A stretch of DNA of 64,000 nt, taken from an uncultured Clostridia bacterium. Lineage in GTDB: Bacteria > Bacillota > Clostridia > TANB77 > CAG-508. The notes beneath the pieces are model-generated. The model saw only the letters and a list, made by a program, of their open reading frames with translations. It did not search any database and had not been told where the DNA came from. Positions within the stretch are counted from its first letter, which is position 1, and each line of letters starts with the position of its first letter. Location of the stretch: NCBI GenBank assembly GCA_947632185.1, contig CANROH010000001.1, positions 15,142-79,141 on the forward strand, written 5' to 3'. Below, one piece after another: positions 1-64,000 of this stretch. The position numbers and the translations under genes are program-made.

Positions 1-1407
1 ATATTTTTCTTTTCATTTTCCCATTTAAGTTTCATATCTTGAAATGATTGTCTTAATTTAGATAGTTCTATTCTTATATTTTCAAGACGTTTTTGAGTTT
101 TAGGGTCATCTTCTCTTTCTAATGATTTTTCCTCTATTTCATATTGCATTATTTTCCTTGAAATAACATCTAATTCTGTAGGCATAGATTCAACTTCACT
201 TCTAATCATAGCACAAGCTTCATCTATTAAATCTATAGCTTTATCTGGTAAATATCTATCAGTTATATATCTATTTGAAAGAGTCGCTGCTGCAATTAAT
301 GCTTGATCTTGTATTTTAACTCCATGAAATATTTCAAATTTTTCCTGTATGCCTCTTAAAATTGTAATACAATCTTCAACACTAGGTTCTGGAACTAAAA
401 CTTGTTGAAAACGTCTTGTTAAAGCTGGATCTTTTTCAATATATTCTCTATATTCATCAAGTGTTGTAGCACCCACACAATGTAATTCTCCTCTAGCCAA
501 ACGAGGTTTTAATAAGTTGCTTGCATCCATAGCACCTTCTGATTTTCCTGCTCCGACAAGATTATGTATCTCATCTATGAACAGAATTATATTTCCTTCG
601 CTTTTATCTATTTCCTTTAATACGCCTGTTAATCTTTCTTCAAATTCTCCTTTATATTTTGCACCAGCAACTAAAAGTCCTAAATCTAATTCAAAAATAA
701 TTTTTCCCTTTAAACTTGTAGGAACATCTCCTCTCACTATTCTCTGAGCTAATCCTTCTACTATTGCTGTTTTACCAACTCCAGGCTCTCCTATTAATAC
801 CGGATTATTTTTTGTTTTACGAGATAGAATTCTTATAACATTTCTAATTTCTTCATCTCTACCAATAACTGGATTAAGTTTATTTTGCTTTGCTAAATCT
901 GTTATATTTTTTCCAAATTTAGATAAAACATCATATGAATCTTCTGGTGTATCAGTATTTACTGATACATTTCCTCTAATATCTTTTAAAGCTACTAAAA
1001 ACTTATGTTTATCCAATTTATATATCTTTAAAATTTTTCTTAAATTTTCTGTTGCATATTCAAATATTCCAAGCATTAAATGTTCTACTGAAATAAACTC
1101 ATCTTTCATAGCTTTAGATTGTCTTTCAGCCTCATCTAATGCTTTTTCGACTTCTAAAGAAAATCTTAAAGAAACAGTTCCATTTACCTTTGGCATTTTA
1201 TCGATTTCGTCTTGAATCATATTACATAAAGAGTTTGTATTAATCTCCATTTTTTTAAATAATAATGATATAATTCCATTTTTGTCCTGTAAAAATGCTA
1301 ATAACATGTGAAAATCAGTAATTTCTGGATTACCATTTTGAGAAGCAATATTGCTCGCAGTTGTTATTGCTTCTTTTGATTTTTCAGTAAAGTTTTCAAC
1401 ATTCATG
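1..1407 (-). CDS. clpB: ATP-dependent chaperone ClpB, N-terminal portion (gene continues beyond window start)
   Basis: Minus-strand translation from the ATG at 1407 gives [14 protein letters not shown]... It contains a Clp N-domain, Walker A GEPGVGKT and the start of the middle coiled-coil. The reading frame is still open at position 1. Confidence 0.85.
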
Positions 1408-1444
1408 TTTACATATCCCCTTTCTTAAGTTTCATCATAATAAT

Positions 1445-2815
1445 TTAATCTTGTGTTAATAAAATACACAATAATACATTTATATATTGTAATACACCAA
1501 TAGTTTTTATTATAATACCTGTTATTTCTTGAGTTCTTTTATCACTTTTCTTTATTAATTGTTGCCATATTAAAATACTTATTATTATCATTGAGAAATC
1601 AAAAAATATCATTGTTCTAGAATTAGAACTAAATACAGTTGGTGAAAAACCAATTATAATTTTAGAGGCTAGTCCAACCAAAAAAACTAATATTGCTATA
1701 TTATTTTTTAAATTTTTAAATATTAATAAAATTGATAGAGCTATACATATGAAATTTATAAATGCAAATATTAATGGAAAAACACTTAAAAGATTATTTA
1801 TATTTGAAGCATTTAACATCATTTGCTCTCCAACTATTAAATTTCTAAAAGAACTAATAAATGGTAAAAATGCACTAATTACATTTTTACCAATACCAAG
1901 TAAGCATATTGATAAAAATGGTATTAATGCTATTACTCTATATAATTTTTCTTTATAATTTGAAAAAATATACACTGCTATAATTAAAGTTAGTATTAAA
2001 TATACCATACTTGATTGATTAATTATAACTCCCATTGCAGTTGTAAATCCTAAAGATATTTTATCTAATATAGTAAGTGTTCTAAAATCTTTAAAAAGTT
2101 CTTGTATTTCCTGTTCATTTCTTACATAATTTCCAGGACAAGTTAATATAAAAACAATGCTTGCTATTATTAGAATTGTTTGAATTATCATATATGGATG
2201 TACTTTTTTGTTTTTAATAATCATTAATATTGTAAATAAAATATATGTTCCACACAAAATTGCACAAGTTTGCTCTTGATTTCCAGCAAATATTAAAGCT
2301 AAAGTATATAAAGGATATTCAAAAAATCTTATCTTTTCATTATCCCATATTTTTCTTATAGGCACTAATGCAAATAAACATGTAGCTAAAGGCCACATAT
2401 AATTTACTGTTGTAGCAGCCCATCCAGCGCTATTCATTATAGTTATTGGATATGCTAATATCATAAATATTAGCATTATATTATTTTCATTTTTATTATC
2501 CTTAACAAAAATTTTTGATATTGAATAACCAGCCAAAGCTACCATAAAACTTTCAATTAAAATCCATAAATATTTAGAAATTTTTAAAACTCCACAAAGT
2601 ACATACTCAATTAAAAATCTTGATGTCCATGTATAATATCTTGGTTTAACATAAGAAATTATACTTGTACCTGTAACACTTTCTAAAAATGTTTTATCAT
2701 CATATTTATTTGGAGTTACAAAAAACGTTAAAAATAATTCTAATAAAAATAATGCTATTATTGCACTTCTTCCATTTTTTAAAACTTTACTAATTTTTTC
2801 TTTTACTTTTTCCAT
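1445..2815 (-). CDS. polytopic integral membrane protein, possibly a GT-C-type glycosyltransferase
   Basis: 456-aa ORF with more than 10 predicted TM helices. An Asp-rich motif (YDDKTF) follows the first helix. No specific family was recognised. Confidence 0.5.
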   Translation of the reverse strand: MEKVKEKISKVLKNGRSAIIALFLLELFLTFFVTPNKYDDKTFLESVTGTSIISYVKPRYYTWTSRFLIEYVLCGVLKISKYLWILIESFMVALAGYSISKIFVKDNKNENNIMLIFMILAYPITIMNSAGWAATTVNYMWPLATCLFALVPIRKIWDNEKIRFFEYPLYTLALIFAGNQEQTCAILCGTYILFTILMIIKNKKVHPYMIIQTILIIASIVFILTCPGNYVRNEQEIQELFKDFRTLTILDKISLGFTTAMGVIINQSSMVYLILTLIIAVYIFSNYKEKLYRVIALIPFLSICLLGIGKNVISAFLPFISSFRNLIVGEQMMLNASNINNLLSVFPLIFAFINFICIALSILLIFKNLKNNIAILVFLVGLASKIIIGFSPTVFSSNSRTMIFFDFSMIIISILIWQQLIKKSDKRTQEITGIIIKTIGVLQYINVLLCILLTQD

Positions 2816-2826
2816 AATCTATTCCC

Positions 2827-3312
2827 CTATAATTCTCTAGATATTAGAGTAAATGCTAGTATATCCTCTTCATCATTTTGATATAAAACATAAATATCAT
2901 ACATACCTCTTGGAATTCCAAAAAGAAGACATTGAGCATGTAATCCTGCTTTTTTTAATCCTTCATCTTGGATATTTATATTTTCTTCCATTTGTGTTCT
3001 CATCAAATACATTTTTCCTGTTTCTTGATTTTTTAGAACATAATTACAATTAAAAGTTCCAATTTCATCAATTCCTTCCTTATATGCCCATCCAGATATT
3101 TCAATTTTTTTAGAATCTAGTTCAAGCATGTCAATATGCGTATTTATAATACCTTCCTCAGTTACTATTTTAGTATTTTCGCTAGGAGTATAAGGTTTAA
3201 ATATTAAAAATGAACTCATTGTAAGACCTAAAAACAAAATAACAACTATTATACAAATTATTAATATTCGCACATACAATTTTTTATTAATTTCAACATC
3301 TAAAAAATTCAT
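2827..3312 (-). CDS. hypothetical membrane-anchored protein
   Basis: 161-aa ORF with one N-terminal TM segment, 11 nt downstream of the preceding gene. Confidence 0.55.
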   Translation of the reverse strand: MNFLDVEINKKLYVRILIICIIVVILFLGLTMSSFLIFKPYTPSENTKIVTEEGIINTHIDMLELDSKKIEISGWAYKEGIDEIGTFNCNYVLKNQETGKMYLMRTQMEENINIQDEGLKKAGLHAQCLLFGIPRGMYDIYVLYQNDEEDILAFTLISREL

Positions 3313-3385
3313 TTATTTTCTCCATAATTAAGATATATTTTATACTATCATAAAAAATTTTTTTATTCAATATACTATTAACAAA

Positions 3386-3419
3386 CCCCTAGATTTTTTT
3401 CTAGGGGTTATTATTTTTT
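3386..3419. terminator. rho-independent terminator (bidirectional)
   Basis: cccctag-attttttt-ctagggg hairpin followed by a T-run. It is preceded by an A-run, so it also works on the minus strand. Confidence 0.6.
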
Positions 3420-3496
3420 CTTTTATTTTTGTATCATATTATTATTTATTTCTATAAAATTTAAATATTTCAGTTACATAAAAAAATTTTTCAAAT

Positions 3497-4279
3497 TTAT
3501 CTTTCAAATTCATTTACACTTTTAAATTCATATCCCATATTTTTTATCTGTTTTATTACATCATCCAATATTACACTATTATCTTTGGAGGTAGCGTGAA
3601 GCAATAACACACATCCACAATGTATATTGTCTATTATTTTCTTTTTTCCATATTCTTCTCTATTTTGTTTTGCTTCATCCCAGTCATCATAAGCAGATGA
3701 CCACATTACAGTTGTATAGTCTAATTTGCTTACAACATCTATTACTCTTTCACTAAATTCTCCTTTTGGAGGTCTAAAATAAGTCATCTCATATCCAAAT
3801 TTCTCATACACTGCATTATGCAAGTCCATAACTTCTTTTTTAATTTCTTCATCACTTATATTTGGTAAACACTTATGATTTACAGTATGATTTCCAACTA
3901 TATGGCCATCTTCTATCATCCTTTTTACTAAGTCACCTGCTGTATTTAAATAATGTGCTGTTATAAAAAAAATTGCTTTAACATCGTTTTCTTCTAAAAC
4001 ATCTAAAATTTTTTCTGTATATCCTGCTTCATATCCACAATCAAAAGTTAAATATACTTTATTACTATCTTTACTTCCCATTGAAATTCCTTCATAGTCT
4101 CTTATAACTTTTTCACTTGCCGTATCTAATGTAGGTTGATTATGGTTTTCCCCTCTTCTAAATCCCCAAGCGAGTAACTCATTACTTAAAGAACTAGCCT
4201 GTGCATATAATGAAAATTGTACAATACAAATCATTAATATAATTAATGCAAAGCAATGCCTAATAATTTTTTCCTTCAT
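3497..4279 (-). CDS. polysaccharide deacetylase family protein (NodB domain, PdaA/PdaB-like), secreted
   Basis: Signal peptide, then NodB motifs TFDCGYE...HTVNH. Confidence 0.8.
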   Translation of the reverse strand: MKEKIIRHCFALIILMICIVQFSLYAQASSLSNELLAWGFRRGENHNQPTLDTASEKVIRDYEGISMGSKDSNKVYLTFDCGYEAGYTEKILDVLEENDVKAIFFITAHYLNTAGDLVKRMIEDGHIVGNHTVNHKCLPNISDEEIKKEVMDLHNAVYEKFGYEMTYFRPPKGEFSERVIDVVSKLDYTTVMWSSAYDDWDEAKQNREEYGKKKIIDNIHCGCVLLLHATSKDNSVILDDVIKQIKNMGYEFKSVNEFER

Positions 4280-4382
4280 AAAATCCTCCTAAATAATTTT
4301 TATTAAAATTTATTCAGAAAGATTTAATATATACCTTTATTTAATAAATTAATATTTATTAAGCAATATTGAAAATCATACT

Positions 4383-4949
4383 TTAATTTTTATCTTTTAA
4401 TATATCTATTAAATTATCTAATCTTTCTTTAGTAGAAATTTCTCCATCTACTATATTATATTTTCCAATTAATCTTGTTAAACATAATATTCCTGCATCA
4501 TGATATTTTTGTCCAGCTGTTGAAAAGCAGTAATTACTTAAAACAATTGGTCTTATACCATTTTCAAAAAAATCAACTGCTGTTTTTAAAACACAACACT
4601 CTGTATCTAAACCACAAATAAATATTCTATATGGCAATTTATTACCATTTTCCTCTTTTAATTTTTCTATCATTTCTTTCGTATATGCAGAATAACAATC
4701 TTCTTTTACTGTTACACAATCGCATAATTTATATACTTCAGGCATTATTTCCTGTGATTTTTTACTTCTTAAATTTGTCCATCCAATCATTTTTTCAATA
4801 TTACTTCCATTTACATTTTTGTATTTAGTAGCTATTACTTTATTAAATATCTTATTTTTTAACAATTCCGATATTTTATTATAAGTTTGGACTGTTTTAT
4901 CATTCATAAAACCATTTTGAATATCAATAACTATAAGTATATTATTCAT
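4383..4949 (-). CDS. isochorismatase-family cysteine hydrolase (nicotinamidase-like)
   Basis: N-terminal VIDIQNGF motif and a catalytic Cys region (ICGLDTECCV). Confidence 0.75.
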   Translation of the reverse strand: MNNILIVIDIQNGFMNDKTVQTYNKISELLKNKIFNKVIATKYKNVNGSNIEKMIGWTNLRSKKSQEIMPEVYKLCDCVTVKEDCYSAYTKEMIEKLKEENGNKLPYRIFICGLDTECCVLKTAVDFFENGIRPIVLSNYCFSTAGQKYHDAGILCLTRLIGKYNIVDGEISTKERLDNLIDILKDKN

Positions 4950-4985
4950 TTTTCTCCTTTTATAACGTACTTTTCTTTTAATATT

Positions 4986-5666
4986 CTAATTTTCTAATAT
5001 TTTCCAGCTTCCTACTTTTTCAGGATACTCTTCAAATTGCATTACTTCTTTTGTAGTTGGATGAATAAAACTTAAACTATAGGCCCAAAGCGCTAATCCC
5101 TTTCCTTTTCCTCTAATTCCATACTTTTGATCTCCAGATAAACTATGTCCTCTTGAGGCAAATTGTACTCTTATCTGATGATGTCTACCAGTATGTAAAT
5201 CAACTTTTACAAGAGACATATTTATTTCTTTATTATATTTTATAACTTCATAATCTAATACTGCTTCTTTTGAATTTTTAACCTGTTCCTTTACGACTTT
5301 ACTCGTATTTGTTTTTTCATTTTTTAATAAATAATCTCTCATTGTTCCGTGATTATTTTCCATTTTTCCATCTACAATACATATATATTTTTTATGCATT
5401 TTATTTTCTCTTACTTGCTCACTTAACCTTGAAGCTGCCTTTGAAGTTTTTGCAAAAACCATAATACCGCCAGTAGGTCTATCTAATCTATGAACTAATC
5501 CTAAATAAACTTCTCCCGGTTTATTATATTTTTCCTTTATGTATTTTTTTATAATTGTTAACATATCTTCATCACCAGTTTTATCACTTTGAGATGGGAT
5601 ATTAACTGGTTTTACAACAACAATTACATGATTATCTTCATATAAAATCTTAAAATTCATTTCCAT
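4986..5666 (-). CDS. RluA-family RNA pseudouridine synthase (no S4 domain)
   Basis: HRLDRPTGG catalytic Asp motif; 226 aa. Confidence 0.8.
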   Translation of the reverse strand: MEMNFKILYEDNHVIVVVKPVNIPSQSDKTGDEDMLTIIKKYIKEKYNKPGEVYLGLVHRLDRPTGGIMVFAKTSKAASRLSEQVRENKMHKKYICIVDGKMENNHGTMRDYLLKNEKTNTSKVVKEQVKNSKEAVLDYEVIKYNKEINMSLVKVDLHTGRHHQIRVQFASRGHSLSGDQKYGIRGKGKGLALWAYSLSFIHPTTKEVMQFEEYPEKVGSWKILEN

Positions 5667-5718
5667 TTCCTTAATAATTAATACATTTAAATAGTTGGTT
5701 TAGTTATACAACTTAAAC

Positions 5719-6582
5719 TTAATTTTCCCAGCGTCCATATATTCCACAAGGCAAAACTAGTTTAGAATCTTTCATAGGAAGTCCAATTTCTCCTGATGAA
5801 AACTGTCCTTTTTTTATTTTTAATTTTAAATTTAATATATTTTCTAATACTTTTGAAGATATACCTGTTGTATAAGAATTTATCAAGAAAAATAATGGAT
5901 CTTCTGATAAAACATTAGAACATAAATCTACTAAATCAGATATATTGTTTTCAAATTGCCATACTTCTCCATTTTTTCCTCTTCCATATGATGGTGGGTC
6001 CATTATAATTGCATCATATTTGTTTCCTCTTCTTATTTCTCTTTGAACAAATTTAGTAACATCATCAACAATAAATCTAACTGGTTTATCAGATAATCCT
6101 GATGATGATATATTTTCTTTTGCCCATGATACCATTCCTTTAGAACTATCAACATGACATACTTGAGCTCCAGCGAAACTGCATGCAACTGTTGCGCCTC
6201 CTGTATATGCAAAAAGATTTAAAACTTTTATATTTTTTCTATCGCAATTTTTTATTTTATTTATCATCCAATCCCAATTAACAGCTTGTTCTGGAAACAA
6301 GCCTGTATGCTTAAATCCCATTGGCTTTATATTAAATACTAAATTTTTATAATGTACTTGCCAGCTCTCAGGTAATTTTTTATTATATTGCCAGCTTCCT
6401 CCTCCGCTGTTACTTCTGGTATATTTGGCATCTACATTTTTCCATTTTTCAGGATATAATTTTTCTTTCCAAATAATTTGTGGATCTGGTCTTACTAAAA
6501 TTATATTATTCCATCTTTCTAATTTTTCGCCATTTGACATATCCAATATTTCATAATCTCTCCAATTTTCTGCTATTTCCAT
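5719..6582 (-). CDS. class I SAM-dependent rRNA methyltransferase (RlmI/YwbD-like, no PUA domain)
   Basis: LNLFAYTGG SAM-binding motif and a DPPS(Y) motif. It is probably co-transcribed with the downstream pseudouridine synthase. Confidence 0.75.
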   Translation of the reverse strand: MEIAENWRDYEILDMSNGEKLERWNNIILVRPDPQIIWKEKLYPEKWKNVDAKYTRSNSGGGSWQYNKKLPESWQVHYKNLVFNIKPMGFKHTGLFPEQAVNWDWMINKIKNCDRKNIKVLNLFAYTGGATVACSFAGAQVCHVDSSKGMVSWAKENISSSGLSDKPVRFIVDDVTKFVQREIRRGNKYDAIIMDPPSYGRGKNGEVWQFENNISDLVDLCSNVLSEDPLFFLINSYTTGISSKVLENILNLKLKIKKGQFSSGEIGLPMKDSKLVLPCGIYGRWEN

Positions 6583-6601
6583 TATACTTTCCTTCTATCT
6601 A

Positions 6602-7459
6602 TTACTTTAAATTTTTAAGTTTATTTTTTACATCTTCTATTGATTGCTCTGGAGTTGAAGCCCCTGCAATAATACCAACTCTATCTATATTTATAAAATT
6701 TTCTTCTTTAATTTCATCTGCTGTTTCAATACAGTATACATTTTTAGAATTTTCTTCTGATATTTTTGCTAATGCTTTTGTATTAGCACTATTTTTTCCA
6801 CCGATTATTACCATTGTGTGGAAATCTTTTGACATTTTCCTTGCCTCTTCTTGTCTCAATTCTGTTGCATTGCAAATTGTTTTATCTATTATGCATTCAG
6901 CTTCAATAAAATTTTTCTCCACTTCTTTTGATAACCTGTCAAAATAACTGCTTGACATTGTTGTTTGTCCAACAATATATACTTTTGATAATGAAGTATT
7001 TTCAAATTTCATATAAGCATCTAAAATATCATCTTCATTTTCTATTACATAACTATTTTCTCCAGCAAAACTTTTAGTTCCTATTACTTCTGGATGTTTT
7101 TTTTCACCTAAAATTATTATAAAACAATTTTCTTTTTGTTTATCTACTTTATCATGTATTATTTTTACTTTTCCACATGTTAAATCAATAATTTCTAATT
7201 TTTTTCTATATGCTAATTCATATATTTCTTTTGGTTCTCCATGAGCTCTAAAAATAACTTTTTCACCATTATCTATTTGTTCTAAATTATTTACTGTTAT
7301 CATACCTTTTTTCTCTAAAGAATCTATAACTTGATTATTATGCACCAGTTCTCCCAAACAATAAATTTTTTGATTTGTTAATACCTGTTCTTCTGCCTTT
7401 TTTACAGCATTTTTTACACCTGAACAAAATCCTGAATTTTTTCCAACTATTACTTCCAT
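6602..7459 (-). CDS. ispH: 4-hydroxy-3-methylbut-2-enyl diphosphate reductase IspH (LytB), stand-alone (not fused to S1)
   Basis: GFCSGVKNAV and VHN motifs; 285 aa. Confidence 0.9.
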   Translation of the reverse strand: MEVIVGKNSGFCSGVKNAVKKAEEQVLTNQKIYCLGELVHNNQVIDSLEKKGMITVNNLEQIDNGEKVIFRAHGEPKEIYELAYRKKLEIIDLTCGKVKIIHDKVDKQKENCFIIILGEKKHPEVIGTKSFAGENSYVIENEDDILDAYMKFENTSLSKVYIVGQTTMSSSYFDRLSKEVEKNFIEAECIIDKTICNATELRQEEARKMSKDFHTMVIIGGKNSANTKALAKISEENSKNVYCIETADEIKEENFINIDRVGIIAGASTPEQSIEDVKNKLKNLK

Positions 7460-7544
7460 ATTCCCTCTATTTATATATTTTTTGATATAATTTTTAATTT
7501 AAAAATTGATTTTATTATATATTAAGTAATGTTAAAAGTCAATT

Positions 7545-7649
7545 TTACAATGTTTGCAACACTGCTACAAAACTGTATAATAGAAAAATTAAAACACTAA
7601 AACTAATGCTTGTCCCTACTAATAATATGCCAATTAAAAATTTTTTCAT
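7545..7649 (-). CDS. candidate small hydrophobic peptide (34 aa, MKKFLIGILLVGTSISFSVLIFLLYSFVAVLQTL)
   Basis: A GGAGG Shine-Dalgarno 6 nt upstream of the ATG. Single predicted TM helix. Not in the ORF track because of its length. Confidence 0.3.
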   Translation of the reverse strand: MKKFLIGILLVGTSISFSVLIFLLYSFVAVLQTL

Positions 7650-7789
7650 AAAAACCTCCATAAATATTATTTTTATAAATATATATTCATGAAAATTAAT
7701 TTTATTACTAGTTTTATTAATAATTTTTCAATTACTTTAATATAAAAAGCTCAAAATTGTTTATTAATTAAACATTTTGAGCCTTTACA

Positions 7790-9574
7790 TTAAAGTTCTT
7801 TTTTTATTTTTTCTGCTAAAGTTTTGTTTATTCCTTTAACACTAGCTATATCGTCTATACTTGCCTCTTTTATCTTTTTAACACTTCCAAATTTCTTTAA
7901 TAGTGCTGTTCTCTTTTTTTCTCCTATTCCTTCTATATAATCAAGTTTTGATTTTGTCATTTCTCTATCACGAACTTTTCTGTGATATTCAATAGCAGTT
8001 TTATGAACTTCATCTTGAAGGTTTGTTATAAAATTAAATAAATTTTCTGATATTCTATATTCATTTCTATTTTCATCTATCAAAGCTCTAGTTTGATGCT
8101 TGTCATTTTTAACCATACCAAATACAGGAATATCGACGTTTACTTCATTCATTGCATTTTTTATCGCCTTTATTTGAGTTATACCACCATCTGCTAAAAT
8201 TAAATCCGGTAAAATTCCAAAACCGCCTTTTGGATTTTCTATAGAATGTTTTAATCTTCTTGTTACAACTTCCTGCATACATCGTGGATCATCTTGTCCA
8301 TATACAGTTTTTATTTTAAATCTTCGTGAAAGATTCCTTTTTATTATCCCATTTTGTGCAACACACATTCCTGCAACAATAAAATTTCCTGAAATATTTG
8401 AAATATCAAAACTCTCTATTTTAAATGGTACATAATCTAAATCTAATACATCTCTCAATTCAATTAATATATCCGTCTTATCCTTAACTTTATTTTCTAA
8501 AGTTATTTTACTATTAAGTTCTGCCATTTCAACAAACCTTAATTTCTCACCTCTTTGAGGACTTTTTAATTCTACCTTTCTATTTCCTTTATTTGAAAGC
8601 CAATTTTCTAAAACATCTTTTTCTTCTAAATCATATCTTAACATTATCTTACTTGGAAAATCTTTTTTATCCATATAATATTGTTTTATAAATCCAGATA
8701 CAATTTCGCTTTCATCCATATCCTTTAACTCATCAAAAAAGTAATGTTCTCTTCCTATCATTTTACTATTTCTTATAAAGAAAATCTCTATACAAACTGT
8801 AACTTCATTTTTAAATAACCCAATTACATCAATATTATTTTCTGAAATATTAGAAACCTTTTGTTTTTCTGATACTCTTTCTATGGCCAAAATTCTGTCT
8901 CTAACTTGTGCTGCCTTTTCAAATTCTAGATTTTTAGAATATTCTTGCATTTCATTTTCTAAATCTTTTATAATTTTATCTATTTTTCCATCTAATAATA
9001 AAATAATTTGATCTATTTGCTTTCTATAATCTTCTTTAGATACATATTTCATACAAGGAGCTAAACACTTTTTTATATGATAATTTAGACATGCTCTATC
9101 TCTGCTTTTAAAATTCTTACACTGTCTGATTTGAAATTTTTCTTTAATAAAACTTATCATTTCTTTTGCAGATGTAACATTTGGATATGGGCCAAAATAC
9201 TTTGCACCATCATTTAAAATTTTTCTTGTCATAAATACACCTGGATAATCAGATTTCATATCTATTTTTATATATGGATATGTTTTATCATCTTTAAGAA
9301 GTACATTAAATTTAGGTCTATATTTTTTTATTAAATTGCACTCTAATATTAAAGCCTCATCTTCATTACCAACTACTATATATTCAAAATGATCTATTAA
9401 AGAAACCATTTTCTCAATTCTAGGTGTTTTGTTATTTTTTCTAAAGTATTGTCTAACTCTATTTTTCAAAACAACTGCTTTTCCTACATATATAACAGTA
9501 TTATCTTTATCTCGCATTAAATAAACGCCTGGTTTTTCCGGAAGCTTTTTTAATTCTTCTTCAATATCAAACAT
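7790..9574 (-). CDS. uvrC: excinuclease ABC subunit C UvrC
   Basis: GIY-YIG N-terminus (GVYLMRDKDNTVIYVGKA) and a C-terminal RNase H-like/HhH region; 594 aa. Confidence 0.95.
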   Translation of the reverse strand: MFDIEEELKKLPEKPGVYLMRDKDNTVIYVGKAVVLKNRVRQYFRKNNKTPRIEKMVSLIDHFEYIVVGNEDEALILECNLIKKYRPKFNVLLKDDKTYPYIKIDMKSDYPGVFMTRKILNDGAKYFGPYPNVTSAKEMISFIKEKFQIRQCKNFKSRDRACLNYHIKKCLAPCMKYVSKEDYRKQIDQIILLLDGKIDKIIKDLENEMQEYSKNLEFEKAAQVRDRILAIERVSEKQKVSNISENNIDVIGLFKNEVTVCIEIFFIRNSKMIGREHYFFDELKDMDESEIVSGFIKQYYMDKKDFPSKIMLRYDLEEKDVLENWLSNKGNRKVELKSPQRGEKLRFVEMAELNSKITLENKVKDKTDILIELRDVLDLDYVPFKIESFDISNISGNFIVAGMCVAQNGIIKRNLSRRFKIKTVYGQDDPRCMQEVVTRRLKHSIENPKGGFGILPDLILADGGITQIKAIKNAMNEVNVDIPVFGMVKNDKHQTRALIDENRNEYRISENLFNFITNLQDEVHKTAIEYHRKVRDREMTKSKLDYIEGIGEKKRTALLKKFGSVKKIKEASIDDIASVKGINKTLAEKIKKEL

Positions 9575-9717
9575 TTTATACGCTCCAACTAATTTAATTA
9601 TTCGATATATCTAATAAATTGCATTCTATGCATGTATTATAGCATTTTAAAATTCCTTTTACAATAGACAAAATCTCACATTATTTAGAGTTTATCCATT
9701 TAGCAATAAAAATTTAT

Positions 9718-9746
9718 TTGACATTTTTTTATAATTTACATATTAT
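9718..9746 (+). promoter_or_regulatory. sigma-A-type promoter of glmS (TTGACA-17-TATTAT)
   Basis: -35 TTGACA at 9718-9723 and -10 TATTAT at 9741-9746. Leaves only a ~40-nt 5' UTR. Confidence 0.4.
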
Positions 9747-9790
9747 AATATAGAAATTAGTTATTTAATTTTTTAAGAAAGGTGTTTTTT

Positions 9791-11626
9791 ATGTGTGGAA
9801 TAGTTGGTTATATTGGTGAAAAAAAAGCAAAGCCAATATTAATTAATGGTTTGTTAAGATTAGAATATAGAGGATACGATTCAGCAGGAATTGCTACAAT
9901 TGAGGGAAAAGAAATTAAAGTTATAAAAAATAAAGGTCGAGTTAGTGAACTAAATAATATTAATGATATTAATAATTTGAATGGAACAATTGGTATTGGG
10001 CATACTAGATGGGCAACTCATGGCAAACCATCTAGTATTAATTCACATCCTCATATGGATAATAGTAATAATTTTTCTGTAGTACATAATGGAATTATTG
10101 AAAATTATGCAGATTTAAAGGAATTTTTAAAATCCCATAAATATACATTTTTATCAGAAACTGATACTGAAGTAATTCCAAATTTAATTCATTTTTACTA
10201 TAGTACTTCTACAGAATCTGGGCAGACTAAATTTTTAAAAGCAGTTATAGATGCTTGCAAAATGTTAAAAGGTAGTTATGCAATAGAAGTATTATCTACA
10301 TACTATCCAGATAATATGATTGTTGTTCGTAAAGACAGTCCTTTAGTTATTGGTAAAGGTAAATCTGAAAATTATATAAGTTCAGATATTCCTGCCATAC
10401 TTTCATTTACTAAAGATTTTTACTTACTTAATGACTTAGAATTTGCTTTTATTTCAAGGGAAAATATATCTTTCTATGATGAAAATTTAAATAAAATAAC
10501 TAAAGAAATTAAAAATATCACTTGGAATGCAGGTGATGTTGAAAAAAATGGATATCCTGACTTTATGTTAAAAGAAATTAATGAACAACCAAAATCTATA
10601 CGAGAGACAATTGGTTCAAGACTTACACTTAATTCTAAAGTTACTATTACTGATTTAAATTTAAGCAAAAAATATTTAGAGTCAATTAATAGAATATTTA
10701 TTGTTGGTTGTGGTACTGCTATGCATACTGGTATAACTGCAAAAGCTATATTTGAAAACTTATGTGAAATTCCTGTTGAAGTTGAAGTAGCATCTGAATT
10801 TAGATACAAAAATCCAATTATAAATAAAAGTACTTTATGTCTTTTTGTAACTCAATCAGGTGAAACAGCCGATACAATTGCTGCATTAAAACTTGCAAAA
10901 TCTAAAGGTGCAAAAACAATTGCAATTTCAAATGTAATTGGTTCATCTATAACAAGAGAAGCAGATCATACAATATATACTCACGCTGGTCCGGAAATTG
11001 CCGTTGCTTCCACAAAAGCTTATACATCACAAATTACTCTTCTTGCAATTCTTGCAATTTACTTTGCAGAAATCTTAGAAAAAAATTCTAATAAAATAAA
11101 TGAATTAAAAAAAGATATTCTGCTTCTACCTATTAATGTTGAAAAAATTCTAAAAAACACTGATAAAATAAAAGAATTTGCTAAAAAAATTTATAAAGAA
11201 AAAGACGTTTTCTTTATAGGTAGAGGTGTAGATTATTCTGTTTCTATGGAGGGCTCTTTAAAGCTAAAAGAAATTTCTTATATACATTCAGAAGCATATC
11301 CTTCTGGAGAATTAAAACATGGTCCAATAGCTTTAATTGAAAATGGAGTAACTGTTATATCTGTTCTAACAAATAAGCTTTTACTTGAAAAATCAATTAG
11401 TAATCTTCAAGAAGTTATAACTAGAGGTGCTAAAACATTTATAGTTACAAATCAAAAATTAACTAATGATTTTGATGAAGTAATTCAAATTCCAGAAACA
11501 AACACTCTTATATCACCAATTCTCTCAGTTGTACCATTACAACTTCTAGCTTATTATATTTCTAAAGAAAAAGGATTAGATGTTGATAAACCAAGAAATT
11601 TAGCTAAATCTGTTACTGTTGAATAA
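9791..11626 (+). CDS. glmS: glutamine--fructose-6-phosphate aminotransferase GlmS
   Basis: MCGIVGY N-terminal nucleophile with an AAAGGTG SD 7 nt upstream, and SIS domains. The ORF-track start at 9782 is an upstream in-frame artefact. Confidence 0.95.
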   Translation: MCGIVGYIGEKKAKPILINGLLRLEYRGYDSAGIATIEGKEIKVIKNKGRVSELNNINDINNLNGTIGIGHTRWATHGKPSSINSHPHMDNSNNFSVVHNGIIENYADLKEFLKSHKYTFLSETDTEVIPNLIHFYYSTSTESGQTKFLKAVIDACKMLKGSYAIEVLSTYYPDNMIVVRKDSPLVIGKGKSENYISSDIPAILSFTKDFYLLNDLEFAFISRENISFYDENLNKITKEIKNITWNAGDVEKNGYPDFMLKEINEQPKSIRETIGSRLTLNSKVTITDLNLSKKYLESINRIFIVGCGTAMHTGITAKAIFENLCEIPVEVEVASEFRYKNPIINKSTLCLFVTQSGETADTIAALKLAKSKGAKTIAISNVIGSSITREADHTIYTHAGPEIAVASTKAYTSQITLLAILAIYFAEILEKNSNKINELKKDILLLPINVEKILKNTDKIKEFAKKIYKEKDVFFIGRGVDYSVSMEGSLKLKEISYIHSEAYPSGELKHGPIALIENGVTVISVLTNKLLLEKSISNLQEVITRGAKTFIVTNQKLTNDFDEVIQIPETNTLISPILSVVPLQLLAYYISKEKGLDVDKPRNLAKSVTVE

Positions 11627-11635
11627 AATAAGAAA

Positions 11636-11667
11636 AATCGTTCTATTTAAATTAGAACGATTTTTTA
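11636..11667. terminator. rho-independent terminator between convergent glmS and DUF2508 gene
   Basis: aatcgttcta-tttaaat-tagaacgatt hairpin flanked by A- and T-runs. Confidence 0.65.
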
Positions 11668-11907
11668 TATTATATTTAAATTTTTCTTTTTAGCTTGTTT
11701 AATTAAATAATTATACTTTGCTTCTTCCGCCTTAATTTGATAAGTATAATAATCAATCAAATCACTATCAGCAAATTGCAAATTATTGTACATATTATTA
11801 AGTGTTTCTTTTACAATTTTAATATTATCAACTAATTCAAAATTTTTTTCTTGATCATCTTTATCAATTATTTTAAACTCTTTAACAAATTCACTATACA
11901 TAAACAT
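11665..11907 (-). CDS. DUF2508 (YaaL-like) small protein
   Basis: C-terminal AEEAKYNYLIKQAKKKN matches the DUF2508 AEAKYxFLxxEAK motif. Confidence 0.5.
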   Translation of the reverse strand: MFMYSEFVKEFKIIDKDDQEKNFELVDNIKIVKETLNNMYNNLQFADSDLIDYYTYQIKAEEAKYNYLIKQAKKKNLNII

Positions 11908-11987
11908 ATCTCCTATTTAATCTTATAATTTTAAATTTTTATAAAATCTATATATATATTTATGTATAATTTTGTATTTTATTCATT

Positions 11988-12566
11988 TTATATAAATTTT
12001 TCTATTTTTTTCCAAACTTCATCAATATAAATTTTTCTTTCTGAAGAAAATGGTAAAATTGTACTATATGAAATTCCTAAACTTTCTTTTATTCTTTGTA
12101 CCTCTTGATCTACTTTAGTTATAGCTATTTTATCTGCTTTATTAGTAAGTACAATAAATGGTAAATTAGTTTTAAGAATATAATCATACATAAGGAAATC
12201 ATCCTCTGTAGGCTTATGTCTAATATCTAATAATAATATTATTAATGATATATTTTTCCCCTCTTCTAAATATTCTTCTATATATTTTCCAGAAGTTATT
12301 TGCTCCTCTTTAGACATTTTACTATATCCATATCCAGGTAAATCAACAAAATAAAATTTATCATCTATATTATAAAAATTAATTTGACGAGTTTTACCAG
12401 GAGTGTTACTTGTTCTAGCTAAATTTTTTCTTTCTAGCATTGTATTAACAAATGAAGATTTTCCTACATTTGATTTTCCTACTAAAACTATCTCTGGTAT
12501 ATTTTGTTTAGGATATTGTTTTTTACTTACTGCTGATATTTCCAATCTTGGATTTTTTATTATCAT
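11988..12566 (-). CDS. engB: ribosome biogenesis GTP-binding protein EngB/YsxC
   Basis: G1 GKSNVGKSS and G3 DLPGYG motifs. Confidence 0.9.
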   Translation of the reverse strand: MIIKNPRLEISAVSKKQYPKQNIPEIVLVGKSNVGKSSFVNTMLERKNLARTSNTPGKTRQINFYNIDDKFYFVDLPGYGYSKMSKEEQITSGKYIEEYLEEGKNISLIILLLDIRHKPTEDDFLMYDYILKTNLPFIVLTNKADKIAITKVDQEVQRIKESLGISYSTILPFSSERKIYIDEVWKKIEKFI

Positions 12567-12580
12567 AATTTAACCTCTAT

Positions 12581-13954
12581 TTATAATTCCTCTCTTACAA
12601 TTAAATCTTCATTTTTAGGTCCAACTCCAATATATTTTACTGGTATTTCAGCAACATCTTCAACAATCTTAATAAATTCTTTTGCTAAATCTGGCAATTT
12701 ATTATAATCTCTTAAATCACTTGAAATATCCCATCCACCTTTCAAAGTTTTATATATAGGTGTTGGTACTTCATGTGTTAAGTTCATATCATCAGGATAA
12801 TAATCAATTTCTTTTCCTTGATACTTATATCCTACACATATTTTAATATTTCCAAGAATATTTCCTATTTTACCAAGAGTATCTAAATGGTTTATACAAA
12901 TATAGTCAGCTCCTTCTGCATCTTTTGCACTTCTTAAAATTACTGCATCACACCATCCAACTCTCCTTGGACGTTTAGTAGTTGCACCATACTCATGACC
13001 TTCTTCACGTATAATATCTCCCTCAAATGGTTTATCATATGGAAGAACAACATCATTTTTAATATGTGCAGGTAATTCTGTAGGAAATGGACCATTTCCT
13101 ACCCTTGAATCATATGCTTTTGTTATCATTACTACTTCTTTAACATCTTTATGATTTAAATGACCTCCTATAAGTGCTCCTGCAGTTACACAATTACTGC
13201 TTGTTACATTTTCATAATCGCCATAATTTTTATCTAAACGATATGCTTGAGCTCCTTCAACAGCAATTTTATCGCCATTTTTTCTTGCTTTACTTGTAAG
13301 AATATCTGCATTAACAACCATTTCTTTAATTTTTTGTCCATATTCATGAAATTCTTTAGCTAATTTTTTAGGATCAACAATGCAATTTTCCATATTATAT
13401 AATTTAAAAAGTTGATTATGGACACGTGTTGCTACATCAATCTTTTTAGCTAGCTCATCTTCTGGAAGAAGTAAATCATATACTCTCATTCCAACTCTAT
13501 TATCATGATCTGCATAACAAGGTCCAATACCTCTTTTGGTTGTTCCTATTGGATTATCTTTTATACTCTCATATAATCCATCAAGATCTTTATGATATGG
13601 AAATACAACTGGTGCTCTACCACTAATTTTTATTCTTTCTCTTACGTTTGGTACATTAATTTTATTAAGATCTTCTATTTCTTGTAAAAATATAATTGGG
13701 TCAAAAGCAACTCCCTGTCCTATAAGACATATTGCTTCAGGATTTACTATTCCTCCTGGGACTAAATGTAATGCAAGTTTATTATCTTTATATATAATTG
13801 TGTGTCCAGCATTTGCCCCACCTGTTGCACGAATTACTAATTTTGCATCTTCTGATTCTCTTGATGCAATTTTTCCTTTTCCTTCGTCTCCCCATTTTGC
13901 TCCTGCAATATACTTTGCATTTGGTTTAAAATTTGATACTCTCTTTTTTTCCAA
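12581..13954 (-). CDS. purA: adenylosuccinate synthetase PurA
   Basis: WGDEGKGK P-loop and GGANAGHT motif. Confidence 0.9.
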   Translation of the reverse strand: MEKKRVSNFKPNAKYIAGAKWGDEGKGKIASRESEDAKLVIRATGGANAGHTIIYKDNKLALHLVPGGIVNPEAICLIGQGVAFDPIIFLQEIEDLNKINVPNVRERIKISGRAPVVFPYHKDLDGLYESIKDNPIGTTKRGIGPCYADHDNRVGMRVYDLLLPEDELAKKIDVATRVHNQLFKLYNMENCIVDPKKLAKEFHEYGQKIKEMVVNADILTSKARKNGDKIAVEGAQAYRLDKNYGDYENVTSSNCVTAGALIGGHLNHKDVKEVVMITKAYDSRVGNGPFPTELPAHIKNDVVLPYDKPFEGDIIREEGHEYGATTKRPRRVGWCDAVILRSAKDAEGADYICINHLDTLGKIGNILGNIKICVGYKYQGKEIDYYPDDMNLTHEVPTPIYKTLKGGWDISSDLRDYNKLPDLAKEFIKIVEDVAEIPVKYIGVGPKNEDLIVREEL

Positions 13955-14050
13955 TATTCTTCACTCCCTTTTTTTATTTTTTAATTATGAAAGTTACTAA
14001 AATTCCGCTCAAAGTATATCATAATTTTTTTTACAAAACAATAAAACATT

Positions 14051-15340
14051 CTATTTTGTTTTTGGTTTTAAAATTTTTGTGCCTCCCATATATTGCCACA
14101 ATACTTCTGGTACCTTTACACTACCATCTTTTTGATAATTATTTTCAAGGACTGCAATCAATCCTCTTGGACTTGCTACTACAGTATTATTTAAAGTTGC
14201 TACTAAATAATTACCTTTTTCTCCTTTTGCACGAATAGATAAACGTCTAGCCTGTGCATCACCCAAAGTTGAACAACTTCCTACTTCAAAATATTTTTGT
14301 TGACGTGGACTCCAAGCTTCTACATCACAAGATTTTACTTTTAAATCTGCTAAATCTCCACTACAACATTCCAAAGTTCTTACTGGAACATCTAAACTTC
14401 TGAAAAATTCTACAGTATAACTCCACATTTTTCTGTACCAATCCATTTGATCTTCAGGTTTGCAAAGGACTATCATTTCTTGTTTTTCAAATTGATGTAC
14501 TCTATATAAGCCTCTTTCTTCTAATCCATGAGAACCAACTTCTTTTCTAAAACAAGGAGAATATCCAGTTATAGTAATTGGAAGATCTTCTTCTTTTACT
14601 ATCTGTCCTCTAAATTTTCCAATCATTGAATGTTCACTTGTTCCAATTAAATATAAATCTTCTCCTTCTATTTTATACATCATTGCTTCTAGTTCTTCAA
14701 AACTCATTACTCCATTTACAACATCAGATCTTATCATAAATGGTGGTATACAATAAGTAAATCCTTTACCTATCATAAAATCTCTAGCATAAGCAATCAT
14801 AGCTTCATGAAGTCTTGCAACATCTCCTAATAAATAATAAAATCCATTACCACTAGTTCTTCCTGCACTTTCTTTATCTAACCCGCCTAAGCTTTCAATT
14901 ATATCTGCGTGATATGGTATTTCATATTCTGGCACAACTGGTTCACCAAATTTTTCATTTTCTACATTTTCCGTATCATCTTTCCCAATTGGCACAGAAT
15001 CATCCATTATATTTGGGATTTTCATCATTCTTTCTTTAATTTGCTCTTTTAACTCTTCTTCTCTTACTTCATTTTCAGCTAATTTTTCATTTATTTTGTT
15101 AACTTCTTGTTTTTTACTTTCAGCTTCTTCCTTTCTTCCTTGTGCCATTAATCCTCCGATTTCTTTACTAATAGAATTTCTATTCATACGAAGCTCATCA
15201 CACATTAAAGTTAATTCTCTGCTTTCTTTATCTAACTTTAAAACCTCATCTACTAAAATAAGTTTATGATCTTGAAATTTTTTTCTAATATTTTCTTTTA
15301 TCATTTCTGGATTTTCTCTTAAAATTTTAATATCAATCAT
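14051..15340 (-). CDS. serS: serine--tRNA ligase SerS
   Basis: N-terminal coiled-coil and class II motifs (CFRKE, GSCS..DAQARRL). Confidence 0.9.
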   Translation of the reverse strand: MIDIKILRENPEMIKENIRKKFQDHKLILVDEVLKLDKESRELTLMCDELRMNRNSISKEIGGLMAQGRKEEAESKKQEVNKINEKLAENEVREEELKEQIKERMMKIPNIMDDSVPIGKDDTENVENEKFGEPVVPEYEIPYHADIIESLGGLDKESAGRTSGNGFYYLLGDVARLHEAMIAYARDFMIGKGFTYCIPPFMIRSDVVNGVMSFEELEAMMYKIEGEDLYLIGTSEHSMIGKFRGQIVKEEDLPITITGYSPCFRKEVGSHGLEERGLYRVHQFEKQEMIVLCKPEDQMDWYRKMWSYTVEFFRSLDVPVRTLECCSGDLADLKVKSCDVEAWSPRQQKYFEVGSCSTLGDAQARRLSIRAKGEKGNYLVATLNNTVVASPRGLIAVLENNYQKDGSVKVPEVLWQYMGGTKILKPKTK

Positions 15341-15352
15341 TTTTATCTCTCC

Positions 15353-15613
15353 TTACTTTTTTGTATAATCAACTGATAAATCTTCACAAAGTTCAAATCT
15401 TAATTTTTGTCCTGTTATGTTATCAGTTCTGCCTTTTTGAACTTCTTCAAAAAACATTGTTTCTCTTCTAACCCAAAGTTTCGAATCTTGTCTTTCATAT
15501 AATGGTTTATATATTACCATTCTTTCCTTTGTTTCCGAATCTAAAGCCACATCTTGAATATAATAATAATTTCCCTTAAAATGTCGATAAATTTTTCCTA
15601 CTTGAATTTCCAT
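15353..15613 (-). CDS. DUF1653-family small protein, first gene of the T-box-controlled serS operon
   Basis: 86-aa ORF with an AAAGGAG SD. It lies 12 nt upstream of serS and directly downstream of the T-box terminator. Confidence 0.6.
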   Translation of the reverse strand: MEIQVGKIYRHFKGNYYYIQDVALDSETKERMVIYKPLYERQDSKLWVRRETMFFEEVQKGRTDNITGQKLRFELCEDLSVDYTKK

Positions 15614-15639
15614 TTAAAACTCCTTTCTTTTTATTTTTC

Positions 15640-15890
15640 AATAATATAAAAAAGCCCTTATACGTTAGTATAAGGGCGAATATATCGCGGTACCACCTTT
15701 ATTAATAATTATTTTATAATTATTCTCATTTTATTGCTATAACCTGCAACAACTCGGTCTTAGTTTTCTAAGAAACATTTAAGAGTAGATTTCATAAATT
15801 TTTTTTATCTATTTCCACCTATCATAGACTCTCTATAAAAAAATAATTTATTACTTATCTCTTATCAAACGTTTTCTTTCTTATGGAAAT
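15640..15890 (-). promoter_or_regulatory. T-box riboswitch leader (tRNA-sensing antitermination) upstream of DUF1653-serS
   Basis: Minus strand carries the conserved T-box sequence AAAGGTGGTACCGCG (plus coordinates 15686-15700). It is followed by a terminator hairpin GCCCTTATA-CTAACG-TATAAGGGC and a U-run (15646-15677). An AGAGA motif sits near the 5' end and a candidate UCU specifier is present. Confidence 0.75.
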
Positions 15891-15918
15891 ATTATATCAT
15901 AAAAAATCAAATTGTAAA
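15891..15918 (-). promoter_or_regulatory. promoter of T-box leader (TTTACA-16-TGaTATAAT extended -10)
   Basis: Read on the minus strand: -10 at 15891-15896, -35 at 15913-15918. Confidence 0.4.
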
Positions 15919-15939
15919 TACAATTTAATTTTTTTAAAG

Positions 15940-16140
15940 CTATTTTACATCTTTTTCTACTTTACTAACAATCATTTTTAATGCCTTTTCTCTTGGAACA
16001 ACAATAATATGATTGCAACCTTGGCATTTTAATTTAAAATCAACACCTATTCTTGTTATCTCCCATGTTTTACTTCCACAAGGATGTATTTTTTTTAATT
16101 TTACAATATCTCCTATGTTATAATCCATAATATTCCTCAT
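15940..16140 (-). CDS. DUF951-family small protein
   Basis: KLKKIHPCGSKTWEITRIGVDFKLKCQGCNH motif. 8 nt downstream of gltX. Confidence 0.6.
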   Translation of the reverse strand: MRNIMDYNIGDIVKLKKIHPCGSKTWEITRIGVDFKLKCQGCNHIIVVPREKALKMIVSKVEKDVK

Positions 16141-16147
16141 TATAGTC

Positions 16148-17779
16148 CTATATTCTTCTTAATATTTCATCTTTTCCAAGGACTTTCATAATTTCATAAA
16201 GATCTGGTGTATTACTTCTGCCAGTTAATTTTACTCTAATTACAGTACTTATATCACCTACATGTCCTTTATATTTTTCAGGATTTGCTTTATATTCTTT
16301 TACTTCTCTAGAATAACCTAAACTTTCAGATAAATCCTTTATTTTATCAAACCATGTTTGTTTATCATCAGATTCATCATAATATTTTTCAAAATATGTT
16401 TTTATTATTTTTTCTATTTCTTCTTTATCTGTTATTTTTTGATACTCAAATTCTCCATTTCTATCAAATTTTTCAGGATACATGTAGTAAATGATATGCT
16501 TTACATCAGACCATTTAGCTATATCCTTTCTAGGTTTAATATTTCCTCTTTCAATACCTAAAACTTTTAAAGAATATTCTTTATTTTCTAACATTTCTAA
16601 AAGTTCATTATCATATTCTTTTGCCCAATCATATGCAGAAGAATATACTTCTTCTGCTGTATATTTAGATATAACATTTTTTGATACATCTAACATTTTT
16701 ACCATATCGAAAAGAGCACCACTAACTCCCATTTTCTTTAAATCAAAATCAAATTCGTAAACTGATTTATCAGGATTTTGTTTTCTCCAAGCCTCAAAAT
16801 TTGAATTAGCAATATTCATTAAATATTCTATAACAGAATCTTTTGGTATTCCCTCTTCTTTATAATAACCAACTGCTGCTTCTGGATCTTTTCTTTTACT
16901 TAGTTTACGTTTTCCATCTCCATCTTGTTTCATAATTGGTGCAATATGCGCATATTTAGGTGCTTTAAATCCTAATACATAAAATAATTGCAAATGAAGT
17001 GGAACTGATGCAAGCCATTCATCTCCACGAATTACTAAGTTCGTTCCCATTAAATGATCATCTACAGCATGTGCAAAATGATATGTTGGCAAGCCATCTG
17101 ATTTTATAATTATTATATCTTGATCGTTTTCAGGGAATTCTATACTTCCTTTTATTACATCTTTATGTTTTATTTTCCTTTCTGGATTGCCTGGAGATTT
17201 AAATCTAATAATATAAGGATCTCCATTTTTTATTTTCTCAATCGCCATATCTATTGGCATATTTCTACATTTAGTCCATTTTCCATAATATCCTGTTCTT
17301 TCTTTGGCTTTTTCTTGATTTTGTCTAATATTTTCTAAATCTTCTGCAGAACAAAAACAAGGATATGCATTTCCTTCTTCAATCAATTTTTTAGCATAAG
17401 ATTGATATATATGCTTTCTTTTGCTCTGCATATATGGACCATAATTTCCAATATCATTTCCATCTATTCCCATTGTTTCATCTGGAGACAATCCATAATC
17501 TTTTAATGAATTTAATATTTGCTCTGCTCCATTTTCAATTTCTCTTTTCTGGTCTGTATCCTCAATTCTAACAAAAAATACTCCTCCCGTTTTTTTAGCT
17601 ATTACTTTTGCAATTAAACTTTGATATAAACCGCCTATATGAACAACTCCAGTAGGACTTGGAGCATACCTAGTAACAATAGCACCTTCAGGTAAATTCC
17701 TTTGAGGATATTTTTCCTCATAATACGTATAATCTTTTACATCTGGAAATATTAAATTTGCTAATTCTTTTCTATCCAT
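16148..17779 (-). CDS. gltX: glutamate--tRNA ligase (GluRS family, long form)
   Basis: PSPTGVVHIGG HIGH-type motif, CFCS zinc-like motif and KLSKRK (KMSKS) motif. AGAGGA SD. Confidence 0.8.
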   Translation of the reverse strand: MDRKELANLIFPDVKDYTYYEEKYPQRNLPEGAIVTRYAPSPTGVVHIGGLYQSLIAKVIAKKTGGVFFVRIEDTDQKREIENGAEQILNSLKDYGLSPDETMGIDGNDIGNYGPYMQSKRKHIYQSYAKKLIEEGNAYPCFCSAEDLENIRQNQEKAKERTGYYGKWTKCRNMPIDMAIEKIKNGDPYIIRFKSPGNPERKIKHKDVIKGSIEFPENDQDIIIIKSDGLPTYHFAHAVDDHLMGTNLVIRGDEWLASVPLHLQLFYVLGFKAPKYAHIAPIMKQDGDGKRKLSKRKDPEAAVGYYKEEGIPKDSVIEYLMNIANSNFEAWRKQNPDKSVYEFDFDLKKMGVSGALFDMVKMLDVSKNVISKYTAEEVYSSAYDWAKEYDNELLEMLENKEYSLKVLGIERGNIKPRKDIAKWSDVKHIIYYMYPEKFDRNGEFEYQKITDKEEIEKIIKTYFEKYYDESDDKQTWFDKIKDLSESLGYSREVKEYKANPEKYKGHVGDISTVIRVKLTGRSNTPDLYEIMKVLGKDEILRRI

Positions 17780-17855
17780 ATTTATCCTCTTTCTCTTTTA
17801 AAACTTTTTTCATTATACCAGATACATTTATATTTTTCAAGGTTTAAGGAATCTG

Positions 17856-19763
17856 TTAAATTTCCATAATAATTGGTAAAATCATTGGATTTCTTTTTGT
17901 TTTTTGGAATATATAATCTCTTAAAGAATCTTTTATTGTAGTTTTTATAGTTGACCAATCTTTTATATGATTATCAACACATCTCATAACTTCACTATTT
18001 ATAAGAAGTTTTACCTCCTCCATAAGATTTTCTGATTCTCTAACATAAACAAATCCTCTAGATATTATATCAGGACCTGCAACTACATTTCCTGATGAAT
18101 CCATAGTCAAAACAACTACTATTAATCCATCTTGAGATAAATGTTGTCTGTCTCTTAATACAATATTTCCAACATCTCCAACTCCTAATCCATCAACGAA
18201 TACTTTTCCAACTTGGACAGATCCTGTAATTTTAGCTTCATTTTCATTTAGTTCAACTACTCGTCCATTTTTCATTAATATAATATTTTCAGCTGGAATT
18301 CCAACTTGTCTTGCTGTATTTCTATGAGCAATAAGTTGTCTATATTCTCCGTGAACAGGAATAAAGAACTTAGGTCTTACTAATGATAACATTAATTTTT
18401 GTTCTTCTTGACAAGCATGTCCTGAAACATGGACATCAGCAAGAGAACTGTATACAACTTCTGCTCCAATTTTCATTAAATCATCTATTACTTTAGCAAC
18501 AAACTTTTCATTTCCTGGTATAGGTGTTGCTGAAATTATAACTAAATCATTTGAATTTATATTTACTTTTTTATGCTCACCATTTGCCATTCTTGTTAGA
18601 GCTGACATAGGTTCGCCTTGACTTCCTGTAGTTATAATTACTAATTGATTATCTGAATAATTTTTTATCATATCTATATCTATAAATACATTTTTTGGAG
18701 AATGTATATAGCCTAATTCAACAGCAGTTTGTATCATATTTATCATACTTCTTCCACATACTGCTATTTTTCTATTGTTTGCAACTGCAGAGTTTACAAT
18801 CTGTTGAACCCTATGCATATTAGAAGCGAATGTAGCTATTACTATTCTTTTATTGCAATTTACAAATAATTTATCAAACACCTCTCCAACTGTACTTTCA
18901 GACATTGTGTATCCTTTTCTTTCAGCATTTGTACTATCTGAAAGTAATGCTAAAACGCCTCTATTTCCAAGCTCTGCCAATCTTCCTAAATCAATTTTTT
19001 GGTCATCTATAGGTGTATAATCTATTTTAAAATCTCCTGTATGGATTACAGTTCCAACTGGAGTATGAATTGCCAATGCTACTGAATCAGGTATACTATG
19101 ACAACTTCTAATGAATTCAACCCTCATTTTCCCTAGTACTATAGTTTGCCCTTGTTTTACTGTATTAAGTTTAGCTGTTTTTAATAATTGATGTTCTTCT
19201 AATTTATTTTCAATTAATCCAATTGTTAATCTTGTAGCATAAATTGGAACATTAATTTCTTTTAAAAGATATGCTATAGAACCAATATGATCTTCGTGTC
19301 CATGAGTTATTACTAAGCCTCTAATTTTTTCTTTATTTTTTTCAAGATAAGTAAAATCAGGTATAACTAAATCTATTCCAAGCATATCATCTTCTGGAAA
19401 AGCGACTCCACAATCTACCAAAACTATATCATTACCATATTCAAAAACAGTTATATTTTTTCCAATTTCTTCTATACCACCTAAAGGTATAATTTTTAAA
19501 TTTTCTTTTTTAAAAGAAAATTCGTCTTTTAATACTAATTGTCTATCTTCTATTTTTAATATTGAAGTATCCTCTGTTTTCATCATTGACTTTTTCTTTT
19601 TAACTATTTTATGATTTCCTTTTTTAGAATTATTGTCAGCTCCTATTCCAGAACTAATAATCTGATTTTTTGTATCAGTATTTTTAGTTATTAATTTACT
19701 TTTACTTAATTGACTTCTTCTTTTTTCATTTGATTTCTTATTTTCTTCCATTTCAATTTGCAA
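17856..19763 (-). CDS. rnj: ribonuclease J (metallo-beta-lactamase/beta-CASP RNase) with Lys-rich N-terminal extension; true start uncertain
   Basis: LKIIPLGGIEEIGKN and HGHEDH motifs. The ORF start is TTG and no SD sits near any candidate start. Confidence 0.85.
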   Translation of the reverse strand: MQIEMEENKKSNEKRRSQLSKSKLITKNTDTKNQIISSGIGADNNSKKGNHKIVKKKKSMMKTEDTSILKIEDRQLVLKDEFSFKKENLKIIPLGGIEEIGKNITVFEYGNDIVLVDCGVAFPEDDMLGIDLVIPDFTYLEKNKEKIRGLVITHGHEDHIGSIAYLLKEINVPIYATRLTIGLIENKLEEHQLLKTAKLNTVKQGQTIVLGKMRVEFIRSCHSIPDSVALAIHTPVGTVIHTGDFKIDYTPIDDQKIDLGRLAELGNRGVLALLSDSTNAERKGYTMSESTVGEVFDKLFVNCNKRIVIATFASNMHRVQQIVNSAVANNRKIAVCGRSMINMIQTAVELGYIHSPKNVFIDIDMIKNYSDNQLVIITTGSQGEPMSALTRMANGEHKKVNINSNDLVIISATPIPGNEKFVAKVIDDLMKIGAEVVYSSLADVHVSGHACQEEQKLMLSLVRPKFFIPVHGEYRQLIAHRNTARQVGIPAENIILMKNGRVVELNENEAKITGSVQVGKVFVDGLGVGDVGNIVLRDRQHLSQDGLIVVVLTMDSSGNVVAGPDIISRGFVYVRESENLMEEVKLLINSEVMRCVDNHIKDWSTIKTTIKDSLRDYIFQKTKRNPMILPIIMEI

Positions 19764-20168
19764 ATTAAATACAATATCTAATTTGCTCTCCTTTCTGATA
19801 TTTTTCCGTATTCTTAATTAAATAAAAAATAGTCTATATTTTAGACTATCAGAAAATATTTTTACATATAAAACATAATTATAAATTTTTAGAAATAAAA
19901 CATATAGAACATAGGAAATATATCTTATGCTTCTTTTTTATTTTATAAAAAATCTCTTACTCTTTATATTACATTTTAAAATAAATATCAAATTTATACA
20001 CACCAATAAATACTAGAAAATCCATCTCTTAATTTTCTAATAAATAAACTTGATATTATTTTAACATTTTCCGTACATCTTATTTTAATATTTTCCGAAC
20101 TTTTATTTAAATCTCATTAATACTAAATTGTATTATACTATTTTTTCCTATTATTGTCAACCTTTCTA

Positions 20169-21075
20169 TTAGTTATCTATTGTTGCACCTATTATTCCAG
20201 CATCATTTTTAAAAAGTGCAGTAACTATTTTAGGTGTACTATGGTTAAATGTTGAATCTGGTTTATATATTTGTTCAATTAATTTTTTTAATACTGGATG
20301 TCCTTCATAATAAGAAAAACTACCACCAAAACATATTATTTCTGGTTCAAATATATCTATAAGATTGCATATTCCAATTCTTAAGTAATCAATAAATTCA
20401 TTTATATCATTTTGTACCTCATCATGATGCTCAACCATTATATTTTCTCTCAAATATTGGCCTGATATATCACTTCCATCTATATTTAAAGTATTTGTTA
20501 TTCTTGTTTTTAAAGCTTTTATTGAACAATATTTTTCAAAACAACCTTTTTTTCCACAAGCACATGGTATTCCATCTTTTACGATTGTTATATGACCAAA
20601 TTCAAAGCCAGGATATCTTTTGGGTTCTAACAATTTCCCACCTAAAAATGCTGCTCCTCCAATTCCTGTTCCTATGTTTAAAAACAAGCAATCATCATAT
20701 TCTTTCATAGCACCATATACTTTTTCAACTAGTGCTGCACATTTACCATCATTTCTAACTTGTACTTCTAAATTATATTTTTCCATAAGTTTAGATTTTA
20801 AATCAAAATCTTTTAAATCTAAATTACATGCTGTTATTTTACCATCTGTTATAGTGCCTGGAGATGCTACTCCTATTTTTTCTATACTTTCAAAAGTAAT
20901 ATTATTATTAGTTAGTATTTCATTTATTAATTCATCAATTATTCTTAATATAGATTCTTCAATATTATTTCTATCTTCTCCGTGTAATAAATCTATCAAC
21001 AGTGTCTTTAAGGTCAGATTTTTCTACTAATCCTACCCCTATATGACTTCCACCAATATCTATTCCTATTCTCAT
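20169..21075 (-). pseudogene. ROK-family glucokinase gene interrupted by a frameshift near 21000
   Basis: ATG at 21075 with an AGGAGG SD encodes MRIGIDIGGSHIGVGLVEKSDLKDT, then hits a stop at 20971. The ROK body (GTGIGG..CACGKKGCFE) continues in another frame from 20999. Confidence 0.55.
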
Positions 21076-21105
21076 TATTTTTAAGTTCCTCCTATAATTA
21101 ATTTA

Positions 21106-23430
21106 TTACATAACCAAAAAACTACCCAAATATATTTGCATATATGGTATTAAAACTATAATTATAAATAATAAAATTGAAATTCCAACAGCTCCATAAG
21201 ATATTTCTGGTAATATTTTTAAAATTCTATCAACTTCTTTTTTTATCTCTTTATCTAGATAATTAATTAGTTCCTGTATAATTTCTCTTGATTGAACATT
21301 AAAACCTTTTTTTAACATTTCTATAGTCATTGGATCTAATAATTCTTCATTTTCAAAAGAAGTAAGCCATGATTTTCCAACATAAATATCATTAATTGAT
21401 TTTTCAATCAAATCTAGCATATATACATTATTTATTACACTTTTGCTTATTTCTAAAGCATCTTGAATTCTGACTTTTGTTTGTAAATTTAGAAATATAC
21501 TACGTATAACTCTTGAAAAATCCACTAAAAACTTTATCCTACCAAATAAAAAATTAGTATACTTAAATTTATCAAACTTGTATTTTCCAGTATCAGTATT
21601 TATTAATTTAATTAATATTGCAACAATTATAGCAATTAATAAAACTACTATATACCAATGTTTTGCAAAATATCTTATTGAATCTATCACAAATAAAGTT
21701 ACTTTAGGCACATAAAAATTATTTCCATATGATGAAAAAACATTTTGAATACTCGGTATTCCAATCAATATTGCTAATATCAAAGTTATAAAAATACCAC
21801 AAAATAATATTATATTTGGTAACAACTCATTTTTTATTGTATTTTTTATTTTTTCTTCATCTTCTAGATATGTTATACAATACTTTAATGATTCATCTAG
21901 TGATTCAGTTAATTCTCCTGTTTTTATTAAATTTACATATATTTTAGGAAATATATTTTCATGTTCTTTCATAGCCTTATAAATATATTTTCCGTTATCA
22001 ACATTTTTTAAAATATCCTTTAGGGCTTCTTTTAAATATGAATTTTCCGTTTTATTTATAATTGTAAGTAATGCATGGCTATTTGTAAAATTTGATTTTT
22101 TTAATAAATAGAAATTCTCAGTAAATTCTCTAATATCTTTCAATCCAACTTTATTTGAAAATTCTATTTCATAATTTTTATCTATATTTATTTTTAATGT
22201 TTTCGTTTTTTTAGATTGAATTACATTTGTATACTTTTTATTATTTAACTTAAAAATTGAAAAATATGATTTTATACTTATTGGCGTCATTCCATTTCTC
22301 TTTATTTTTTTTATACAAGCAATTTTATCCTTTTCTTGCATCTTTATTTTTACAATTTGCCCTTGTGGAGTTATTACTTTACAAATAAAGTTAGACATAT
22401 TTCCTCCTTTCTTTTTTCCATTTATATTCCGTATATCTATTGGAGCAAACTTCGTTAAATTAAATGTTTTATAATATTCGTCTTGAGTATCTCCTAGCTT
22501 TCTCCAAACTCCATAAATACCTTCAAAACTACAATCTGGTGAAACATCGGCTATTTCTTCTTGCACTCTATTTAAATATAAATATTTTCCATTTTGATTT
22601 AAAAATCCCATTCTTATACATCTTTTTCCTGTACCATATCTAAAATAAGCAATATTATCTTTTATGGAGAAATTTGGTATCCAAACATACATATAATTAG
22701 TTATATTTAAAATGTAACCATTATAATTTACTACATTTTTTACTTTACCAGTTTCATCTATAAAAAAATCTTTTAAATTATCTGCATCTTTAGCAAAAAC
22801 TACTACTTTAGCCCATTTTTTTGCATAATAATTAAACCATTCTTTATCATCCTTCGTTGTTGTTACATATTCTTTTGTATTATCTAAATATTTTATTGGA
22901 ATAATATCATAGTCGTAAGTATTTATATTTAAATCTTTAAAGTATTGATCATTAATAATAGGACTATTATACTCTTTTACATTTTCTCTTTCAATTGTAC
23001 TTGAAAGAGTAATATTTTGATTTTGGTTATTTATTTCATAATTAATTATAACTGAAATATTTTTTGCAATATCAAAATCAGAATTAGAATTTTCTATTAT
23101 AATTTTTGCCTCGTAGTCTTCAGGTATACTTGTTCCAAAAAATGTTCCTGTGAAATCTTTTCCAGAAACTATTATATTTAAAGCATTATTTTCAAGTGTT
23201 TTTGAAATACCAATAGACGATATTTGTTCTATATATTGCTCTATATTTTCATAACTTCTTGTTTTTATATTCTCTAAAATATTACTAGCAATTGTTGTTG
23301 CATCAATTTTCTTAGTAATATTTTCTTTGTATAAGCCAATTTCTAAACACATTAAAATAATAATGCTAAATATACATATTGTAATTATTAAAGAAAAAAA
23401 TATTTCTAATGGTACTATCTTCTTTTTCAT
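21106..23430 (-). CDS. pilC: 774-aa in-frame fusion ORF: N-terminal pilin-like or TM-anchored domain (aa 1-344) + complete type IV pilus platform protein PilC/GspF (aa 345-774)
   Basis: The C-terminal 430 aa hold two T2SSF repeats and 3 TM segments. The N-terminus is MKKKIVPLEIFFSLIITICIF plus a ~300-aa globular domain. A strong internal SD (AAAGGAGGA) lies 7 nt before Met345 (ATG at 22398). Confidence 0.8.
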   Translation of the reverse strand: MKKKIVPLEIFFSLIITICIFSIIILMCLEIGLYKENITKKIDATTIASNILENIKTRSYENIEQYIEQISSIGISKTLENNALNIIVSGKDFTGTFFGTSIPEDYEAKIIIENSNSDFDIAKNISVIINYEINNQNQNITLSSTIERENVKEYNSPIINDQYFKDLNINTYDYDIIPIKYLDNTKEYVTTTKDDKEWFNYYAKKWAKVVVFAKDADNLKDFFIDETGKVKNVVNYNGYILNITNYMYVWIPNFSIKDNIAYFRYGTGKRCIRMGFLNQNGKYLYLNRVQEEIADVSPDCSFEGIYGVWRKLGDTQDEYYKTFNLTKFAPIDIRNINGKKKGGNMSNFICKVITPQGQIVKIKMQEKDKIACIKKIKRNGMTPISIKSYFSIFKLNNKKYTNVIQSKKTKTLKINIDKNYEIEFSNKVGLKDIREFTENFYLLKKSNFTNSHALLTIINKTENSYLKEALKDILKNVDNGKYIYKAMKEHENIFPKIYVNLIKTGELTESLDESLKYCITYLEDEEKIKNTIKNELLPNIILFCGIFITLILAILIGIPSIQNVFSSYGNNFYVPKVTLFVIDSIRYFAKHWYIVVLLIAIIVAILIKLINTDTGKYKFDKFKYTNFLFGRIKFLVDFSRVIRSIFLNLQTKVRIQDALEISKSVINNVYMLDLIEKSINDIYVGKSWLTSFENEELLDPMTIEMLKKGFNVQSREIIQELINYLDKEIKKEVDRILKILPEISYGAVGISILLFIIIVLIPYMQIYLGSFLVM

Positions 23431-23502
23431 AACTTTTCCTTATATCTTATATTTATACTAAATTAGGCATATACATAAAAAGTATATGCCTATTATTTTC
23501 AA

Positions 23503-23679
23503 TTATTGAGCAATAGAAGAATTGTCTATAGCATTATTACTATATTCTTTATCTTTAATTTCTAGTTCATAATTATCAATATTTTGTATAACTGTATATG
23601 TTGCAGCAGCTGCTATAAGTAGCAACACTAGCATTAATACAACAAATTTAAGTAAAGTTAACCCTTTTTCAGATCTCAT
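23503..23679 (-). CDS. short type IV pilin-like protein (58 aa) with class III signal MRSEKG|LTLLK
   Basis: GGAG SD. Leader ends in Gly, followed by a 21-residue hydrophobic helix. Position +5 is Lys rather than the usual Glu. Confidence 0.5.
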   Translation of the reverse strand: MRSEKGLTLLKFVVLMLVLLLIAAAATYTVIQNIDNYELEIKDKEYSNNAIDNSSIAQ

Positions 23680-23691
23680 ATTATTACTCCT

Positions 23692-24081
23692 TTATCTTGA
23701 ATTTTTATTTGCTTGAGTAGTATTTGTTTTTTCAGAATTTTGTGGTTCTAATATTGGTTCAGCTTGATTTGTATATTCATCAAATGGATTATCCTTTCCA
23801 CTTTCATAAGAACTTTCTGAAGCATATGATGCTAAATCATTTTGACTTATACTATAAGATTTTAATAAAGAACTTGAATCATCACTTTTAACATCGGTCT
23901 CTGTATTTGAATGAATTTCTTCAAGTGTTTTAACAACATCTTCATCTTGAATATACTCTATCGATACAAGTTTTTGATTATTTGATGAAATAGAATCATA
24001 AAATAATACTATAAGCATAAACATTATTATTACTGCAAGCAATATAGTTATAAATATTTCTTTCAATTTTTTATGCTTCAT
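23692..24081 (-). CDS. single-pass membrane protein with acidic, Ser-rich tail (pilus-cluster accessory, PilP-like?)
   Basis: Start MKHKKLKEIF is preferred because it has an AAGGAG SD. The ORF-track start at 24135 overlaps pilO. Confidence 0.5.
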   Translation of the reverse strand: MKHKKLKEIFITILLAVIIMFMLIVLFYDSISSNNQKLVSIEYIQDEDVVKTLEEIHSNTETDVKSDDSSSLLKSYSISQNDLASYASESSYESGKDNPFDEYTNQAEPILEPQNSEKTNTTQANKNSR

Positions 24082-24100
24082 AAGATTATTCTCCTTAATA

Positions 24101-24763
24101 CTAATTTCCTGAATTTTGATTTGATGTGTCAACATTAGTTGTATATGATGTTGGAATTTCAGATAAATTTTTGCTATTTATTGGTATTCTTTGAACAGTA
24201 AAAGTTGCTTGTAAATTTTCTCCACCTTTTTCCATTAAAAAATCATTTATTTCAAAGTTTAATTTTTCATCATCTTCTAAGCTAAATATAAAATTTGTTA
24301 TAGCTGTATATTCTCCTGTTACTGTAATATTTAAATCACACATTACATATTCTGAAGATTTTGAATTTTCATCAGAGTTTTTTACTGTATCAAGTTGAAG
24401 GACAACTCCATTTCGTGTTGCATATCCTCCTATATTAGTTAATAAAAAGTCATAATCATATAATTCCATAGAACCATTTAAATCATTATTTTGTATCTGC
24501 CCATTTGCGACAAGTTTATCATATTGTGATTTTTTATTGTTATATTCTTGAACAGCTGTTTTTAATGCTGATTTCTTTGTATTAAACTCTATATCATTTT
24601 TATAATTTAATTCAGAAATCAAATTGTTTCTTTTAGTATTTGCAACTTGTATTTCTCGATAACTACTTATTTTGTAATTTCCTATTTTAAATCCAAAAAA
24701 CATAATCAAGAAAAATAATAATATAAAAATAATTAACATAAGATTCAATATATATTTTCTCAT
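24101..24763 (-). CDS. pilO: PilO-like type IV pilus biogenesis protein
   Basis: N-terminal TM, coiled-coil, C-terminal PilO-like fold. Overlaps the pilMN stop by 4 nt. Confidence 0.6.
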   Translation of the reverse strand: MRKYILNLMLIIFILLFFLIMFFGFKIGNYKISSYREIQVANTKRNNLISELNYKNDIEFNTKKSALKTAVQEYNNKKSQYDKLVANGQIQNNDLNGSMELYDYDFLLTNIGGYATRNGVVLQLDTVKNSDENSKSSEYVMCDLNITVTGEYTAITNFIFSLEDDEKLNFEINDFLMEKGGENLQATFTVQRIPINSKNLSEIPTSYTTNVDTSNQNSGN

Positions 24764-26349
24764 TTCAAATCCCCCTCTATGGTAATTTGAACTAATGAAT
24801 CACTTTTTGTACTTGGCGTTGACTTAATATTTGCAAGTGTTCCATCTGATTTTATTGCCGCAAGAAAATAACCTAATTGTTCATATTTCTCTGAAGTTGC
24901 TTGTATAACAATATGATTATTCTCTACATTTTCTATAGATATGATTTGGACTTGTTTAGGTATTATCGTCATTATTTTCTTTAGCATATTTGGAATTGCA
25001 TCTTTTGAAATAACTCTACTATTTTTTGAATTATTATTTGCTTCACTTAATGAATCTACACTTCCTATAAGTGAATTATAAGCATTTATATAACTTTCTA
25101 TTTCAGAAAGTTCACTATCCATCTTTTCTATCTGCTTACTAGATTCTTGAAGTTTTGCTTGAGCTTCTTGTATTTTTAAATTAGTTTTATTCAAAATATA
25201 TCCACTAGCAATTGAAAATCCAATAATAGCAATAATACAACATCTTATTGCTCTTAATACAAGTTTTTCTTTAGCATTAAAAGGCTTTTTAAATTCTGAT
25301 CTTATTCTATTAATATTAAATTTTTCATTAGAATGAACAATACTATTAATTTTAGAGCTTGGTGCAAAATTCAAATCTTTATTTATATATTCTAATCCAT
25401 CTAAAGCAAGTGCAATTGCTGAATTAACTTCTATATATTCTTTTTTAGATATATCAAAAAGTTCTTGAGATACAAAAAATGGTTTCAATATTTTACATTT
25501 TGTATTCTTAAATTCTTCTTGAAAATACAAGTCTATATTACCAATAGTTGCACCAAGACCAGTTATATATATGGTATCTATTTTTTCTTTAAAATTACTA
25601 AATACTCTTTGTGCTTCTCTAATAATTCTTGATATAGTAGGTATTATTAAATCTATATATTCATTTTTATTTTCATCAATATTATCATCATTTATAATAG
25701 TAGTTTTAAAAACATTATACGTTTCTTTCCATGATAATCCTAGTTTATGAATTTTTTCAATTATGCTTTCTAGTCCAGCATCTAAAATATCAACTCTGTT
25801 TATTTGTTTATTAAATATAGTAGTAATTTTAGTTTCATTTTCTATATTTATAATAGCAATATTTTCATTATCATTAATTTCAACAAGATTTGTTATACTA
25901 GTTGAAATTGGTGAAATAGAATATAATTTATAATCTGACAATATTTTTGAGTTTGAATAAATTTCACCTTTATTTGCAGATATATATAGAACTTTATATT
26001 TATCACGATCTTCTTCATTATTTACTAATATATATCTTGATTCTAGAGATTTTTTTGCATATCCTTTATCTTGGCATAACATTTCAAATTCTATATTTAG
26101 AGCTTTTGTAATATCCTTTCTTCCAAGTCCTGAAAAAACATTAAAATAATTATATAATTCATTTTTAATGTTAATACTAATAGGCGTTTTTTGGCTATTT
26201 GTCTGATTAATAACTTTTTTCAAAGTCAATTCTAAATTATCAAAAACTTCTGTATTAAAGCTCTCTACTTTAAATGTATTATTGTCTTTTCTCAATTTAG
26301 CATATTTTATTAGGTTTTTATCAATAAAAATACCTAAACAACTTGACAT
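24760..26349 (-). CDS. pilM: PilM-PilN fusion protein (actin-like ATPase domain + TM/PilN domain)
   Basis: MSSCLGIFIDKN PilM N-terminus with an AGAGGGG SD, and a C-terminal TM plus coiled-coil PilN-like region. The ORF-track start at 26472 has no SD. Confidence 0.8.
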   Translation of the reverse strand: MSSCLGIFIDKNLIKYAKLRKDNNTFKVESFNTEVFDNLELTLKKVINQTNSQKTPISINIKNELYNYFNVFSGLGRKDITKALNIEFEMLCQDKGYAKKSLESRYILVNNEEDRDKYKVLYISANKGEIYSNSKILSDYKLYSISPISTSITNLVEINDNENIAIINIENETKITTIFNKQINRVDILDAGLESIIEKIHKLGLSWKETYNVFKTTIINDDNIDENKNEYIDLIIPTISRIIREAQRVFSNFKEKIDTIYITGLGATIGNIDLYFQEEFKNTKCKILKPFFVSQELFDISKKEYIEVNSAIALALDGLEYINKDLNFAPSSKINSIVHSNEKFNINRIRSEFKKPFNAKEKLVLRAIRCCIIAIIGFSIASGYILNKTNLKIQEAQAKLQESSKQIEKMDSELSEIESYINAYNSLIGSVDSLSEANNNSKNSRVISKDAIPNMLKKIMTIIPKQVQIISIENVENNHIVIQATSEKYEQLGYFLAAIKSDGTLANIKSTPSTKSDSLVQITIEGDLK

Positions 26350-26513
26350 TATTTTTCCCCTCTTTATTTTTGTATATATAAATATGTAAAAAAATTCCAA
26401 TATATCAAAATATATATATTTACATGTATATTTATATATTGTTTTACTTAAAATGTCAATATATTTACGCATTCAAGAAATAAATTTAACAAAAATGTAA
26501 TATTTTTTTAAAA

Positions 26514-28460
26514 TTATATTTTTTCTTTTAGCTCACCTTCTTGATATGCTAATAAAAGCATTTTTAAATCTTCAATTTCTTCCTTTATTTTTTTACCTAT
26601 ATCAGTGTCTGCTACTCTTTTTCTTTTATCAATTTTTTCTTTTAAAATTATCTGTGCTTTTATATCTAAGCCTTCTTCTATTGCTTTCGCTCTTGATTCA
26701 AAAGGTTCATTCATAGCTAAAACTAATCCGTTTGAATTATAAGTTAGTGTATATCCTGCAATTCCTGTAGTTGATTGATATGCTTTAGCAAATCCTCCAT
26801 CAATAAGAATTGTTTTTCCATTTGCTTTAACAGGGCTTTCTCCATCCTTTGCTTTTACTGGCATATGTCCATTAATTATATGTCCTTCTTCAACATTTGA
26901 ACCAAAATTTTCTAAAATTTTATTACATATTTCTTCTTTATTAATTAATTCATAATAAGGATTTTTATTTTCTTTATGAGTATATTCATCATCTAAAAAA
27001 TATCTTTCAAAAGTTGCTGCTTTATCTTTACCAAATAAAGGTGATTTAGGTCCACACCAAAAATACCACATTACATCTATAGCATCTTGGTTTTCTTCAT
27101 TATGTTCTTTAAAATATGCTCTATGTGCCGTATTTTCTATGTGTTCCATAAGTTCTTGTCCTTTAAGTGATTTTCCCAATATTTCAACTTCATCAAATTC
27201 TCCATTTTCTTTTAATGGAATACATCCATGAAATAAAAGATTTGAATTAAAATTTTGATACATATGTCCTTTAGCATATAAAAAATTTATATGTTTATTC
27301 AATTTTTCACTATGCATAAATGAATTTTTTAATCTTTCTACAATTTCGGCTTCTTGTTTTGTTAATTCATACGGATTTTTCCAATCTATTGTTGGAAAAA
27401 CAGTATCATTTAATTTATATTCTTTTTTATTTATAATTACTGTTCCTTTTTTTATATCAATTTTATCTAATAATAACCTGTCATCCATTTTATATTCAGG
27501 ATGTTTTTTTATTAATTTACCTTCAATCTTAAATTGAATTATAGATATAGCTTTATGAATTTTTGATAAAACAATTTTATCTGTATTACTATATTTTGAA
27601 ACTTCTCTATTTCTAGGTAGAAATGCTTTACAATCATCATTTTTATAAACCTCAGTTGCAAAAACTGATAGTGGCCTTATATTAATTCCATATCCTTCTT
27701 CTAATGTTGCTAAATTATCATATCTACTGCAAATTCTTACAACATTTGCTATACAAGCTTCATTTCCACTGGCAGCTCCCATCCAAAGTATATCATGATT
27801 TCCCCATTCAATATCCAAACTGTGAAAATTCATTAACTTATCCATAATTATTGGTGCTCCTGGGCCTCTATCATAAATATCTCCTACAATATGAAGATGA
27901 TCTATCGCCATTCTTTTTATAAGATTGGAAATTGCAACAATAAAACTATCTGCTCTGTTTAAATCAATAATACTATCTATTATTTGCCCATAATATTTTT
28001 CTTTGTTATTATCATCTCCTTGAAGATGTATCAATTCATCAATTATATAATCAAATCCTTTAGGCATTGCTTTTCTAACCTTAGACCTAGTATATTTTGA
28101 ACTTACAGATTTTGTTACTTCAATTAATCTATATAAAGAAATCTTATACCATTCATTTAAATTTTTTTTGCTTTTCTTTATTAAATTTAATTTTTCTTCT
28201 GGATAATAAATTAATGTTGCTAAATCTTTTCTATCTTCTTCTGTTAAAGTCTTTTCATATATATTCTCTATTTTACTTTTTATTATTCCTGAACCATTAT
28301 TAAGAATATGAAGAAAAGCCTCGTATTCTCCATGAATATCGCTCATAAAAAGCTCTGTTCCTTTAGGCAAATTCAAAATTGCTTGAAGATTTATAATTTC
28401 TTCACTTACTTCTTGTATATTTCTATAAGTTTTACTTAATTGATTTAAATATTTATCCAT
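26514..28460 (-). CDS. fbp: fructose-1,6-bisphosphatase class 3
   Basis: 648 aa with the SDIHGEY metallophosphatase motif. Confidence 0.9.
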   Translation of the reverse strand: MDKYLNQLSKTYRNIQEVSEEIINLQAILNLPKGTELFMSDIHGEYEAFLHILNNGSGIIKSKIENIYEKTLTEEDRKDLATLIYYPEEKLNLIKKSKKNLNEWYKISLYRLIEVTKSVSSKYTRSKVRKAMPKGFDYIIDELIHLQGDDNNKEKYYGQIIDSIIDLNRADSFIVAISNLIKRMAIDHLHIVGDIYDRGPGAPIIMDKLMNFHSLDIEWGNHDILWMGAASGNEACIANVVRICSRYDNLATLEEGYGINIRPLSVFATEVYKNDDCKAFLPRNREVSKYSNTDKIVLSKIHKAISIIQFKIEGKLIKKHPEYKMDDRLLLDKIDIKKGTVIINKKEYKLNDTVFPTIDWKNPYELTKQEAEIVERLKNSFMHSEKLNKHINFLYAKGHMYQNFNSNLLFHGCIPLKENGEFDEVEILGKSLKGQELMEHIENTAHRAYFKEHNEENQDAIDVMWYFWCGPKSPLFGKDKAATFERYFLDDEYTHKENKNPYYELINKEEICNKILENFGSNVEEGHIINGHMPVKAKDGESPVKANGKTILIDGGFAKAYQSTTGIAGYTLTYNSNGLVLAMNEPFESRAKAIEEGLDIKAQIILKEKIDKRKRVADTDIGKKIKEEIEDLKMLLLAYQEGELKEKI

Positions 28461-28552
28461 AATTTTTCACAAACTATTTTTGGAAAATAGTATTTCTCCT
28501 TATCCCAATTATCATTATTTTTAAATTTTATTAATGATTTGTGATTTTTTTA

Positions 28553-28583
28553 TGAATAACTAATGTATTTTTGGAAAATATAA
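28553..28583 (+). promoter_or_regulatory. possible forespore sigma (sigma-G/F-type) promoter for spoVA operon
   Basis: GAATA -35-like element, 18-nt spacer, then AATATAA. The match is weak. Confidence 0.25.
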
Positions 28584-28609
28584 CTATAAGTCTGAAAGGA
28601 GATGATTTT

Positions 28610-29074
28610 TTGAAGCCTATTCAAAGTAAAGAAGAATATCAAACATATGTAGATCAAAAAACACCAAATTCTCCAATAATTAAGAATTGTTTTAATGCAT
28701 TCTGGGTTGGTGGATTAATTTGTGCTATTGGTCAAATAATTTTTGAAATATGCAAAATGCGTGGAATTGATGAAACAAATTCATATACAATTGTTTCTAT
28801 GATTTTAGTATTTTGTAGTGCATTTTTAACAGGACTTAACATATTTAATAAAATTGGAAAATTCGCTGGGGCAGGATCTTTAATACCTATCACTGGTTTT
28901 GCAAACTCTATAGTTTCACCTGCAATGGAATATAAATCAGAAGGATATGTTATGGGCGTTGGTGCTAAAATGTTCACAGTAGCAGGTCCTGTTCTTGTAT
29001 ATGGAATTTCTTCTAGTATTATTATTGGAATTATTTATATTATTTTTAATACACAAAATCTAATTTTAGTATAA
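28610..29074 (+). CDS. spoVAC: stage V sporulation protein AC
   Basis: TTG start with an AAAGGAG SD. The N-terminus aligns in length with Bacillus SpoVAC, and the FWVGGLICAIGQ motif is present. Confidence 0.85.
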   Translation: MKPIQSKEEYQTYVDQKTPNSPIIKNCFNAFWVGGLICAIGQIIFEICKMRGIDETNSYTIVSMILVFCSAFLTGLNIFNKIGKFAGAGSLIPITGFANSIVSPAMEYKSEGYVMGVGAKMFTVAGPVLVYGISSSIIIGIIYIIFNTQNLILV

Positions 29075-29080
29075 AGGAGT

Positions 29081-30094
29081 GTGATTATTATAAAAAAAGT
29101 TGGTAATCAAAGTTATATGCTTTCTAACCCAGTAAATATTGCTTCCACTGCTTCTATAGTTGGTCCAAAAGAAAAAGAAGGTCCTCTTCATCAATTTTTT
29201 GATCAATGTTTAGAAGATGAATTTTGGGGAGAAAAAAGCTGGGAAGCTGCCGAAAGCAAAATTGTAAAAGAAACTGTAAATATGGCTATATCTAAATCTG
29301 GTATAGCTTCTCGTGAAATAGACTTTTGTTTAGCAGGAGATTTATTAAATCAATGTATTGCATCATCATTTGGTTTAAGAGAGACTAATATTCCTTTTAT
29401 AGGTTTATTTGGTGCTTGTTCTACTTTTGTAGAATCAATGATTGTTGGATCATGTTTTATAGATGGAGAATTTGCAAACAATGTTGTATGTTCTGCATCA
29501 AGTCATTTTTGTAGTGCAGAAAAACAATTTAGATTTCCATTAGAATTAGGAAATCAAAGACCTCCTTCTAGTCAATGGACTGTTACTGGTGCCGGTAGTG
29601 TAATTTTAACTAAATCTGGTACAGGTCCATTTATAACAGGTTTTACACCTGGTAAAATTGTTGATATGGGAATTAAAGATGCTAATAACATGGGAGCAGC
29701 AATGGCCGGAGCTGCTGAAGACACTCTTGTAGCACATTTTAAAGATACTGGTAGAAGTCCTAGTTATTATGATGCAATTTTCAGTGGAGATTTAGGTCAT
29801 ATTGGTAAAGACATTTTAATCGATTTAGCAAGTTCAAAAGGTTACAATATAAAATCTAACTACAATGATTGTGGAGTTCTTATGTTTGATAAAGCAAAAC
29901 AAGATACTCATTCTGGTGGCTCTGGATGTGGATGTGTTGCATCAGTTTTTTCAGGATATATATATAAAATGCTACAAGAGAAAAAATATAGAAAAGTATT
30001 ATTAATGGCAACAGGTGCACTAATGAATTCAACAAGTTCCCAACAAGGTGAATCAATTCCTGGAATTGCACATGCTATTAGTATTGAAATATAA
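29081..30094 (+). CDS. spoVAD: stage V sporulation protein AD (thiolase-like fold)
   Basis: 337 aa, typical SpoVAD. Confidence 0.9.
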   Translation: MIIIKKVGNQSYMLSNPVNIASTASIVGPKEKEGPLHQFFDQCLEDEFWGEKSWEAAESKIVKETVNMAISKSGIASREIDFCLAGDLLNQCIASSFGLRETNIPFIGLFGACSTFVESMIVGSCFIDGEFANNVVCSASSHFCSAEKQFRFPLELGNQRPPSSQWTVTGAGSVILTKSGTGPFITGFTPGKIVDMGIKDANNMGAAMAGAAEDTLVAHFKDTGRSPSYYDAIFSGDLGHIGKDILIDLASSKGYNIKSNYNDCGVLMFDKAKQDTHSGGSGCGCVASVFSGYIYKMLQEKKYRKVLLMATGALMNSTSSQQGESIPGIAHAISIEI

Positions 30095-30184
30095 AACTTA
30101 ATATATAAAAATTATTTAATAATTAAAAGGTTTATAGGTAAATCCTTTAAAAACCTAAATATATTTACAAGGATATTATTTTAT

Positions 30185-30553
30185 ATGGATTGGTATATGG
30201 TTCTAAAAGCCTTTGTCACTGGTGGAATTATATGTATAATAGGACAAATTTTAATAGATAAAACCAAACTTACCCCCGCTCGTATACTTGTAGCTTATGT
30301 TACACTTGGCGTAATTTTAGGTGGTCTTGGATGGTATAAATATTTAATAGATTTTGCAGGATGTGGTGCTACAGTTCCGCTTACTGGCTTTGGAAGTTTA
30401 CTTGCAAAAGGTACTATATCTGAAGTAGAAAAAACAGGATTAATAGGTGCATTTACTGGTGGAATAAAAGCTGCAGCCGGAGGAATTGCAGCAGCAATTT
30501 TCTTTGGATATATAGCATCTATTGTTTCAAAACCTAAAATAAAAAAGCAGTAA
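30185..30553 (+). CDS. spoVAEB: stage V sporulation protein AEb
   Basis: 122-aa paralog of SpoVAC (GGIICIIGQ). Confidence 0.85.
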   Translation: MDWYMVLKAFVTGGIICIIGQILIDKTKLTPARILVAYVTLGVILGGLGWYKYLIDFAGCGATVPLTGFGSLLAKGTISEVEKTGLIGAFTGGIKAAAGGIAAAIFFGYIASIVSKPKIKKQ

Positions 30554-30688
30554 TAAATTTTCTATTAATATAATATTTTAAAAATGGACTTTAAAGTATA
30601 AAGTTCATTTTTTATTTTCTATTTACTAACAAGCTCTAGCACTTTAAATCACATCACATCTTTTTGCGAACATTTTTTCGAAAAACTA

Positions 30689-30717
30689 TTGACATTTTTA
30701 TTTTATATATGTAAAAT
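30689..30717 (+). promoter_or_regulatory. sigma-A promoter TTGACA-17-TAAAAT for the DUF45 protease gene
   Basis: Exact consensus -35. A near-palindrome TTTTTGCGAA..TTCGAAAAA lies just upstream. Confidence 0.5.
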
Positions 30718-30764
30718 AAAGCAAACAAACATTTGCAAACATTTATTTGTAGGAGGAAATAAAA

Positions 30765-31340
30765 ATGAATATTTTTAGAAAAGTAAAATTCAGTAATACA
30801 AAGGAAAAAGATGTTTTTAATAATGATAACTTTATATTTGGAAAAGATGAATCTTTACTTCCAAAATTTACTAAAATTTTTGGATTAAATTATTCTGTTA
30901 ACGTATATTATTTAAAAATTCAACATCCAGAATTAAATTTAGTAGAAAATTGTATAAATATTCATTTACCTATATCTTTTAGAAAAAGAAACAATCAAAG
31001 TTTATTAGATGTAATTTTATTTAAAATGTATAGTAAAATTGCAGAAAATGAAATTGAAAATATTATGGAAAAAGCACGACATACTTTTGGATTTGCTCCA
31101 GAAGATTACGAAATTAAAAAAATGTCATCTAATCTTGCAACTTGTAATAAAGATTTACAATCAATAACTATTAATCCTTATATTATTATGTATTCTAAAG
31201 AAATTATAGAATATGTTATTTATCATGAATTCTGTCATTTAAAATACAAAACTCATTCTCAAAAATTTTATGAAATGTTAAAAAAATATAAACCAAATTA
31301 TGAAAAATTAGCAAAACAACTTCCAAATTTGAAATATTAA
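30765..31340 (+). CDS. DUF45/YgjP-like (M48/WLM-type) zinc metallopeptidase
   Basis: HEFCH (HExxH) motif near the C-terminus. Confidence 0.7.
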   Translation: MNIFRKVKFSNTKEKDVFNNDNFIFGKDESLLPKFTKIFGLNYSVNVYYLKIQHPELNLVENCINIHLPISFRKRNNQSLLDVILFKMYSKIAENEIENIMEKARHTFGFAPEDYEIKKMSSNLATCNKDLQSITINPYIIMYSKEIIEYVIYHEFCHLKYKTHSQKFYEMLKKYKPNYEKLAKQLPNLKY

Positions 31341-31450
31341 AATTTTATAATACAAATTAAATATCTAATATTTCTATTATTAGTATTACTTATATTATAG
31401 AAAATTTTTAAAAATAATAGAAATATAAATAATTAATTTTTAATATAGAA

Positions 31451-31479
31451 AAGAAGGATTTTACTCCTTCTTTTTTTGG
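31451..31479. terminator. bidirectional rho-independent terminator
   Basis: aagaagga-ttttac-tccttctt hairpin plus a T-run. It overlaps the stop codon of the minus-strand gene. Confidence 0.6.
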
Positions 31480-31811
31480 TTCGGAACAATGGTTATTTCA
31501 TAAATTTTTAAATTAGTAAATTCACCCAAGTCACTAATACGCCAACCTTTATTTTTAATTTCAGTGTCAATCTCAGAAAAAAGTTGGGAATCTAATTCAT
31601 GCAAATCGGGGTCGAAATACTTAAATAATGTTTTAGTTTCCCATCCAACTATTCCTGATTGATTTGAAATAAGGATTTTCAGATTTTTTAAATCTGCTTT
31701 TTGGTAATCAAAACCAATAAAAGCTTGATCTAAAGCATCTGAAATGGCTACCTCCCATAAATTCCGAAAATACTCTTTACTTCTGTCCTCAAAATCTGCA
31801 AATGATTTCAT
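31461..31811 (-). CDS. hypothetical protein (116 aa) in elevated-GC segment
   Basis: Start MKSFADF with a perfect AGGAGG SD. GC is about 33% against a 25% background. Confidence 0.6.
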   Translation of the reverse strand: MKSFADFEDRSKEYFRNLWEVAISDALDQAFIGFDYQKADLKNLKILISNQSGIVGWETKTLFKYFDPDLHELDSQLFSEIDTEIKNKGWRISDLGEFTNLKIYEITIVPNQKKKE

Positions 31812-32041
31812 GTTAAAACCTCCTAATTTTAGTTTTGTGGACATTTTTCTTTTGTATAAAACCAATTCGGTTTAAAAATTGAAATAAGATAATTATCAAC
31901 TTAAAATTCCAAAAGGTTTAATACAAGTAATATTATAACATTTAATGTAATTAATTTCAACTTTACCCTGATAAAATGTTTACATAATTTGATTTTTATG
32001 ATATAATTCAAATCACTAAATTTTAGGAGGTATTACACCTA

Positions 32042-32542
32042 ATGAATTATGTCGTTGAATCAGAAAGAATACGTCTTCGGAAATTCCAACCTGATGATGT
32101 CATGAATTACTACAAAATGACTCGGGATCCGGCAATACAAAAATATGTACCTTATGCATGTGATGAAACTATTGAAGAAACTGCAGAAAGTGTTGCAATA
32201 TATTGTAATGGTGACTTCATTAATGATTTTTACATTGTTATTGAAGAAAAAAGTACTAAACAAATGATTGGAGCAATTTTTGCAAACAGAATGACAAAAG
32301 ACTCTACAAAAGAAGTTTCTATAATGACTAGCGCACAGTTTAGAAAAAAAGGAGTTATGAAGGAAGCAATAAAATTATTCATTTCATCGCTTCCTCCAAG
32401 GACTAAACTTTCTTTTTCTATAGAGTCTAGTAATATTGCTTCTATAAAAACTGTAACTTCAATCGAAAATATTATAGAAATACTTTCTTATAGTGATTTA
32501 GAAACAGGCACATTATATAGACATTTCATATATTTTTGTTAA
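32042..32542 (+). CDS. GNAT-family N-acetyltransferase (RimJ/RimL-like)
   Basis: IRLRKFQPDD N-terminus and the GNAT fold motif. Elevated GC. Confidence 0.8.
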   Translation: MNYVVESERIRLRKFQPDDVMNYYKMTRDPAIQKYVPYACDETIEETAESVAIYCNGDFINDFYIVIEEKSTKQMIGAIFANRMTKDSTKEVSIMTSAQFRKKGVMKEAIKLFISSLPPRTKLSFSIESSNIASIKTVTSIENIIEILSYSDLETGTLYRHFIYFC

Positions 32543-32595
32543 CGCCAATTCCTCAAAAAAAAGATGCTGGGTAAATTCCTAGCATTTTTTCTTTA

Positions 32596-32633
32596 TAAAA
32601 AAATACACTTAAATTAATTTTAAGTGTATTTTT
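32596..32633 (-). terminator. rplT terminator
   Basis: atacacttaaa-ttaa-tttaagtgtat perfect 11-bp stem, flanked by an A-run and a T-run. Confidence 0.65.
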
Positions 32634-32643
32634 ATAAAATATA

Positions 32644-32994
32644 TTAAGCTTTTTTTGCTATTTCAGCTAATTCAGAAAAAGCTTTACTATCAGAAACAGC
32701 TATTTCAGCTAACATTTTTCTATTTACAGTAACATTTGCTTTTTTTAATCCAGCAATCATTCTGCTATATGTTAAACCATTCATTCTTGCTGCCGCATTA
32801 ATTCTTGTTATCCATAATTTTCTAAAATCTGATTTTTTATCTTTTCTACCAACATATGCATACATTCCAGATTTCATAACTGCTTGTTTAGCATTTCTAA
32901 ATCTATAATGTTTAGCACCATAGTATCCTTTTGCTTGTTTTAATACTTTCTTATGTCTAGCTCTTGTTGTTATTGCTGTTTTTACTCTTGCCAT
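32644..32994 (-). CDS. rplT: 50S ribosomal protein L20
   Basis: [16 protein letters not shown]. Confidence 0.95.
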
Positions 32995-33026
32995 TTATAT
33001 CAACTCCTTTTCTTTCAAATTTCATC

Positions 33027-33230
33027 CTAGTTACCATATGGTAATAATCTTTTTATTCCTGCTACTACAGTCTTATCTGCATATGCATCCTGAATCTTTC
33101 CTGTTTTTCTTTGTCTTGCTGTTTTTGTAGCTAAACGATGTCTTCTATTAGCTTTTGTTCTTTTTACTTTTTCTTGAGCTGTAAAAGAATATCTTTTCTT
33201 TGCAGCCTTATTTGTTTTTACTTTTGGCAT
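33027..33230 (-). CDS. rpmI: 50S ribosomal protein L35
   Basis: MPKVKTNKAAKKR. Confidence 0.95.
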   Translation of the reverse strand: MPKVKTNKAAKKRYSFTAQEKVKRTKANRRHRLATKTARQRKTGKIQDAYADKTVVAGIKRLLPYGN

Positions 33231-33250
33231 GATGAAAACTCCCTTCTATT

Positions 33251-33760
33251 TTATATTTTTTTTGATAAAATTATAAACATGTTTTTACCTTCCAAGAATG
33301 GTTTTTTCTCAACTGTTGAAATATCAGAAAGTGATTCAATAAACTTATTTAAAACTGTTTCTCCAGCCTTAAGATTATTTAATTCCCTACCTCTAAATCT
33401 AACAGTAAGTTTTACTTTATTACCAGATTCTAAAAATGATCTAGCATTCTTACTCTTAAATAAAAAATCATGTTCACCTATATTTGGTGTAACTCTTATT
33501 TCTTTTTGTTCAACTGTTTTTTGATTTTTTCTAGATTCCTTCTCTTTTTTAGCTTGCTCAAATTTATATTTTCCATAATTCATTAATTTACAAACTACAG
33601 GCTTACTATTTGGTGATACTAAAACCAAATCTAAATTCTTTTCTTCCGCAAACTCTAGTGCTTTCTCAATAGGTACAATTCCTAGTTTTTCTCCTTCTGC
33701 ACCAATTAATTGAACTTCTTTTTCTTTTATTTGTCTATTTATAGGCAATTCTTGTTTTAT
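33251..33760 (-). CDS. infC: translation initiation factor IF-3 with non-canonical AUA start
   Basis: A GGAGGTG SD 7 nt upstream of ATA at 33760, giving (M)KQELPINRQ... The ORF track starts at an internal TTG. Confidence 0.9.
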   Translation of the reverse strand: MKQELPINRQIKEKEVQLIGAEGEKLGIVPIEKALEFAEEKNLDLVLVSPNSKPVVCKLMNYGKYKFEQAKKEKESRKNQKTVEQKEIRVTPNIGEHDFLFKSKNARSFLESGNKVKLTVRFRGRELNNLKAGETVLNKFIESLSDISTVEKKPFLEGKNMFIILSKKI

Positions 33761-33922
33761 GGTAAAACACCTCCAAAAAAAAAATTTGACTTATTTTAAA
33801 AAGCCAAATCCACATACTAATTCATTATAATATTGTCATTTATATTATAAATTTGAATTTTAACCTTATGCTCTTAACTTAAGATAAGGTGAGAAATGGA
33901 TATTTCTTCTTAAAACATTAAT

Positions 33923-33951
33923 ATATTACTACTTTTTTACATATTTGTCAA
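33923..33951 (-). promoter_or_regulatory. promoter of infC-rpmI-rplT operon (TTGACA-17-TAATAT) with ~180-nt leader, candidate L20-responsive leader
   Basis: Read on the minus strand. The leader contains a CCTTAT..ATAAGG hairpin. Confidence 0.4.
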
Positions 33952-34033
33952 GTATTTCATAAAACTTATTTTTTTATAAGAAATTAAAATATAAAACATA
34001 AAAAATCCTAAAAATTTAGGATTTTTTAAAATT

Positions 34034-34624
34034 TTATTTAGTTTGTTTGTTTTTTGAAAATATAGAAACAATTATATTTTTAATTTTTACAAAAATATTT
34101 TCTTTTTCCTTATTATCTAATGATAAATCTATATTTTTATTAGAATTTTCTTCTTCAACTACATCTGTATAATCTTGTATATCTGTATTTACTTGAGCAT
34201 ATTGATTATACCTTTGAACAGGTTTAGGTCTAGAAAAATCTTGAGCTGCAATTTCATTATAAGTTGTATCATCATTTTCTTGTTTTTCAAAAGTATTATC
34301 CCCAAATTTTTCTTTCATCTGTTCTTCTAGCTTTTCTTGGTTATGTAACATTATATTATATAGCTCTTTTTTTCTTTCCTCATCTTCACACCAATATTTT
34401 AAATGTAGCAATGCTATAATTTGCAAAGCGTATTCTTTTAATCCTTGATTTTGAAGCGGAATATATGGATTTATTTTAACCTGATAATTGGGATCTTTCA
34501 TCTCACTAAAAAAACTTATAATTTTTTTTGGAACTTTTTCTTTATACCTTATATTTATATGATTAATTATGTAATCGACTTCTGAATAAGCACGTAAATC
34601 TTCTAAAGTAATTACAACACTCAT
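34034..34624 (-). CDS. hypothetical protein (196 aa)
   Basis: ORF with an acidic C-terminal half. No family recognised. Confidence 0.5.
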   Translation of the reverse strand: MSVVITLEDLRAYSEVDYIINHINIRYKEKVPKKIISFFSEMKDPNYQVKINPYIPLQNQGLKEYALQIIALLHLKYWCEDEERKKELYNIMLHNQEKLEEQMKEKFGDNTFEKQENDDTTYNEIAAQDFSRPKPVQRYNQYAQVNTDIQDYTDVVEEENSNKNIDLSLDNKEKENIFVKIKNIIVSIFSKNKQTK

Positions 34625-34656
34625 TTGTATCCCTCCAATATCATTAGTATTTTAGA

Positions 34657-35091
34657 TTATCTTTCTATATTTTCTTTATTCACTTCTGCTCCAATTTCTG
34701 CTTTTCCATTTTGTAAAATTTCATTTACTATTTCTTCTGGGGTCCTAGTATCGTTTTCTAAAGCTTTTTGCGCATTAGCAATCTTTTGACCAGCTTCCAT
34801 GACAGAATGTATATTTGCATTTTTAGCATTTTCTAAAGATGCGTTAATAAGAGCTTCGCTCTCTTTCAGATTTGTTTCAGCTATATATTTTGCAATTAAG
34901 GTTAGATTTTCATTTACGCATTCTAATTTTTCTTCACCTATCCATCCATCAAACATATATTTAACTTGGTTTATTGGTTCTTTTGATGGCATTTTTCCTT
35001 TATATTTCACAGATTCACCGCTATTTACAAACTGTCTATCTAATATTGTTTTTTTATCTTCGTCTAAAAAAATTACTTCATATTGTTCCAA
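34657..35091 (-). CDS. hypothetical protein (144 aa)
   Basis: ORF only. No family recognised. Confidence 0.5.
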   Translation of the reverse strand: MEQYEVIFLDEDKKTILDRQFVNSGESVKYKGKMPSKEPINQVKYMFDGWIGEEKLECVNENLTLIAKYIAETNLKESEALINASLENAKNANIHSVMEAGQKIANAQKALENDTRTPEEIVNEILQNGKAEIGAEVNKENIER

Positions 35092-35277
35092 TATACTCCC
35101 CCCTTATTTATCATTAGTAATTATATATAACATAATATATTATTATTTCTTTTTTATCAAGCATTTTTTAATATTTTGCTAATATTAAGTTATACTATTC
35201 ATAATTATAATATAATTATATTAATAATTATTTTTAAAAATATTTACAATAAACTTTTTAATAAAACCTATAAAAAA

Positions 35278-35307
35278 AAGATACGAATAATCGTATCTTT
35301 TTCTATG
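35278..35307. terminator. hup terminator (bidirectional)
   Basis: aagatacg-aataat-cgtatctt hairpin flanked by A- and T-runs. Confidence 0.6.
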
Positions 35308-35335
35308 AATTCATATATTTTATTTATATATAATT

Positions 35336-35614
35336 CTATTTTTTATTTACTAAATCTTTTAATGCTTTTCCAGCTTTAAATACTGGAGCTTTTGATGCAG
35401 GTATTTTGATTTCTTCTTTAGTTTGTGGGTTTCTTCCTTTTCTAGCTGCTCTTTTTCTTACTTCAAAAGATCCAAATCCAACTAATTGAACTTTGTCTCC
35501 TTTTTCTAAAGCTTCTGTAACTGTGCTAACAAATGCATTTACAGATTCTTCAGCAGCTTTCTTTGTAACTCCTGTTTTTGCAGCTATTGCTGCGATTAAT
35601 TCAGCCTTGTTCAT
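35336..35614 (-). CDS. hup: DNA-binding protein HU
   Basis: [11 protein letters not shown]...[13 protein letters not shown]. Confidence 0.95.
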
Positions 35615-35758
35615 TTTTAATTACCTCCTAATAGATTTTAGTATTATGTAGAATTAATTTTCTTACTCTACAATACTTTTATTCTCCAAAATATGCTTAA
35701 ATCCTTCTTTTTTTAATTTTTTTTTAAATTTTTCCCTATTTTTCAACTTTTTCAACAC

Positions 35759-37345
35759 CTATACTGTTCTATTTTCAGTATTTTCAAGCTTTTCGGAAAC
35801 ATCTTTTATTTTCATCATTTTCATTATAAAAAACAAAAATATGTATATAATTATTGCAATTATAATTGCTAATACTGTACAAATTGTATAGTTTATATTT
35901 CTTAAAATAAGTAATCTATAAAAATGCATTGAACTAATTATCATAATGACACTTGCTATAGTTGGTTTTATTAATAATTTAAATATACTTTCATCTAAAA
36001 ATATATTTTTTTTCATAATAGAATATGCAATTATAAAAGATATAAAATTCGACATTATATTTCCTACAATTGCACCCTTTTCATATACACCAGCAATAGG
36101 AATTAATACTATATTACAAATAATTTTTACTATTAATCCAATTGTAGATAAATATACAGATACTTTATTTTTTCCAATTCCTTGTAAAATTCCATATATT
36201 GTTTGAGTAATCATTGAAAATATTATACTTATCGAAGCTAAACTTAATAAATTATATCCCTCTTGAGCTTTAGGAAATAATAAACTAAAAATAGATTTAG
36301 AATAAGCAAACATTCCAAAGGTACACGGAATTGCAATTATTATTGTCATAGTCAAAGATTGTTTTATTTTTTCGATTATTCCATTAATATCATTTGCTGC
36401 TTTTTTTCTAGATATCTCTGGGATTAATGCAGTAGAAATTGCTATATTAAATGATAGTGGCAATGCTATTAGTGCATCTACTTTAGAGCTTAGTATACCA
36501 TATTTTATTTTGGCTACTTCTTCACCAACAAATTTTTTTAAAATTCTAACAACAGTAACTGAATCAATATTTTTTCCAAATGATGATAATATTGCACTTA
36601 TTGTCATTGGTGTAGAAATCGACAATACATTCTTAATTATATATACTATTCTCTTTTTTTCATATATTATTCCATCAAGAACAATATCTTTTATTTTAAA
36701 GTTTATATATTTTATAATAATATAAATTAAACTAATAAATGTTGCTATTGTAGTAGCAAAATTAGCAAATGCAGCCATTATTTCTGTGTCATTATTAGTC
36801 AATTTAGAAACTACTTCCACAAATATTATTGTAAGAACTGTTTTAAATAATTGTTCAATAAATTGACATTTAGCTGTTATATATATTCTATTATCACCAT
36901 TGCAATATCCCTTTATAACTGAGTTTATTGAAACAAAAAATATTGCGGGTGCTAAAAGCATTAAACTAAATTTTGCCTCAGGAATATCTAAAATATTTTT
37001 AGATATAAAATCAGCTCCCAAAAAAAGTATTATGCATCCAATAAAACCAATTATAGCAAATAAAAATATTGATATTTTAAAAGTTCTTTCTAAATTTATA
37101 TAATCCTTTTGGGATTTTTCCTCTGATATTATTTTTGATATTGCGTTTGGGATTCCTATCGAAGAAATAGTTAATAATAGTGCATAAATTTGGTATCCAC
37201 TCATATATATAGCATTTCCTTCGTCCCCAAAACCAGTCTTATTAGTCAAATATAAACTATATATTACCCCAAAAATTTTTATTAATACCTGTGATACTAC
37301 TAAAGACACAATTCCTTTAATAAAATCTGTAAGTTTGATTTTCAA
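35759..37345 (-). CDS. MOP-superfamily polysaccharide/PG-precursor flippase (SpoVB-like)
   Basis: 528 aa with 14 TM helices. Has the typical Wzx/SpoVB architecture. Confidence 0.7.
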   Translation of the reverse strand: MKIKLTDFIKGIVSLVVSQVLIKIFGVIYSLYLTNKTGFGDEGNAIYMSGYQIYALLLTISSIGIPNAISKIISEEKSQKDYINLERTFKISIFLFAIIGFIGCIILFLGADFISKNILDIPEAKFSLMLLAPAIFFVSINSVIKGYCNGDNRIYITAKCQFIEQLFKTVLTIIFVEVVSKLTNNDTEIMAAFANFATTIATFISLIYIIIKYINFKIKDIVLDGIIYEKKRIVYIIKNVLSISTPMTISAILSSFGKNIDSVTVVRILKKFVGEEVAKIKYGILSSKVDALIALPLSFNIAISTALIPEISRKKAANDINGIIEKIKQSLTMTIIIAIPCTFGMFAYSKSIFSLLFPKAQEGYNLLSLASISIIFSMITQTIYGILQGIGKNKVSVYLSTIGLIVKIICNIVLIPIAGVYEKGAIVGNIMSNFISFIIAYSIMKKNIFLDESIFKLLIKPTIASVIMIISSMHFYRLLILRNINYTICTVLAIIIAIIIYIFLFFIMKMMKIKDVSEKLENTENRTV

Positions 37346-37518
37346 ATTTTCCTCCTAATACTCTTTTATCCTAATTGTATTATCATTTTATTTATATATT
37401 CATTAGAATATATAAATTTTTCTTAGGGAAATCAGTGTTTTTTTATTGAAAATGCTTGATTTTTTTCTAATTTTGTTAGATAATATATATGTATATTATT
37501 GTAAAAGGATGTTTTATT

Positions 37519-39870
37519 ATGATAATGAAATATATAGATATTTTTTTAAAGAAATTAAAAACAGATAGAAATACATTCGCAACATACATACTAACTTTAA
37601 TTTCAATATACATATGTGTAGATAGATTAGTTGAAGTATTGCTTATAATATTTTCTGGTTTATCTGTTTCTTATTGGGGACCTATAAAATATACTCTTGC
37701 AATGGCATGCCCAATATTTGCATTTTATTTTTCATTTGCATCAAAATTTGTAGAAGATAAATATACTAAACTTTCATTTTTTTATACATATGTAGTAGCA
37801 CTGTATATAATATTTATGTCAATGATTGTACAATGGATTAATCACATTGGTTGGTTACTTTTATTTTCTGTACCAAATTATTCTTATATAATTTCTACAT
37901 TTATGGATTTAATAAAACCTGCATTTTCAGCATTTGCATGGTATATTCCAATATGTAGCTTTTTCCCATTAGTAAAGTGGATTTTATTAACAGTTGATGA
38001 TACTTTATATATTAAAGAATCTATTTGGGATTATGGTGGAATAGATTTATCTGATAAATCTATTGGTATGGGACCTTATACTTGTGAAATGTTTTTATGT
38101 AAAGATTATGAAACTGGAAAATCTATAGTAACACCTGAATCTAGGAGATTTGAATCAACATTAATTGTTGGTGTTTCTGGATCTGGAAAAACTTCCATGA
38201 TGTTTGAACCAATGATTGCAAGAGACCTAGAGAAAAAATATTTCTTTAGAGAAACTTCTAAAGAATTAGCATTCACTGCATTAAAAACAAATATTGCTAC
38301 TTTAAATTCACCTTACTCTAATGACTACATAAATGAAAACTTTAGTTTAAATATGATTAGTCCAGTTTTAAGTAAAGAAAAGATATTTAAAGCTTATTTT
38401 TCAAAATTAATTTATAATTATAATGGTGCTAATACTATTTATAAAAATCTTGGAATTACATATATGGCACCTGATTATGAATCAATTACTCATATAAAAG
38501 ATGTTGCTAGCAATTTTGGTATAAAATATAATGTAGTAGATCCAAGTGATAATTCTTCAATTGGGCTAAATCCATTTACTTATGAAGATCCAATAAAAAC
38601 TTCTATAGCAATTTCTTCTATATTAAAGAGAATGTATGCTTCTGGATCTGTTCATGAGGCTGGTTCAGAAGAAGAAGCATTTATGCAAAACATAGTTACT
38701 CAAGCAATAGAAAATTTAGTATTAATGTTAAAAGAAGTTTATCCTAGATTACATGATGGTTTACTACCAAATCTAGAAGATTTATTAGATTTATTAAATG
38801 ATTTCACTTTAATTGAAAAAATGGCTGAACAGATGAAACAGTTCCCAGATTTAGCTGAAAAATATAAAATACAATTAGGATATTTTAAGAAAACTTTCTA
38901 TAAAACAGCACATGACAAGGAAACTACAGAAAAATATTTACAGGCATCTGCAGCACAACTTGAAAATCTACTTAGATATCCTGGTGTAAGAAATATTTTA
39001 TGTAATAGAACAAATAATATAAATTATGATAAAGCATTAGAATCAGGTGATATTACTTTAGTATGTACTAGACGTGGAGATTTAGGAGCTAGTGTTCATA
39101 AAGCATTTGGTCTATTCTTCCTATTACTTATGCAGCAATCTGTTCTATCTAGACCAGGAAATGAAAAAACTAGAATTCCACACTTCTTATATATAGATGA
39201 ATTTCCACCTTTCATTTGCAAACCTACTGAAGATATATTTACATTATATAGAAAATATAGAGTTGGAACAATTATATCATCTCAAAACTTATCACAATTT
39301 GGAATAAATAATGATTATAATTATAGACAAACAATTATGGCAAACTGTACAACAAAAATAGTATTTGGTAATAACACCCCAGAAGATAACGAATGGTGGG
39401 AAAAAGAATTTGGTGATAAGAGACGTTGGGTATTTACACATGATTATGATACAGATAAAGGAAAATACTCTGATACTTATAAATCAATTAAGTGGGAATG
39501 GATTAAGAACTTTAAAGCTGGAAAAATCCAAGCAATGAAATTCAAAACAGTTATTTATAAAACAAAGGATTTAAAAGGAAAGAATCTTGTTGGTCAAGCA
39601 AAAATTGATTTCTTGGAATCAAGATATAAAGAACCACAAAAGATTAAATCTTTTGACTTTAGTAGATTTGGAGGAGCTGTAAATCCAGCTACTACTGAAG
39701 AACATAAATCAAGACCTAAATTTAATTTGAATAATATTGATTTTCATAGTAATCCAAATAACCCAAATGATATGGATCCAATTCAAATGAATACATCTGA
39801 TGAAAAATATAAATTTAATAATGAAGATGCAATAACATCTTACAATTCAAATAATGATTCAAATGAATAA
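37519..39870 (+). CDS. divergent TraG/TraD/VirD4-family (type IV coupling protein-like) P-loop ATPase with 5 N-terminal TM helices
   Basis: Walker A GVSGSGKTS at ~aa 227 and Walker B HFLYIDEF about 340 aa later, so the nucleotide-binding domain is split by an alpha-domain insertion. SSQNLSQFG Q-motif and an Asn/Asp-rich C-tail are present. Start moved to MIMKYI, which has an AAAGGA SD. Confidence 0.7.
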   Translation: MIMKYIDIFLKKLKTDRNTFATYILTLISIYICVDRLVEVLLIIFSGLSVSYWGPIKYTLAMACPIFAFYFSFASKFVEDKYTKLSFFYTYVVALYIIFMSMIVQWINHIGWLLLFSVPNYSYIISTFMDLIKPAFSAFAWYIPICSFFPLVKWILLTVDDTLYIKESIWDYGGIDLSDKSIGMGPYTCEMFLCKDYETGKSIVTPESRRFESTLIVGVSGSGKTSMMFEPMIARDLEKKYFFRETSKELAFTALKTNIATLNSPYSNDYINENFSLNMISPVLSKEKIFKAYFSKLIYNYNGANTIYKNLGITYMAPDYESITHIKDVASNFGIKYNVVDPSDNSSIGLNPFTYEDPIKTSIAISSILKRMYASGSVHEAGSEEEAFMQNIVTQAIENLVLMLKEVYPRLHDGLLPNLEDLLDLLNDFTLIEKMAEQMKQFPDLAEKYKIQLGYFKKTFYKTAHDKETTEKYLQASAAQLENLLRYPGVRNILCNRTNNINYDKALESGDITLVCTRRGDLGASVHKAFGLFFLLLMQQSVLSRPGNEKTRIPHFLYIDEFPPFICKPTEDIFTLYRKYRVGTIISSQNLSQFGINNDYNYRQTIMANCTTKIVFGNNTPEDNEWWEKEFGDKRRWVFTHDYDTDKGKYSDTYKSIKWEWIKNFKAGKIQAMKFKTVIYKTKDLKGKNLVGQAKIDFLESRYKEPQKIKSFDFSRFGGAVNPATTEEHKSRPKFNLNNIDFHSNPNNPNDMDPIQMNTSDEKYKFNNEDAITSYNSNNDSNE

Positions 39871-39878
39871 ACTTAAAA

Positions 39879-39910
39879 GGCTCTTAGAAAATAATCTAAG
39901 AGCTTTTTTT
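39879..39910. terminator. rho-independent terminator between convergent T4CP-like gene and purB
   Basis: ggctcttag-aaaataat-ctaagagc hairpin followed by TTTTTTT. Confidence 0.65.
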
Positions 39911-39946
39911 ATAACTAAAATATAATAACTTTGCTACCGTAATAAA

Positions 39947-41494
39947 CTAAACAGATACTGTTGTTTCAATTTCTTTTACCCATTCTGAATTTTCTTTTAA
40001 TAGTGGAAACACTTCATTTTCTAAATAATCAGTTACTTGATTACTAGATCTTCCAGTAAGTTTTTTAGCATTACAAATTGTTTTTATCTCATCCATAGTC
40101 ATTCCAAAAATTGGATCAGAAGCAATTCTTTCAAGTAAGTCATTATTTAATCCATCTCGCTTAATACGCTTTCCTGCCTCTATAGAATGAATTCTTATAT
40201 GTTCATGAAGTACTTGTCTATCTCCCCCTTTTTTTACAGCTTCCATAATAATATTTTCAGTAGCCATAAAAGGTAATTCTTCAGCTAACCTTTTTTCAAT
40301 AATTTTATTATTAATAACCATACCATCAATAACATTTCCAACTATTATAAGCATTCCTTCACAAGCAAGGAATAATTCAGGAAGACTTATCCTACGATTA
40401 GCAGAATCATCAAGTGTTCTTTCAAACCATTGATCTGATGCAGTATCAATTGGATCATGTATAAGCGTATTTACATGTCTTCCTAAAGCAACAATTCTTT
40501 CACTACGCATTGGATTTCTTTTATAAGCCATTGCAGAAGATCCTATTTGATCTTTTTCAAAAGGTTCTTCGATTTCCTTATCATGTTGAAGCATTCTTAT
40601 ATCTTTTGCCATTTTAATACTACTCACAGAAATTGCAGATAAACAAGCTGCTACATCTACATCTAGGTTTCTTGGATAAGTTTGACCTGAAATAGAATAT
40701 ACTTTTTTAAATCCAAATTTTGATGCAATAATTTCATCTAATCTTTTTACTTTTTCTTCATCATCTTCAAAAATATCCATAAAAGTTGCTGATGTGCCTG
40801 TTGCTCCACGACACCCCAGCATTTTAAGTGTAGAAATAACATAATCGAGTAATCCTAAATTATTTACAAAATTTTGAAGCCATAAAGCTTCTCGTTTTCC
40901 AACTGTAACTGGTGATGCTGCTTGATAATGAGTATATCCAAGTGTTGGAATATCTTTGTGTTTATTTGCAGAATCAGCCAAAAGCTTAATTACTCCTAAA
41001 AGTCGTTTTCTAATAATAAATAATGCATCACGCAAATTCAATATATCAGTATTATCTGTTACATAACATGATGTAGCTCCCCAATGAATAATTCCCTTTG
41101 CCTTAGGGCAAAGATCTCCATATGCCTTCACATTAGCCATAACATCATGACGAACTTGTTTTTCATATGTAGCAATAGTTTCATAGTTTATATCATAAAT
41201 ATGTTCCTTCATTTCAGAAATCATTTCATCTGTAATTTCTGTTTTTCCAAGTTGCTTTTCAGCTTCTGCTAAAGCTATCCAAAGTTTTCTCCATGTAGAA
41301 AATTTTTTGTTATCAGAAAAAATATACTTCATTTCATCACTTGCATATCTTCCAGATAATGGTGTTTGATAAATATTTCTTGTTTGATCTATATATTTTT
41401 TTATTTCATCTGTATATTTTTTATCTATTGGTGTTTTTTTATTAATTTCTGTTTTACTCATAATTTTAGTCCTCCTAATATTTTTATAGAACAC
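39947..41494 (-). CDS. purB: adenylosuccinate lyase PurB
   Basis: Long-form PurB with fumarate lyase signature (GSSAMAYKRNP). Confidence 0.9.
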   Translation of the reverse strand: MFYKNIRRTKIMSKTEINKKTPIDKKYTDEIKKYIDQTRNIYQTPLSGRYASDEMKYIFSDNKKFSTWRKLWIALAEAEKQLGKTEITDEMISEMKEHIYDINYETIATYEKQVRHDVMANVKAYGDLCPKAKGIIHWGATSCYVTDNTDILNLRDALFIIRKRLLGVIKLLADSANKHKDIPTLGYTHYQAASPVTVGKREALWLQNFVNNLGLLDYVISTLKMLGCRGATGTSATFMDIFEDDEEKVKRLDEIIASKFGFKKVYSISGQTYPRNLDVDVAACLSAISVSSIKMAKDIRMLQHDKEIEEPFEKDQIGSSAMAYKRNPMRSERIVALGRHVNTLIHDPIDTASDQWFERTLDDSANRRISLPELFLACEGMLIIVGNVIDGMVINNKIIEKRLAEELPFMATENIIMEAVKKGGDRQVLHEHIRIHSIEAGKRIKRDGLNNDLLERIASDPIFGMTMDEIKTICNAKKLTGRSSNQVTDYLENEVFPLLKENSEWVKEIETTVSV

Positions 41495-41595
41495 TTAGAA
41501 CATTAAAATTTTATCATAACTTTTATTAAACATTCAACAAAATAATAAAAAACTTATACAATAAATTTTATTTATTATATAAGTTTTTAACTTAA

Positions 41596-42531
41596 TTACT
41601 CTAATATTTTAAATTCAACATTTTTAGCTGAAAACTTTCCTGTAGTTTCATCTTTTACAAATTCAGTTAATGATTTATCTAAGCTTTCTGAATTTTGTTT
41701 TAAGTCTGTTGTAAAATAAATTTTTATTTTTTCCAATTCCAATTTATTTTTTACCATTTCTTTAAATGTCTCAACCATATGTTTTTCATCTTCACAAACT
41801 AATATTAATTGTGGTCTTGTTTCATATTCTGAATCAAATTGAACAAAATTCTCAAGAAAATCTTTGTATAATCTCATTCTCTCTACAAATTTTTCCTGCC
41901 AATCATCTTCTCTTCTAACACATTCAAAGATTAAACTTAAAGCTTTTCCTCCTTTTGATATTTTTACTTCCCCATGTCCCTTAAAAGTTTTTGCACTCAT
42001 TTTAGCAGTAAGAACTGTTTTTACTTTATATGAATCAAAATTCTTAGCCTTTCTCATGTATGCAATTATAACTTGATTTCCAGCTAATCTTTTTTTAATA
42101 AGAGCTACTGGTTTTGTATTATCTGTAGGTTGCCATTTACATTCAATTTCTTTAGCATTTAGTAAATATTTACCCATTTTTTCCATGCAATAAACTCTAT
42201 AAATTCCTTTTCCTTCTTCAGAAGTAAAATAATATCTTGTTAATATTTTTGTTTTTACAAGTTGTTCTAATTTTGTATTTAATTTATCCTGTGATTTTAT
42301 TTCTACTCCTCTGTGTGTTAAAATTTGAAAAATTTGTCTTGAAGTTAAAAATTCAAATTCATTTACTAAATCTAGTATTTTGAAATGCACATCCCCAATA
42401 TGACCAAGGTTAATTTTATGGATAATTTGATTTATAGATACATATCCATCCTTGCCATCAAATGTCTTTATTTCTCCTTCTCTAATAGCGAATGGAGAAA
42501 CGGTAGTTTTAATTTCTTGATCTTCTACCAT
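41596..42531 (-). CDS. hypothetical protein with N-terminal winged-HTH-like segment; weak resemblance to replication-relaxation family
   Basis: 311 aa. Sits 14 nt downstream of the S1-domain gene, so it is operonic with housekeeping genes. AT-rich hairpin terminator downstream. Confidence 0.5.
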   Translation of the reverse strand: MVEDQEIKTTVSPFAIREGEIKTFDGKDGYVSINQIIHKINLGHIGDVHFKILDLVNEFEFLTSRQIFQILTHRGVEIKSQDKLNTKLEQLVKTKILTRYYFTSEEGKGIYRVYCMEKMGKYLLNAKEIECKWQPTDNTKPVALIKKRLAGNQVIIAYMRKAKNFDSYKVKTVLTAKMSAKTFKGHGEVKISKGGKALSLIFECVRREDDWQEKFVERMRLYKDFLENFVQFDSEYETRPQLILVCEDEKHMVETFKEMVKNKLELEKIKIYFTTDLKQNSESLDKSLTEFVKDETTGKFSAKNVEFKILE

Positions 42532-42545
42532 TTTTAAAAACCTCC

Positions 42546-43349
42546 CTAAACAATTAAAAGTTTAATTTTTTTTCTTTCTTTAATAATCTTTTTTATATAA
42601 ACATTTACTTTTTGTCCATATTGTAAATTTTCTTTATACTCAGCAAGGCCAACTAAATTCGGTTTAAGTTCAATAAAAATTCCATTCTTAAACTTATCTG
42701 CTTCTTTTACAATTCCTTCTACCACTGTTTTTTCTTTATACTCAGTTATATTTTCATCCCAGTCTCCAAGCAATTCCTTATATGATAGTATAACCTTACC
42801 ACTATCTTTGTCAATAGATTTTATCATAACATTTATTTTTTGTCCAATATAAAATCTTTCTTCTGGAGATTTTATTCTCGATATAGAAATATCTTCTATA
42901 TGTAAAAGTCCAACTATTCCTCCACCGATTTCAACAAATACTCCAAACTTTCTCATATTCTTTACAATGCCATTTACTACTACTCCTGGTTTTAATTCTT
43001 TTTTTACCCACTCAAGAGCATCTTTTTGTACATTTTTTCTCGAAAGAATAACTTGTTTATCATTATATATTTCTTTAATTTTAAATTGAACAAAATTATT
43101 TACTTTATTTTTACAAATACCTGTATTGCAAAACCCATATTGGTCTACATTAATTTCTTCTAATTCATTTCTTGGTATTATTCCATTTATATTATTTCCT
43201 AGATTAATATGTAAATTAAAGTTTAAATCACATTTGTTTACATATCCTTGAAGAATTTGTCCATCATTTAAAGCTTTCTTCAGTGATTCTGTATTCAATT
43301 CATCCTTTGTGTTTTCCCAACCTTCTGGAATAAATTTTTGATATTCCAT
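42546..43349 (-). CDS. S1 RNA-binding domain protein (three S1-like repeats)
   Basis: Repeated GxV...G S1 motifs; 267 aa. Confidence 0.75.
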   Translation of the reverse strand: MEYQKFIPEGWENTKDELNTESLKKALNDGQILQGYVNKCDLNFNLHINLGNNINGIIPRNELEEINVDQYGFCNTGICKNKVNNFVQFKIKEIYNDKQVILSRKNVQKDALEWVKKELKPGVVVNGIVKNMRKFGVFVEIGGGIVGLLHIEDISISRIKSPEERFYIGQKINVMIKSIDKDSGKVILSYKELLGDWDENITEYKEKTVVEGIVKEADKFKNGIFIELKPNLVGLAEYKENLQYGQKVNVYIKKIIKERKKIKLLIV

Positions 43350-43404
43350 ATTTTTACCTCTTTCGTATCGACTTTCCTTTGTAATTTTAACAAAAGTATA
43401 TTTT

Positions 43405-44124
43405 TTAAATTAATATTTTATTTATTTCTTCCTGAGTTAAATATCTCCAAGTTCCTATCTTTAAGTTTTTGACATCAATATCCCCTATCTTAGACCTATG
43501 AAGTGCTATTACTTTTTTACCTATAGCTTCACACATTTTTCTAACTTGCCTATTTTTTCCTTCATGAATTGTAATTTCAATTCTAGAAATATCTTTTTCT
43601 GAATCAATCTTTAATATTTTTACAACTGCAGGTTTCGTTATATATCCATCATCAATTTTAACTCCTTTTTTTAGTTCTTCTATCTGTTTTTCAACAACAG
43701 CACCTTTAACAGTTACTATATATGTCTTATTTATCTCATGCTTTGGATGAGTAACTTTATAAATAAAATCCCCATCATCTGTTAAAATTAATGCACCAGA
43801 TGTATACATATCTAACCTTCCAACTGGCATAATTCTTCTATCTGTTTTTACTAAGTCCAAAACTGTTTGCCTACTAAATTGATCTGCAACAGTAGTAACA
43901 ATTCCAATTGGTTTATTTAATAATATATATATATATTCTTTTTTTTCATTCTTTATTTCTTTTCCATTATATTTAATTTGATCAGTTTCTGGATTTATTT
44001 TTGTACCAATCTCTGCAATTTTCCCATTTACTGTTATTTTACCATCTAAAATTAATTCTTCACATTTCCTTCGTGAAGCAATTCCATTATTTGCTAAGAA
44101 CTTTTGAAGTCTTATTTCATTCAT
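43405..44124 (-). CDS. rluB: rRNA pseudouridine synthase, RsuA/RluB family (S4 domain)
   Basis: S4 N-terminus (IRLQKFLANNGIASRR) and the catalytic GRLD motif. Confidence 0.85.
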   Translation of the reverse strand: MNEIRLQKFLANNGIASRRKCEELILDGKITVNGKIAEIGTKINPETDQIKYNGKEIKNEKKEYIYILLNKPIGIVTTVADQFSRQTVLDLVKTDRRIMPVGRLDMYTSGALILTDDGDFIYKVTHPKHEINKTYIVTVKGAVVEKQIEELKKGVKIDDGYITKPAVVKILKIDSEKDISRIEITIHEGKNRQVRKMCEAIGKKVIALHRSKIGDIDVKNLKIGTWRYLTQEEINKILI

Positions 44125-44171
44125 ATTTGATAACTTATACTAGCTATTTTAAGCTAATATAGTCCTCCTTT

Positions 44172-45089
44172 CTAATTCATAGCTCTAAGTTTTTTTAAAA
44201 CGTCTTCAAAGTATTTTGGTAATTCAGCCTCCAAATTTATTTTTTCACCTGTTCTAGGATGAACAAATTCTAGTTTTTTACTATGAAGCATTTGACCTTC
44301 AACTCCAAATGGATTTTTTCCATTTGAATAAACATAGTCACCAACTATAGGATAGCCTATATATGATAGATGAACTCTTATCTGGTGAGTTCTTCCTGTT
44401 TCAATATTTACCTCTAGCAATGTATATCCACTAAATCTTTCTAAAACTTTTATATGAGTAATTGCTTCTTTTCCATTTTTTGAAACAGCCATTTTCGTTC
44501 TATCCTTAGTGCTTCTTCCTATTGGCATATTTATTGTGGCTTCATTTTCTTTAACTTCCCCTCTTACTAAAGCAATATATGTTTTTCTTACTTCATGATT
44601 TTTAATTTGTTCACTTAATTTTATATGTGCATTATCATTTTTAGCAACTATTAAAAGCCCTGATGTATCCTTATCTATTCTATGAACAATTCCGGGTCTA
44701 ATTTCTCCACCAATCCCAGATAAACTATCTTTGCATCTTGCCATAATAGCATTTACTAAAGTTCCATCTGGATTTCCATTTCCAGGATGAACAACTAAAC
44801 CTTTTTGTTTATTTACAACTAATATATCTTCATCTTCATAAATTACATCTAAAGGAATATTTTCTGGTTTTATTTCTATTTCTTTAGGTTCTTCTTTTAT
44901 AATAGTTACTATGTCATTTAAATTTAATTTATATGATGGTTTAGTTTTATTGCCATTCACTAAAATATTTCCTTCATCTATCAATCTTTGAGTTGCGACT
45001 CTAGATAATGAAGGATCTTTCATACTAACCGCTTTATCTAACCTTACATCAACTAGTTCTTGACTTATTTTATATTCTTTTTCTTCCAT
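44172..45089 (-). CDS. rluD: 23S rRNA pseudouridine synthase RluD (RluA family with S4)
   Basis: S4 domain plus the HRIDKDTSG motif. Confidence 0.85.
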   Translation of the reverse strand: MEEKEYKISQELVDVRLDKAVSMKDPSLSRVATQRLIDEGNILVNGNKTKPSYKLNLNDIVTIIKEEPKEIEIKPENIPLDVIYEDEDILVVNKQKGLVVHPGNGNPDGTLVNAIMARCKDSLSGIGGEIRPGIVHRIDKDTSGLLIVAKNDNAHIKLSEQIKNHEVRKTYIALVRGEVKENEATINMPIGRSTKDRTKMAVSKNGKEAITHIKVLERFSGYTLLEVNIETGRTHQIRVHLSYIGYPIVGDYVYSNGKNPFGVEGQMLHSKKLEFVHPRTGEKINLEAELPKYFEDVLKKLRAMN

Positions 45090-45100
45090 TACTTCACCTA

Positions 45101-45853
45101 TTAATCAAATTTTCCTTTTGTTATATCTTTCGTAAAAGTAATTTTTATTAAATATATTGGTAAAACAATCATTCTAAATATTCTAGATGGTTCTAATATT
45201 AATCTCCACAACCATTCTATCCCTAAGTTTTGTATAATTTTTGGAGCCCTTTTTATTTTTCCAGCTTCATAATCAAATGTTCCGCCTTGCCCTGCTGCAA
45301 CATCAACTTTTAATTCATTTTTATGTTTAGCAATCCATTTTTCTTGAAGTGGCGCTCCCATTGCAACAAATAAAACGTTTGGCTTTAATGCATTTATTTG
45401 TTTTATTACTTCTTCCTCAGAATCTTCCTCAAAAAATCCTTCATGATAACCAATAATATTTAAATTTGGATATATTTTTTTTATATTTTCGCAAGCAAGT
45501 TTAGGAACATCTCCTTTACCACCTAATAAATAAAATGTCCAATGTTCTTTTTCACCAATTTCTAAAACTTTTCTAAAATAAGCTTGTCCTGGAATTCTCT
45601 GCTTAAATGGAGTTTTTTGCTTTTTCCCTCCAATCATTACACCAACACTATCCGGAGTAGCAAGTTTTGCACTTCTTAAAATGTCAAAAAACTCTTTATC
45701 TTTCTGAGCCATCATTATGAATTCTGTATTTGGAGCAACTATTATTTCACAAGTCTTATTACTATTTTCAATTAATTCTTTTGTTATGTATCCTGCTTCG
45801 TCAATATTAATATTATCAATATCAACACCTAAAATTCTAATTGTATTACGCAA
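45101..45853 (-). CDS. tagA: WecB/TagA/CpsF-family glycosyltransferase
   Basis: 250 aa with typical TagA family N-terminal and C-terminal motifs. Confidence 0.8.
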   Translation of the reverse strand: MRNTIRILGVDIDNINIDEAGYITKELIENSNKTCEIIVAPNTEFIMMAQKDKEFFDILRSAKLATPDSVGVMIGGKKQKTPFKQRIPGQAYFRKVLEIGEKEHWTFYLLGGKGDVPKLACENIKKIYPNLNIIGYHEGFFEEDSEEEVIKQINALKPNVLFVAMGAPLQEKWIAKHKNELKVDVAAGQGGTFDYEAGKIKRAPKIIQNLGIEWLWRLILEPSRIFRMIVLPIYLIKITFTKDITKGKFD

Positions 45854-45863
45854 AATTACACCT

Positions 45864-46319
45864 CTATTTTCTTGAAAAATCTATTAAAAATATTATTAAT
45901 AATATCCAACCACACACAATAAATACATCAGCTAAATTAAATATAGCAAATTTATAAATTTTTATAAAATCTAAAACACTTCCTCTTATTATTCTATCAA
46001 TTAAATTACTGATTCCACCGCCAACGACCATTCCAATTGCTACAGCTGTTTTTTTATTAATTCTTTCTAATTGATTTATTACAAATTTCAATATTATAAA
46101 TAATATTAAAATAGTAATAAAAATATTTTTTATATTTCCACTATTAAATCCAAATGCCATACCAGTATTATTGCTAATTTCAATTTTGAAGTAATCATTT
46201 CCAATAGGAGAACTTACAAGATTAGTAATTAAAATTTTACTTATTTGATCTATTATAATTAATATAATTGCAATTATAACTATTAATTTTATAATCTTAT
46301 GTTTCATTTTCTCCCCCAA
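45864..46319 (-). CDS. lspA: lipoprotein signal peptidase II
   Basis: 4 TM helices with the NTGMAFGF and FNLAD motifs. Confidence 0.85.
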   Translation of the reverse strand: MGEKMKHKIIKLIVIIAIILIIIDQISKILITNLVSSPIGNDYFKIEISNNTGMAFGFNSGNIKNIFITILILFIILKFVINQLERINKKTAVAIGMVVGGGISNLIDRIIRGSVLDFIKIYKFAIFNLADVFIVCGWILLIIFLIDFSRK

Positions 46320-46336
46320 TAATATAAATTAATTTA

Positions 46337-48106
46337 TTATTTAACAAGTCTTTCGAAAACTTTAAAATAATCATCTGAATAAATCATATTATAGTCAGAA
46401 TCATCTTCTAGAATCATAGCTAATTTAGCATTTTCATATAAAATAACATGTGTTACTCCATATTCTTCAAACTTATCTTTGTAATTTAAAGCAAGTCCAG
46501 CTATGTCTAAAGCATCTGAGAAAATATCTCTTCCATCATATTTTTTTGTTTCTTCATTATATGTTCCATTAAATTCAGTTGAATATAAATCACATCTTGA
46601 ATCTATAAATACTGGTATTCCTCTAAATAATAAATAACTACCATAATTATATTCATTATACAATCTTATATTTTCTACATCTAAATTACTTAAAATCCAA
46701 TCTGCTGCATCTACTGGATATGAAGATTTATCTATATAATCAGATTTTAATGTTGGTTTTATTATTTTAGTACATCCTATAATACATAAACAAATAATAA
46801 CTGTTGCACCAAACCATCCAGTTGCCATGCGTTCAAGCTTTTTAAAAGTATCTTTATCATATTTAGCAACCATTTGTGCAATTAAAGTAGCTAATATTGG
46901 TCCACAAAATATTGCAAACATTGATACTTGTCTTCTTGATTTAAAAGACAAAAATGTTATTCCTGCTAACATAAATAAATCTGATAATTTTATTTTAGTA
47001 TCTGTAAAAATCAACACTATTAAAAATATGACTATTGAAATTGCAAATTCAGTATTTTCAACTAAAGTTAATGGCAAATGCTCATTTATAGAATATGTTG
47101 TGTTTCCTTTCATTATTTTATATAAGTATGTATAAGCCCCATTTCCAGCAGGATTTAAAAATCCTGTTAAGGCAGCTATTGCCAATATTGAAATAAGAAG
47201 TAAGACAACATGATTTTTAGTTGTAATTATTTTATATGGTTTTTCTCTTAAAATTTGTATTTTTCTCTTTCTTTCAGAAATTGAAAATTGAACTTTTTCT
47301 ATTTTTTGATTATAACGCTCTTTTACATTTTCTTTACGTGCCATTTTTTTTCTTATTTTAAGTATTTGCTTATATAATCTTAGATCTAAGATCCAATCTT
47401 CTAAAACAACTAAAAGATATTCCGCAATATATGGTAAAAATAATACAAAATAAAATGGAAAAACTGCACAATGCAAATTTGCTATTAATAATGGAATAAT
47501 TATTAATAAAATAGCATATCGTTTTTGCTTTGTCTCTAAAAATTTTTCTATTGAAAAAACAGTCCAAGTAAATAATATAAATGTTACAAGTTGAGCTCTA
47601 GCTGCTATAAATGATTTGACTACATACATTGATCCTATCGTTACTATAAATGAAACAACTCTATTTTTTGATTTTTTACATGCTAAAATATATACTGATA
47701 TTCCTAAAATTGCACTAAGTATCATTGTTGAAGCATATATTCCAGCTTGTCCGAATGAATTATATATCATAAAAATTCCTAAATCATAAAGCCAATGTGG
47801 ATATGTATAAGGTAATTCATGCCAAGAAAATAAATCAGTAGTTAAATCTGAAACTCCATTATTATAAATATATTCTCCAATAGCTATAGTATAATAAGTA
47901 TCATTTTGTAAAGTTTTTGGTGCAATTGCTACACTAAAAATGGTTATACATATAATAGCAATTGCTGTAAATATAATACTTTGCCTTTTGCTTTCTTTTA
48001 TTTCATTTTTGTTATCTTCTATTTTTTTAGTATCTATCATTTGATCTTTTCTAGATTCTTCGATATTTTTTTCATTATTTGATTCCATACTAACTCCTAT
48101 ATCCAT
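46337..48106 (-). CDS. large polytopic membrane protein with C-terminal extracytoplasmic domain (GT-C glycosyltransferase-like?)
   Basis: 589 aa, about 12 TM helices. Sits in an operon with lspA and tagA. Confidence 0.5.
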   Translation of the reverse strand: MDIGVSMESNNEKNIEESRKDQMIDTKKIEDNKNEIKESKRQSIIFTAIAIICITIFSVAIAPKTLQNDTYYTIAIGEYIYNNGVSDLTTDLFSWHELPYTYPHWLYDLGIFMIYNSFGQAGIYASTMILSAILGISVYILACKKSKNRVVSFIVTIGSMYVVKSFIAARAQLVTFILFTWTVFSIEKFLETKQKRYAILLIIIPLLIANLHCAVFPFYFVLFLPYIAEYLLVVLEDWILDLRLYKQILKIRKKMARKENVKERYNQKIEKVQFSISERKRKIQILREKPYKIITTKNHVVLLLISILAIAALTGFLNPAGNGAYTYLYKIMKGNTTYSINEHLPLTLVENTEFAISIVIFLIVLIFTDTKIKLSDLFMLAGITFLSFKSRRQVSMFAIFCGPILATLIAQMVAKYDKDTFKKLERMATGWFGATVIICLCIIGCTKIIKPTLKSDYIDKSSYPVDAADWILSNLDVENIRLYNEYNYGSYLLFRGIPVFIDSRCDLYSTEFNGTYNEETKKYDGRDIFSDALDIAGLALNYKDKFEEYGVTHVILYENAKLAMILEDDSDYNMIYSDDYFKVFERLVK

Positions 48107-48277
48107 TTTTATTTATAAAATTATATCAAATAACAAAAAAAAAATATATACTTTAAATAAAAAAATATAAACAAAAATAAAAACACCCACATACCAAGTT
48201 AATATTAGTACGTAGGCATTTATATAATTTGCTAAAATCTATATAAAAAGTAACTTTTTACTTCTATATACTAAAAA

Positions 48278-48946
48278 CTAAACAACTACTTCAGTTTCAT
48301 TTTCGGTTTCTTCACTATTTACTATTTCCATACTTGCAATTGAAACTTCATATGCAACTCTTGTTTGACTAGTTCCATCTTCAAACTTTTTCTCATAAGT
48401 TCTTGATTGAACTCTTCCTGTAATTTTTACTTCTGTTCCGACTTCCATATTTTGGCAAAATCTTGCATTTCTTCCCCAAGCTATACTTGGTATGTAATCA
48501 GATTTATTATAAGCTCTATTTACTGCTAATAAAATATCTGCAATTTCTCTTCCAAATGGTGTTTGTCTATATATAGGTTTTTTACAAACATAACCTATTA
48601 AAGTAACTTCATTTGTAATGTCATCTTTTTCATCTGGAGAGTCTTCAATTTCATTAATTTCTTTTGCAAATACTGTTAAAATTAATCTGTTTTTTTCATT
48701 TTCATAATTATTGTAAGATCTAAATTGTCCTTCAACTGTAACCTTTTTTCCTACTTTTAAATCTAAACCTGTTAATAATCTTTCTGATACTGTAATTGGT
48801 ATTATATCTACAGTAGAGCTTAATCTAACAACTTCTAGATTAAAAACATAAAACTTTTCGCCATATATTTCATGACTGTAACTTTTTTCACTTACTATTT
48901 TTCCAACTAATATTAAGTGATTATTTTCTGAATAATTTGTATTCAA
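48278..48946 (-). CDS. SSB-like protein with two tandem OB folds
   Basis: Two repeats of the SSB-type OB pattern (VTVEGQFRS.. and VKITGRVQSRTYE) in a 222-aa chain with an acidic tail. Confidence 0.5.
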   Translation of the reverse strand: MNTNYSENNHLILVGKIVSEKSYSHEIYGEKFYVFNLEVVRLSSTVDIIPITVSERLLTGLDLKVGKKVTVEGQFRSYNNYENEKNRLILTVFAKEINEIEDSPDEKDDITNEVTLIGYVCKKPIYRQTPFGREIADILLAVNRAYNKSDYIPSIAWGRNARFCQNMEVGTEVKITGRVQSRTYEKKFEDGTSQTRVAYEVSIASMEIVNSEETENETEVVV

Positions 48947-49226
48947 TTTTAATTCCTCCTTAAAATTTATCTAATGTATTCTTCATATAATGTTTATCTC
49001 TTTTTCCTTAAAACAACTATATTATAACATATTTAAAAGTTATTGTCTACATAAAATTGGATTTTTTTCCATTTTTTATCAATTTTTTTAAAAATTTTTT
49101 TAATTATTTGTTATTTTTTCAACAATAATTGAGTAAACTAATTATTTGTAAACTTTCGTACTTTTATGTTAATTTCAATAATATGTTTTATGTCAAGCAT
49201 ATTTTAATAATTTTTATCATTACAAA

Positions 49227-50600
49227 TTATCTATTTTTTACATACTCTTTAAAAAGTCTTCCTCTTTCTTCGAAATTTTTAAAATATCCGTAGCTAGAAG
49301 CTGCAGGTGATAATAGGCAAACCATATTTTTTTTAGTTACTTTTTTTGCAATTTCAACCGCATTTTCAAGTTTTTCAACATATTCAACATTTTTATTTGA
49401 TAATTTTAATGCATCATATATATATTCTCCAGTTTTTGGTAAACAAATTATATTTTCTATATCAGAATTCTTTAAGAATTCAATTAACTTAGATAAATTA
49501 ACCCCTCTATCTTTTCCACCAACAATTAATGTATTTACATTTTTTATTGCACTTATCGCATTGATTGTTGCTTCTGGGATTGTAGCTATTGAATCATTGT
49601 AAAAATATATTCCATTTATATTTCCAACAAATTCCATTCTATGTTCTAAAGGTTTAAAATTTTTAATTGATAGTATAGCTTTATCAAAATCAATATTTAA
49701 AATATCACATACCGCAAAAATGAACATTATATTATTAATATTATGCAATCCCTTTAAATTCATCTCTTCATCTATACTCATTATTTCTTTGTTATTACAA
49801 TATATGAAATTATTTTTTAAATATATTTTATTTTTGACATTTGGTATAGAAGAAATAGAAACTGCATAATCGTTTTCTTTATAGGTATAGTTAAATTTTT
49901 TCATATTAATATTATCGTAATTATAAATAAAAAAATTATTTTCCTTCTGAAATTTAGCAACATTAAATTTGGCTTCTATATATTTTTCAAAAGATTTATA
50001 ATAATCTAAATGTTCTTCAAATACATCTAATATAATTCCAATATTTGGCGATTTTTTTACATATTCTAAAGCATGTGATGAAAGTTCTAGTACAACTATG
50101 CTTTTTTCATTAATATTATCTATATCATTAAAAATTGGTTCTCCAATATTACCTAAAAGGAAAGTGTCTTTTCCTTGTTCTTCTAAAACCTTATATATTA
50201 ATGAACTTGTTGTGCTTTTCCCTTTTGTGCCAGTAACTCCTATTGTAAATACATCTATAAATTCTAAGAATAATTCTAATTGGCTAGATATTTTATCTTT
50301 TATTTTAGAAATATCTATATCTTTCAAAGAAATACCTGGAGCTTTTAATATTAAATCATATTCTTCAATGCCATTTAAATAACTATCTCCAAGAGATACT
50401 TCTAAATTTATATCATCAGTTAATTCAGGTTTATTTTGTAACAAATTTATATTCATATCTGCTATAAATAATTTTTTATTTGGAAAATGCTTTCTTAAAA
50501 ATTTATATGTAGATTCACCCTCTACTCCAAATCCAAGTATAACTATTTCTTTATTTTCTAAATATTTTAATAATTTTCTTAACATAACTTTCCTTTTCAA
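49227..50600 (-). CDS. Mur ligase family protein, MurD-like paralog outside a dcw cluster
   Basis: N-terminal Rossmann-like region ILGFGVEGES, ATP-site GVTGTKGKSTT, and the Mur ligase middle and C-terminal domains. Confidence 0.75.
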   Translation of the reverse strand: MKRKVMLRKLLKYLENKEIVILGFGVEGESTYKFLRKHFPNKKLFIADMNINLLQNKPELTDDINLEVSLGDSYLNGIEEYDLILKAPGISLKDIDISKIKDKISSQLELFLEFIDVFTIGVTGTKGKSTTSSLIYKVLEEQGKDTFLLGNIGEPIFNDIDNINEKSIVVLELSSHALEYVKKSPNIGIILDVFEEHLDYYKSFEKYIEAKFNVAKFQKENNFFIYNYDNINMKKFNYTYKENDYAVSISSIPNVKNKIYLKNNFIYCNNKEIMSIDEEMNLKGLHNINNIMFIFAVCDILNIDFDKAILSIKNFKPLEHRMEFVGNINGIYFYNDSIATIPEATINAISAIKNVNTLIVGGKDRGVNLSKLIEFLKNSDIENIICLPKTGEYIYDALKLSNKNVEYVEKLENAVEIAKKVTKKNMVCLLSPAASSYGYFKNFEERGRLFKEYVKNR

Positions 50601-50614
50601 AATAATTTTTAAAT

Positions 50615-51964
50615 TTATGAATTAAAAATTTTATCTCTTAATATTTTCTCAAACTCATCTGGAACATTATTTTTTTCATTATAATATTTAAGTAAATTTC
50701 CATTTGTTAATTCATAATGATCTTTATAATATTTTAATAAAAATGGTAAATTTTTATTCTTCAAATTTTCTATGGTCTTAGAAATAGCAAACCTTATTTC
50801 ATCATATGTTCCGACACATTCAAAAGGCTTAGTATCACCATAACCACAAAGTTCTATAAATGTTTTTAGCAAAGTTTCATCTTCAAATAAATCTTTTCCA
50901 AAAATATTTATTAATTTATCTTTATATAAAAAAGGACTTAAAATTGTATATACAAAAAGACATTTTGGACAGTTGCAACACCATTTCCATGGTTCTGTTT
51001 TACTACCAACATTACAACTATTAAAAATACTATGATATTTTTCAAGTTTTGAAAAAAGCATCGCTATTTGTAATTCATTGATAGGTCTTAATAAGCTAAA
51101 ATATTCAATATTACATTTTAAATATTTTTGTGAATATTCTCTAAAATCATTCTCAAATTCAATTGTTTTAGAGTATTGATGATTTATCTTTTCACCTTCT
51201 ACATTAGACTCATTAGCACTGTCTTCATTAGATAGTGCTATATATTTTTTACCCAACATATAAGCTACTAAATATGTTATAAATGCTACAATAGCCGAAA
51301 ATGGAGTATGCCCATTTAGAAAACCTTTTGAATTTAAATCAATTAATTTTTTATCTATAATTCTATTTACTTCAATTATCTCATTATCAGCAAATCCAGC
51401 GACCTTAGCACATTCTAAAGGCACTTTTTTACTTCCAATACGAAATGCCAAAGATTCATTTTTATAATCTTTTAATAAATCTAAAGTAACATTAGAATCT
51501 TTTCCCCCACCTATTGGAATTATAATTCCATTTAAATATTGACTTGGCTCATCACATTCTATAGATTTACCTTCTGACATAATTTGTAAAAAATCGTTTT
51601 CAGAAACTTTTATGTTATTTACATATCTAAATTCACCAAGTCCAAAATAAATTAATTTTTTAAACCATTTCTTTTGAAAGTCATCCAATTTTCCACATTT
51701 TATTATAAATTGTGGAGAACATGTCGCTTTAAAATAACTAATTGCTTCTACCATTCCAATGTTAAATACAATATTTTTTACTATATCACTTTTTATGTCT
51801 TTAAAATTCAAGTCTTTTTTTAAAATTTCTAATCTTGGATTAAAAGTAGTTAATCCTTCTATTTCAAACTCGAATTCTATACATATTTTATTATTTTCTT
51901 CAAAAATACTGTAATTATTATACAAAAATTTTGGATATTTTTCTCTTAAAACTTCAAATTTCAT
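50615..51964 (-). CDS. PP-loop (adenine nucleotide alpha-hydrolase superfamily) ATP-pyrophosphatase-like protein with Cys cluster
   Basis: PIGGGKDS PP-loop motif (compare SGGKDS) and a C-terminal CNVGSK..WCCNCPKC cluster. 14 nt upstream of the MurD-like gene. Confidence 0.55.
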   Translation of the reverse strand: MKFEVLREKYPKFLYNNYSIFEENNKICIEFEFEIEGLTTFNPRLEILKKDLNFKDIKSDIVKNIVFNIGMVEAISYFKATCSPQFIIKCGKLDDFQKKWFKKLIYFGLGEFRYVNNIKVSENDFLQIMSEGKSIECDEPSQYLNGIIIPIGGGKDSNVTLDLLKDYKNESLAFRIGSKKVPLECAKVAGFADNEIIEVNRIIDKKLIDLNSKGFLNGHTPFSAIVAFITYLVAYMLGKKYIALSNEDSANESNVEGEKINHQYSKTIEFENDFREYSQKYLKCNIEYFSLLRPINELQIAMLFSKLEKYHSIFNSCNVGSKTEPWKWCCNCPKCLFVYTILSPFLYKDKLINIFGKDLFEDETLLKTFIELCGYGDTKPFECVGTYDEIRFAISKTIENLKNKNLPFLLKYYKDHYELTNGNLLKYYNEKNNVPDEFEKILRDKIFNS

Positions 51965-52163
51965 CCGAATTCCCTTCTTTTTTTAAATAACATATAATAA
52001 TTATTATAATATTATATGTTAGATAAATAATATTGTCAAAGTCTAATATTAATATTATAAATATGTTTTTTATTTTTGTAAATATTAACAATTTTTCCAT
52101 AAGAAACATAAACTTTATTATGACAATTAAATTGTTAAAATAATTTGAAAGGAAGTTTATATT

Positions 52164-52589
52164 ATGGAATTTGAAAAAAAAGTTATTGTTGATGTTGATG
52201 GATTTATAGAATCAGGAAAACAATTTGATTTGGATTTAAAATTACCTGAAGATAATAGAAATGTTGTCTATGGAATAATAAAAGATAGTTGTGGAAAACC
52301 TGTTTCAGATGCTGTTATTAAATTAGTAGAAATTTGCCAAGACGAAAGAAAACCTGTTTCTCATACTTTCACTGATAAAGAAGGAGAATTTGTTTTTGGA
52401 CCTCTTTGCCCAAATAAATCATATGCTATTGATATATGGGTAAATAGAGTAAAACACGTTAAAATCTGCAAAAGTTGCGATAAAGAAGGTAAATGTTTAA
52501 AAGGTGTGGATTTACACTGTGATAAAGATGATATGGATAAAGAACCAAAATACGAATTACATGAAGATTGTGATTGTGATTGCGAGTAA
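52164..52589 (+). CDS. small protein with carboxypeptidase-regulatory-like beta-sandwich and Cys-rich C-terminal tail (CDCDCE); possible spore coat or sorting protein
   Basis: GIIKDSCGKPVSDAVIKLV...TDKEGEFVF pattern. 10 Cys in the last 45 residues. Confidence 0.5.
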   Translation: MEFEKKVIVDVDGFIESGKQFDLDLKLPEDNRNVVYGIIKDSCGKPVSDAVIKLVEICQDERKPVSHTFTDKEGEFVFGPLCPNKSYAIDIWVNRVKHVKICKSCDKEGKCLKGVDLHCDKDDMDKEPKYELHEDCDCDCE

Positions 52590-52599
52590 AATATGTAAA

Positions 52600-52633
52600 A
52601 AATCCCCAGTTCATCTGGGGGTTTTGCTTTACA
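52600..52633. terminator. bidirectional rho-independent terminator
   Basis: ccccag-ttcat-ctgggg hairpin flanked by an A-run and a T-run. Confidence 0.7.
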
Positions 52634-52772
52634 TAGCCATTTTCATTTTTTTAACAATTTGTTTTCCTTTTTTTAACATTTTCTTTTTATTTTCATCAAT
52701 ACCTTCTGAATACATCATCATTGTTCCTGCAGTAATTAAACTTCCAATCATAACGCCTTTCATGAAACTCAT
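52629..52772 (-). CDS. candidate small membrane protein (47 aa, YtxH/DUF948-like: MSFMKGVMIGSLITAGTMMMYSEGIDENKKK...)
   Basis: AAAGGTGGT SD 8 nt upstream. The ORF-track plus-strand ORF 52504-52797 is its antisense artefact. Confidence 0.35.
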   Translation of the reverse strand: MSFMKGVMIGSLITAGTMMMYSEGIDENKKKMLKKGKQIVKKMKMAM

Positions 52773-52857
52773 AATAATACCACCTTTCTTTTATTAAATG
52801 ACAGTCCTTTAATTTTCATATAATATAAAATTTATTGTATGTTAAATTGCTTTTATA

Positions 52858-53241
52858 TCATTTATTATTTTCTTTTTTCTCTAATCTATACTGCCTAAAT
52901 AAAGAGTAAATTTCAAAAAATGCTATAAAAAGTAAAAAAATTCCAAAATATCTTTTTAAATTTTCATTGTCTATCATAAAAGAAAACTTGCTTCCCACAA
53001 TTGCACCAATTATTCCAGAAATAATTATTACAAATGATAGTTTATAATTTATTGTTTTATTTTTTACATTCATAAAAATTGCTACTATAGATGTTGGTAT
53101 AAAAAATATTAAATTTGTTCCTTGAATTAAATGTTGTTGCATATCTGTAAATAAACCAAGCAACAATATTAAAATTGTTCCTCCGCCCATTCCCAAAGCT
53201 GCTACCGTTCCAGAAATGGCTCCGAATAATATTTCTTTCAT
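52858..53241 (-). CDS. TSUP (TauE/SafE, DUF81) transporter, C-terminal 4-TM half as a separate gene
   Basis: GxGGG motifs; 127 aa. Confidence 0.7.
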   Translation of the reverse strand: MKEILFGAISGTVAALGMGGGTILILLLGLFTDMQQHLIQGTNLIFFIPTSIVAIFMNVKNKTINYKLSFVIIISGIIGAIVGSKFSFMIDNENLKRYFGIFLLFIAFFEIYSLFRQYRLEKKENNK

Positions 53242-53273
53242 TGTTTTAACTCCTATAAAAATAAAATTTTAAA

Positions 53274-53630
53274 TTATATAATCATTTTTATTCCCGCATA
53301 AATTAAAAAAATAATAAACAAAATTTTCAAAATTTTGTTATTTAAATTTATTAACAATTTTGATCCAATATAGCTACCTATAATTCCTCCTATTGCACAT
53401 TTTATAGCAAGCCACCAATCAATAGAATTTTCATTAAAATAAAAGAAACTACTAGTAAGAACCATAAAGAAAATACAAAGAATTGTTGTAGCTCTTGCAA
53501 TTACTTCATCTTCTTTTAAAATCAATGTTAAAAATGGTACTAGTATAAGTCCACCTCCAGCACCAAAAAATCCACTTATTATTCCTGCTAAAAAGCCAAT
53601 TGTAATATTCAAAAATATATTTTTTTTCAT
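53274..53630 (-). CDS. TSUP (TauE/SafE, DUF81) transporter, N-terminal 4-TM half
   Basis: Start MKKNIFLNITIGFLAGIISGFFGAGGG matches the family N-terminus. The ORF-track start at 53741 adds 37 non-homologous residues. Confidence 0.6.
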   Translation of the reverse strand: MKKNIFLNITIGFLAGIISGFFGAGGGLILVPFLTLILKEDEVIARATTILCIFFMVLTSSFFYFNENSIDWWLAIKCAIGGIIGSYIGSKLLINLNNKILKILFIIFLIYAGIKMII

Positions 53631-53746
53631 AATTTTATTTTTTGCTAAAAAATTAAATTTATGCAAAAAAGCAAAAGCAGCCAATACATAATTTGCAAAG
53701 CACAAAATTTTATTGTATTGTCTGCTTTTTTGTTTGAACAAAATCT

Positions 53747-54994
53747 CTAAATATTAATATCATTTTCCCCTTTTTTATAATACTTTGTACCTAACATTTT
53801 ATCAGGTAAATATTGTTGTTCAACCCAGTGACCTGGATAATCATGAGGATATTTGTATCCTTCGCCATATCCAAATTGTGACATTCCATCAACTGGTGCA
53901 TTTCTAATATGCATAGGAATATTCCCTGTATCTTTGCTTGAAACGTCTGATAATGCATTATTTATCGCCATATATGTAGAATTTGATTTCTTAGAATTTG
54001 CAACATAAACAGCAGCTTCTGATAAAATAATTCTAGCCTCCGGCATTCCAACCATAGTAACAGCTTGCATTGCAGACGTTGCTAAAATCAAAGCATTCGG
54101 ATTTGCCAAACCTACATCTTCAGATGCTGCAATTACTATTCTCCTTGCTAAAAATACTGGATCTTCTCCTCCATTTAAAGCTCTTGCTAAATAAAATACT
54201 GCTGCATCCGGATCGCTTCCTCTCATAGATTTTATAAAAGCACTTATATTATCATAATGGCTATCTCCAGTTTTATCAAATATAGCCTTTCTTTTATTTA
54301 AACTTTGACTTGCAATTTCATTTGTTATTTCTATTACTCCATCAGAATTCATTTTTGTAGTTAAAACAGCGACTTCTAATCCATTTAATGCTGTTCTAAC
54401 ATCTCCTCCAGATACTTCTGCTATATTTTCCAATGTTTCATCAGAAATCTTTATATTATATGTACCTAAACCTTCTTTGTTTGTAAGAGCATTTTTCAAT
54501 ATTTTTAAAATGTCTTGTTTTGTTAAAGGTTCAAGTTTTATTACCATAGATCTAGAAATTAATGCCTTATTTACTTCAAAATAAGGATTTTCAGTAGTTG
54601 CACCTATTAAAATTACTGTTCCATCTTCAACATATGGAAGAAGAGCATCTTGTTGAAGCTTATTAAATCTATGTATTTCATCAATAAACAATATACATTT
54701 GCCACTTGGGTTTAATATTGGATTATCTGCCTCTTCTATAGCTTTTTTTATATCTCCAATTCCTGATGTTACAGCATTTAATCTTGTGAATTTATATTTA
54801 GTTGTCTCACTAATAACTTTTGCAAGTGAAGTTTTCCCACATCCAGGTGGTCCCCATAAAATAAGACTTGATAATCTATCTGCTTTTATTGTTCTATATA
54901 ATAATTTATCTTTTCCTAAAACATGTTCTTGCCCAACAAATTCTTCTAAAGATTTGGGTCTCATTCTATACGCTAGAGGTTGATTTAAATCCAT
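53747..54994 (-). CDS. rarA: replication-associated recombination protein A (RarA/MgsA AAA+ ATPase)
   Basis: GPPGCGKTSLA, IDEIHRFNKLQQDALLP and the C-terminal DAAVFYLARAL signature. Confidence 0.9.
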   Translation of the reverse strand: MDLNQPLAYRMRPKSLEEFVGQEHVLGKDKLLYRTIKADRLSSLILWGPPGCGKTSLAKVISETTKYKFTRLNAVTSGIGDIKKAIEEADNPILNPSGKCILFIDEIHRFNKLQQDALLPYVEDGTVILIGATTENPYFEVNKALISRSMVIKLEPLTKQDILKILKNALTNKEGLGTYNIKISDETLENIAEVSGGDVRTALNGLEVAVLTTKMNSDGVIEITNEIASQSLNKRKAIFDKTGDSHYDNISAFIKSMRGSDPDAAVFYLARALNGGEDPVFLARRIVIAASEDVGLANPNALILATSAMQAVTMVGMPEARIILSEAAVYVANSKKSNSTYMAINNALSDVSSKDTGNIPMHIRNAPVDGMSQFGYGEGYKYPHDYPGHWVEQQYLPDKMLGTKYYKKGENDINI

Positions 54995-55009
54995 ATTTTT
55001 ACCTTTCTA

Positions 55010-55612
55010 TTATCTTGATAATATTGATAATCCCTTTTTTATTAATTCTTCTACAGATACATCTTTATTAGCAATTTTTTCAAAAGCCTTATCAATTTCT
55101 TTTTTACTATATCCTAGAATTTGCAATGCTTGAATTGCTTCTTCAGCGTTTTCATTATTATTTATAACATCAATTTCTGAATTATTTTCCTCAGCAGTAA
55201 GTTCTTGTTCGGCTTTTAATTTATCCTGTAATTCTAAAATTATTCTTTGTGCTGTTTTAGTACCAATTCCTGGAATTTTTTTTAATAATGCAACATTATT
55301 CGAGATAATTGCACATGCAAAACCCGCTGGAGTAATATTTGAAAGCATAGTTATAGCCGATTTTGCACCAATACCACTAACAGAAAGTAATAGTTCAAAC
55401 ATTTTTAATTCATCACGAGTTAAAAATCCATATAAACTAATATTATCTTCTCTTACGTAATAATACGTATGTACTTTTACATTTTTTCCTATTTCTCCAA
55501 TTTCATTTATAGAAATATTTGACATGAATATTTTATATCCAATGCCCCCAACATCTATAACAACATAGTTTGTTGATTTTTCTTCTAAAGAGCCTTTTAT
55601 ATATGCAAACAT
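55010..55612 (-). CDS. ruvA: Holliday junction DNA helicase RuvA
   Basis: MFAYIKGSL...GIGYKIF, followed by the HhH region. Confidence 0.9.
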   Translation of the reverse strand: MFAYIKGSLEEKSTNYVVIDVGGIGYKIFMSNISINEIGEIGKNVKVHTYYYVREDNISLYGFLTRDELKMFELLLSVSGIGAKSAITMLSNITPAGFACAIISNNVALLKKIPGIGTKTAQRIILELQDKLKAEQELTAEENNSEIDVINNNENAEEAIQALQILGYSKKEIDKAFEKIANKDVSVEELIKKGLSILSR

Positions 55613-55937
55613 TTTTATCTCCTTTATCCAAACATCTTTTTGCTACATTTTATCATAAAATATTTTTAAATCAAGTATATTTTCAAAAATTATTTACTCT
55701 CAAATTTAATTTAAAATTTTAACAAGAACTTTTTTTAATTTCATTTTATACCTTTGAATATTTTTCTATATTTTTCCTATAAATGCTTGACTTTTACACT
55801 ATTTTATATTAAAATAATTAAGCATTATATGTAAATGTGTATCATTTTAAGACTTCTCCCCGGTAGTCTTCTAAATTAAGTATAGTTTGCATATATTAAA
55901 AAATATTTTAAATTTTGAAATGGAGGGTATTAGTACC

Positions 55938-56375
55938 ATGAATAATACTACATACAGCCCAAAAGAAGGCGAAATTGAAAGAAAATGGTATGTAATAGAT
56001 GCAACAGATAAACCTTTAGGTAGAGTCGCTACTGAAGTTGCAAAACTATTAAGAGGAAAACACAAACCAACATTTACACCAAACGAAGATGTTGGAGATA
56101 ATGTAATAGTAATAAATTGTAAAGACGCTGTTTTAACAGGTCATAAATTAGATCAAAAAATTTATAGACATCATTCAGGATATATTGGAGGAATGAATGA
56201 AACAACAGCTAGAATTATGATGGAAAAAACTCCTGAGAAGGCTATGTTTTTAGCTGTAAAAGGAATGCTTCCTCACACAAAATTAGGAAGAAAAATGATT
56301 AAAAAATTAAGAGTATATGCAGGAAATGAACATGATAATGCAGCTCAAAAACCTATAGTTTGGGAGGTAAAATAA
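55938..56375 (+). CDS. rplM: 50S ribosomal protein L13
   Basis: GGAGGG SD, then [22 protein letters not shown]. The ORF-track start at 55887 is upstream of the SD. Confidence 0.95.
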
Positions 56376-56376
56376 T

Positions 56377-56781
56377 ATGGCAAAAAAATCTGAAAATATA
56401 GTATTCCAAGGAACAGGAAGAAGAAAAGAATCAATTGCTAGAGTTAGATTAACAGCTGGTAAAGGTGAAATAACTATCAATGGAAAAAGTTTAGATGAAT
56501 ATTTTGGTTCTGAAATACTAAAAGTTATAGTTAACCAACCTTTTGCTGTAACTAATACAGTTGGTAAATACGATGCAGTAGTTAAAGTTATTGGTGGTGG
56601 TTACACAGGCCAAGCTGGAGCTATAAGACATGGTATCGCAAGAGCATTAAATGAAGCAAATACTGAGTTTAGAGCTCCATTAAAAGCAAATGGATTATTA
56701 ACAAGAGATCCAAGAATGAAAGAAAGAAAAAAATACGGTCTTAAAAAATCAAGAAAAGCTCCACAATTTAGTAAGAGATAA
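56377..56781 (+). CDS. rpsI: 30S ribosomal protein S9
   Basis: C-terminal RKAPQFSKR. Confidence 0.95.
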
Positions 56782-56820
56782 TTACAAGGCATTAGAGATG
56801 TTGCTCAAAAGCCTTATAAA

Positions 56821-56858
56821 AGCCCTTTGTTTCATAAAACAAGGGCTTTTTTATTTTA
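56821..56858 (+). terminator. rplM-rpsI operon terminator
   Basis: agccctttgttt-cataaaac-aagggct hairpin plus TTTTTT. Confidence 0.65.
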
Positions 56859-56925
56859 ATTATTATGTTTTTATAATGATATAAAAATCTTTGTGAAAAG
56901 ATTTTAAACAGCTATTTATGTAATT

Positions 56926-57492
56926 TTACAAAATTAAAATTCCTGTATGTTCTAATAAAATTTTTAATCCTATTAATATTAAAATAACCCCTCCTGTAAT
57001 TTCTGCTTTAGACTCATATTTATCACCAAAAACATTTCCTATTTTTACTCCTATACTTGAAATTATAAAAGTTATTATTCCAATAATAGATATTGCTAAA
57101 AAAATATTTACATTTAAAAATGCAAAAGTAATTCCAACTGTCAAAGCGTCAATACTTGTAGCAATTGATAAAATTATCATTGTTTTAAAATCTATATTTT
57201 CATCAGCATCTTTATCATTTTCTTGAAAAGCTTCTTTTATCATATTTATTCCTATAAAACTTAATAATATAAATGCTACCCAATGATCTATATTTTTAAT
57301 TTTAGTTTCAAAACCTATTCCAAGGAAATAACCAATTGCCGGCATTAGTGCTTGAAATCCGCCAAAATAAAGTCCTATTATAATTGCTTTCTTCCAATCC
57401 ATTTTTTTCATTGATAAACCTTTGCAAATTGATACAGCAAATGCATCCATTGCAAGTCCAATTCCTATAAGAATAATTTCTATTAGTCCCAT
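56926..57492 (-). CDS. mntP: manganese efflux pump MntP (DUF204)
   Basis: Tandem DAFAVS/DALTVG motifs. Start at MGLIEI with an upstream AGGA. Confidence 0.8.
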
Positions 57493-57802
57493 ATCTCCCC
57501 CTATCCTCATATTAATATTATGACTATTTTTCTTTTAAAGAACAAATTTATTTAACAATATAAAAAACTTAAATTTAATTATATTTATATTATCTTGTTT
57601 TTAAATAAAATTAGATATTTATTTTATAATTTAACAACAGCCGTATATTTAATTATTTTAATATATTAATAAGTCAGTTTCAAGTATTGACTTTTATATT
57701 GCAAATTTAGCTTTTTGAAATACATTAATAATTTAGGAATATAATAACTAAATATTCCATAAAATAAACATAAGAAGGGATTTTTATACACAAAGTTATA
57801 TT

Positions 57803-59137
57803 ATGAAAATTATAAAAACAGAAACAAATTACAAAAGAAATATGTTTTTTTATAAAACAGAAAAAATTAATTTCAAAAAATATTCAGATAGATTAGAAAA
57901 TAATATTATTAATATATATCCAAATATTACATACCAAACTATAATAGGATTTGGTGCTGCAATAACAGAGTCTTCCGGATATTCTTTAATGCAACTACCT
58001 AAAGAAAAACAAAATTTATTGCTAAAAGAGTACTTTTCATCTGATGGACTAAATTATAATATATGCAGGTTACCTATAGGGAGCTCTGATTTTTCTATAA
58101 AATCTTATTCATATAGCTATAAAGAGGATCTTTCTGACTTTTCTATTCAACATGATAAATTATATATCATTCCATTTATAAAACAAGCTTTAAAACTAAA
58201 TTCAAATATTAAATTTTTATCTTCACCTTGGAGTCCACCTAAATTTATGAAATCAAATAAAATGCTTGTTTTAGGAGGAAAATTATTAGAAAAATATAAA
58301 AACACATGGGTAAAATATTTAATAAAATATATAAAAGAATATAAAAACGAAGGTATAAATATAAACTATTTAACAGTTCAAAATGAACCAAATGCAGTTC
58401 AAATTTGGGAATCTTGTATATATTCACCCGAAGAAGAAATTTCATTTGCCATTAATAATCTTTTCCCAGCTTTAAAAGCAAATAACCTAAACACAAAGAT
58501 AGTAATTTTGGATCATAATAAAGAAAAATTATTTACAAGAGCTATAAACGAACTAACAAACAATAAAGCATTAGAGGCTATTTCAGGTATCGCTTTTCAT
58601 TATTATACAGGTGATTACTTTGAAAATATTTTATTAACTCATGAAGCTTTTCCGGGAAAGTTATTAATTCATACTGAGGGATGCACAGGTTTTTCTAATT
58701 TTAATCCTACTCATGAAGTTCATAATGCTGAAATATACGGACATGAAATTATAGGCGATTTAAATTCTGGTACAAATGCTTATATTGATTGGAATATTTT
58801 ACTTGATAATAAAGGTGGTCCAAATCATAAAAAAAATTTTTGCAACAGCCCTATTATGCTTAATTCGAATAAATTAGATTATATTAAAAATTTGACTTTT
58901 TACTACATTGGTCATTTTAGTAAATATATAAAACCTGGTGCAAAACGTATTGCATTTAGTAAATATACTGATAACATTGAAGTTACATCATTTATAAATA
59001 TTGATAATAGTATTGCGATTGTTTTAATGAATAAAACAGATTCAAATTATGAATATAACTTATGTATTAACGATATTGTAATTCATGATAACTTAGATAG
59101 TCATGCTATTGTAAGTTATTTAATAAAAATTAATTAA
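57803..59137 (+). CDS. glycoside hydrolase family 30 (glucosylceramidase-like O-glycosyl hydrolase)
   Basis: GFGAAITESS and CRLPIGSSDFS motifs and the catalytic NEP region; 444 aa. Confidence 0.75.
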   Translation: MKIIKTETNYKRNMFFYKTEKINFKKYSDRLENNIINIYPNITYQTIIGFGAAITESSGYSLMQLPKEKQNLLLKEYFSSDGLNYNICRLPIGSSDFSIKSYSYSYKEDLSDFSIQHDKLYIIPFIKQALKLNSNIKFLSSPWSPPKFMKSNKMLVLGGKLLEKYKNTWVKYLIKYIKEYKNEGININYLTVQNEPNAVQIWESCIYSPEEEISFAINNLFPALKANNLNTKIVILDHNKEKLFTRAINELTNNKALEAISGIAFHYYTGDYFENILLTHEAFPGKLLIHTEGCTGFSNFNPTHEVHNAEIYGHEIIGDLNSGTNAYIDWNILLDNKGGPNHKKNFCNSPIMLNSNKLDYIKNLTFYYIGHFSKYIKPGAKRIAFSKYTDNIEVTSFINIDNSIAIVLMNKTDSNYEYNLCINDIVIHDNLDSHAIVSYLIKIN

Positions 59138-59154
59138 TAAAAAATACACAAACA

Positions 59155-59192
59155 AAAAATCCCTAATCATGATAAAGGGATTTTTTGTTTAT
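59155..59192. terminator. bidirectional terminator
   Basis: aatccct-aatcatgataa-agggatt hairpin flanked by an A-run and a T-run. Confidence 0.6.
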
Positions 59193-59231
59193 CTTTTACA
59201 TTTTTATTCTTATAAATTATTAATTTTTTTC

Positions 59232-59618
59232 TTATTTTTCATTTATTATTTTTATTAAATCACTAAAACTACCATCTATAATTTCTTTTGTAATCTCTTT
59301 TCCCTGATCTTTAAGTACTCTATATGCGCATATCATATACAAACGATTTCTTAAATTTATTAATACTTGTAAATCAGCATCTTCATAATTATCTTCAAAA
59401 CCAAGATTATTTGTTTTTTGTGAATGTTCTAAATCCATCAAAAACATACTTTCTACTGAATATTTAGATTCAATTTCTATAACTGTGTTTTTATTATAAT
59501 TATTATTATCAATCATTGTTTGTATAGTAGTTATATCTTTCAATATTGAATCTGCTATTTCATACTTTTCTAAAGTTTCATACAAATTTTTAATTTCCTC
59601 TTCTTGCATACTTTTCAC
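59232..59618 (-). CDS. hypothetical protein (128 aa)
   Basis: ORF only. Confidence 0.5.
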   Translation of the reverse strand: MKSMQEEEIKNLYETLEKYEIADSILKDITTIQTMIDNNNYNKNTVIEIESKYSVESMFLMDLEHSQKTNNLGFEDNYEDADLQVLINLRNRLYMICAYRVLKDQGKEITKEIIDGSFSDLIKIINEK

Positions 59619-59770
59619 CTCTTCAAAAATAACTTATTGTTATTATTTTCTACTATTGGATTTTTATACAAAATATTTTTACTTATAAAATTAGGACATG
59701 GACTTTTCGTCTATTTTTTAAATTATACTCATATACTCTATAATAATCATATTGAGGAGATTTTTAAAAA

Positions 59771-61105
59771 GTGAAAAGATTTAAATTTTTTATTTTTAAT
59801 ACTTCAGTACTTATTATAACATCTGTTATTTTCAGAGCTATAGATATTTATTTTACAGCATATGTATCTCAAAAAATTGGTTCTGAAAATTTAGGAATTT
59901 ATCAACTAGTAATGTCTGTTTATTTATTTGGTATAACTCTTGCAACTTCAGGTATAAATTTAGCAGTCACTCGCGTTATATCTGAAGAGCTCGCTCTCGA
60001 TAATAATGGGGGCGTTAAAAAAGTTATGAAAAGATGTATTTATATAACCTTAATCACAAGTATTACTACAAGTCTTATACTTTTTGTAAATGCTAATTTT
60101 ATTATAATTAAATGTCTTCATAATAAAGTTAATAAATCTGTTATTTATTTAGTTTGCTTGGCCCTTCCTTTAATTTCAATGTCTTCTGCTATCGCTGGAT
60201 ATTTTGCTGGAGTTCGTAGAATTTATAAAAACGCTATAGGACAATTTATAGAACATATTGCTAAAGTAATAGTTACAGCTTTTATCATTAACTTATATTT
60301 ACCTGCTGGTCTAAATTATGCTTGTTTTGCTTTAATTTTAGGTGATGTAACCTCTGAAATAATATCTTTTGTTTACATATATATAATTTATACATTAGAT
60401 AAAAGAAGATACAATAATTATATAGAAACAACTCAAAAAAAGAATTATACTTATCGTATTGTTAGGATATCAATCCCTATCGCCATAACATCTTATATAC
60501 GTTCTGGACTTTCAACTTTAAAACAATTAATTATCCCTTCTAGCTTAGAAAAAAGTGGAATTAATTGTAGCGAATCATTATCTAAATATGGAATTATAAA
60601 TGGAATGGCTCTTCCAATTATCATGTTTCCTGATATTTTAGTAAAGTCGTTTGCAAGTCTTTTAATTCCAGAATTTTCAAGATATCGTGCCAAAAAAGAT
60701 TTTAAACGTATAAAACAAATGACAGGAATTTTATTATTTTTAATAGGCGGTGCAGCAATTGGCCTTACTTTATTGCTTTTAATTTTCTCAGATGCTCTCG
60801 GAAAATTAATTTATAATGATTTTTCTGTTGGATATTACATAAAAATTCTATCTCCTCTTGCAACTTTCATTTATGTTGATACTGTTGTTGATAGCATTTT
60901 AAGAGGCTTAGATGCACAAGTTGGAGTTATGCTTATAAACATACTAGATTTAGCTATTAGTGTAAGTTTTATTTATTTTTGCGTACCAAAATTAGGCTTA
61001 ATAGGATACCTAATTTCAATCTATATGAGCGAAATTTTAAATTTTACAATAAGTTTATTACAACTAATAAAAATCGTTTACTTCAAAAAAGAACAATCTT
61101 TTTAA
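59771..61105 (+). CDS. MOP-superfamily flippase (SpoVB/polysaccharide biosynthesis protein-like)
   Basis: 444 aa, 12-14 TM helices. Paralogous architecture to the gene at 35759-37345. Confidence 0.7.
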   Translation: MKRFKFFIFNTSVLIITSVIFRAIDIYFTAYVSQKIGSENLGIYQLVMSVYLFGITLATSGINLAVTRVISEELALDNNGGVKKVMKRCIYITLITSITTSLILFVNANFIIIKCLHNKVNKSVIYLVCLALPLISMSSAIAGYFAGVRRIYKNAIGQFIEHIAKVIVTAFIINLYLPAGLNYACFALILGDVTSEIISFVYIYIIYTLDKRRYNNYIETTQKKNYTYRIVRISIPIAITSYIRSGLSTLKQLIIPSSLEKSGINCSESLSKYGIINGMALPIIMFPDILVKSFASLLIPEFSRYRAKKDFKRIKQMTGILLFLIGGAAIGLTLLLLIFSDALGKLIYNDFSVGYYIKILSPLATFIYVDTVVDSILRGLDAQVGVMLINILDLAISVSFIYFCVPKLGLIGYLISIYMSEILNFTISLLQLIKIVYFKKEQSF

Positions 61106-61182
61106 AATATTAAAAACAAAAATATACTAAATAGATATAAACTTTCTTTAGTTTTACTCCATTTAGTATATTTTTAATATCT

Positions 61183-61878
61183 TTATTCTACAAAATTATA
61201 TGTCTCATCCGCCTGAGTCATACCTTCCAAATTATAATATGTATCTGGAACTTCTCCAATAATAACAGCCTCTGTTAATAAAACTTCTGTATTAATATTT
61301 TTAGTAAAAGTATCAAACGGAGTTAAAATTCCAACTTTAGAATTAATATCTAAATATATCTTATGATGCGTTTGATTTATTCCAACAGAAGTAAATTCTG
61401 TTCTTATTGTTGCATCTATATTTCCAGCACTTTCAAGTTCAACATTGAATCTTGGTTCTAAATTTTTCAATATACTTATTCCACTAATAGCTCCCATATT
61501 TATAAAAACAGTTATTCTTGGAATTTTGTCAAATTCTTCTTGTATATTAGATATTATTGTACTTACTATTTCATTTATATATACTGAATTTGCTTTTATA
61601 AGACTAATTTTTCCATTTAAATCTTTATCAATATTAATTAAATCATTATAAGTATAATTTTTCATAACTTTACTAACTTCGTCATTTACTATTTTATTTC
61701 CTTTAGAAGCTGCAGCTGTTTCACAAGTTGTTTTTAATATTGGATATGCTGCTAAACAAAATAGCACACTTCCAACTATAATAAGGATTAATAATATAAT
61801 TAAAATAATTTTTAAACCATTTAATTTTTTTATGTCAGGCAACCTAATTCTTTTTCTAGAATATAATTTGTCTTTCAT
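61183..61878 (-). CDS. yunB: sporulation protein YunB
   Basis: N-terminal TM plus a YunB-like body. Start MKDKLYS with a GGAGG SD. The ORF-track extension reads through the upstream terminator. Confidence 0.7.
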   Translation of the reverse strand: MKDKLYSRKRIRLPDIKKLNGLKIILIILLILIIVGSVLFCLAAYPILKTTCETAAASKGNKIVNDEVSKVMKNYTYNDLINIDKDLNGKISLIKANSVYINEIVSTIISNIQEEFDKIPRITVFINMGAISGISILKNLEPRFNVELESAGNIDATIRTEFTSVGINQTHHKIYLDINSKVGILTPFDTFTKNINTEVLLTEAVIIGEVPDTYYNLEGMTQADETYNFVE

Positions 61879-61894
61879 ATTTCCTCCAAATAGC

Positions 61895-61914
61895 AAAAGG
61901 CGGTATCCCGCCTC
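61895..61914 (-). terminator. terminator after LysM gene
   Basis: GGCGGGATACCGCC hairpin followed by TTTT, 3 nt after the stop codon. Confidence 0.55.
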
Positions 61915-63393
61915 TTATCTCATAATATATAATCTATCTCCTACATTAATTTTATCAGGTTCTTCAAGTTTATTTATAGAAATTATATCATCCATACTTA
62001 CTCTAAACTTTTTTGCAATTTTCCAAATTGTATCACCACTTTTTACAAAGTACATGAACATTTTATATTCATTTTCTTCTTCTATATCTTTACATGTTAC
62101 ATCTTCTATAATAGTTATTCTTTTTGTATTATTATTTGTTTTTTTAGCTAAAATTTCAATATTGCAATCTACATTTTCATTATTAATTGTAAATTGTTTT
62201 TTTAAAATATCAAATTCAAGGTCTCCGTCATTTCCCTCAAATTTAACCATAAATGGTAATGTAAAATTTTTTACATTTAGTCCGTTTCTATTATCAGCCT
62301 CATAATACACATTTAAATTTAGTTCACATTCATAATTAAAAAAGTTTCCTGATTTGCTAGAACTTACAACTTTTGGCATACATTTAACATCATAAATATT
62401 TAAAATATCCTCTACTAATATTTTTTCATTAATATTTACTTTTTCAGTTATGTCATTACCATTTATTTGTACCTCAACATCTTTTTTGGTAAAATCAATA
62501 TTATTTTTTATTCCATACATATCTTGAATTATTTCTACAGTTTTATTTTCATATGCTTCACATTGCACATCAAAATCTATTTGACAACTTATACTATTAG
62601 TTTCATTAGAGTTTGGTTTAAATAACATATTTCTAATTGCATATTCAACATTACAAATATTCTGATCTGTAATATTATCCATATCTATAAAACTCATTAC
62701 TGGTATCGTAGAAGTTGCAACGCCAATTCTTCCATCCTCTGAAAGGAATAAAATTTTTACATTTGCATCAGCTTTTGCTAAAACTTTATTATAACTAATT
62801 TTATTTTCAAAATTAGTCATTTCTATATCTGTTTTTAAAAGTTCTGCTACTTGGTAATTATTATCTACTGAAATACTATCTTTAATTGAAGATTTTACTT
62901 TATTCATTCCAATTATTGATTTTAAATTTAATGTTTCTTTTAATTCTTGTGCTCCATCTATTTCATTAAATTCTCCTGGAATTTCAATTTCACTTTTCTC
63001 ATAAACTTCTGTCTTAATTCTAACACTTGCTTTTATATTCAACTTTCGTTCATTTAATACTTTTGATTCAATACTCTCTAAAATAATATTTTCTTTAGAA
63101 AAACATTTTTCGGAAATATTATTTTCTTCTATACTTTCAGCAAAAGTTAAGGTAGTTTGTATACTTCTTGTATCACCGTTATCTGCTAAATATACAATAT
63201 AAGTATCTATATTGCCATCAATTCTAATTCTTCCAGTTGTAACATCTTTTTTGCAAATATATGCCACACCATTAGTATTTATAACATTTACAATATCAGG
63301 CTTTATATCTGGAACAATAATATCTCCATTAACTTCAAATATTTTTGTATTACTAGCAGTTTTCTTATTTATAGCTACTGTAGTTTTTTTCAT
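61915..63393 (-). CDS. DUF3794-repeat protein with C-terminal LysM domain (spore coat/cortex-associated, SafA/SpoVID-like class)
   Basis: C-terminal LysM (YFVKSGDTIWKIAKKF..INVGDRLYI). Start MKKTTV is 12 nt after an AAGGAGG SD. Confidence 0.7.
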   Translation of the reverse strand: MKKTTVAINKKTASNTKIFEVNGDIIVPDIKPDIVNVINTNGVAYICKKDVTTGRIRIDGNIDTYIVYLADNGDTRSIQTTLTFAESIEENNISEKCFSKENIILESIESKVLNERKLNIKASVRIKTEVYEKSEIEIPGEFNEIDGAQELKETLNLKSIIGMNKVKSSIKDSISVDNNYQVAELLKTDIEMTNFENKISYNKVLAKADANVKILFLSEDGRIGVATSTIPVMSFIDMDNITDQNICNVEYAIRNMLFKPNSNETNSISCQIDFDVQCEAYENKTVEIIQDMYGIKNNIDFTKKDVEVQINGNDITEKVNINEKILVEDILNIYDVKCMPKVVSSSKSGNFFNYECELNLNVYYEADNRNGLNVKNFTLPFMVKFEGNDGDLEFDILKKQFTINNENVDCNIEILAKKTNNNTKRITIIEDVTCKDIEEENEYKMFMYFVKSGDTIWKIAKKFRVSMDDIISINKLEEPDKINVGDRLYIMR

Positions 63394-63445
63394 AAAAAAC
63401 ATCCTCCTTCAATGATATCTATTTATACCATTTATATGAGGACTA

Positions 63446-63474
63446 ATAAAAAAAATTCCTAAAAATTAGGAATT
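63446..63474 (-). terminator. veg terminator
   Basis: aattcctaa-aaa-ttaggaatt hairpin overlapping the stop codon, followed by a T-run on the minus strand. Confidence 0.6.
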
Positions 63475-63786
63475 TTCTGTTGCTTCTTGCTCTATTTTTG
63501 TTTTTTTAATTTCTAATTGAGGCTGTACTAATGGTTCATAACTTTCACCGTTATACATGCTAACTTCCACTGACCTTGTAAACAAGTCTGTATAATTATA
63601 AGAGCCAACTCTATTTACATCTTCAAATTTTACTCTAAAATAACTTTGATATACATTTTCTATTACTGCTGATTTTTCTTGAGGTTTACTTCTTTTACCA
63701 GGTGACTCTTTAATAATTATTTTTTGTCCTATGTTTTCTTCAATGTTTTTTCTTAAGTCTGCAATTTCAGATCTGTAAATTCCCAT
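63466..63786 (-). CDS. veg: Veg-like protein (biofilm formation stimulator Veg)
   Basis: GQKIIIKESPGKRSK...VIENVYQSYFRVKFED...YNYTDLFTRSVEV pattern, like B. subtilis Veg. Confidence 0.7.
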   Translation of the reverse strand: MGIYRSEIADLRKNIEENIGQKIIIKESPGKRSKPQEKSAVIENVYQSYFRVKFEDVNRVGSYNYTDLFTRSVEVSMYNGESYEPLVQPQLEIKKTKIEQEATENS

Positions 63787-63832
63787 TTCCCAATCACCTA
63801 CTTCTTTCGATTTGTTGTTTTTCTTATATCAC

Positions 63833-63861
63833 AGGTAGGCAAAATTGTCAAAAAGTGTCGG
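63833..63861 (-). promoter_or_regulatory. strong sigma-A promoter of veg (TTGACA-17-TGaTATAAG)
   Basis: Consensus -35 and an extended -10 on the minus strand, 45 nt upstream of the veg ATG. An AGGTGA SD follows. Confidence 0.55.
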
Positions 63862-64000
63862 AACGTTCAGTTTTTCTGTAATTCAATATTATCAACCATT
63901 TCAAAGTTTATTTTTTGTTTTTTATCGTTTTGATTACAAGTTTATTACATTTTTGTAACATTCTGTTTTCTTACAAACTTAAGCTTTTAATATTTTAAAA

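Follow-up and report, generated by a model that had tools for sequence, protein, structure and literature searches.

The DNA analysed here is a stretch of 64,000 nucleotides from an uncultured Clostridia bacterium, hereafter the window. Its minus strand carries, at 21106..23430, a single open reading frame (ORF) of 774 codons with no in-frame stop, in which a pilin-like part of 333 residues with a transmembrane (TM) anchor is followed by a linker of 11 codons and a complete PilC starting at Met345. The question raised by this locus is whether such a frame encodes one protein or two. The first-pass annotation had pointed out that no stop codon separates the pilin-like domain from PilC, which our reading of the frame confirms, and had offered three readings: independent initiation of PilC within the longer frame, recent loss of a stop codon joining a minor-pilin-like gene to pilC, or a processed polyprotein. 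In our analysis the locus is best explained as two genes that have been joined by one extra base, whether by an indel introduced in sequencing or assembly or by a very recent mutation, with PilC initiated independently, and we give this reading a probability of about 85%. The 774-residue fusion has no standing as a biological architecture; it results from an accident of one base, whether technical or mutational, in this record alone. The coordinates of the features discussed below are collected in Table 1.

Table 1. Features of the long ORF and of the surrounding pilus cluster, in window coordinates
Feature	Coordinates	Strand	Basis
Pilin-like gene proper, codons 1–333	22432..23430	−	53–61% identity, full length, to stand-alone syntenic proteins of 332–336 aa
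Read-through linker, 11 codons (CGG AAT ATA AAT GGA AAA AAG AAA GGA GGA AAT)	22399..22431	−	
Shine-Dalgarno site of pilC, GAAAGGAGG, inside the long ORF	22403..22411	−	9-mer count and conservation
Complete pilC, T2SSF-family platform protein, 430 aa	21106..22398	−	Pfam, NCBIfam, orthologue alignment
ROK-family kinase gene, one-base frameshift	20169..21075	−	tblastn and codon alignment
Conserved hairpin in the spacer that separates the 58-aa pilin-like gene from the long ORF	23464..23492	−	Terminator-like scan
pilM-N fusion	24760..26349	−	Synteny with L001–L008; weak PilM match
pilO-like gene	24101..24763	−	Synteny with L001–L008; weak PilO match
Gene for 129-aa bitopic protein	23692..24081	−	Synteny with L001–L008
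Gene for 58-aa pilin-like protein	23503..23679	−	Synteny with L001–L008

The two proteins and the junction between them

The T2SSF domain (Pfam PF00482) is found in the C-terminal half only, in two stretches (7.8e-23) that constitute two T2SSF copies. Residues 345–774 align end to end with stand-alone PilC orthologues, matching their residues 1–431 of 433, and the identity to orthologues of 426–436 residues is 43–64% over the entire length. The GspF model of NCBIfam (TIGR02120) matches this half at 7e-43, with residues 9–422 aligned to positions 6–397 of 401. This alignment is collinear and spans nearly the whole model, with a score of 147 bits against a cut-off of 424, and for PilC models the two values are 111 and 700 bits; the C-terminal protein is a member of the family, not an equivalog. 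Hydropathy places three TM segments in the PilC half, at approximately residues 537–562, 590–610, and 745–768, and the Lys and Arg residues flanking them fit, for the 430-residue protein taken alone, the N-in orientation established for PilC/GspF, with both large domains in the cytoplasm.

The 774-residue form departs from this arrangement, which only the 430-residue PilC on its own displays. An additional N-in anchor upstream would put both large PilC domains outside the cell, and the fused topology is in conflict with the positive-inside pattern of PilC because the preceding anchor would invert PilC. The topological objection raised in the first-pass annotation is thereby borne out: the full ORF has one N-terminal TM segment ahead of the three PilC segments, a pattern incompatible with a single protein.

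The C-terminal protein resembles the PilC/GspF platform proteins of clostridial type IV pilus systems: it has two T2SSF repeats and three TM segments, aligns with the GspF/PilC models over their full length, has a ribosome-binding site of its own, and is encoded in a cluster of pilM-N, pilO, and pilin-like genes. It differs from them in that no stop separates pilC from the upstream gene, in that its scores fall far under the NCBIfam equivalog cut-offs, and in its neighbourhood, since neither a PilB/GspE partner ATPase among the large window ORFs scanned or the 17-kb syntenic loci, nor pilB, pilT, or pilD among the window ORFs scanned or in those loci, was found. The PilB/GspE ATPase may be encoded elsewhere in the genome.

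The N-terminal half has a single hydrophobic segment near its N-terminus (residues ~10–31), which follows the leader MKKK. An AF2 model of this half (pLDDT 86.6) predicts a 52-residue helix (residues 5–56), a β-sheet, and then a second β-rich domain. Searches of Pfam, NCBIfam, and PDB sequences gave no match for this half, and Foldseek gave no significant one in the PDB. Class III signals of Gram-positive pilins, as used by PilFind, follow the rule (A/G)X4(D/E) (PMC3244431). With a slash at the cleavage position, the N-half reads MKKK/IVPLE and does not conform to this rule, having Lys at −1 and Glu at +5. Its close orthologues likewise keep the Glu at +5 and have Lys, Arg, or Thr at −1, never Gly or Ala, and cleavage by a prepilin peptidase is therefore doubtful in the clade of the window. 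Distant homologues retrieved with the family profile have canonical class III signals of the pattern G/[ILVA]T[GA]xD, for example, ...QKG/LTGVDIVV and ...NRG/ITGIDLAV.

The N-half thus shares with type IV minor pilins (PMC3244431) a leader that is short and basic, a hydrophobic N-terminal helix (~50 residues) that precedes a β-sheet in the model, a Glu at the +5 equivalent, canonical signals in its distant homologues, and a location in a pilus cluster, its gene lying between the pilM-N, pilO, and small pilin-like genes and pilC in 9/9 loci. It differs from them at position −1 and in the lack of any database or structural match. The earlier description of this half as pilin-like or TM-anchored holds insofar as distant members of the family have prepilin signals, but strict membership in the class of cleavable prepilins is not justified. 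Judged from its sequence, the N-half is a pilin-like protein with a degenerate signal that is possibly left uncleaved.

Some distant members of the family are larger. Two of them, P0354 and P0363 (576 and 545 residues), have extra C-terminal modules, and weak FGE-sulfatase-like matches (E about 0.002–0.003) were seen in two distant members with such modules. Two very large proteins, P0359 (3713 residues) and P0384 (1385 residues), contain 4–6 repeats that match profile positions ~176–264, so the β-domain of the family also occurs outside pilins.

At the junction, the codons GCT CCA ATA GAT ATA lead directly into the linker (Table 1), which is followed by the ATG of Met345 at 22398..22396. Homology of the N-half to its orthologues continues as far as ...P-I-D-I, and the orthologous stop falls at the position of CGG/AAT in the window. 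If one base is removed, the sequence reads ...ATA GGA ATA TAA, with TAA at 22424..22422; in this frame, one base later, the product has 335 residues (...P-I-D-I-G-I-stop) and the spacer 23 nt, much as in the orthologues. The frame as deposited happens to run without a stop through the 33 nt ahead of pilC, whose phase it shares. An extra base near 22429–22431 would therefore suffice to move the pilin-like gene off its TAA frame and into the frame of pilC, although the same ORF could also have arisen if the stop was substituted and the spacer was short. By sequence, the linker appears to be the former end of the pilin-like gene plus the intergenic spacer. Residues 335–344 of this tail have pLDDT values <50 in the AF2 model of the N-half, and the tail is predicted to be disordered.

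The former spacer holds a strong ribosome-binding site. The 9-mer GAAAGGAGG occurs twice in 64 kb compared to 0.25 expected occurrences, and together with the preceding A it provides 10 nt complementary to the 3' end of 16S rRNA. The spacing of 7 nt upstream of Met345 that had been given for this site is roughly right when counted from the middle of the motif, but GGAGG actually ends 4 nt before the ATG. The motif AGAAAGGAGG is kept in front of pilC in six syntenic loci (L001, L002, L003, L005, L006, and L007), and L008 has AGGAAAGGAGG in its place. Moreover, the intergenic ribosome-binding site of L001 recurs without a mismatch in the 19 nt immediately 5' of the Met345 ATG, and L005 and L006 match the last 15–16 of these positions. 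The independent initiation of PilC that had been suggested earlier is thus well supported, and from the conservation of this site we infer that PilC would be initiated at Met345 whether the extra base is an artefact or a mutation.

Comparison with relatives and a second lesion

If the fusion were an established architecture, it should recur, and it does not. Searching with the full ORF gave 161 matching proteins, and the only one of 774 residues is the identical NCBI entry; the remaining PilC relatives (~160, none of them fused) have 425–459 residues and cover 55% of the query. With the N-half as query, 129/129 relatives stand alone, at 290–348 residues and without any Pfam domain. A deeper profile search of 1.84 billion cluster representatives yielded 310 members of the N-half family, mostly of 300–400 residues, with a PilC fusion in 0/310; the five relatives of 545–646 residues that were checked among these representatives contain no T2SSF domain.

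The gene order of the locus is shared by eight syntenic loci (L001–L008): SpoVA, FBPase, pilM-N, a pilO-like gene, genes for proteins of ~170, ~55, and ~335 residues, pilC (~430 residues), ROK (~300 residues), and RNase J. Flanking housekeeping proteins in these loci are 80–88% identical to those of the window and pilus proteins 43–67%, which identifies them as genus-level relatives. A scan of genome contigs for the same species returned a genus-level relative only (L004), and a metagenome scan with a degenerate motif added one further orthologue with separate genes (L008). An exact look-up of the 774-residue protein, FBPase, and PilO on other contigs gave no conspecific sequence.

In all eight loci a stop lies between the pilin-like gene and pilC, and in none of them is the ORF continuous. 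The ~335-residue gene ends with TAA or TAG 4–5 codons past an invariant Pro, followed by a spacer of 27–89 nt that holds the ribosome-binding site and leads to the ATG of pilC. The phase between the two genes differs among the loci, taking the values 0, 1, and 2, which indicates that there is no selection for an in-frame arrangement. The stop is missing from the present record only, in agreement with the earlier suggestion that loss of a stop had recently joined a minor-pilin-like gene to pilC.

The gene directly downstream of pilC, which encodes a ROK-family kinase, is broken as well. By tblastn, ROK residues 1–32, including the phosphate-binding motif MRIGIDIGGSHIG, lie at 21075–20980, and residues 33–299, the remaining 267, lie in the next frame at 20978–20178. 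Comparison with L001, L002, and L007 shows this split as well, with the two frames meeting at about the same point, and against L006 only residues 33–299 are matched. The break falls at ACA CGG A, with CGG at 20982..20980. In a codon alignment the window has ACA-CGGA-GAA where the orthologues have ACA-GAA/CAA/AAA-GAA, that is, one extra base, and the lesion is located to 20979–20982. The orthologues are intact, with 299–312 residues. Both lesions thus sit on the pentamer ACGGA, 1.45 kb apart. Apart from its lesion, each of the two genes is as conserved as its intact orthologues and has no further damage, and all 11 remaining genes of the shared region are intact.

The pentamer itself occurs 14 times on the minus strand in 64 kb. 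Because 16/18 ACGGA sites in the window are in intact genes or outside genes, an error process would not be strictly driven by the motif. A candidate third frame break at CGGA was rejected: an ORF does become longer when the C at 51967 is deleted, but its 86 additional codons are A+T-rich promoter and leader sequence and non-coding. Scars of recombination or of a cassette flanking pilC were likewise discarded, as the two lesion sites have no likeness beyond the pentamer and their local alignment score is below the random mean.

Both lesions also create a codon that is hardly used here. CGG accounts for 0.13 per 1000 codons in the window, or 0.4% of Arg codons. In the related loci it is absent from all core genes and confined to G+C-rich accessory inserts, and the CGG at the junction is for this reason not an evolved codon. 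Examples of such inserts are one beside the zeta-toxin gene in L005 and a 167-residue gene in L002. Within credible genes of the window, in-frame CGG occurs at 31766, 32078, and 32123, in two small accessory genes.

Origin of the extra base

On the reading that we prefer, namely two genes joined by one extra base, the locus would encode a type IV pilin-like protein of ~335 residues, anchored in the membrane with its N-terminus inside and its body outside the cytoplasm, and a separate PilC platform protein of 430 residues that would be made from its own strong ribosome-binding site and the ATG at 22398. Both the identity of the extra base and its technical or mutational origin are inferred. The next gene is broken by an identical one-base lesion in that pentamer, and so a real mutation is no more likely than an indel introduced in sequencing or assembly. 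We lean slightly towards an artefact, because the two lesions are of the same type and lie on the same pentamer within 1.5 kb, because both create a codon avoided by the clade, and because both genes are otherwise as conserved as their intact orthologues. The locus resembles the spurious fusions and split genes that single-base indels produce in draft and metagenome-assembled genomes: the architecture is seen in a single record, the orthologous structure returns when one base is taken out, and a second one-base lesion is present in an adjacent conserved gene. It differs from them in that the window is otherwise clean, and not a generally error-rich assembly. The first-pass annotation was accurate in its description, its topological objection, and its proposal of stop loss, but it had not weighed this ordinary cause, one extra base accompanied by a second lesion in ROK.

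A genuine recent frameshift or stop loss in the lineage is a serious possibility, to which we assign rather less than even odds. It would give a 774-residue chimera that could not adopt the PilC topology and would probably be degraded, while the internal start would supply functional PilC, no free pilin-like protein would be left, ROK would be inactivated, and this part of the chromosome would be decaying. The deposited sequence does show a continuous ORF, and the clean assembly of the rest of the window implies a low rate of indel errors. The fast evolution of the pilus proteins (43–67% identity versus 80–88% for housekeeping proteins) is also compatible with relaxed or diversifying selection. 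Against this, two independent insertions of the same kind in the same pentamer, 1.45 kb apart, would be needed, both would have created a G+C-rich CGG codon in a genome of 25% G+C, and the two affected genes are as conserved as intact orthologues and have no other lesions.

Shifting of the ribosome into the +1 frame at rare codons exists, and both extra bases could in principle be real and be rescued in translation. CGG would then be unassigned or "hungry", and ribosomes pausing at A-CGG-A would shift +1 onto GGA, giving a normal pilin-like protein of 335 residues (...IDIGI-stop) and a full-length ROK, and no fusion protein. A shift exactly at CGG restores an orthologue-like product at both sites, and the pairing of a slow zero-frame codon with an abundant +1 codon, a feature of programmed +1 frameshifting, is present: native genes of the window and of its relatives hardly contain CGG, and GGA, at 34.5 per 1000, is the commonest Gly codon in the window. 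Loss of CGG has been documented in Mycoplasma capricolum, which also has a genome of 25% G+C (PMC4695839). We nevertheless regard this explanation as very unlikely. No orthologue has CGG or an equivalent at either position, so that no shift site is conserved, and no stimulatory element was identified. The three other in-frame CGGs are in apparently real accessory genes, where Arg fits, as in the LRLRK motif of the acetyltransferase at 32078. Moreover, both sites lie within 1.5 kb, a clustering that a genome-wide neutral process would not predict. The window contains no tRNA genes. If it were true, this explanation would describe a pair of chromosomal genes naturally rescued by hungry-codon frameshifting, and it would mark the loss of a codon from a clade of gut Clostridia; the two CGG sites, if real, would allow an inexpensive check on whether this clade still decodes CGG.

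An evolved single polypeptide, or a polyprotein cleaved into a pilin-like protein and PilC, is next to excluded, having the uninterrupted ORF alone in its favour against an architecture absent from every relative of either half, a linker made of a former spacer with a ribosome-binding site and a codon unused by the clade, a topology incompatible with PilC, and no protease site or known precedent that we could find; the processed polyprotein considered in the first-pass annotation accordingly finds no support.

The pilus cluster and its setting

The pilus cluster is located between the FBPase and ROK genes. The fused protein of PilM-PilN type has about 529 residues when counted from its likely start, MSSCLG, the listed ORF having 570, and gives only a weak TIGR01175 match and no Pfam match. 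The small pilin-like protein upstream of the long ORF (51–59 residues across the loci) has a canonical-looking ...KG/ cleavage site in 6/7 loci compared, the version in L007 being without the KG motif. Type IV pilins have Glu at +5; five of the six KG-bearing loci have Lys or Arg at this position and L006 has Thr. The neighbouring proteins of 335 and ~130–200 residues show the reverse, keeping the Glu and having no Gly at −1.

A hairpin is found 3' of the small pilin-like gene in 7/7 loci folded. It consists of TAGGCATAT[G/A]CA, a loop, and TGTATATGCCTA, followed by ATTTAGTAT, and is conserved in both sequence and structure. The stem sequence is present in six orthologous loci (L001 at ~2908–2945, L002, L005, L006, L007, and L008), and the folding energies of the whole spacers in the loci with the hairpin range from −15.6 to −21.2 kcal/mol. 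It looks like an attenuator, a terminator, or a 3' stabiliser after an abundantly expressed, major-pilin-like gene.

Elsewhere in the window, a T-box leader (15669..15876, minus strand, 97.9 bits) precedes the gene for seryl-tRNA synthetase (14051..15340). A protein of 793 residues (37489..39870, plus strand) has a TraG-D_C domain, as in TraD/TraG coupling proteins, in an otherwise housekeeping region, and may be a remnant or part of an integrated conjugative element.

For annotation, the analysis means that the public 774-residue "T2SSF family protein" is to be read as two genes and the adjacent ROK gene as frameshifted. Neither should be used to seed claims of a new pilin-PilC fusion architecture. 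The family of ~335-residue pilin-like proteins encoded at this locus is unannotated, and the locus itself illustrates well what a divergent pilus cluster with degenerate prepilin signals looks like in Clostridia.

Follow-up and report, generated by a model that had tools for sequence, protein, structure and literature searches.

A divergent type IV coupling protein gene and two linked partner genes form a vertically inherited chromosomal module in uncultured gut Clostridia

Genome surveys treat coupling proteins and relaxases as hallmarks of mobile elements and call ICEs and integrative mobilizable elements (IMEs) on this basis. When a gene for a membrane ATPase resembling type IV coupling proteins (T4CPs) is encountered on a chromosome of an uncultured Clostridia bacterium, the question arises whether it marks such an element or serves the cell. 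Here, we addressed this question for the gene at positions 37489..39870 (plus strand) of a 64-kb stretch of DNA, the whole of which is referred to as the window, employing open reading frame calls and their translations, Pfam, an AF2 model and Foldseek. In line with the original prediction, the gene is located among core genes, namely hup, a SpoVB/MurJ-like gene and purB, and there is no shift in GC content, which amounts to 0.27 in the gene and ranges from 0.22 to 0.29 over the window.

The open reading frame comprises 793 codons when counted from the first ATG at position 37489. The translation start is probably located at position 37519 (or 37525), which gives the protein of 783 amino acids described before, and all residue numbers refer to this form. 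A protein initiated at position 37519 begins with MIMKYIDIF, is preceded by the ribosome-binding site AAAGGA and agrees with the N-termini of the orthologs. Directly 3′ of the stop codon we observed a terminator-like hairpin (39875..39908; inverted repeat I19), whose score as a terminator-like site refers to the minus strand; it is one of the terminator hairpins detected by a repeat scan around the genes studied here. A promoter scan of the same surroundings yielded promoter-like matches no more often than expected from shuffled sequence.

Hydropathy and the AF2 model (pLDDT 78.7, pTM 0.70) predict an N-terminal membrane domain (37567..37998; residues ~17-160) composed of four long hydrophobic helices (17-46, 55-72, 81-117 and 121-160) plus a short N-terminal helix, and thus not the five transmembrane helices assumed originally. 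The Walker A motif GVSGSGKT (38170..38193; residues 218-225) and the Walker B motif FLYIDE (39184..39201; residues 556-561) are ~338 residues apart, as compared to the ~340 estimated before. In the model, the nucleotide-binding domain is split as proposed by an all-alpha insertion (38590..39045; residues ~358-509), which aligns with the structures of TrwB and Cagbeta. The predicted Gln motif SSQNLSQ is likewise present at residues 587-593. Among 60 diverse homologues, with identities to the window protein down to 33%, G218, G221, G223, K224 and T225 of Walker A, D560 and E561 of Walker B, as well as Q589, N590, L591 and Q593 of the Gln motif are invariant. Past the region covered by the Pfam T4CP models, the model shows a beta-rich, conserved C-terminal domain (39415..39603; residues ~633-695) with strands at 633-644, 649-663, 677-683 and 689-695; in this C-terminal region F675 and F698 are invariant and Y680, G687 and G692 nearly invariant in the same set. 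The protein ends with the long Asn-rich tail noted before (39676..39870; residues 720-783), which is poorly conserved and predicted to be disordered (pLDDT <50).

Three Pfam models of T4CPs exceed their thresholds, TraG-D_C with 40.6 bits (threshold 22) and, marginally, TrwB_AAD_bind with 22.2 bits (threshold 20.5) and T4SS-DNA_transf with 21.0 bits (threshold 20.1), the latter two spanning residues 476-636, and the homologues bear all three likewise. The best PDB matches of the model in Foldseek are Cagbeta/VirD4 (8dol, E 2e-11), TrwB (1e9s) and DotL (6sz9), with E-values from 2e-11 to 1e-7 and a TM-score for TrwB of 0.62-0.68 when normalised to the target. Searches of PDB chains with the single sequence or with a profile of 60 sequences yielded no match; it was fold comparison that linked the protein to the solved T4CPs, to which identity is only 12-15%. 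Lower-ranked fold matches comprise HerA and VirB4 (E 1e-5 to 5e-5), the C-domain of DndH, TdpAB and SIR2-HerA. We also looked by HMM and by structure for an assignment to the FtsK/SpoIIIE or HerA families. The former was rejected, as neither Pfam nor NCBIfam gave an FtsK_SpoIIIE match and no FtsK appeared among the top 50 fold matches; HerA/VirB4 identity was rejected as well, as Pfam gave no DUF87 or AAA_10 match and the HerA and VirB4 folds ranked well behind the T4CPs. Membership in the VirD4-like NCBIfam family conju_CD1115 was likewise discarded (41.2 bits versus an equivalog cut-off of 250). Taken together, profile matches, conserved motifs and predicted fold assign the gene product to the T4CP family as a genuine but divergent representative, as first proposed.

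With VirD4, TrwB and Cagbeta the protein appears to share the RecA-like nucleotide-binding domain cut by an all-alpha domain, the Walker A, Walker B and Gln motifs, an N-terminal membrane anchor and a variable C-terminal tail. Canonical T4CPs usually have two transmembrane helices, whereas four long ones are predicted here, and the window protein in addition contains an insert past Walker A and the conserved beta-rich C-terminal domain. Unlike the genes for VirD4/TrwB-type proteins, its gene is chromosomal, syntenic, vertically inherited and devoid of T4SS genes nearby.

On the other side of purB, two further genes were found on the minus strand. The first (41596..42531) encodes a protein of 311 amino acids, termed RepRelax, with a conserved N-terminal peptide, an N-terminal winged helix-turn-helix (wHTH) and a C-terminal alpha/beta domain. 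As suspected originally, its resemblance to Replic_Relax (PF13814) is weak (25-32 bits): the window protein scores 26.9 bits versus a threshold of 25.3 over profile positions 1-107 only, the orthologs at loci L083 and L075 reach 30-32 bits over positions 1-188 and 1-177 of 191, respectively, and the plasmid homologues described below do not match PF13814. The alpha/beta domain is modelled with confidence and gives a marginal fold match to FokI (E 2.5e-3); R206, E247, H251 and D276 are invariant among homologues, and a classical D...(D/E)xK motif could not be assigned. The N-terminal peptide (residues 1-32) does not vary between homologues from chromosomes and plasmids, despite an overall identity of 26%, which suggests a conserved protein contact. 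Replic_Relax represents the domain of MOBC relaxases (PMC5357655), and a Replic_Relax-type protein has been assigned to a restriction-endonuclease-like family (PMC3424549).

The second gene (42546..43349) encodes a protein of 267 amino acids with three S1 (OB-fold) repeats according to Pfam, and three stretches of this protein align with ribosomal protein S1 (E 7e-38). It adjoins the RepRelax gene upstream at a distance of 14 nt on the same strand. The two genes form an operon that is convergent toward the T4CP gene, and the pair is located close behind rluB and rluD, again on the same strand. The intervening purB gene for adenylosuccinate lyase (39947..41494, minus strand; Pfam Lyase_1 and ADSL_C) lies outside this group. 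Of 79 loci, only the window and one other (L016) carry it between the genes for the T4CP and RepRelax, and it represents a recent, lineage-specific insertion at this convergent site.

Given these partners, the T4CP gene is not the orphan it was taken for. A RepRelax gene is present in the flank of the T4CP gene at 56 of 79 species-level loci, in most cases as the next gene, and is missing within 10 kb at ~16 of the 79. The reciprocal census performed from the RepRelax side revealed a T4CP gene at 49 of the 60 loci whose flank is long enough; the gap between the two genes has a median of 102 nt. These results also bear on the initial claim that relaxase, VirB4, VirB6 and integrase genes are all absent: a scan of the ~50 largest open reading frames of the window revealed no integrase, VirB4 or VirB6, whereas the statement on the relaxase is misleading, because RepRelax passes the PF13814 threshold and its gene directly adjoins the T4CP gene in most relatives. 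T4SS channel genes were detected neither in the window nor in the 10-kb flanks of the relatives, and an exit route is accordingly not visible there.

The trio of T4CP, RepRelax and S1-repeat genes occupies a syntenic site in ~80 species of the TANB77/CAG-508 type, with the conserved order hup-spoVB-like-T4CP-RepRelax-S1-rluB-rluD. Moreover, T4CP identity follows the identity of the housekeeping neighbours (Spearman 0.67-0.87), and the flanks of the relatives are syntenic with the window, the genes looked up or inserted there being ordinary core genes. The idea that mobile DNA preferentially integrates between the genes for the T4CP and RepRelax was considered and rejected, since the genes inserted there in other genomes are ordinary and none is an integrase. 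The arrangement recurs in distant Clostridia lineages, where the T4CP is just 35-39% identical, the S1 gene again immediately precedes the RepRelax homologue and the neighbours are other core genes, e.g. Pth/Mfd, PolA, rpsF-ssb-rpsR or RNase G. All five chromosomal relatives that were looked up are embedded among core genes, and no relatives were found on IMG/VR viral contigs, so that the relatives are not confined to ICE or prophage contexts. Taken together, the module is passed on vertically, in the manner of a housekeeping gene, throughout an entire order of uncultured gut Clostridia.

Homologues of all three proteins are encoded on large Clostridium plasmids, namely the pFWSKR40E1 family of C. 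botulinum (NZ_KT897275-80) and NZ_CP107023.1 of C. beijerinckii. In the plasmid stretches fetched from both species these three are the only window proteins with homologues, and the T4CP and RepRelax have their top plasmid matches on identical plasmids. The homologues are full-length, with identities of 28% over 90% of the length for the T4CP, 25% over 93% for RepRelax and 27% for the S1-repeat protein. As in the window, the S1 gene is directly followed by the RepRelax gene; the T4CP gene is found 7-8 kb away from this pair. Their neighbours encode a VirB4-like DUF87/AAA_10 ATPase, DUF3854, Rad52, an SbcC-like ATPase and recombinases, and candidate T4SS membrane proteins are located nearby. 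The plasmid T4CPs represent a separate group with 26-31% identity to every chromosomal T4CP, as compared to 33-67% mutual identity among the latter. MOB-suite types these plasmids as non-mobilizable, yet they encode the VirB4-like ATPase, and they may carry an unrecognised Gram-positive transfer system.

CloDF13 encodes its own T4CP-like protein, MobB. The combination in the window is reminiscent of MOBC mobilization modules, with the relaxases TraX of pAD1 and MobC of CloDF13, in which a protein with a wHTH and a restriction-endonuclease-like (Replic_Relax) domain has a T4CP-like ATPase dedicated to it (PMC5357655, PMC12857230, PMC3424549). The window module differs in that the Replic_Relax similarity of the partner is marginal, an S1-repeat protein is present as third partner, the genes are not on a mobile element and the repeat scan revealed no oriT-like repeat array around them. 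A search of the CloDF13 open reading frames with HMMs of the three window families gave nothing significant in this poorly annotated record.

We therefore consider it most likely, with moderate confidence, that the trio is a domesticated unit of relaxosome plus coupling protein, i.e. a membrane motor acting on a nucleoprotein substrate. The homology of the module to a plasmid gene set with a VirB4-like ATPase is the reason for favouring a domesticated origin. The wHTH protein would bind a specific nucleic-acid site and may cut there, the S1-repeat protein would bind the single-stranded product, and the T4CP, anchored by four transmembrane helices and presumably hexameric like TrwB, would receive the nucleoprotein at the membrane and pump it with ATP. 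Our data establish family membership, motif conservation, gene linkage, vertical inheritance and the plasmid homologues, and substrate, direction of transport, exit route (a T4SS encoded elsewhere or a pore of its own) and benefit to the cell are what we infer for the module. The original prediction had offered two alternatives, of which the domesticated mobile-element remnant proved the better one, except that the word remnant does not fit a module that is complete and evolves under purifying selection. A link to sporulation or competence, raised as a possibility within the other alternative, is not supported, as the spoVB-like neighbour is kept in this order only and the distant trios lie beside other genes.

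It is conceivable, though unlikely, that the trio goes further and acts as a self-sufficient machine for nucleic-acid export or transfer, a core function in this order of gut Clostridia and in several other lineages. In that case, the wHTH/nuclease-like protein might open a specific chromosomal site, the S1 protein might coat the single strand, and the T4CP hexamer with its four transmembrane helices might form its own pore or dock to an unlinked channel, so that DNA is pumped out. The outcome would be a chromosomally encoded DNA donation comparable to transjugation in Thermus, and uptake by neighbouring cells might proceed through the conserved type IV pilus of the order. TdtA, encoded by ICEth1 of Thermus thermophilus, is a membrane-associated hexameric ATPase modelled on HerA, which together with nucleases pushes chromosomal DNA out of the donor; a classical T4SS is not involved, and the recipients employ their competence pili (PMC5365140). 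It belongs to the same broad group of DNA translocases as the window T4CP and provides a functional analogy for a channel-independent role, with no homology claimed: TdtA is HerA-like and not T4CP-like, and it resides on an excising element with integrase and att repeats.

A function in defence or exclusion, in which the T4CP/HerA-like motor and a nuclease-like partner act against incoming plasmids or phages in analogy to DndH, TdpAB or SIR2-HerA, has in our view only a small chance of being correct. The ATPase matches the PADLOC model mad8 (E 2.5e-12, 44.9 bits), its secondary fold matches include the motors of these very systems, and the partner has an assignment to a restriction-endonuclease-like family (PMC3424549). 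However, true T4CPs outrank the defence motors among the fold matches, and the T4CP is membrane-anchored. Further MADS or Dnd components are not adjacent, both partners and two other nearby proteins showed no significant match to a PADLOC system, and Pfam identifies the remaining neighbours as housekeeping genes. Defence systems are typically distributed in a patchy manner and reside in variable islands, whereas the module is syntenic and vertically conserved, and on plasmids its homologues are accompanied by a VirB4-like ATPase and by candidates for T4SS membrane proteins.

The linkage itself might be incidental. In this case, the ATPase would serve as a receptor in the export of protein or RNA, either by itself or together with a partner encoded elsewhere, and the S1 and wHTH genes would be ordinary genes for RNA binding and regulation. 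RNA is the usual ligand of S1 domains, and ~20% of the loci have no partner inside 10 kb. Moreover, two lineages contain tandem T4CP paralogues without a RepRelax or S1 gene nearby, implying that the ATPase may not strictly depend on these partners. We nevertheless regard a chance association as rather improbable. The adjacency survives an inversion of the T4CP gene at two loci (L050 and L075), persists in the distant lineages despite the low T4CP identity and is found on plasmids too, and the wHTH protein retains its invariant N-terminal peptide between chromosome and plasmid.

Improbable, to a somewhat greater degree, is a DNA translocase of sporulation or cell division, an analogue of SpoIIIE/FtsK that moves the chromosome across the septum with directionality provided by the wHTH protein. 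The host is a spore former, with SpoVA, SipL and YunB encoded in the window, and the T4CP gene is transcribed divergently from the spoVB-like gene. FtsK and SpoIIIE have four transmembrane helices, as predicted for the window protein, with which they also share the membrane anchor, the Walker motifs and the status of a chromosomal core gene, the T4CP gene being vertically inherited. On the other hand, the window protein contains the all-alpha insertion typical of T4CPs and gives no FtsK_SpoIIIE match in Pfam, HMMs and fold alike pointing to a T4CP rather than to FtsK; the spoVB-like neighbour is conserved within this order only, and the plasmid homologues accompany conjugation-like genes. Least likely, and largely refuted given the synteny, is a still mobile or recently decayed IME that is no host gene and would borrow its T4SS from a different element. 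Bacillota commonly harbour IMEs that encode a relaxase (PMC5357655), mobilization units that combine a MOBC-type relaxase domain with a T4CP of their own are known, and plasmid homologues exist, but the identical chromosomal site in ~80 species, a divergence that follows the housekeeping neighbours, the lack of integrase, repeat boundary and GC shift in the window, the position of the S1-RepRelax pair close behind rluB/rluD on the same strand, the location among core genes in distant lineages and the lack of relatives on viral contigs all argue against it.

A coupling protein and a relaxase-like partner thus behave in TANB77/CAG-508 and in other uncultured Clostridia like housekeeping genes, with fixed position, vertical inheritance and purifying selection, and automated mobile-element calls in such genomes could mislead. 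To our knowledge, TANB77 has no cultured representatives. The abundance of this order tracks the response to checkpoint immunotherapy (PMC11680825). For a group that is both clinically interesting and uncultured, conserved and unexplained machinery is worth knowing, and the module described here may represent a clean case of long-term domestication of the DNA-processing machinery of conjugation.

The open reading frame of the type IV coupling protein-like ATPase (T4CP; 37489-39870, + strand) comprises 793 codons when counted from the first ATG. Initiation at 37519, which is preceded by the ribosome-binding site AAAGGA, yields the 783 aa of the original prediction, and the N-termini of the orthologs agree (M-K-(Y/L)-(I/F)-D-K-(F/L)-L-K). 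The protein contains a Walker A motif (GVSGSGKT, residues 218-225), a Walker B motif (FLYIDE, residues 556-561) and an SSQNLSQ motif (residues 587-593), and its final 60-80 residues are Asn-rich. Among 60 diverse homologues with identities down to 33%, both Walker motifs (in Walker B, D560 and E561) and Q589/N590/Q593 show no variation. The predicted hydrophobic N-terminus was likewise found; hydropathy and structure model indicate, however, four long helices (17-46, 55-72, 81-117 and 121-160) rather than five transmembrane helices.

Three Pfam models recognise the protein above threshold, namely TraG-D_C (40.6 bits, threshold 22), TrwB_AAD_bind (22.2, threshold 20.5) and T4SS-DNA_transf (21.0, threshold 20.1). 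Membership of the VirD4-like NCBIfam family conju_CD1115 was rejected, since the protein scores 41 bits where the cut-off is 250, and no PDB chain matched by sequence in single-sequence or profile searches. The AlphaFold2 model, for which 60 diverse homologues served as input, was called confident (pLDDT 78.7, pTM 0.70). It predicts a four-helix membrane domain, a RecA-like nucleotide-binding domain interrupted by an all-alpha insertion (about 358-509) and an additional beta-rich C-terminal domain (633-695), followed by a disordered tail. When this model was compared with the PDB by Foldseek, Cagbeta/VirD4 (8dol) ranked first (E 2e-11); TrwB (1e9s/1gki/1gl6; E about 1e-9, target-normalised TM-score up to 0.68) and DotL (6sz9) were also among the top-ranked true coupling proteins. 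DndH-C, TdpAB, HerA and VirB4 ranked lower (E 1e-7 to 5e-5), and the best 50 matches contained no FtsK entry. As true coupling proteins rank first by fold and the T4CP Pfam models pass threshold, an FtsK or HerA identity is ruled out; neither HMMs nor structure gave the clear assignment to FtsK/SpoIIIE or HerA that would have spoken against the coupling protein. Pfam, Foldseek ranking and motif invariance agree in placing the protein, with its motifs intact, among the T4CP family of ATPases, as originally proposed.

The gene resides in the core chromosome of a low-GC spore-former. The window encodes UvrC, GlmS, PurA, SerS with a T-box leader, GltX, RNase J, FBPase, SpoVAC/D/E, HU, a SpoVB/MurJ-like flippase, PurB, RluB, RluD, WecG, LspA, MurD, MgsA, RuvA, SipL and YunB. 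In line with the original prediction, the window ORFs scanned include no integrase, VirB4 or VirB6, and a compositional shift is absent, as the GC content of the gene (0.27) falls inside the range of the window (0.22-0.29). The T-box leader (Rfam RF00230, 97.9 bits; 15669-15876, - strand) lies upstream of the seryl-tRNA synthetase gene (14051-15340). Two MurJ/SpoVB-family (Polysacc_synt/MatE) flippase paralogues are present (35759-37345, - strand; 59771-61105, + strand), and the one adjoining the T4CP gene scores 211 bits with the SpoVB model, under the cut-off of 372. The region 21106-26472 (- strand) encodes a 774-aa T2SSF (PilC-like) protein, a 570-aa protein that matches PilM weakly, and small ORFs that match nothing in Pfam; it probably corresponds to the type IV pilus cluster described as conserved in, and specific to, the order TANB77 (PMC11680825).

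Close homologues of the T4CP number more than 3,300 and hardly vary in length; where a source is given, it is 'Candidatus Scatovivens', 'Clostridium sp. CAG:508' or a Clostridia MAG. CAG-508 is a major family within the uncultured order TANB77 (PMC11680825). Across 79 species-level genomes the genes run hup, spoVB-like and T4CP (+), followed by opposite-strand genes starting with those for a Replic_Relax-like wHTH protein (RepRelax-like; window 41596-42531, - strand) and an S1-repeat protein (S1; 42546-43349, - strand) and continuing with rluB, rluD, wecG, lspA, a 589-aa protein and an SSB-like gene. Only in the window and one relative (L016) of the 79 loci does purB separate the T4CP and wHTH genes. 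Elsewhere the two are convergent and tens of bases apart, or parted by other ordinary genes (MMPL/TetR, MiaB-like, RNase G, helicase, LRR proteins), with no integrases among the insertions. An HMM census placed a RepRelax-like gene in the T4CP flank at 56/79 loci. Reciprocally, starting from RepRelax-like genes on metagenome contigs, the T4CP gene was found at 49 of the 60 loci whose downstream flank measures at least 3.5 kb (median gap 102 nt), and an S1 gene directly upstream at 56/80. At two loci (L050, L075) the T4CP gene is flipped and hup and spoVB-like are lost, but RepRelax is still its neighbour. The three genes are thus tightly linked, and the T4CP is not the orphan it was taken for. 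An AT-rich hairpin with a 19-nt perfect stem (41548-41588), likely the terminator of the S1-RepRelax transcript, lies in the gap that separates the end of the RepRelax-like gene from the start of purB. Further along, the 589-aa protein (46337-48106, - strand) is syntenic across the order at 43-74% identity and gave no sequence match in Pfam, NCBIfam, PADLOC, PHROG or PDB. The 222-aa SSB-like protein (48278-48946, - strand), with its SSB domain confined to the C-terminal half, matches phage family phrog_26861 (function unknown) strongly and over its full length (E 2e-36); its gene is syntenic downstream of the module operon at 72-90% identity.

The 311-aa RepRelax-like protein matches Pfam Replic_Relax at 26.9 bits (threshold 25.3), the match being limited to the first 107 positions of the profile, confirming the weak similarity noted before; for two orthologs (L083, L075) the match spans almost the entire profile, at 30-32 bits. 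MOBC relaxases are defined by the Replic_Relax domain (PMC5357655), which belongs to the PD-(D/E)XK superfamily and is mostly HTH-fused (PMC3424549); the prototype, TraX of pAD1, carries a winged helix at its N-terminus (PMC12857230). Chromosomal and plasmid homologues share 26% identity overall, yet D4, S12, F14, A15, E20, G26, K27, a TSRQ helix, R206, E247, H251 and D276 are invariant. Residues 1-32, which hold the first seven of these, are predicted to be disordered; conservation despite disorder is expected of docking motifs, and we therefore infer that this peptide is a candidate for one. The S1 gene lies 14 nt upstream, and its product (267 aa, three S1 repeats) resembles ribosomal protein S1 in three stretches (E 7e-38).

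Across loci, T4CP identity to the window protein rises and falls with that of its neighbours (Spearman 0.83 for RluD, 0.81 for MurJ-like, 0.87 for the 589-aa protein, 0.68 for HU) and of its partners (0.83 for RepRelax, 0.85 for S1). Together with the mean identity of RepRelax-like (77%), above that of the adjoining rRNA pseudouridine synthases (70-75%), these sequence comparisons point to co-divergence under purifying selection rather than repeated transfer.

Among 1.84 billion representative proteins, 2,723 clusters matched the T4CP at E <1e-3 and only 115 at <1e-30; full-length relatives reach down to about 26-45% identity, and IMG/VR viral contigs yielded none. In a distant branch (33-41% identical to the window protein) the contexts are again chromosomal. 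The T4CP is followed by convergent RepRelax and S1 next to Mfd, Pth and PolA (L083); with an inserted epimerase gene, near CtsR/McsB, LexA, rpsF-ssb-rpsR, RNase G and Pth (L084/L085); and near Pth-Mfd and a Tad-pilus cluster (L087). In the latter the Tad/Flp cluster is directly upstream of the T4CP gene.

In a tblastn search of 72,556 plasmids, the top T4CP (28% identity, 90% coverage) and RepRelax-like (25%, 93%) matches share plasmids: the C. botulinum pFWSKR40E1 family, C. beijerinckii NZ_CP107023.1, Thermoanaerobacterium plasmids and B. thuringiensis Bt407. T4CP, RepRelax-like and S1 are the only window ORFs with homologues in the C. botulinum and C. beijerinckii stretches compared, where S1 again immediately precedes RepRelax; here the T4CP gene is 7-8 kb from this pair. 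T4CP identity is 33-67% among chromosomal proteins and 26-31% between chromosome and plasmid. The plasmid T4CP neighbours comprise an actin-like segregation protein, small proteins weakly T4SS-pilin-like, a DUF87/AAA_10 (VirB4-like) ATPase, a large membrane protein, a C39-type peptidase, DUF3854, Rad52 and an SbcC-like ATPase. MOB-suite types the large trio-bearing Clostridium plasmids as non-mobilizable.

The trio is most economically read as a relaxosome-plus-coupling-protein module that has been domesticated. In such a module a nucleic-acid site would be chosen, and perhaps cleaved, by the wHTH protein; S1 would attach to the single strand; and the T4CP motor, anchored in the membrane, would take over the complex and pump it. 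Its substrate, transport direction and exit route we infer; no channel genes are visible locally near the trio. With four long transmembrane helices per subunit, a T4CP hexamer might form its own pore, as has been proposed for FtsK/SpoIIIE. DNA donation independent of a classical T4SS has a precedent in TdtA of Thermus, itself HerA-like, which acts with nucleases (PMC5365140).

A defence motor acting with a nuclease is kept alive by a PADLOC mad8 match of the T4CP and by the secondary DndH/TdpAB/HerA fold matches, whereas the conserved position of the trio and the plasmid context of the homologues argue against it. Linkage of the T4CP to its partners could also be incidental, as two other Clostridia lineages of the distant branch carry two tandem T4CP paralogues each, next to SecA/PrfB (L086, 8001-12865; 836+776 aa) and RpoD/DnaG/KsgA/ATP synthase (L088, 8001-12737; 807+766 aa), and lack RepRelax-like and S1 genes within 8 kb; the adjacency nevertheless persists despite inversion, deep divergence and relocation onto plasmids. 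A role as a sporulation DNA translocase is not supported, as the spoVB-like neighbour is order-specific and FtsK similarity is absent. Synteny and co-divergence contradict the reading as a live or decaying IME.

Taken together, the original prediction was largely right except for the orphan label and the sporulation lead. The T4CP represents a new branch, divergent from the rest of a known family; its setting, which is not mobile, and its third partner are both unusual, and we found no paper on the trio or on a T4CP of the core chromosome in Clostridia. In several Clostridia lineages the trio is passed on vertically within the core chromosome; it has homologues on plasmids encoding a VirB4-like ATPase, and the plasmid system (L080-L082; NZ_CP107023.1 and C. 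botulinum NZ_KT897278.1) may represent an unrecognised Gram-positive transfer system.
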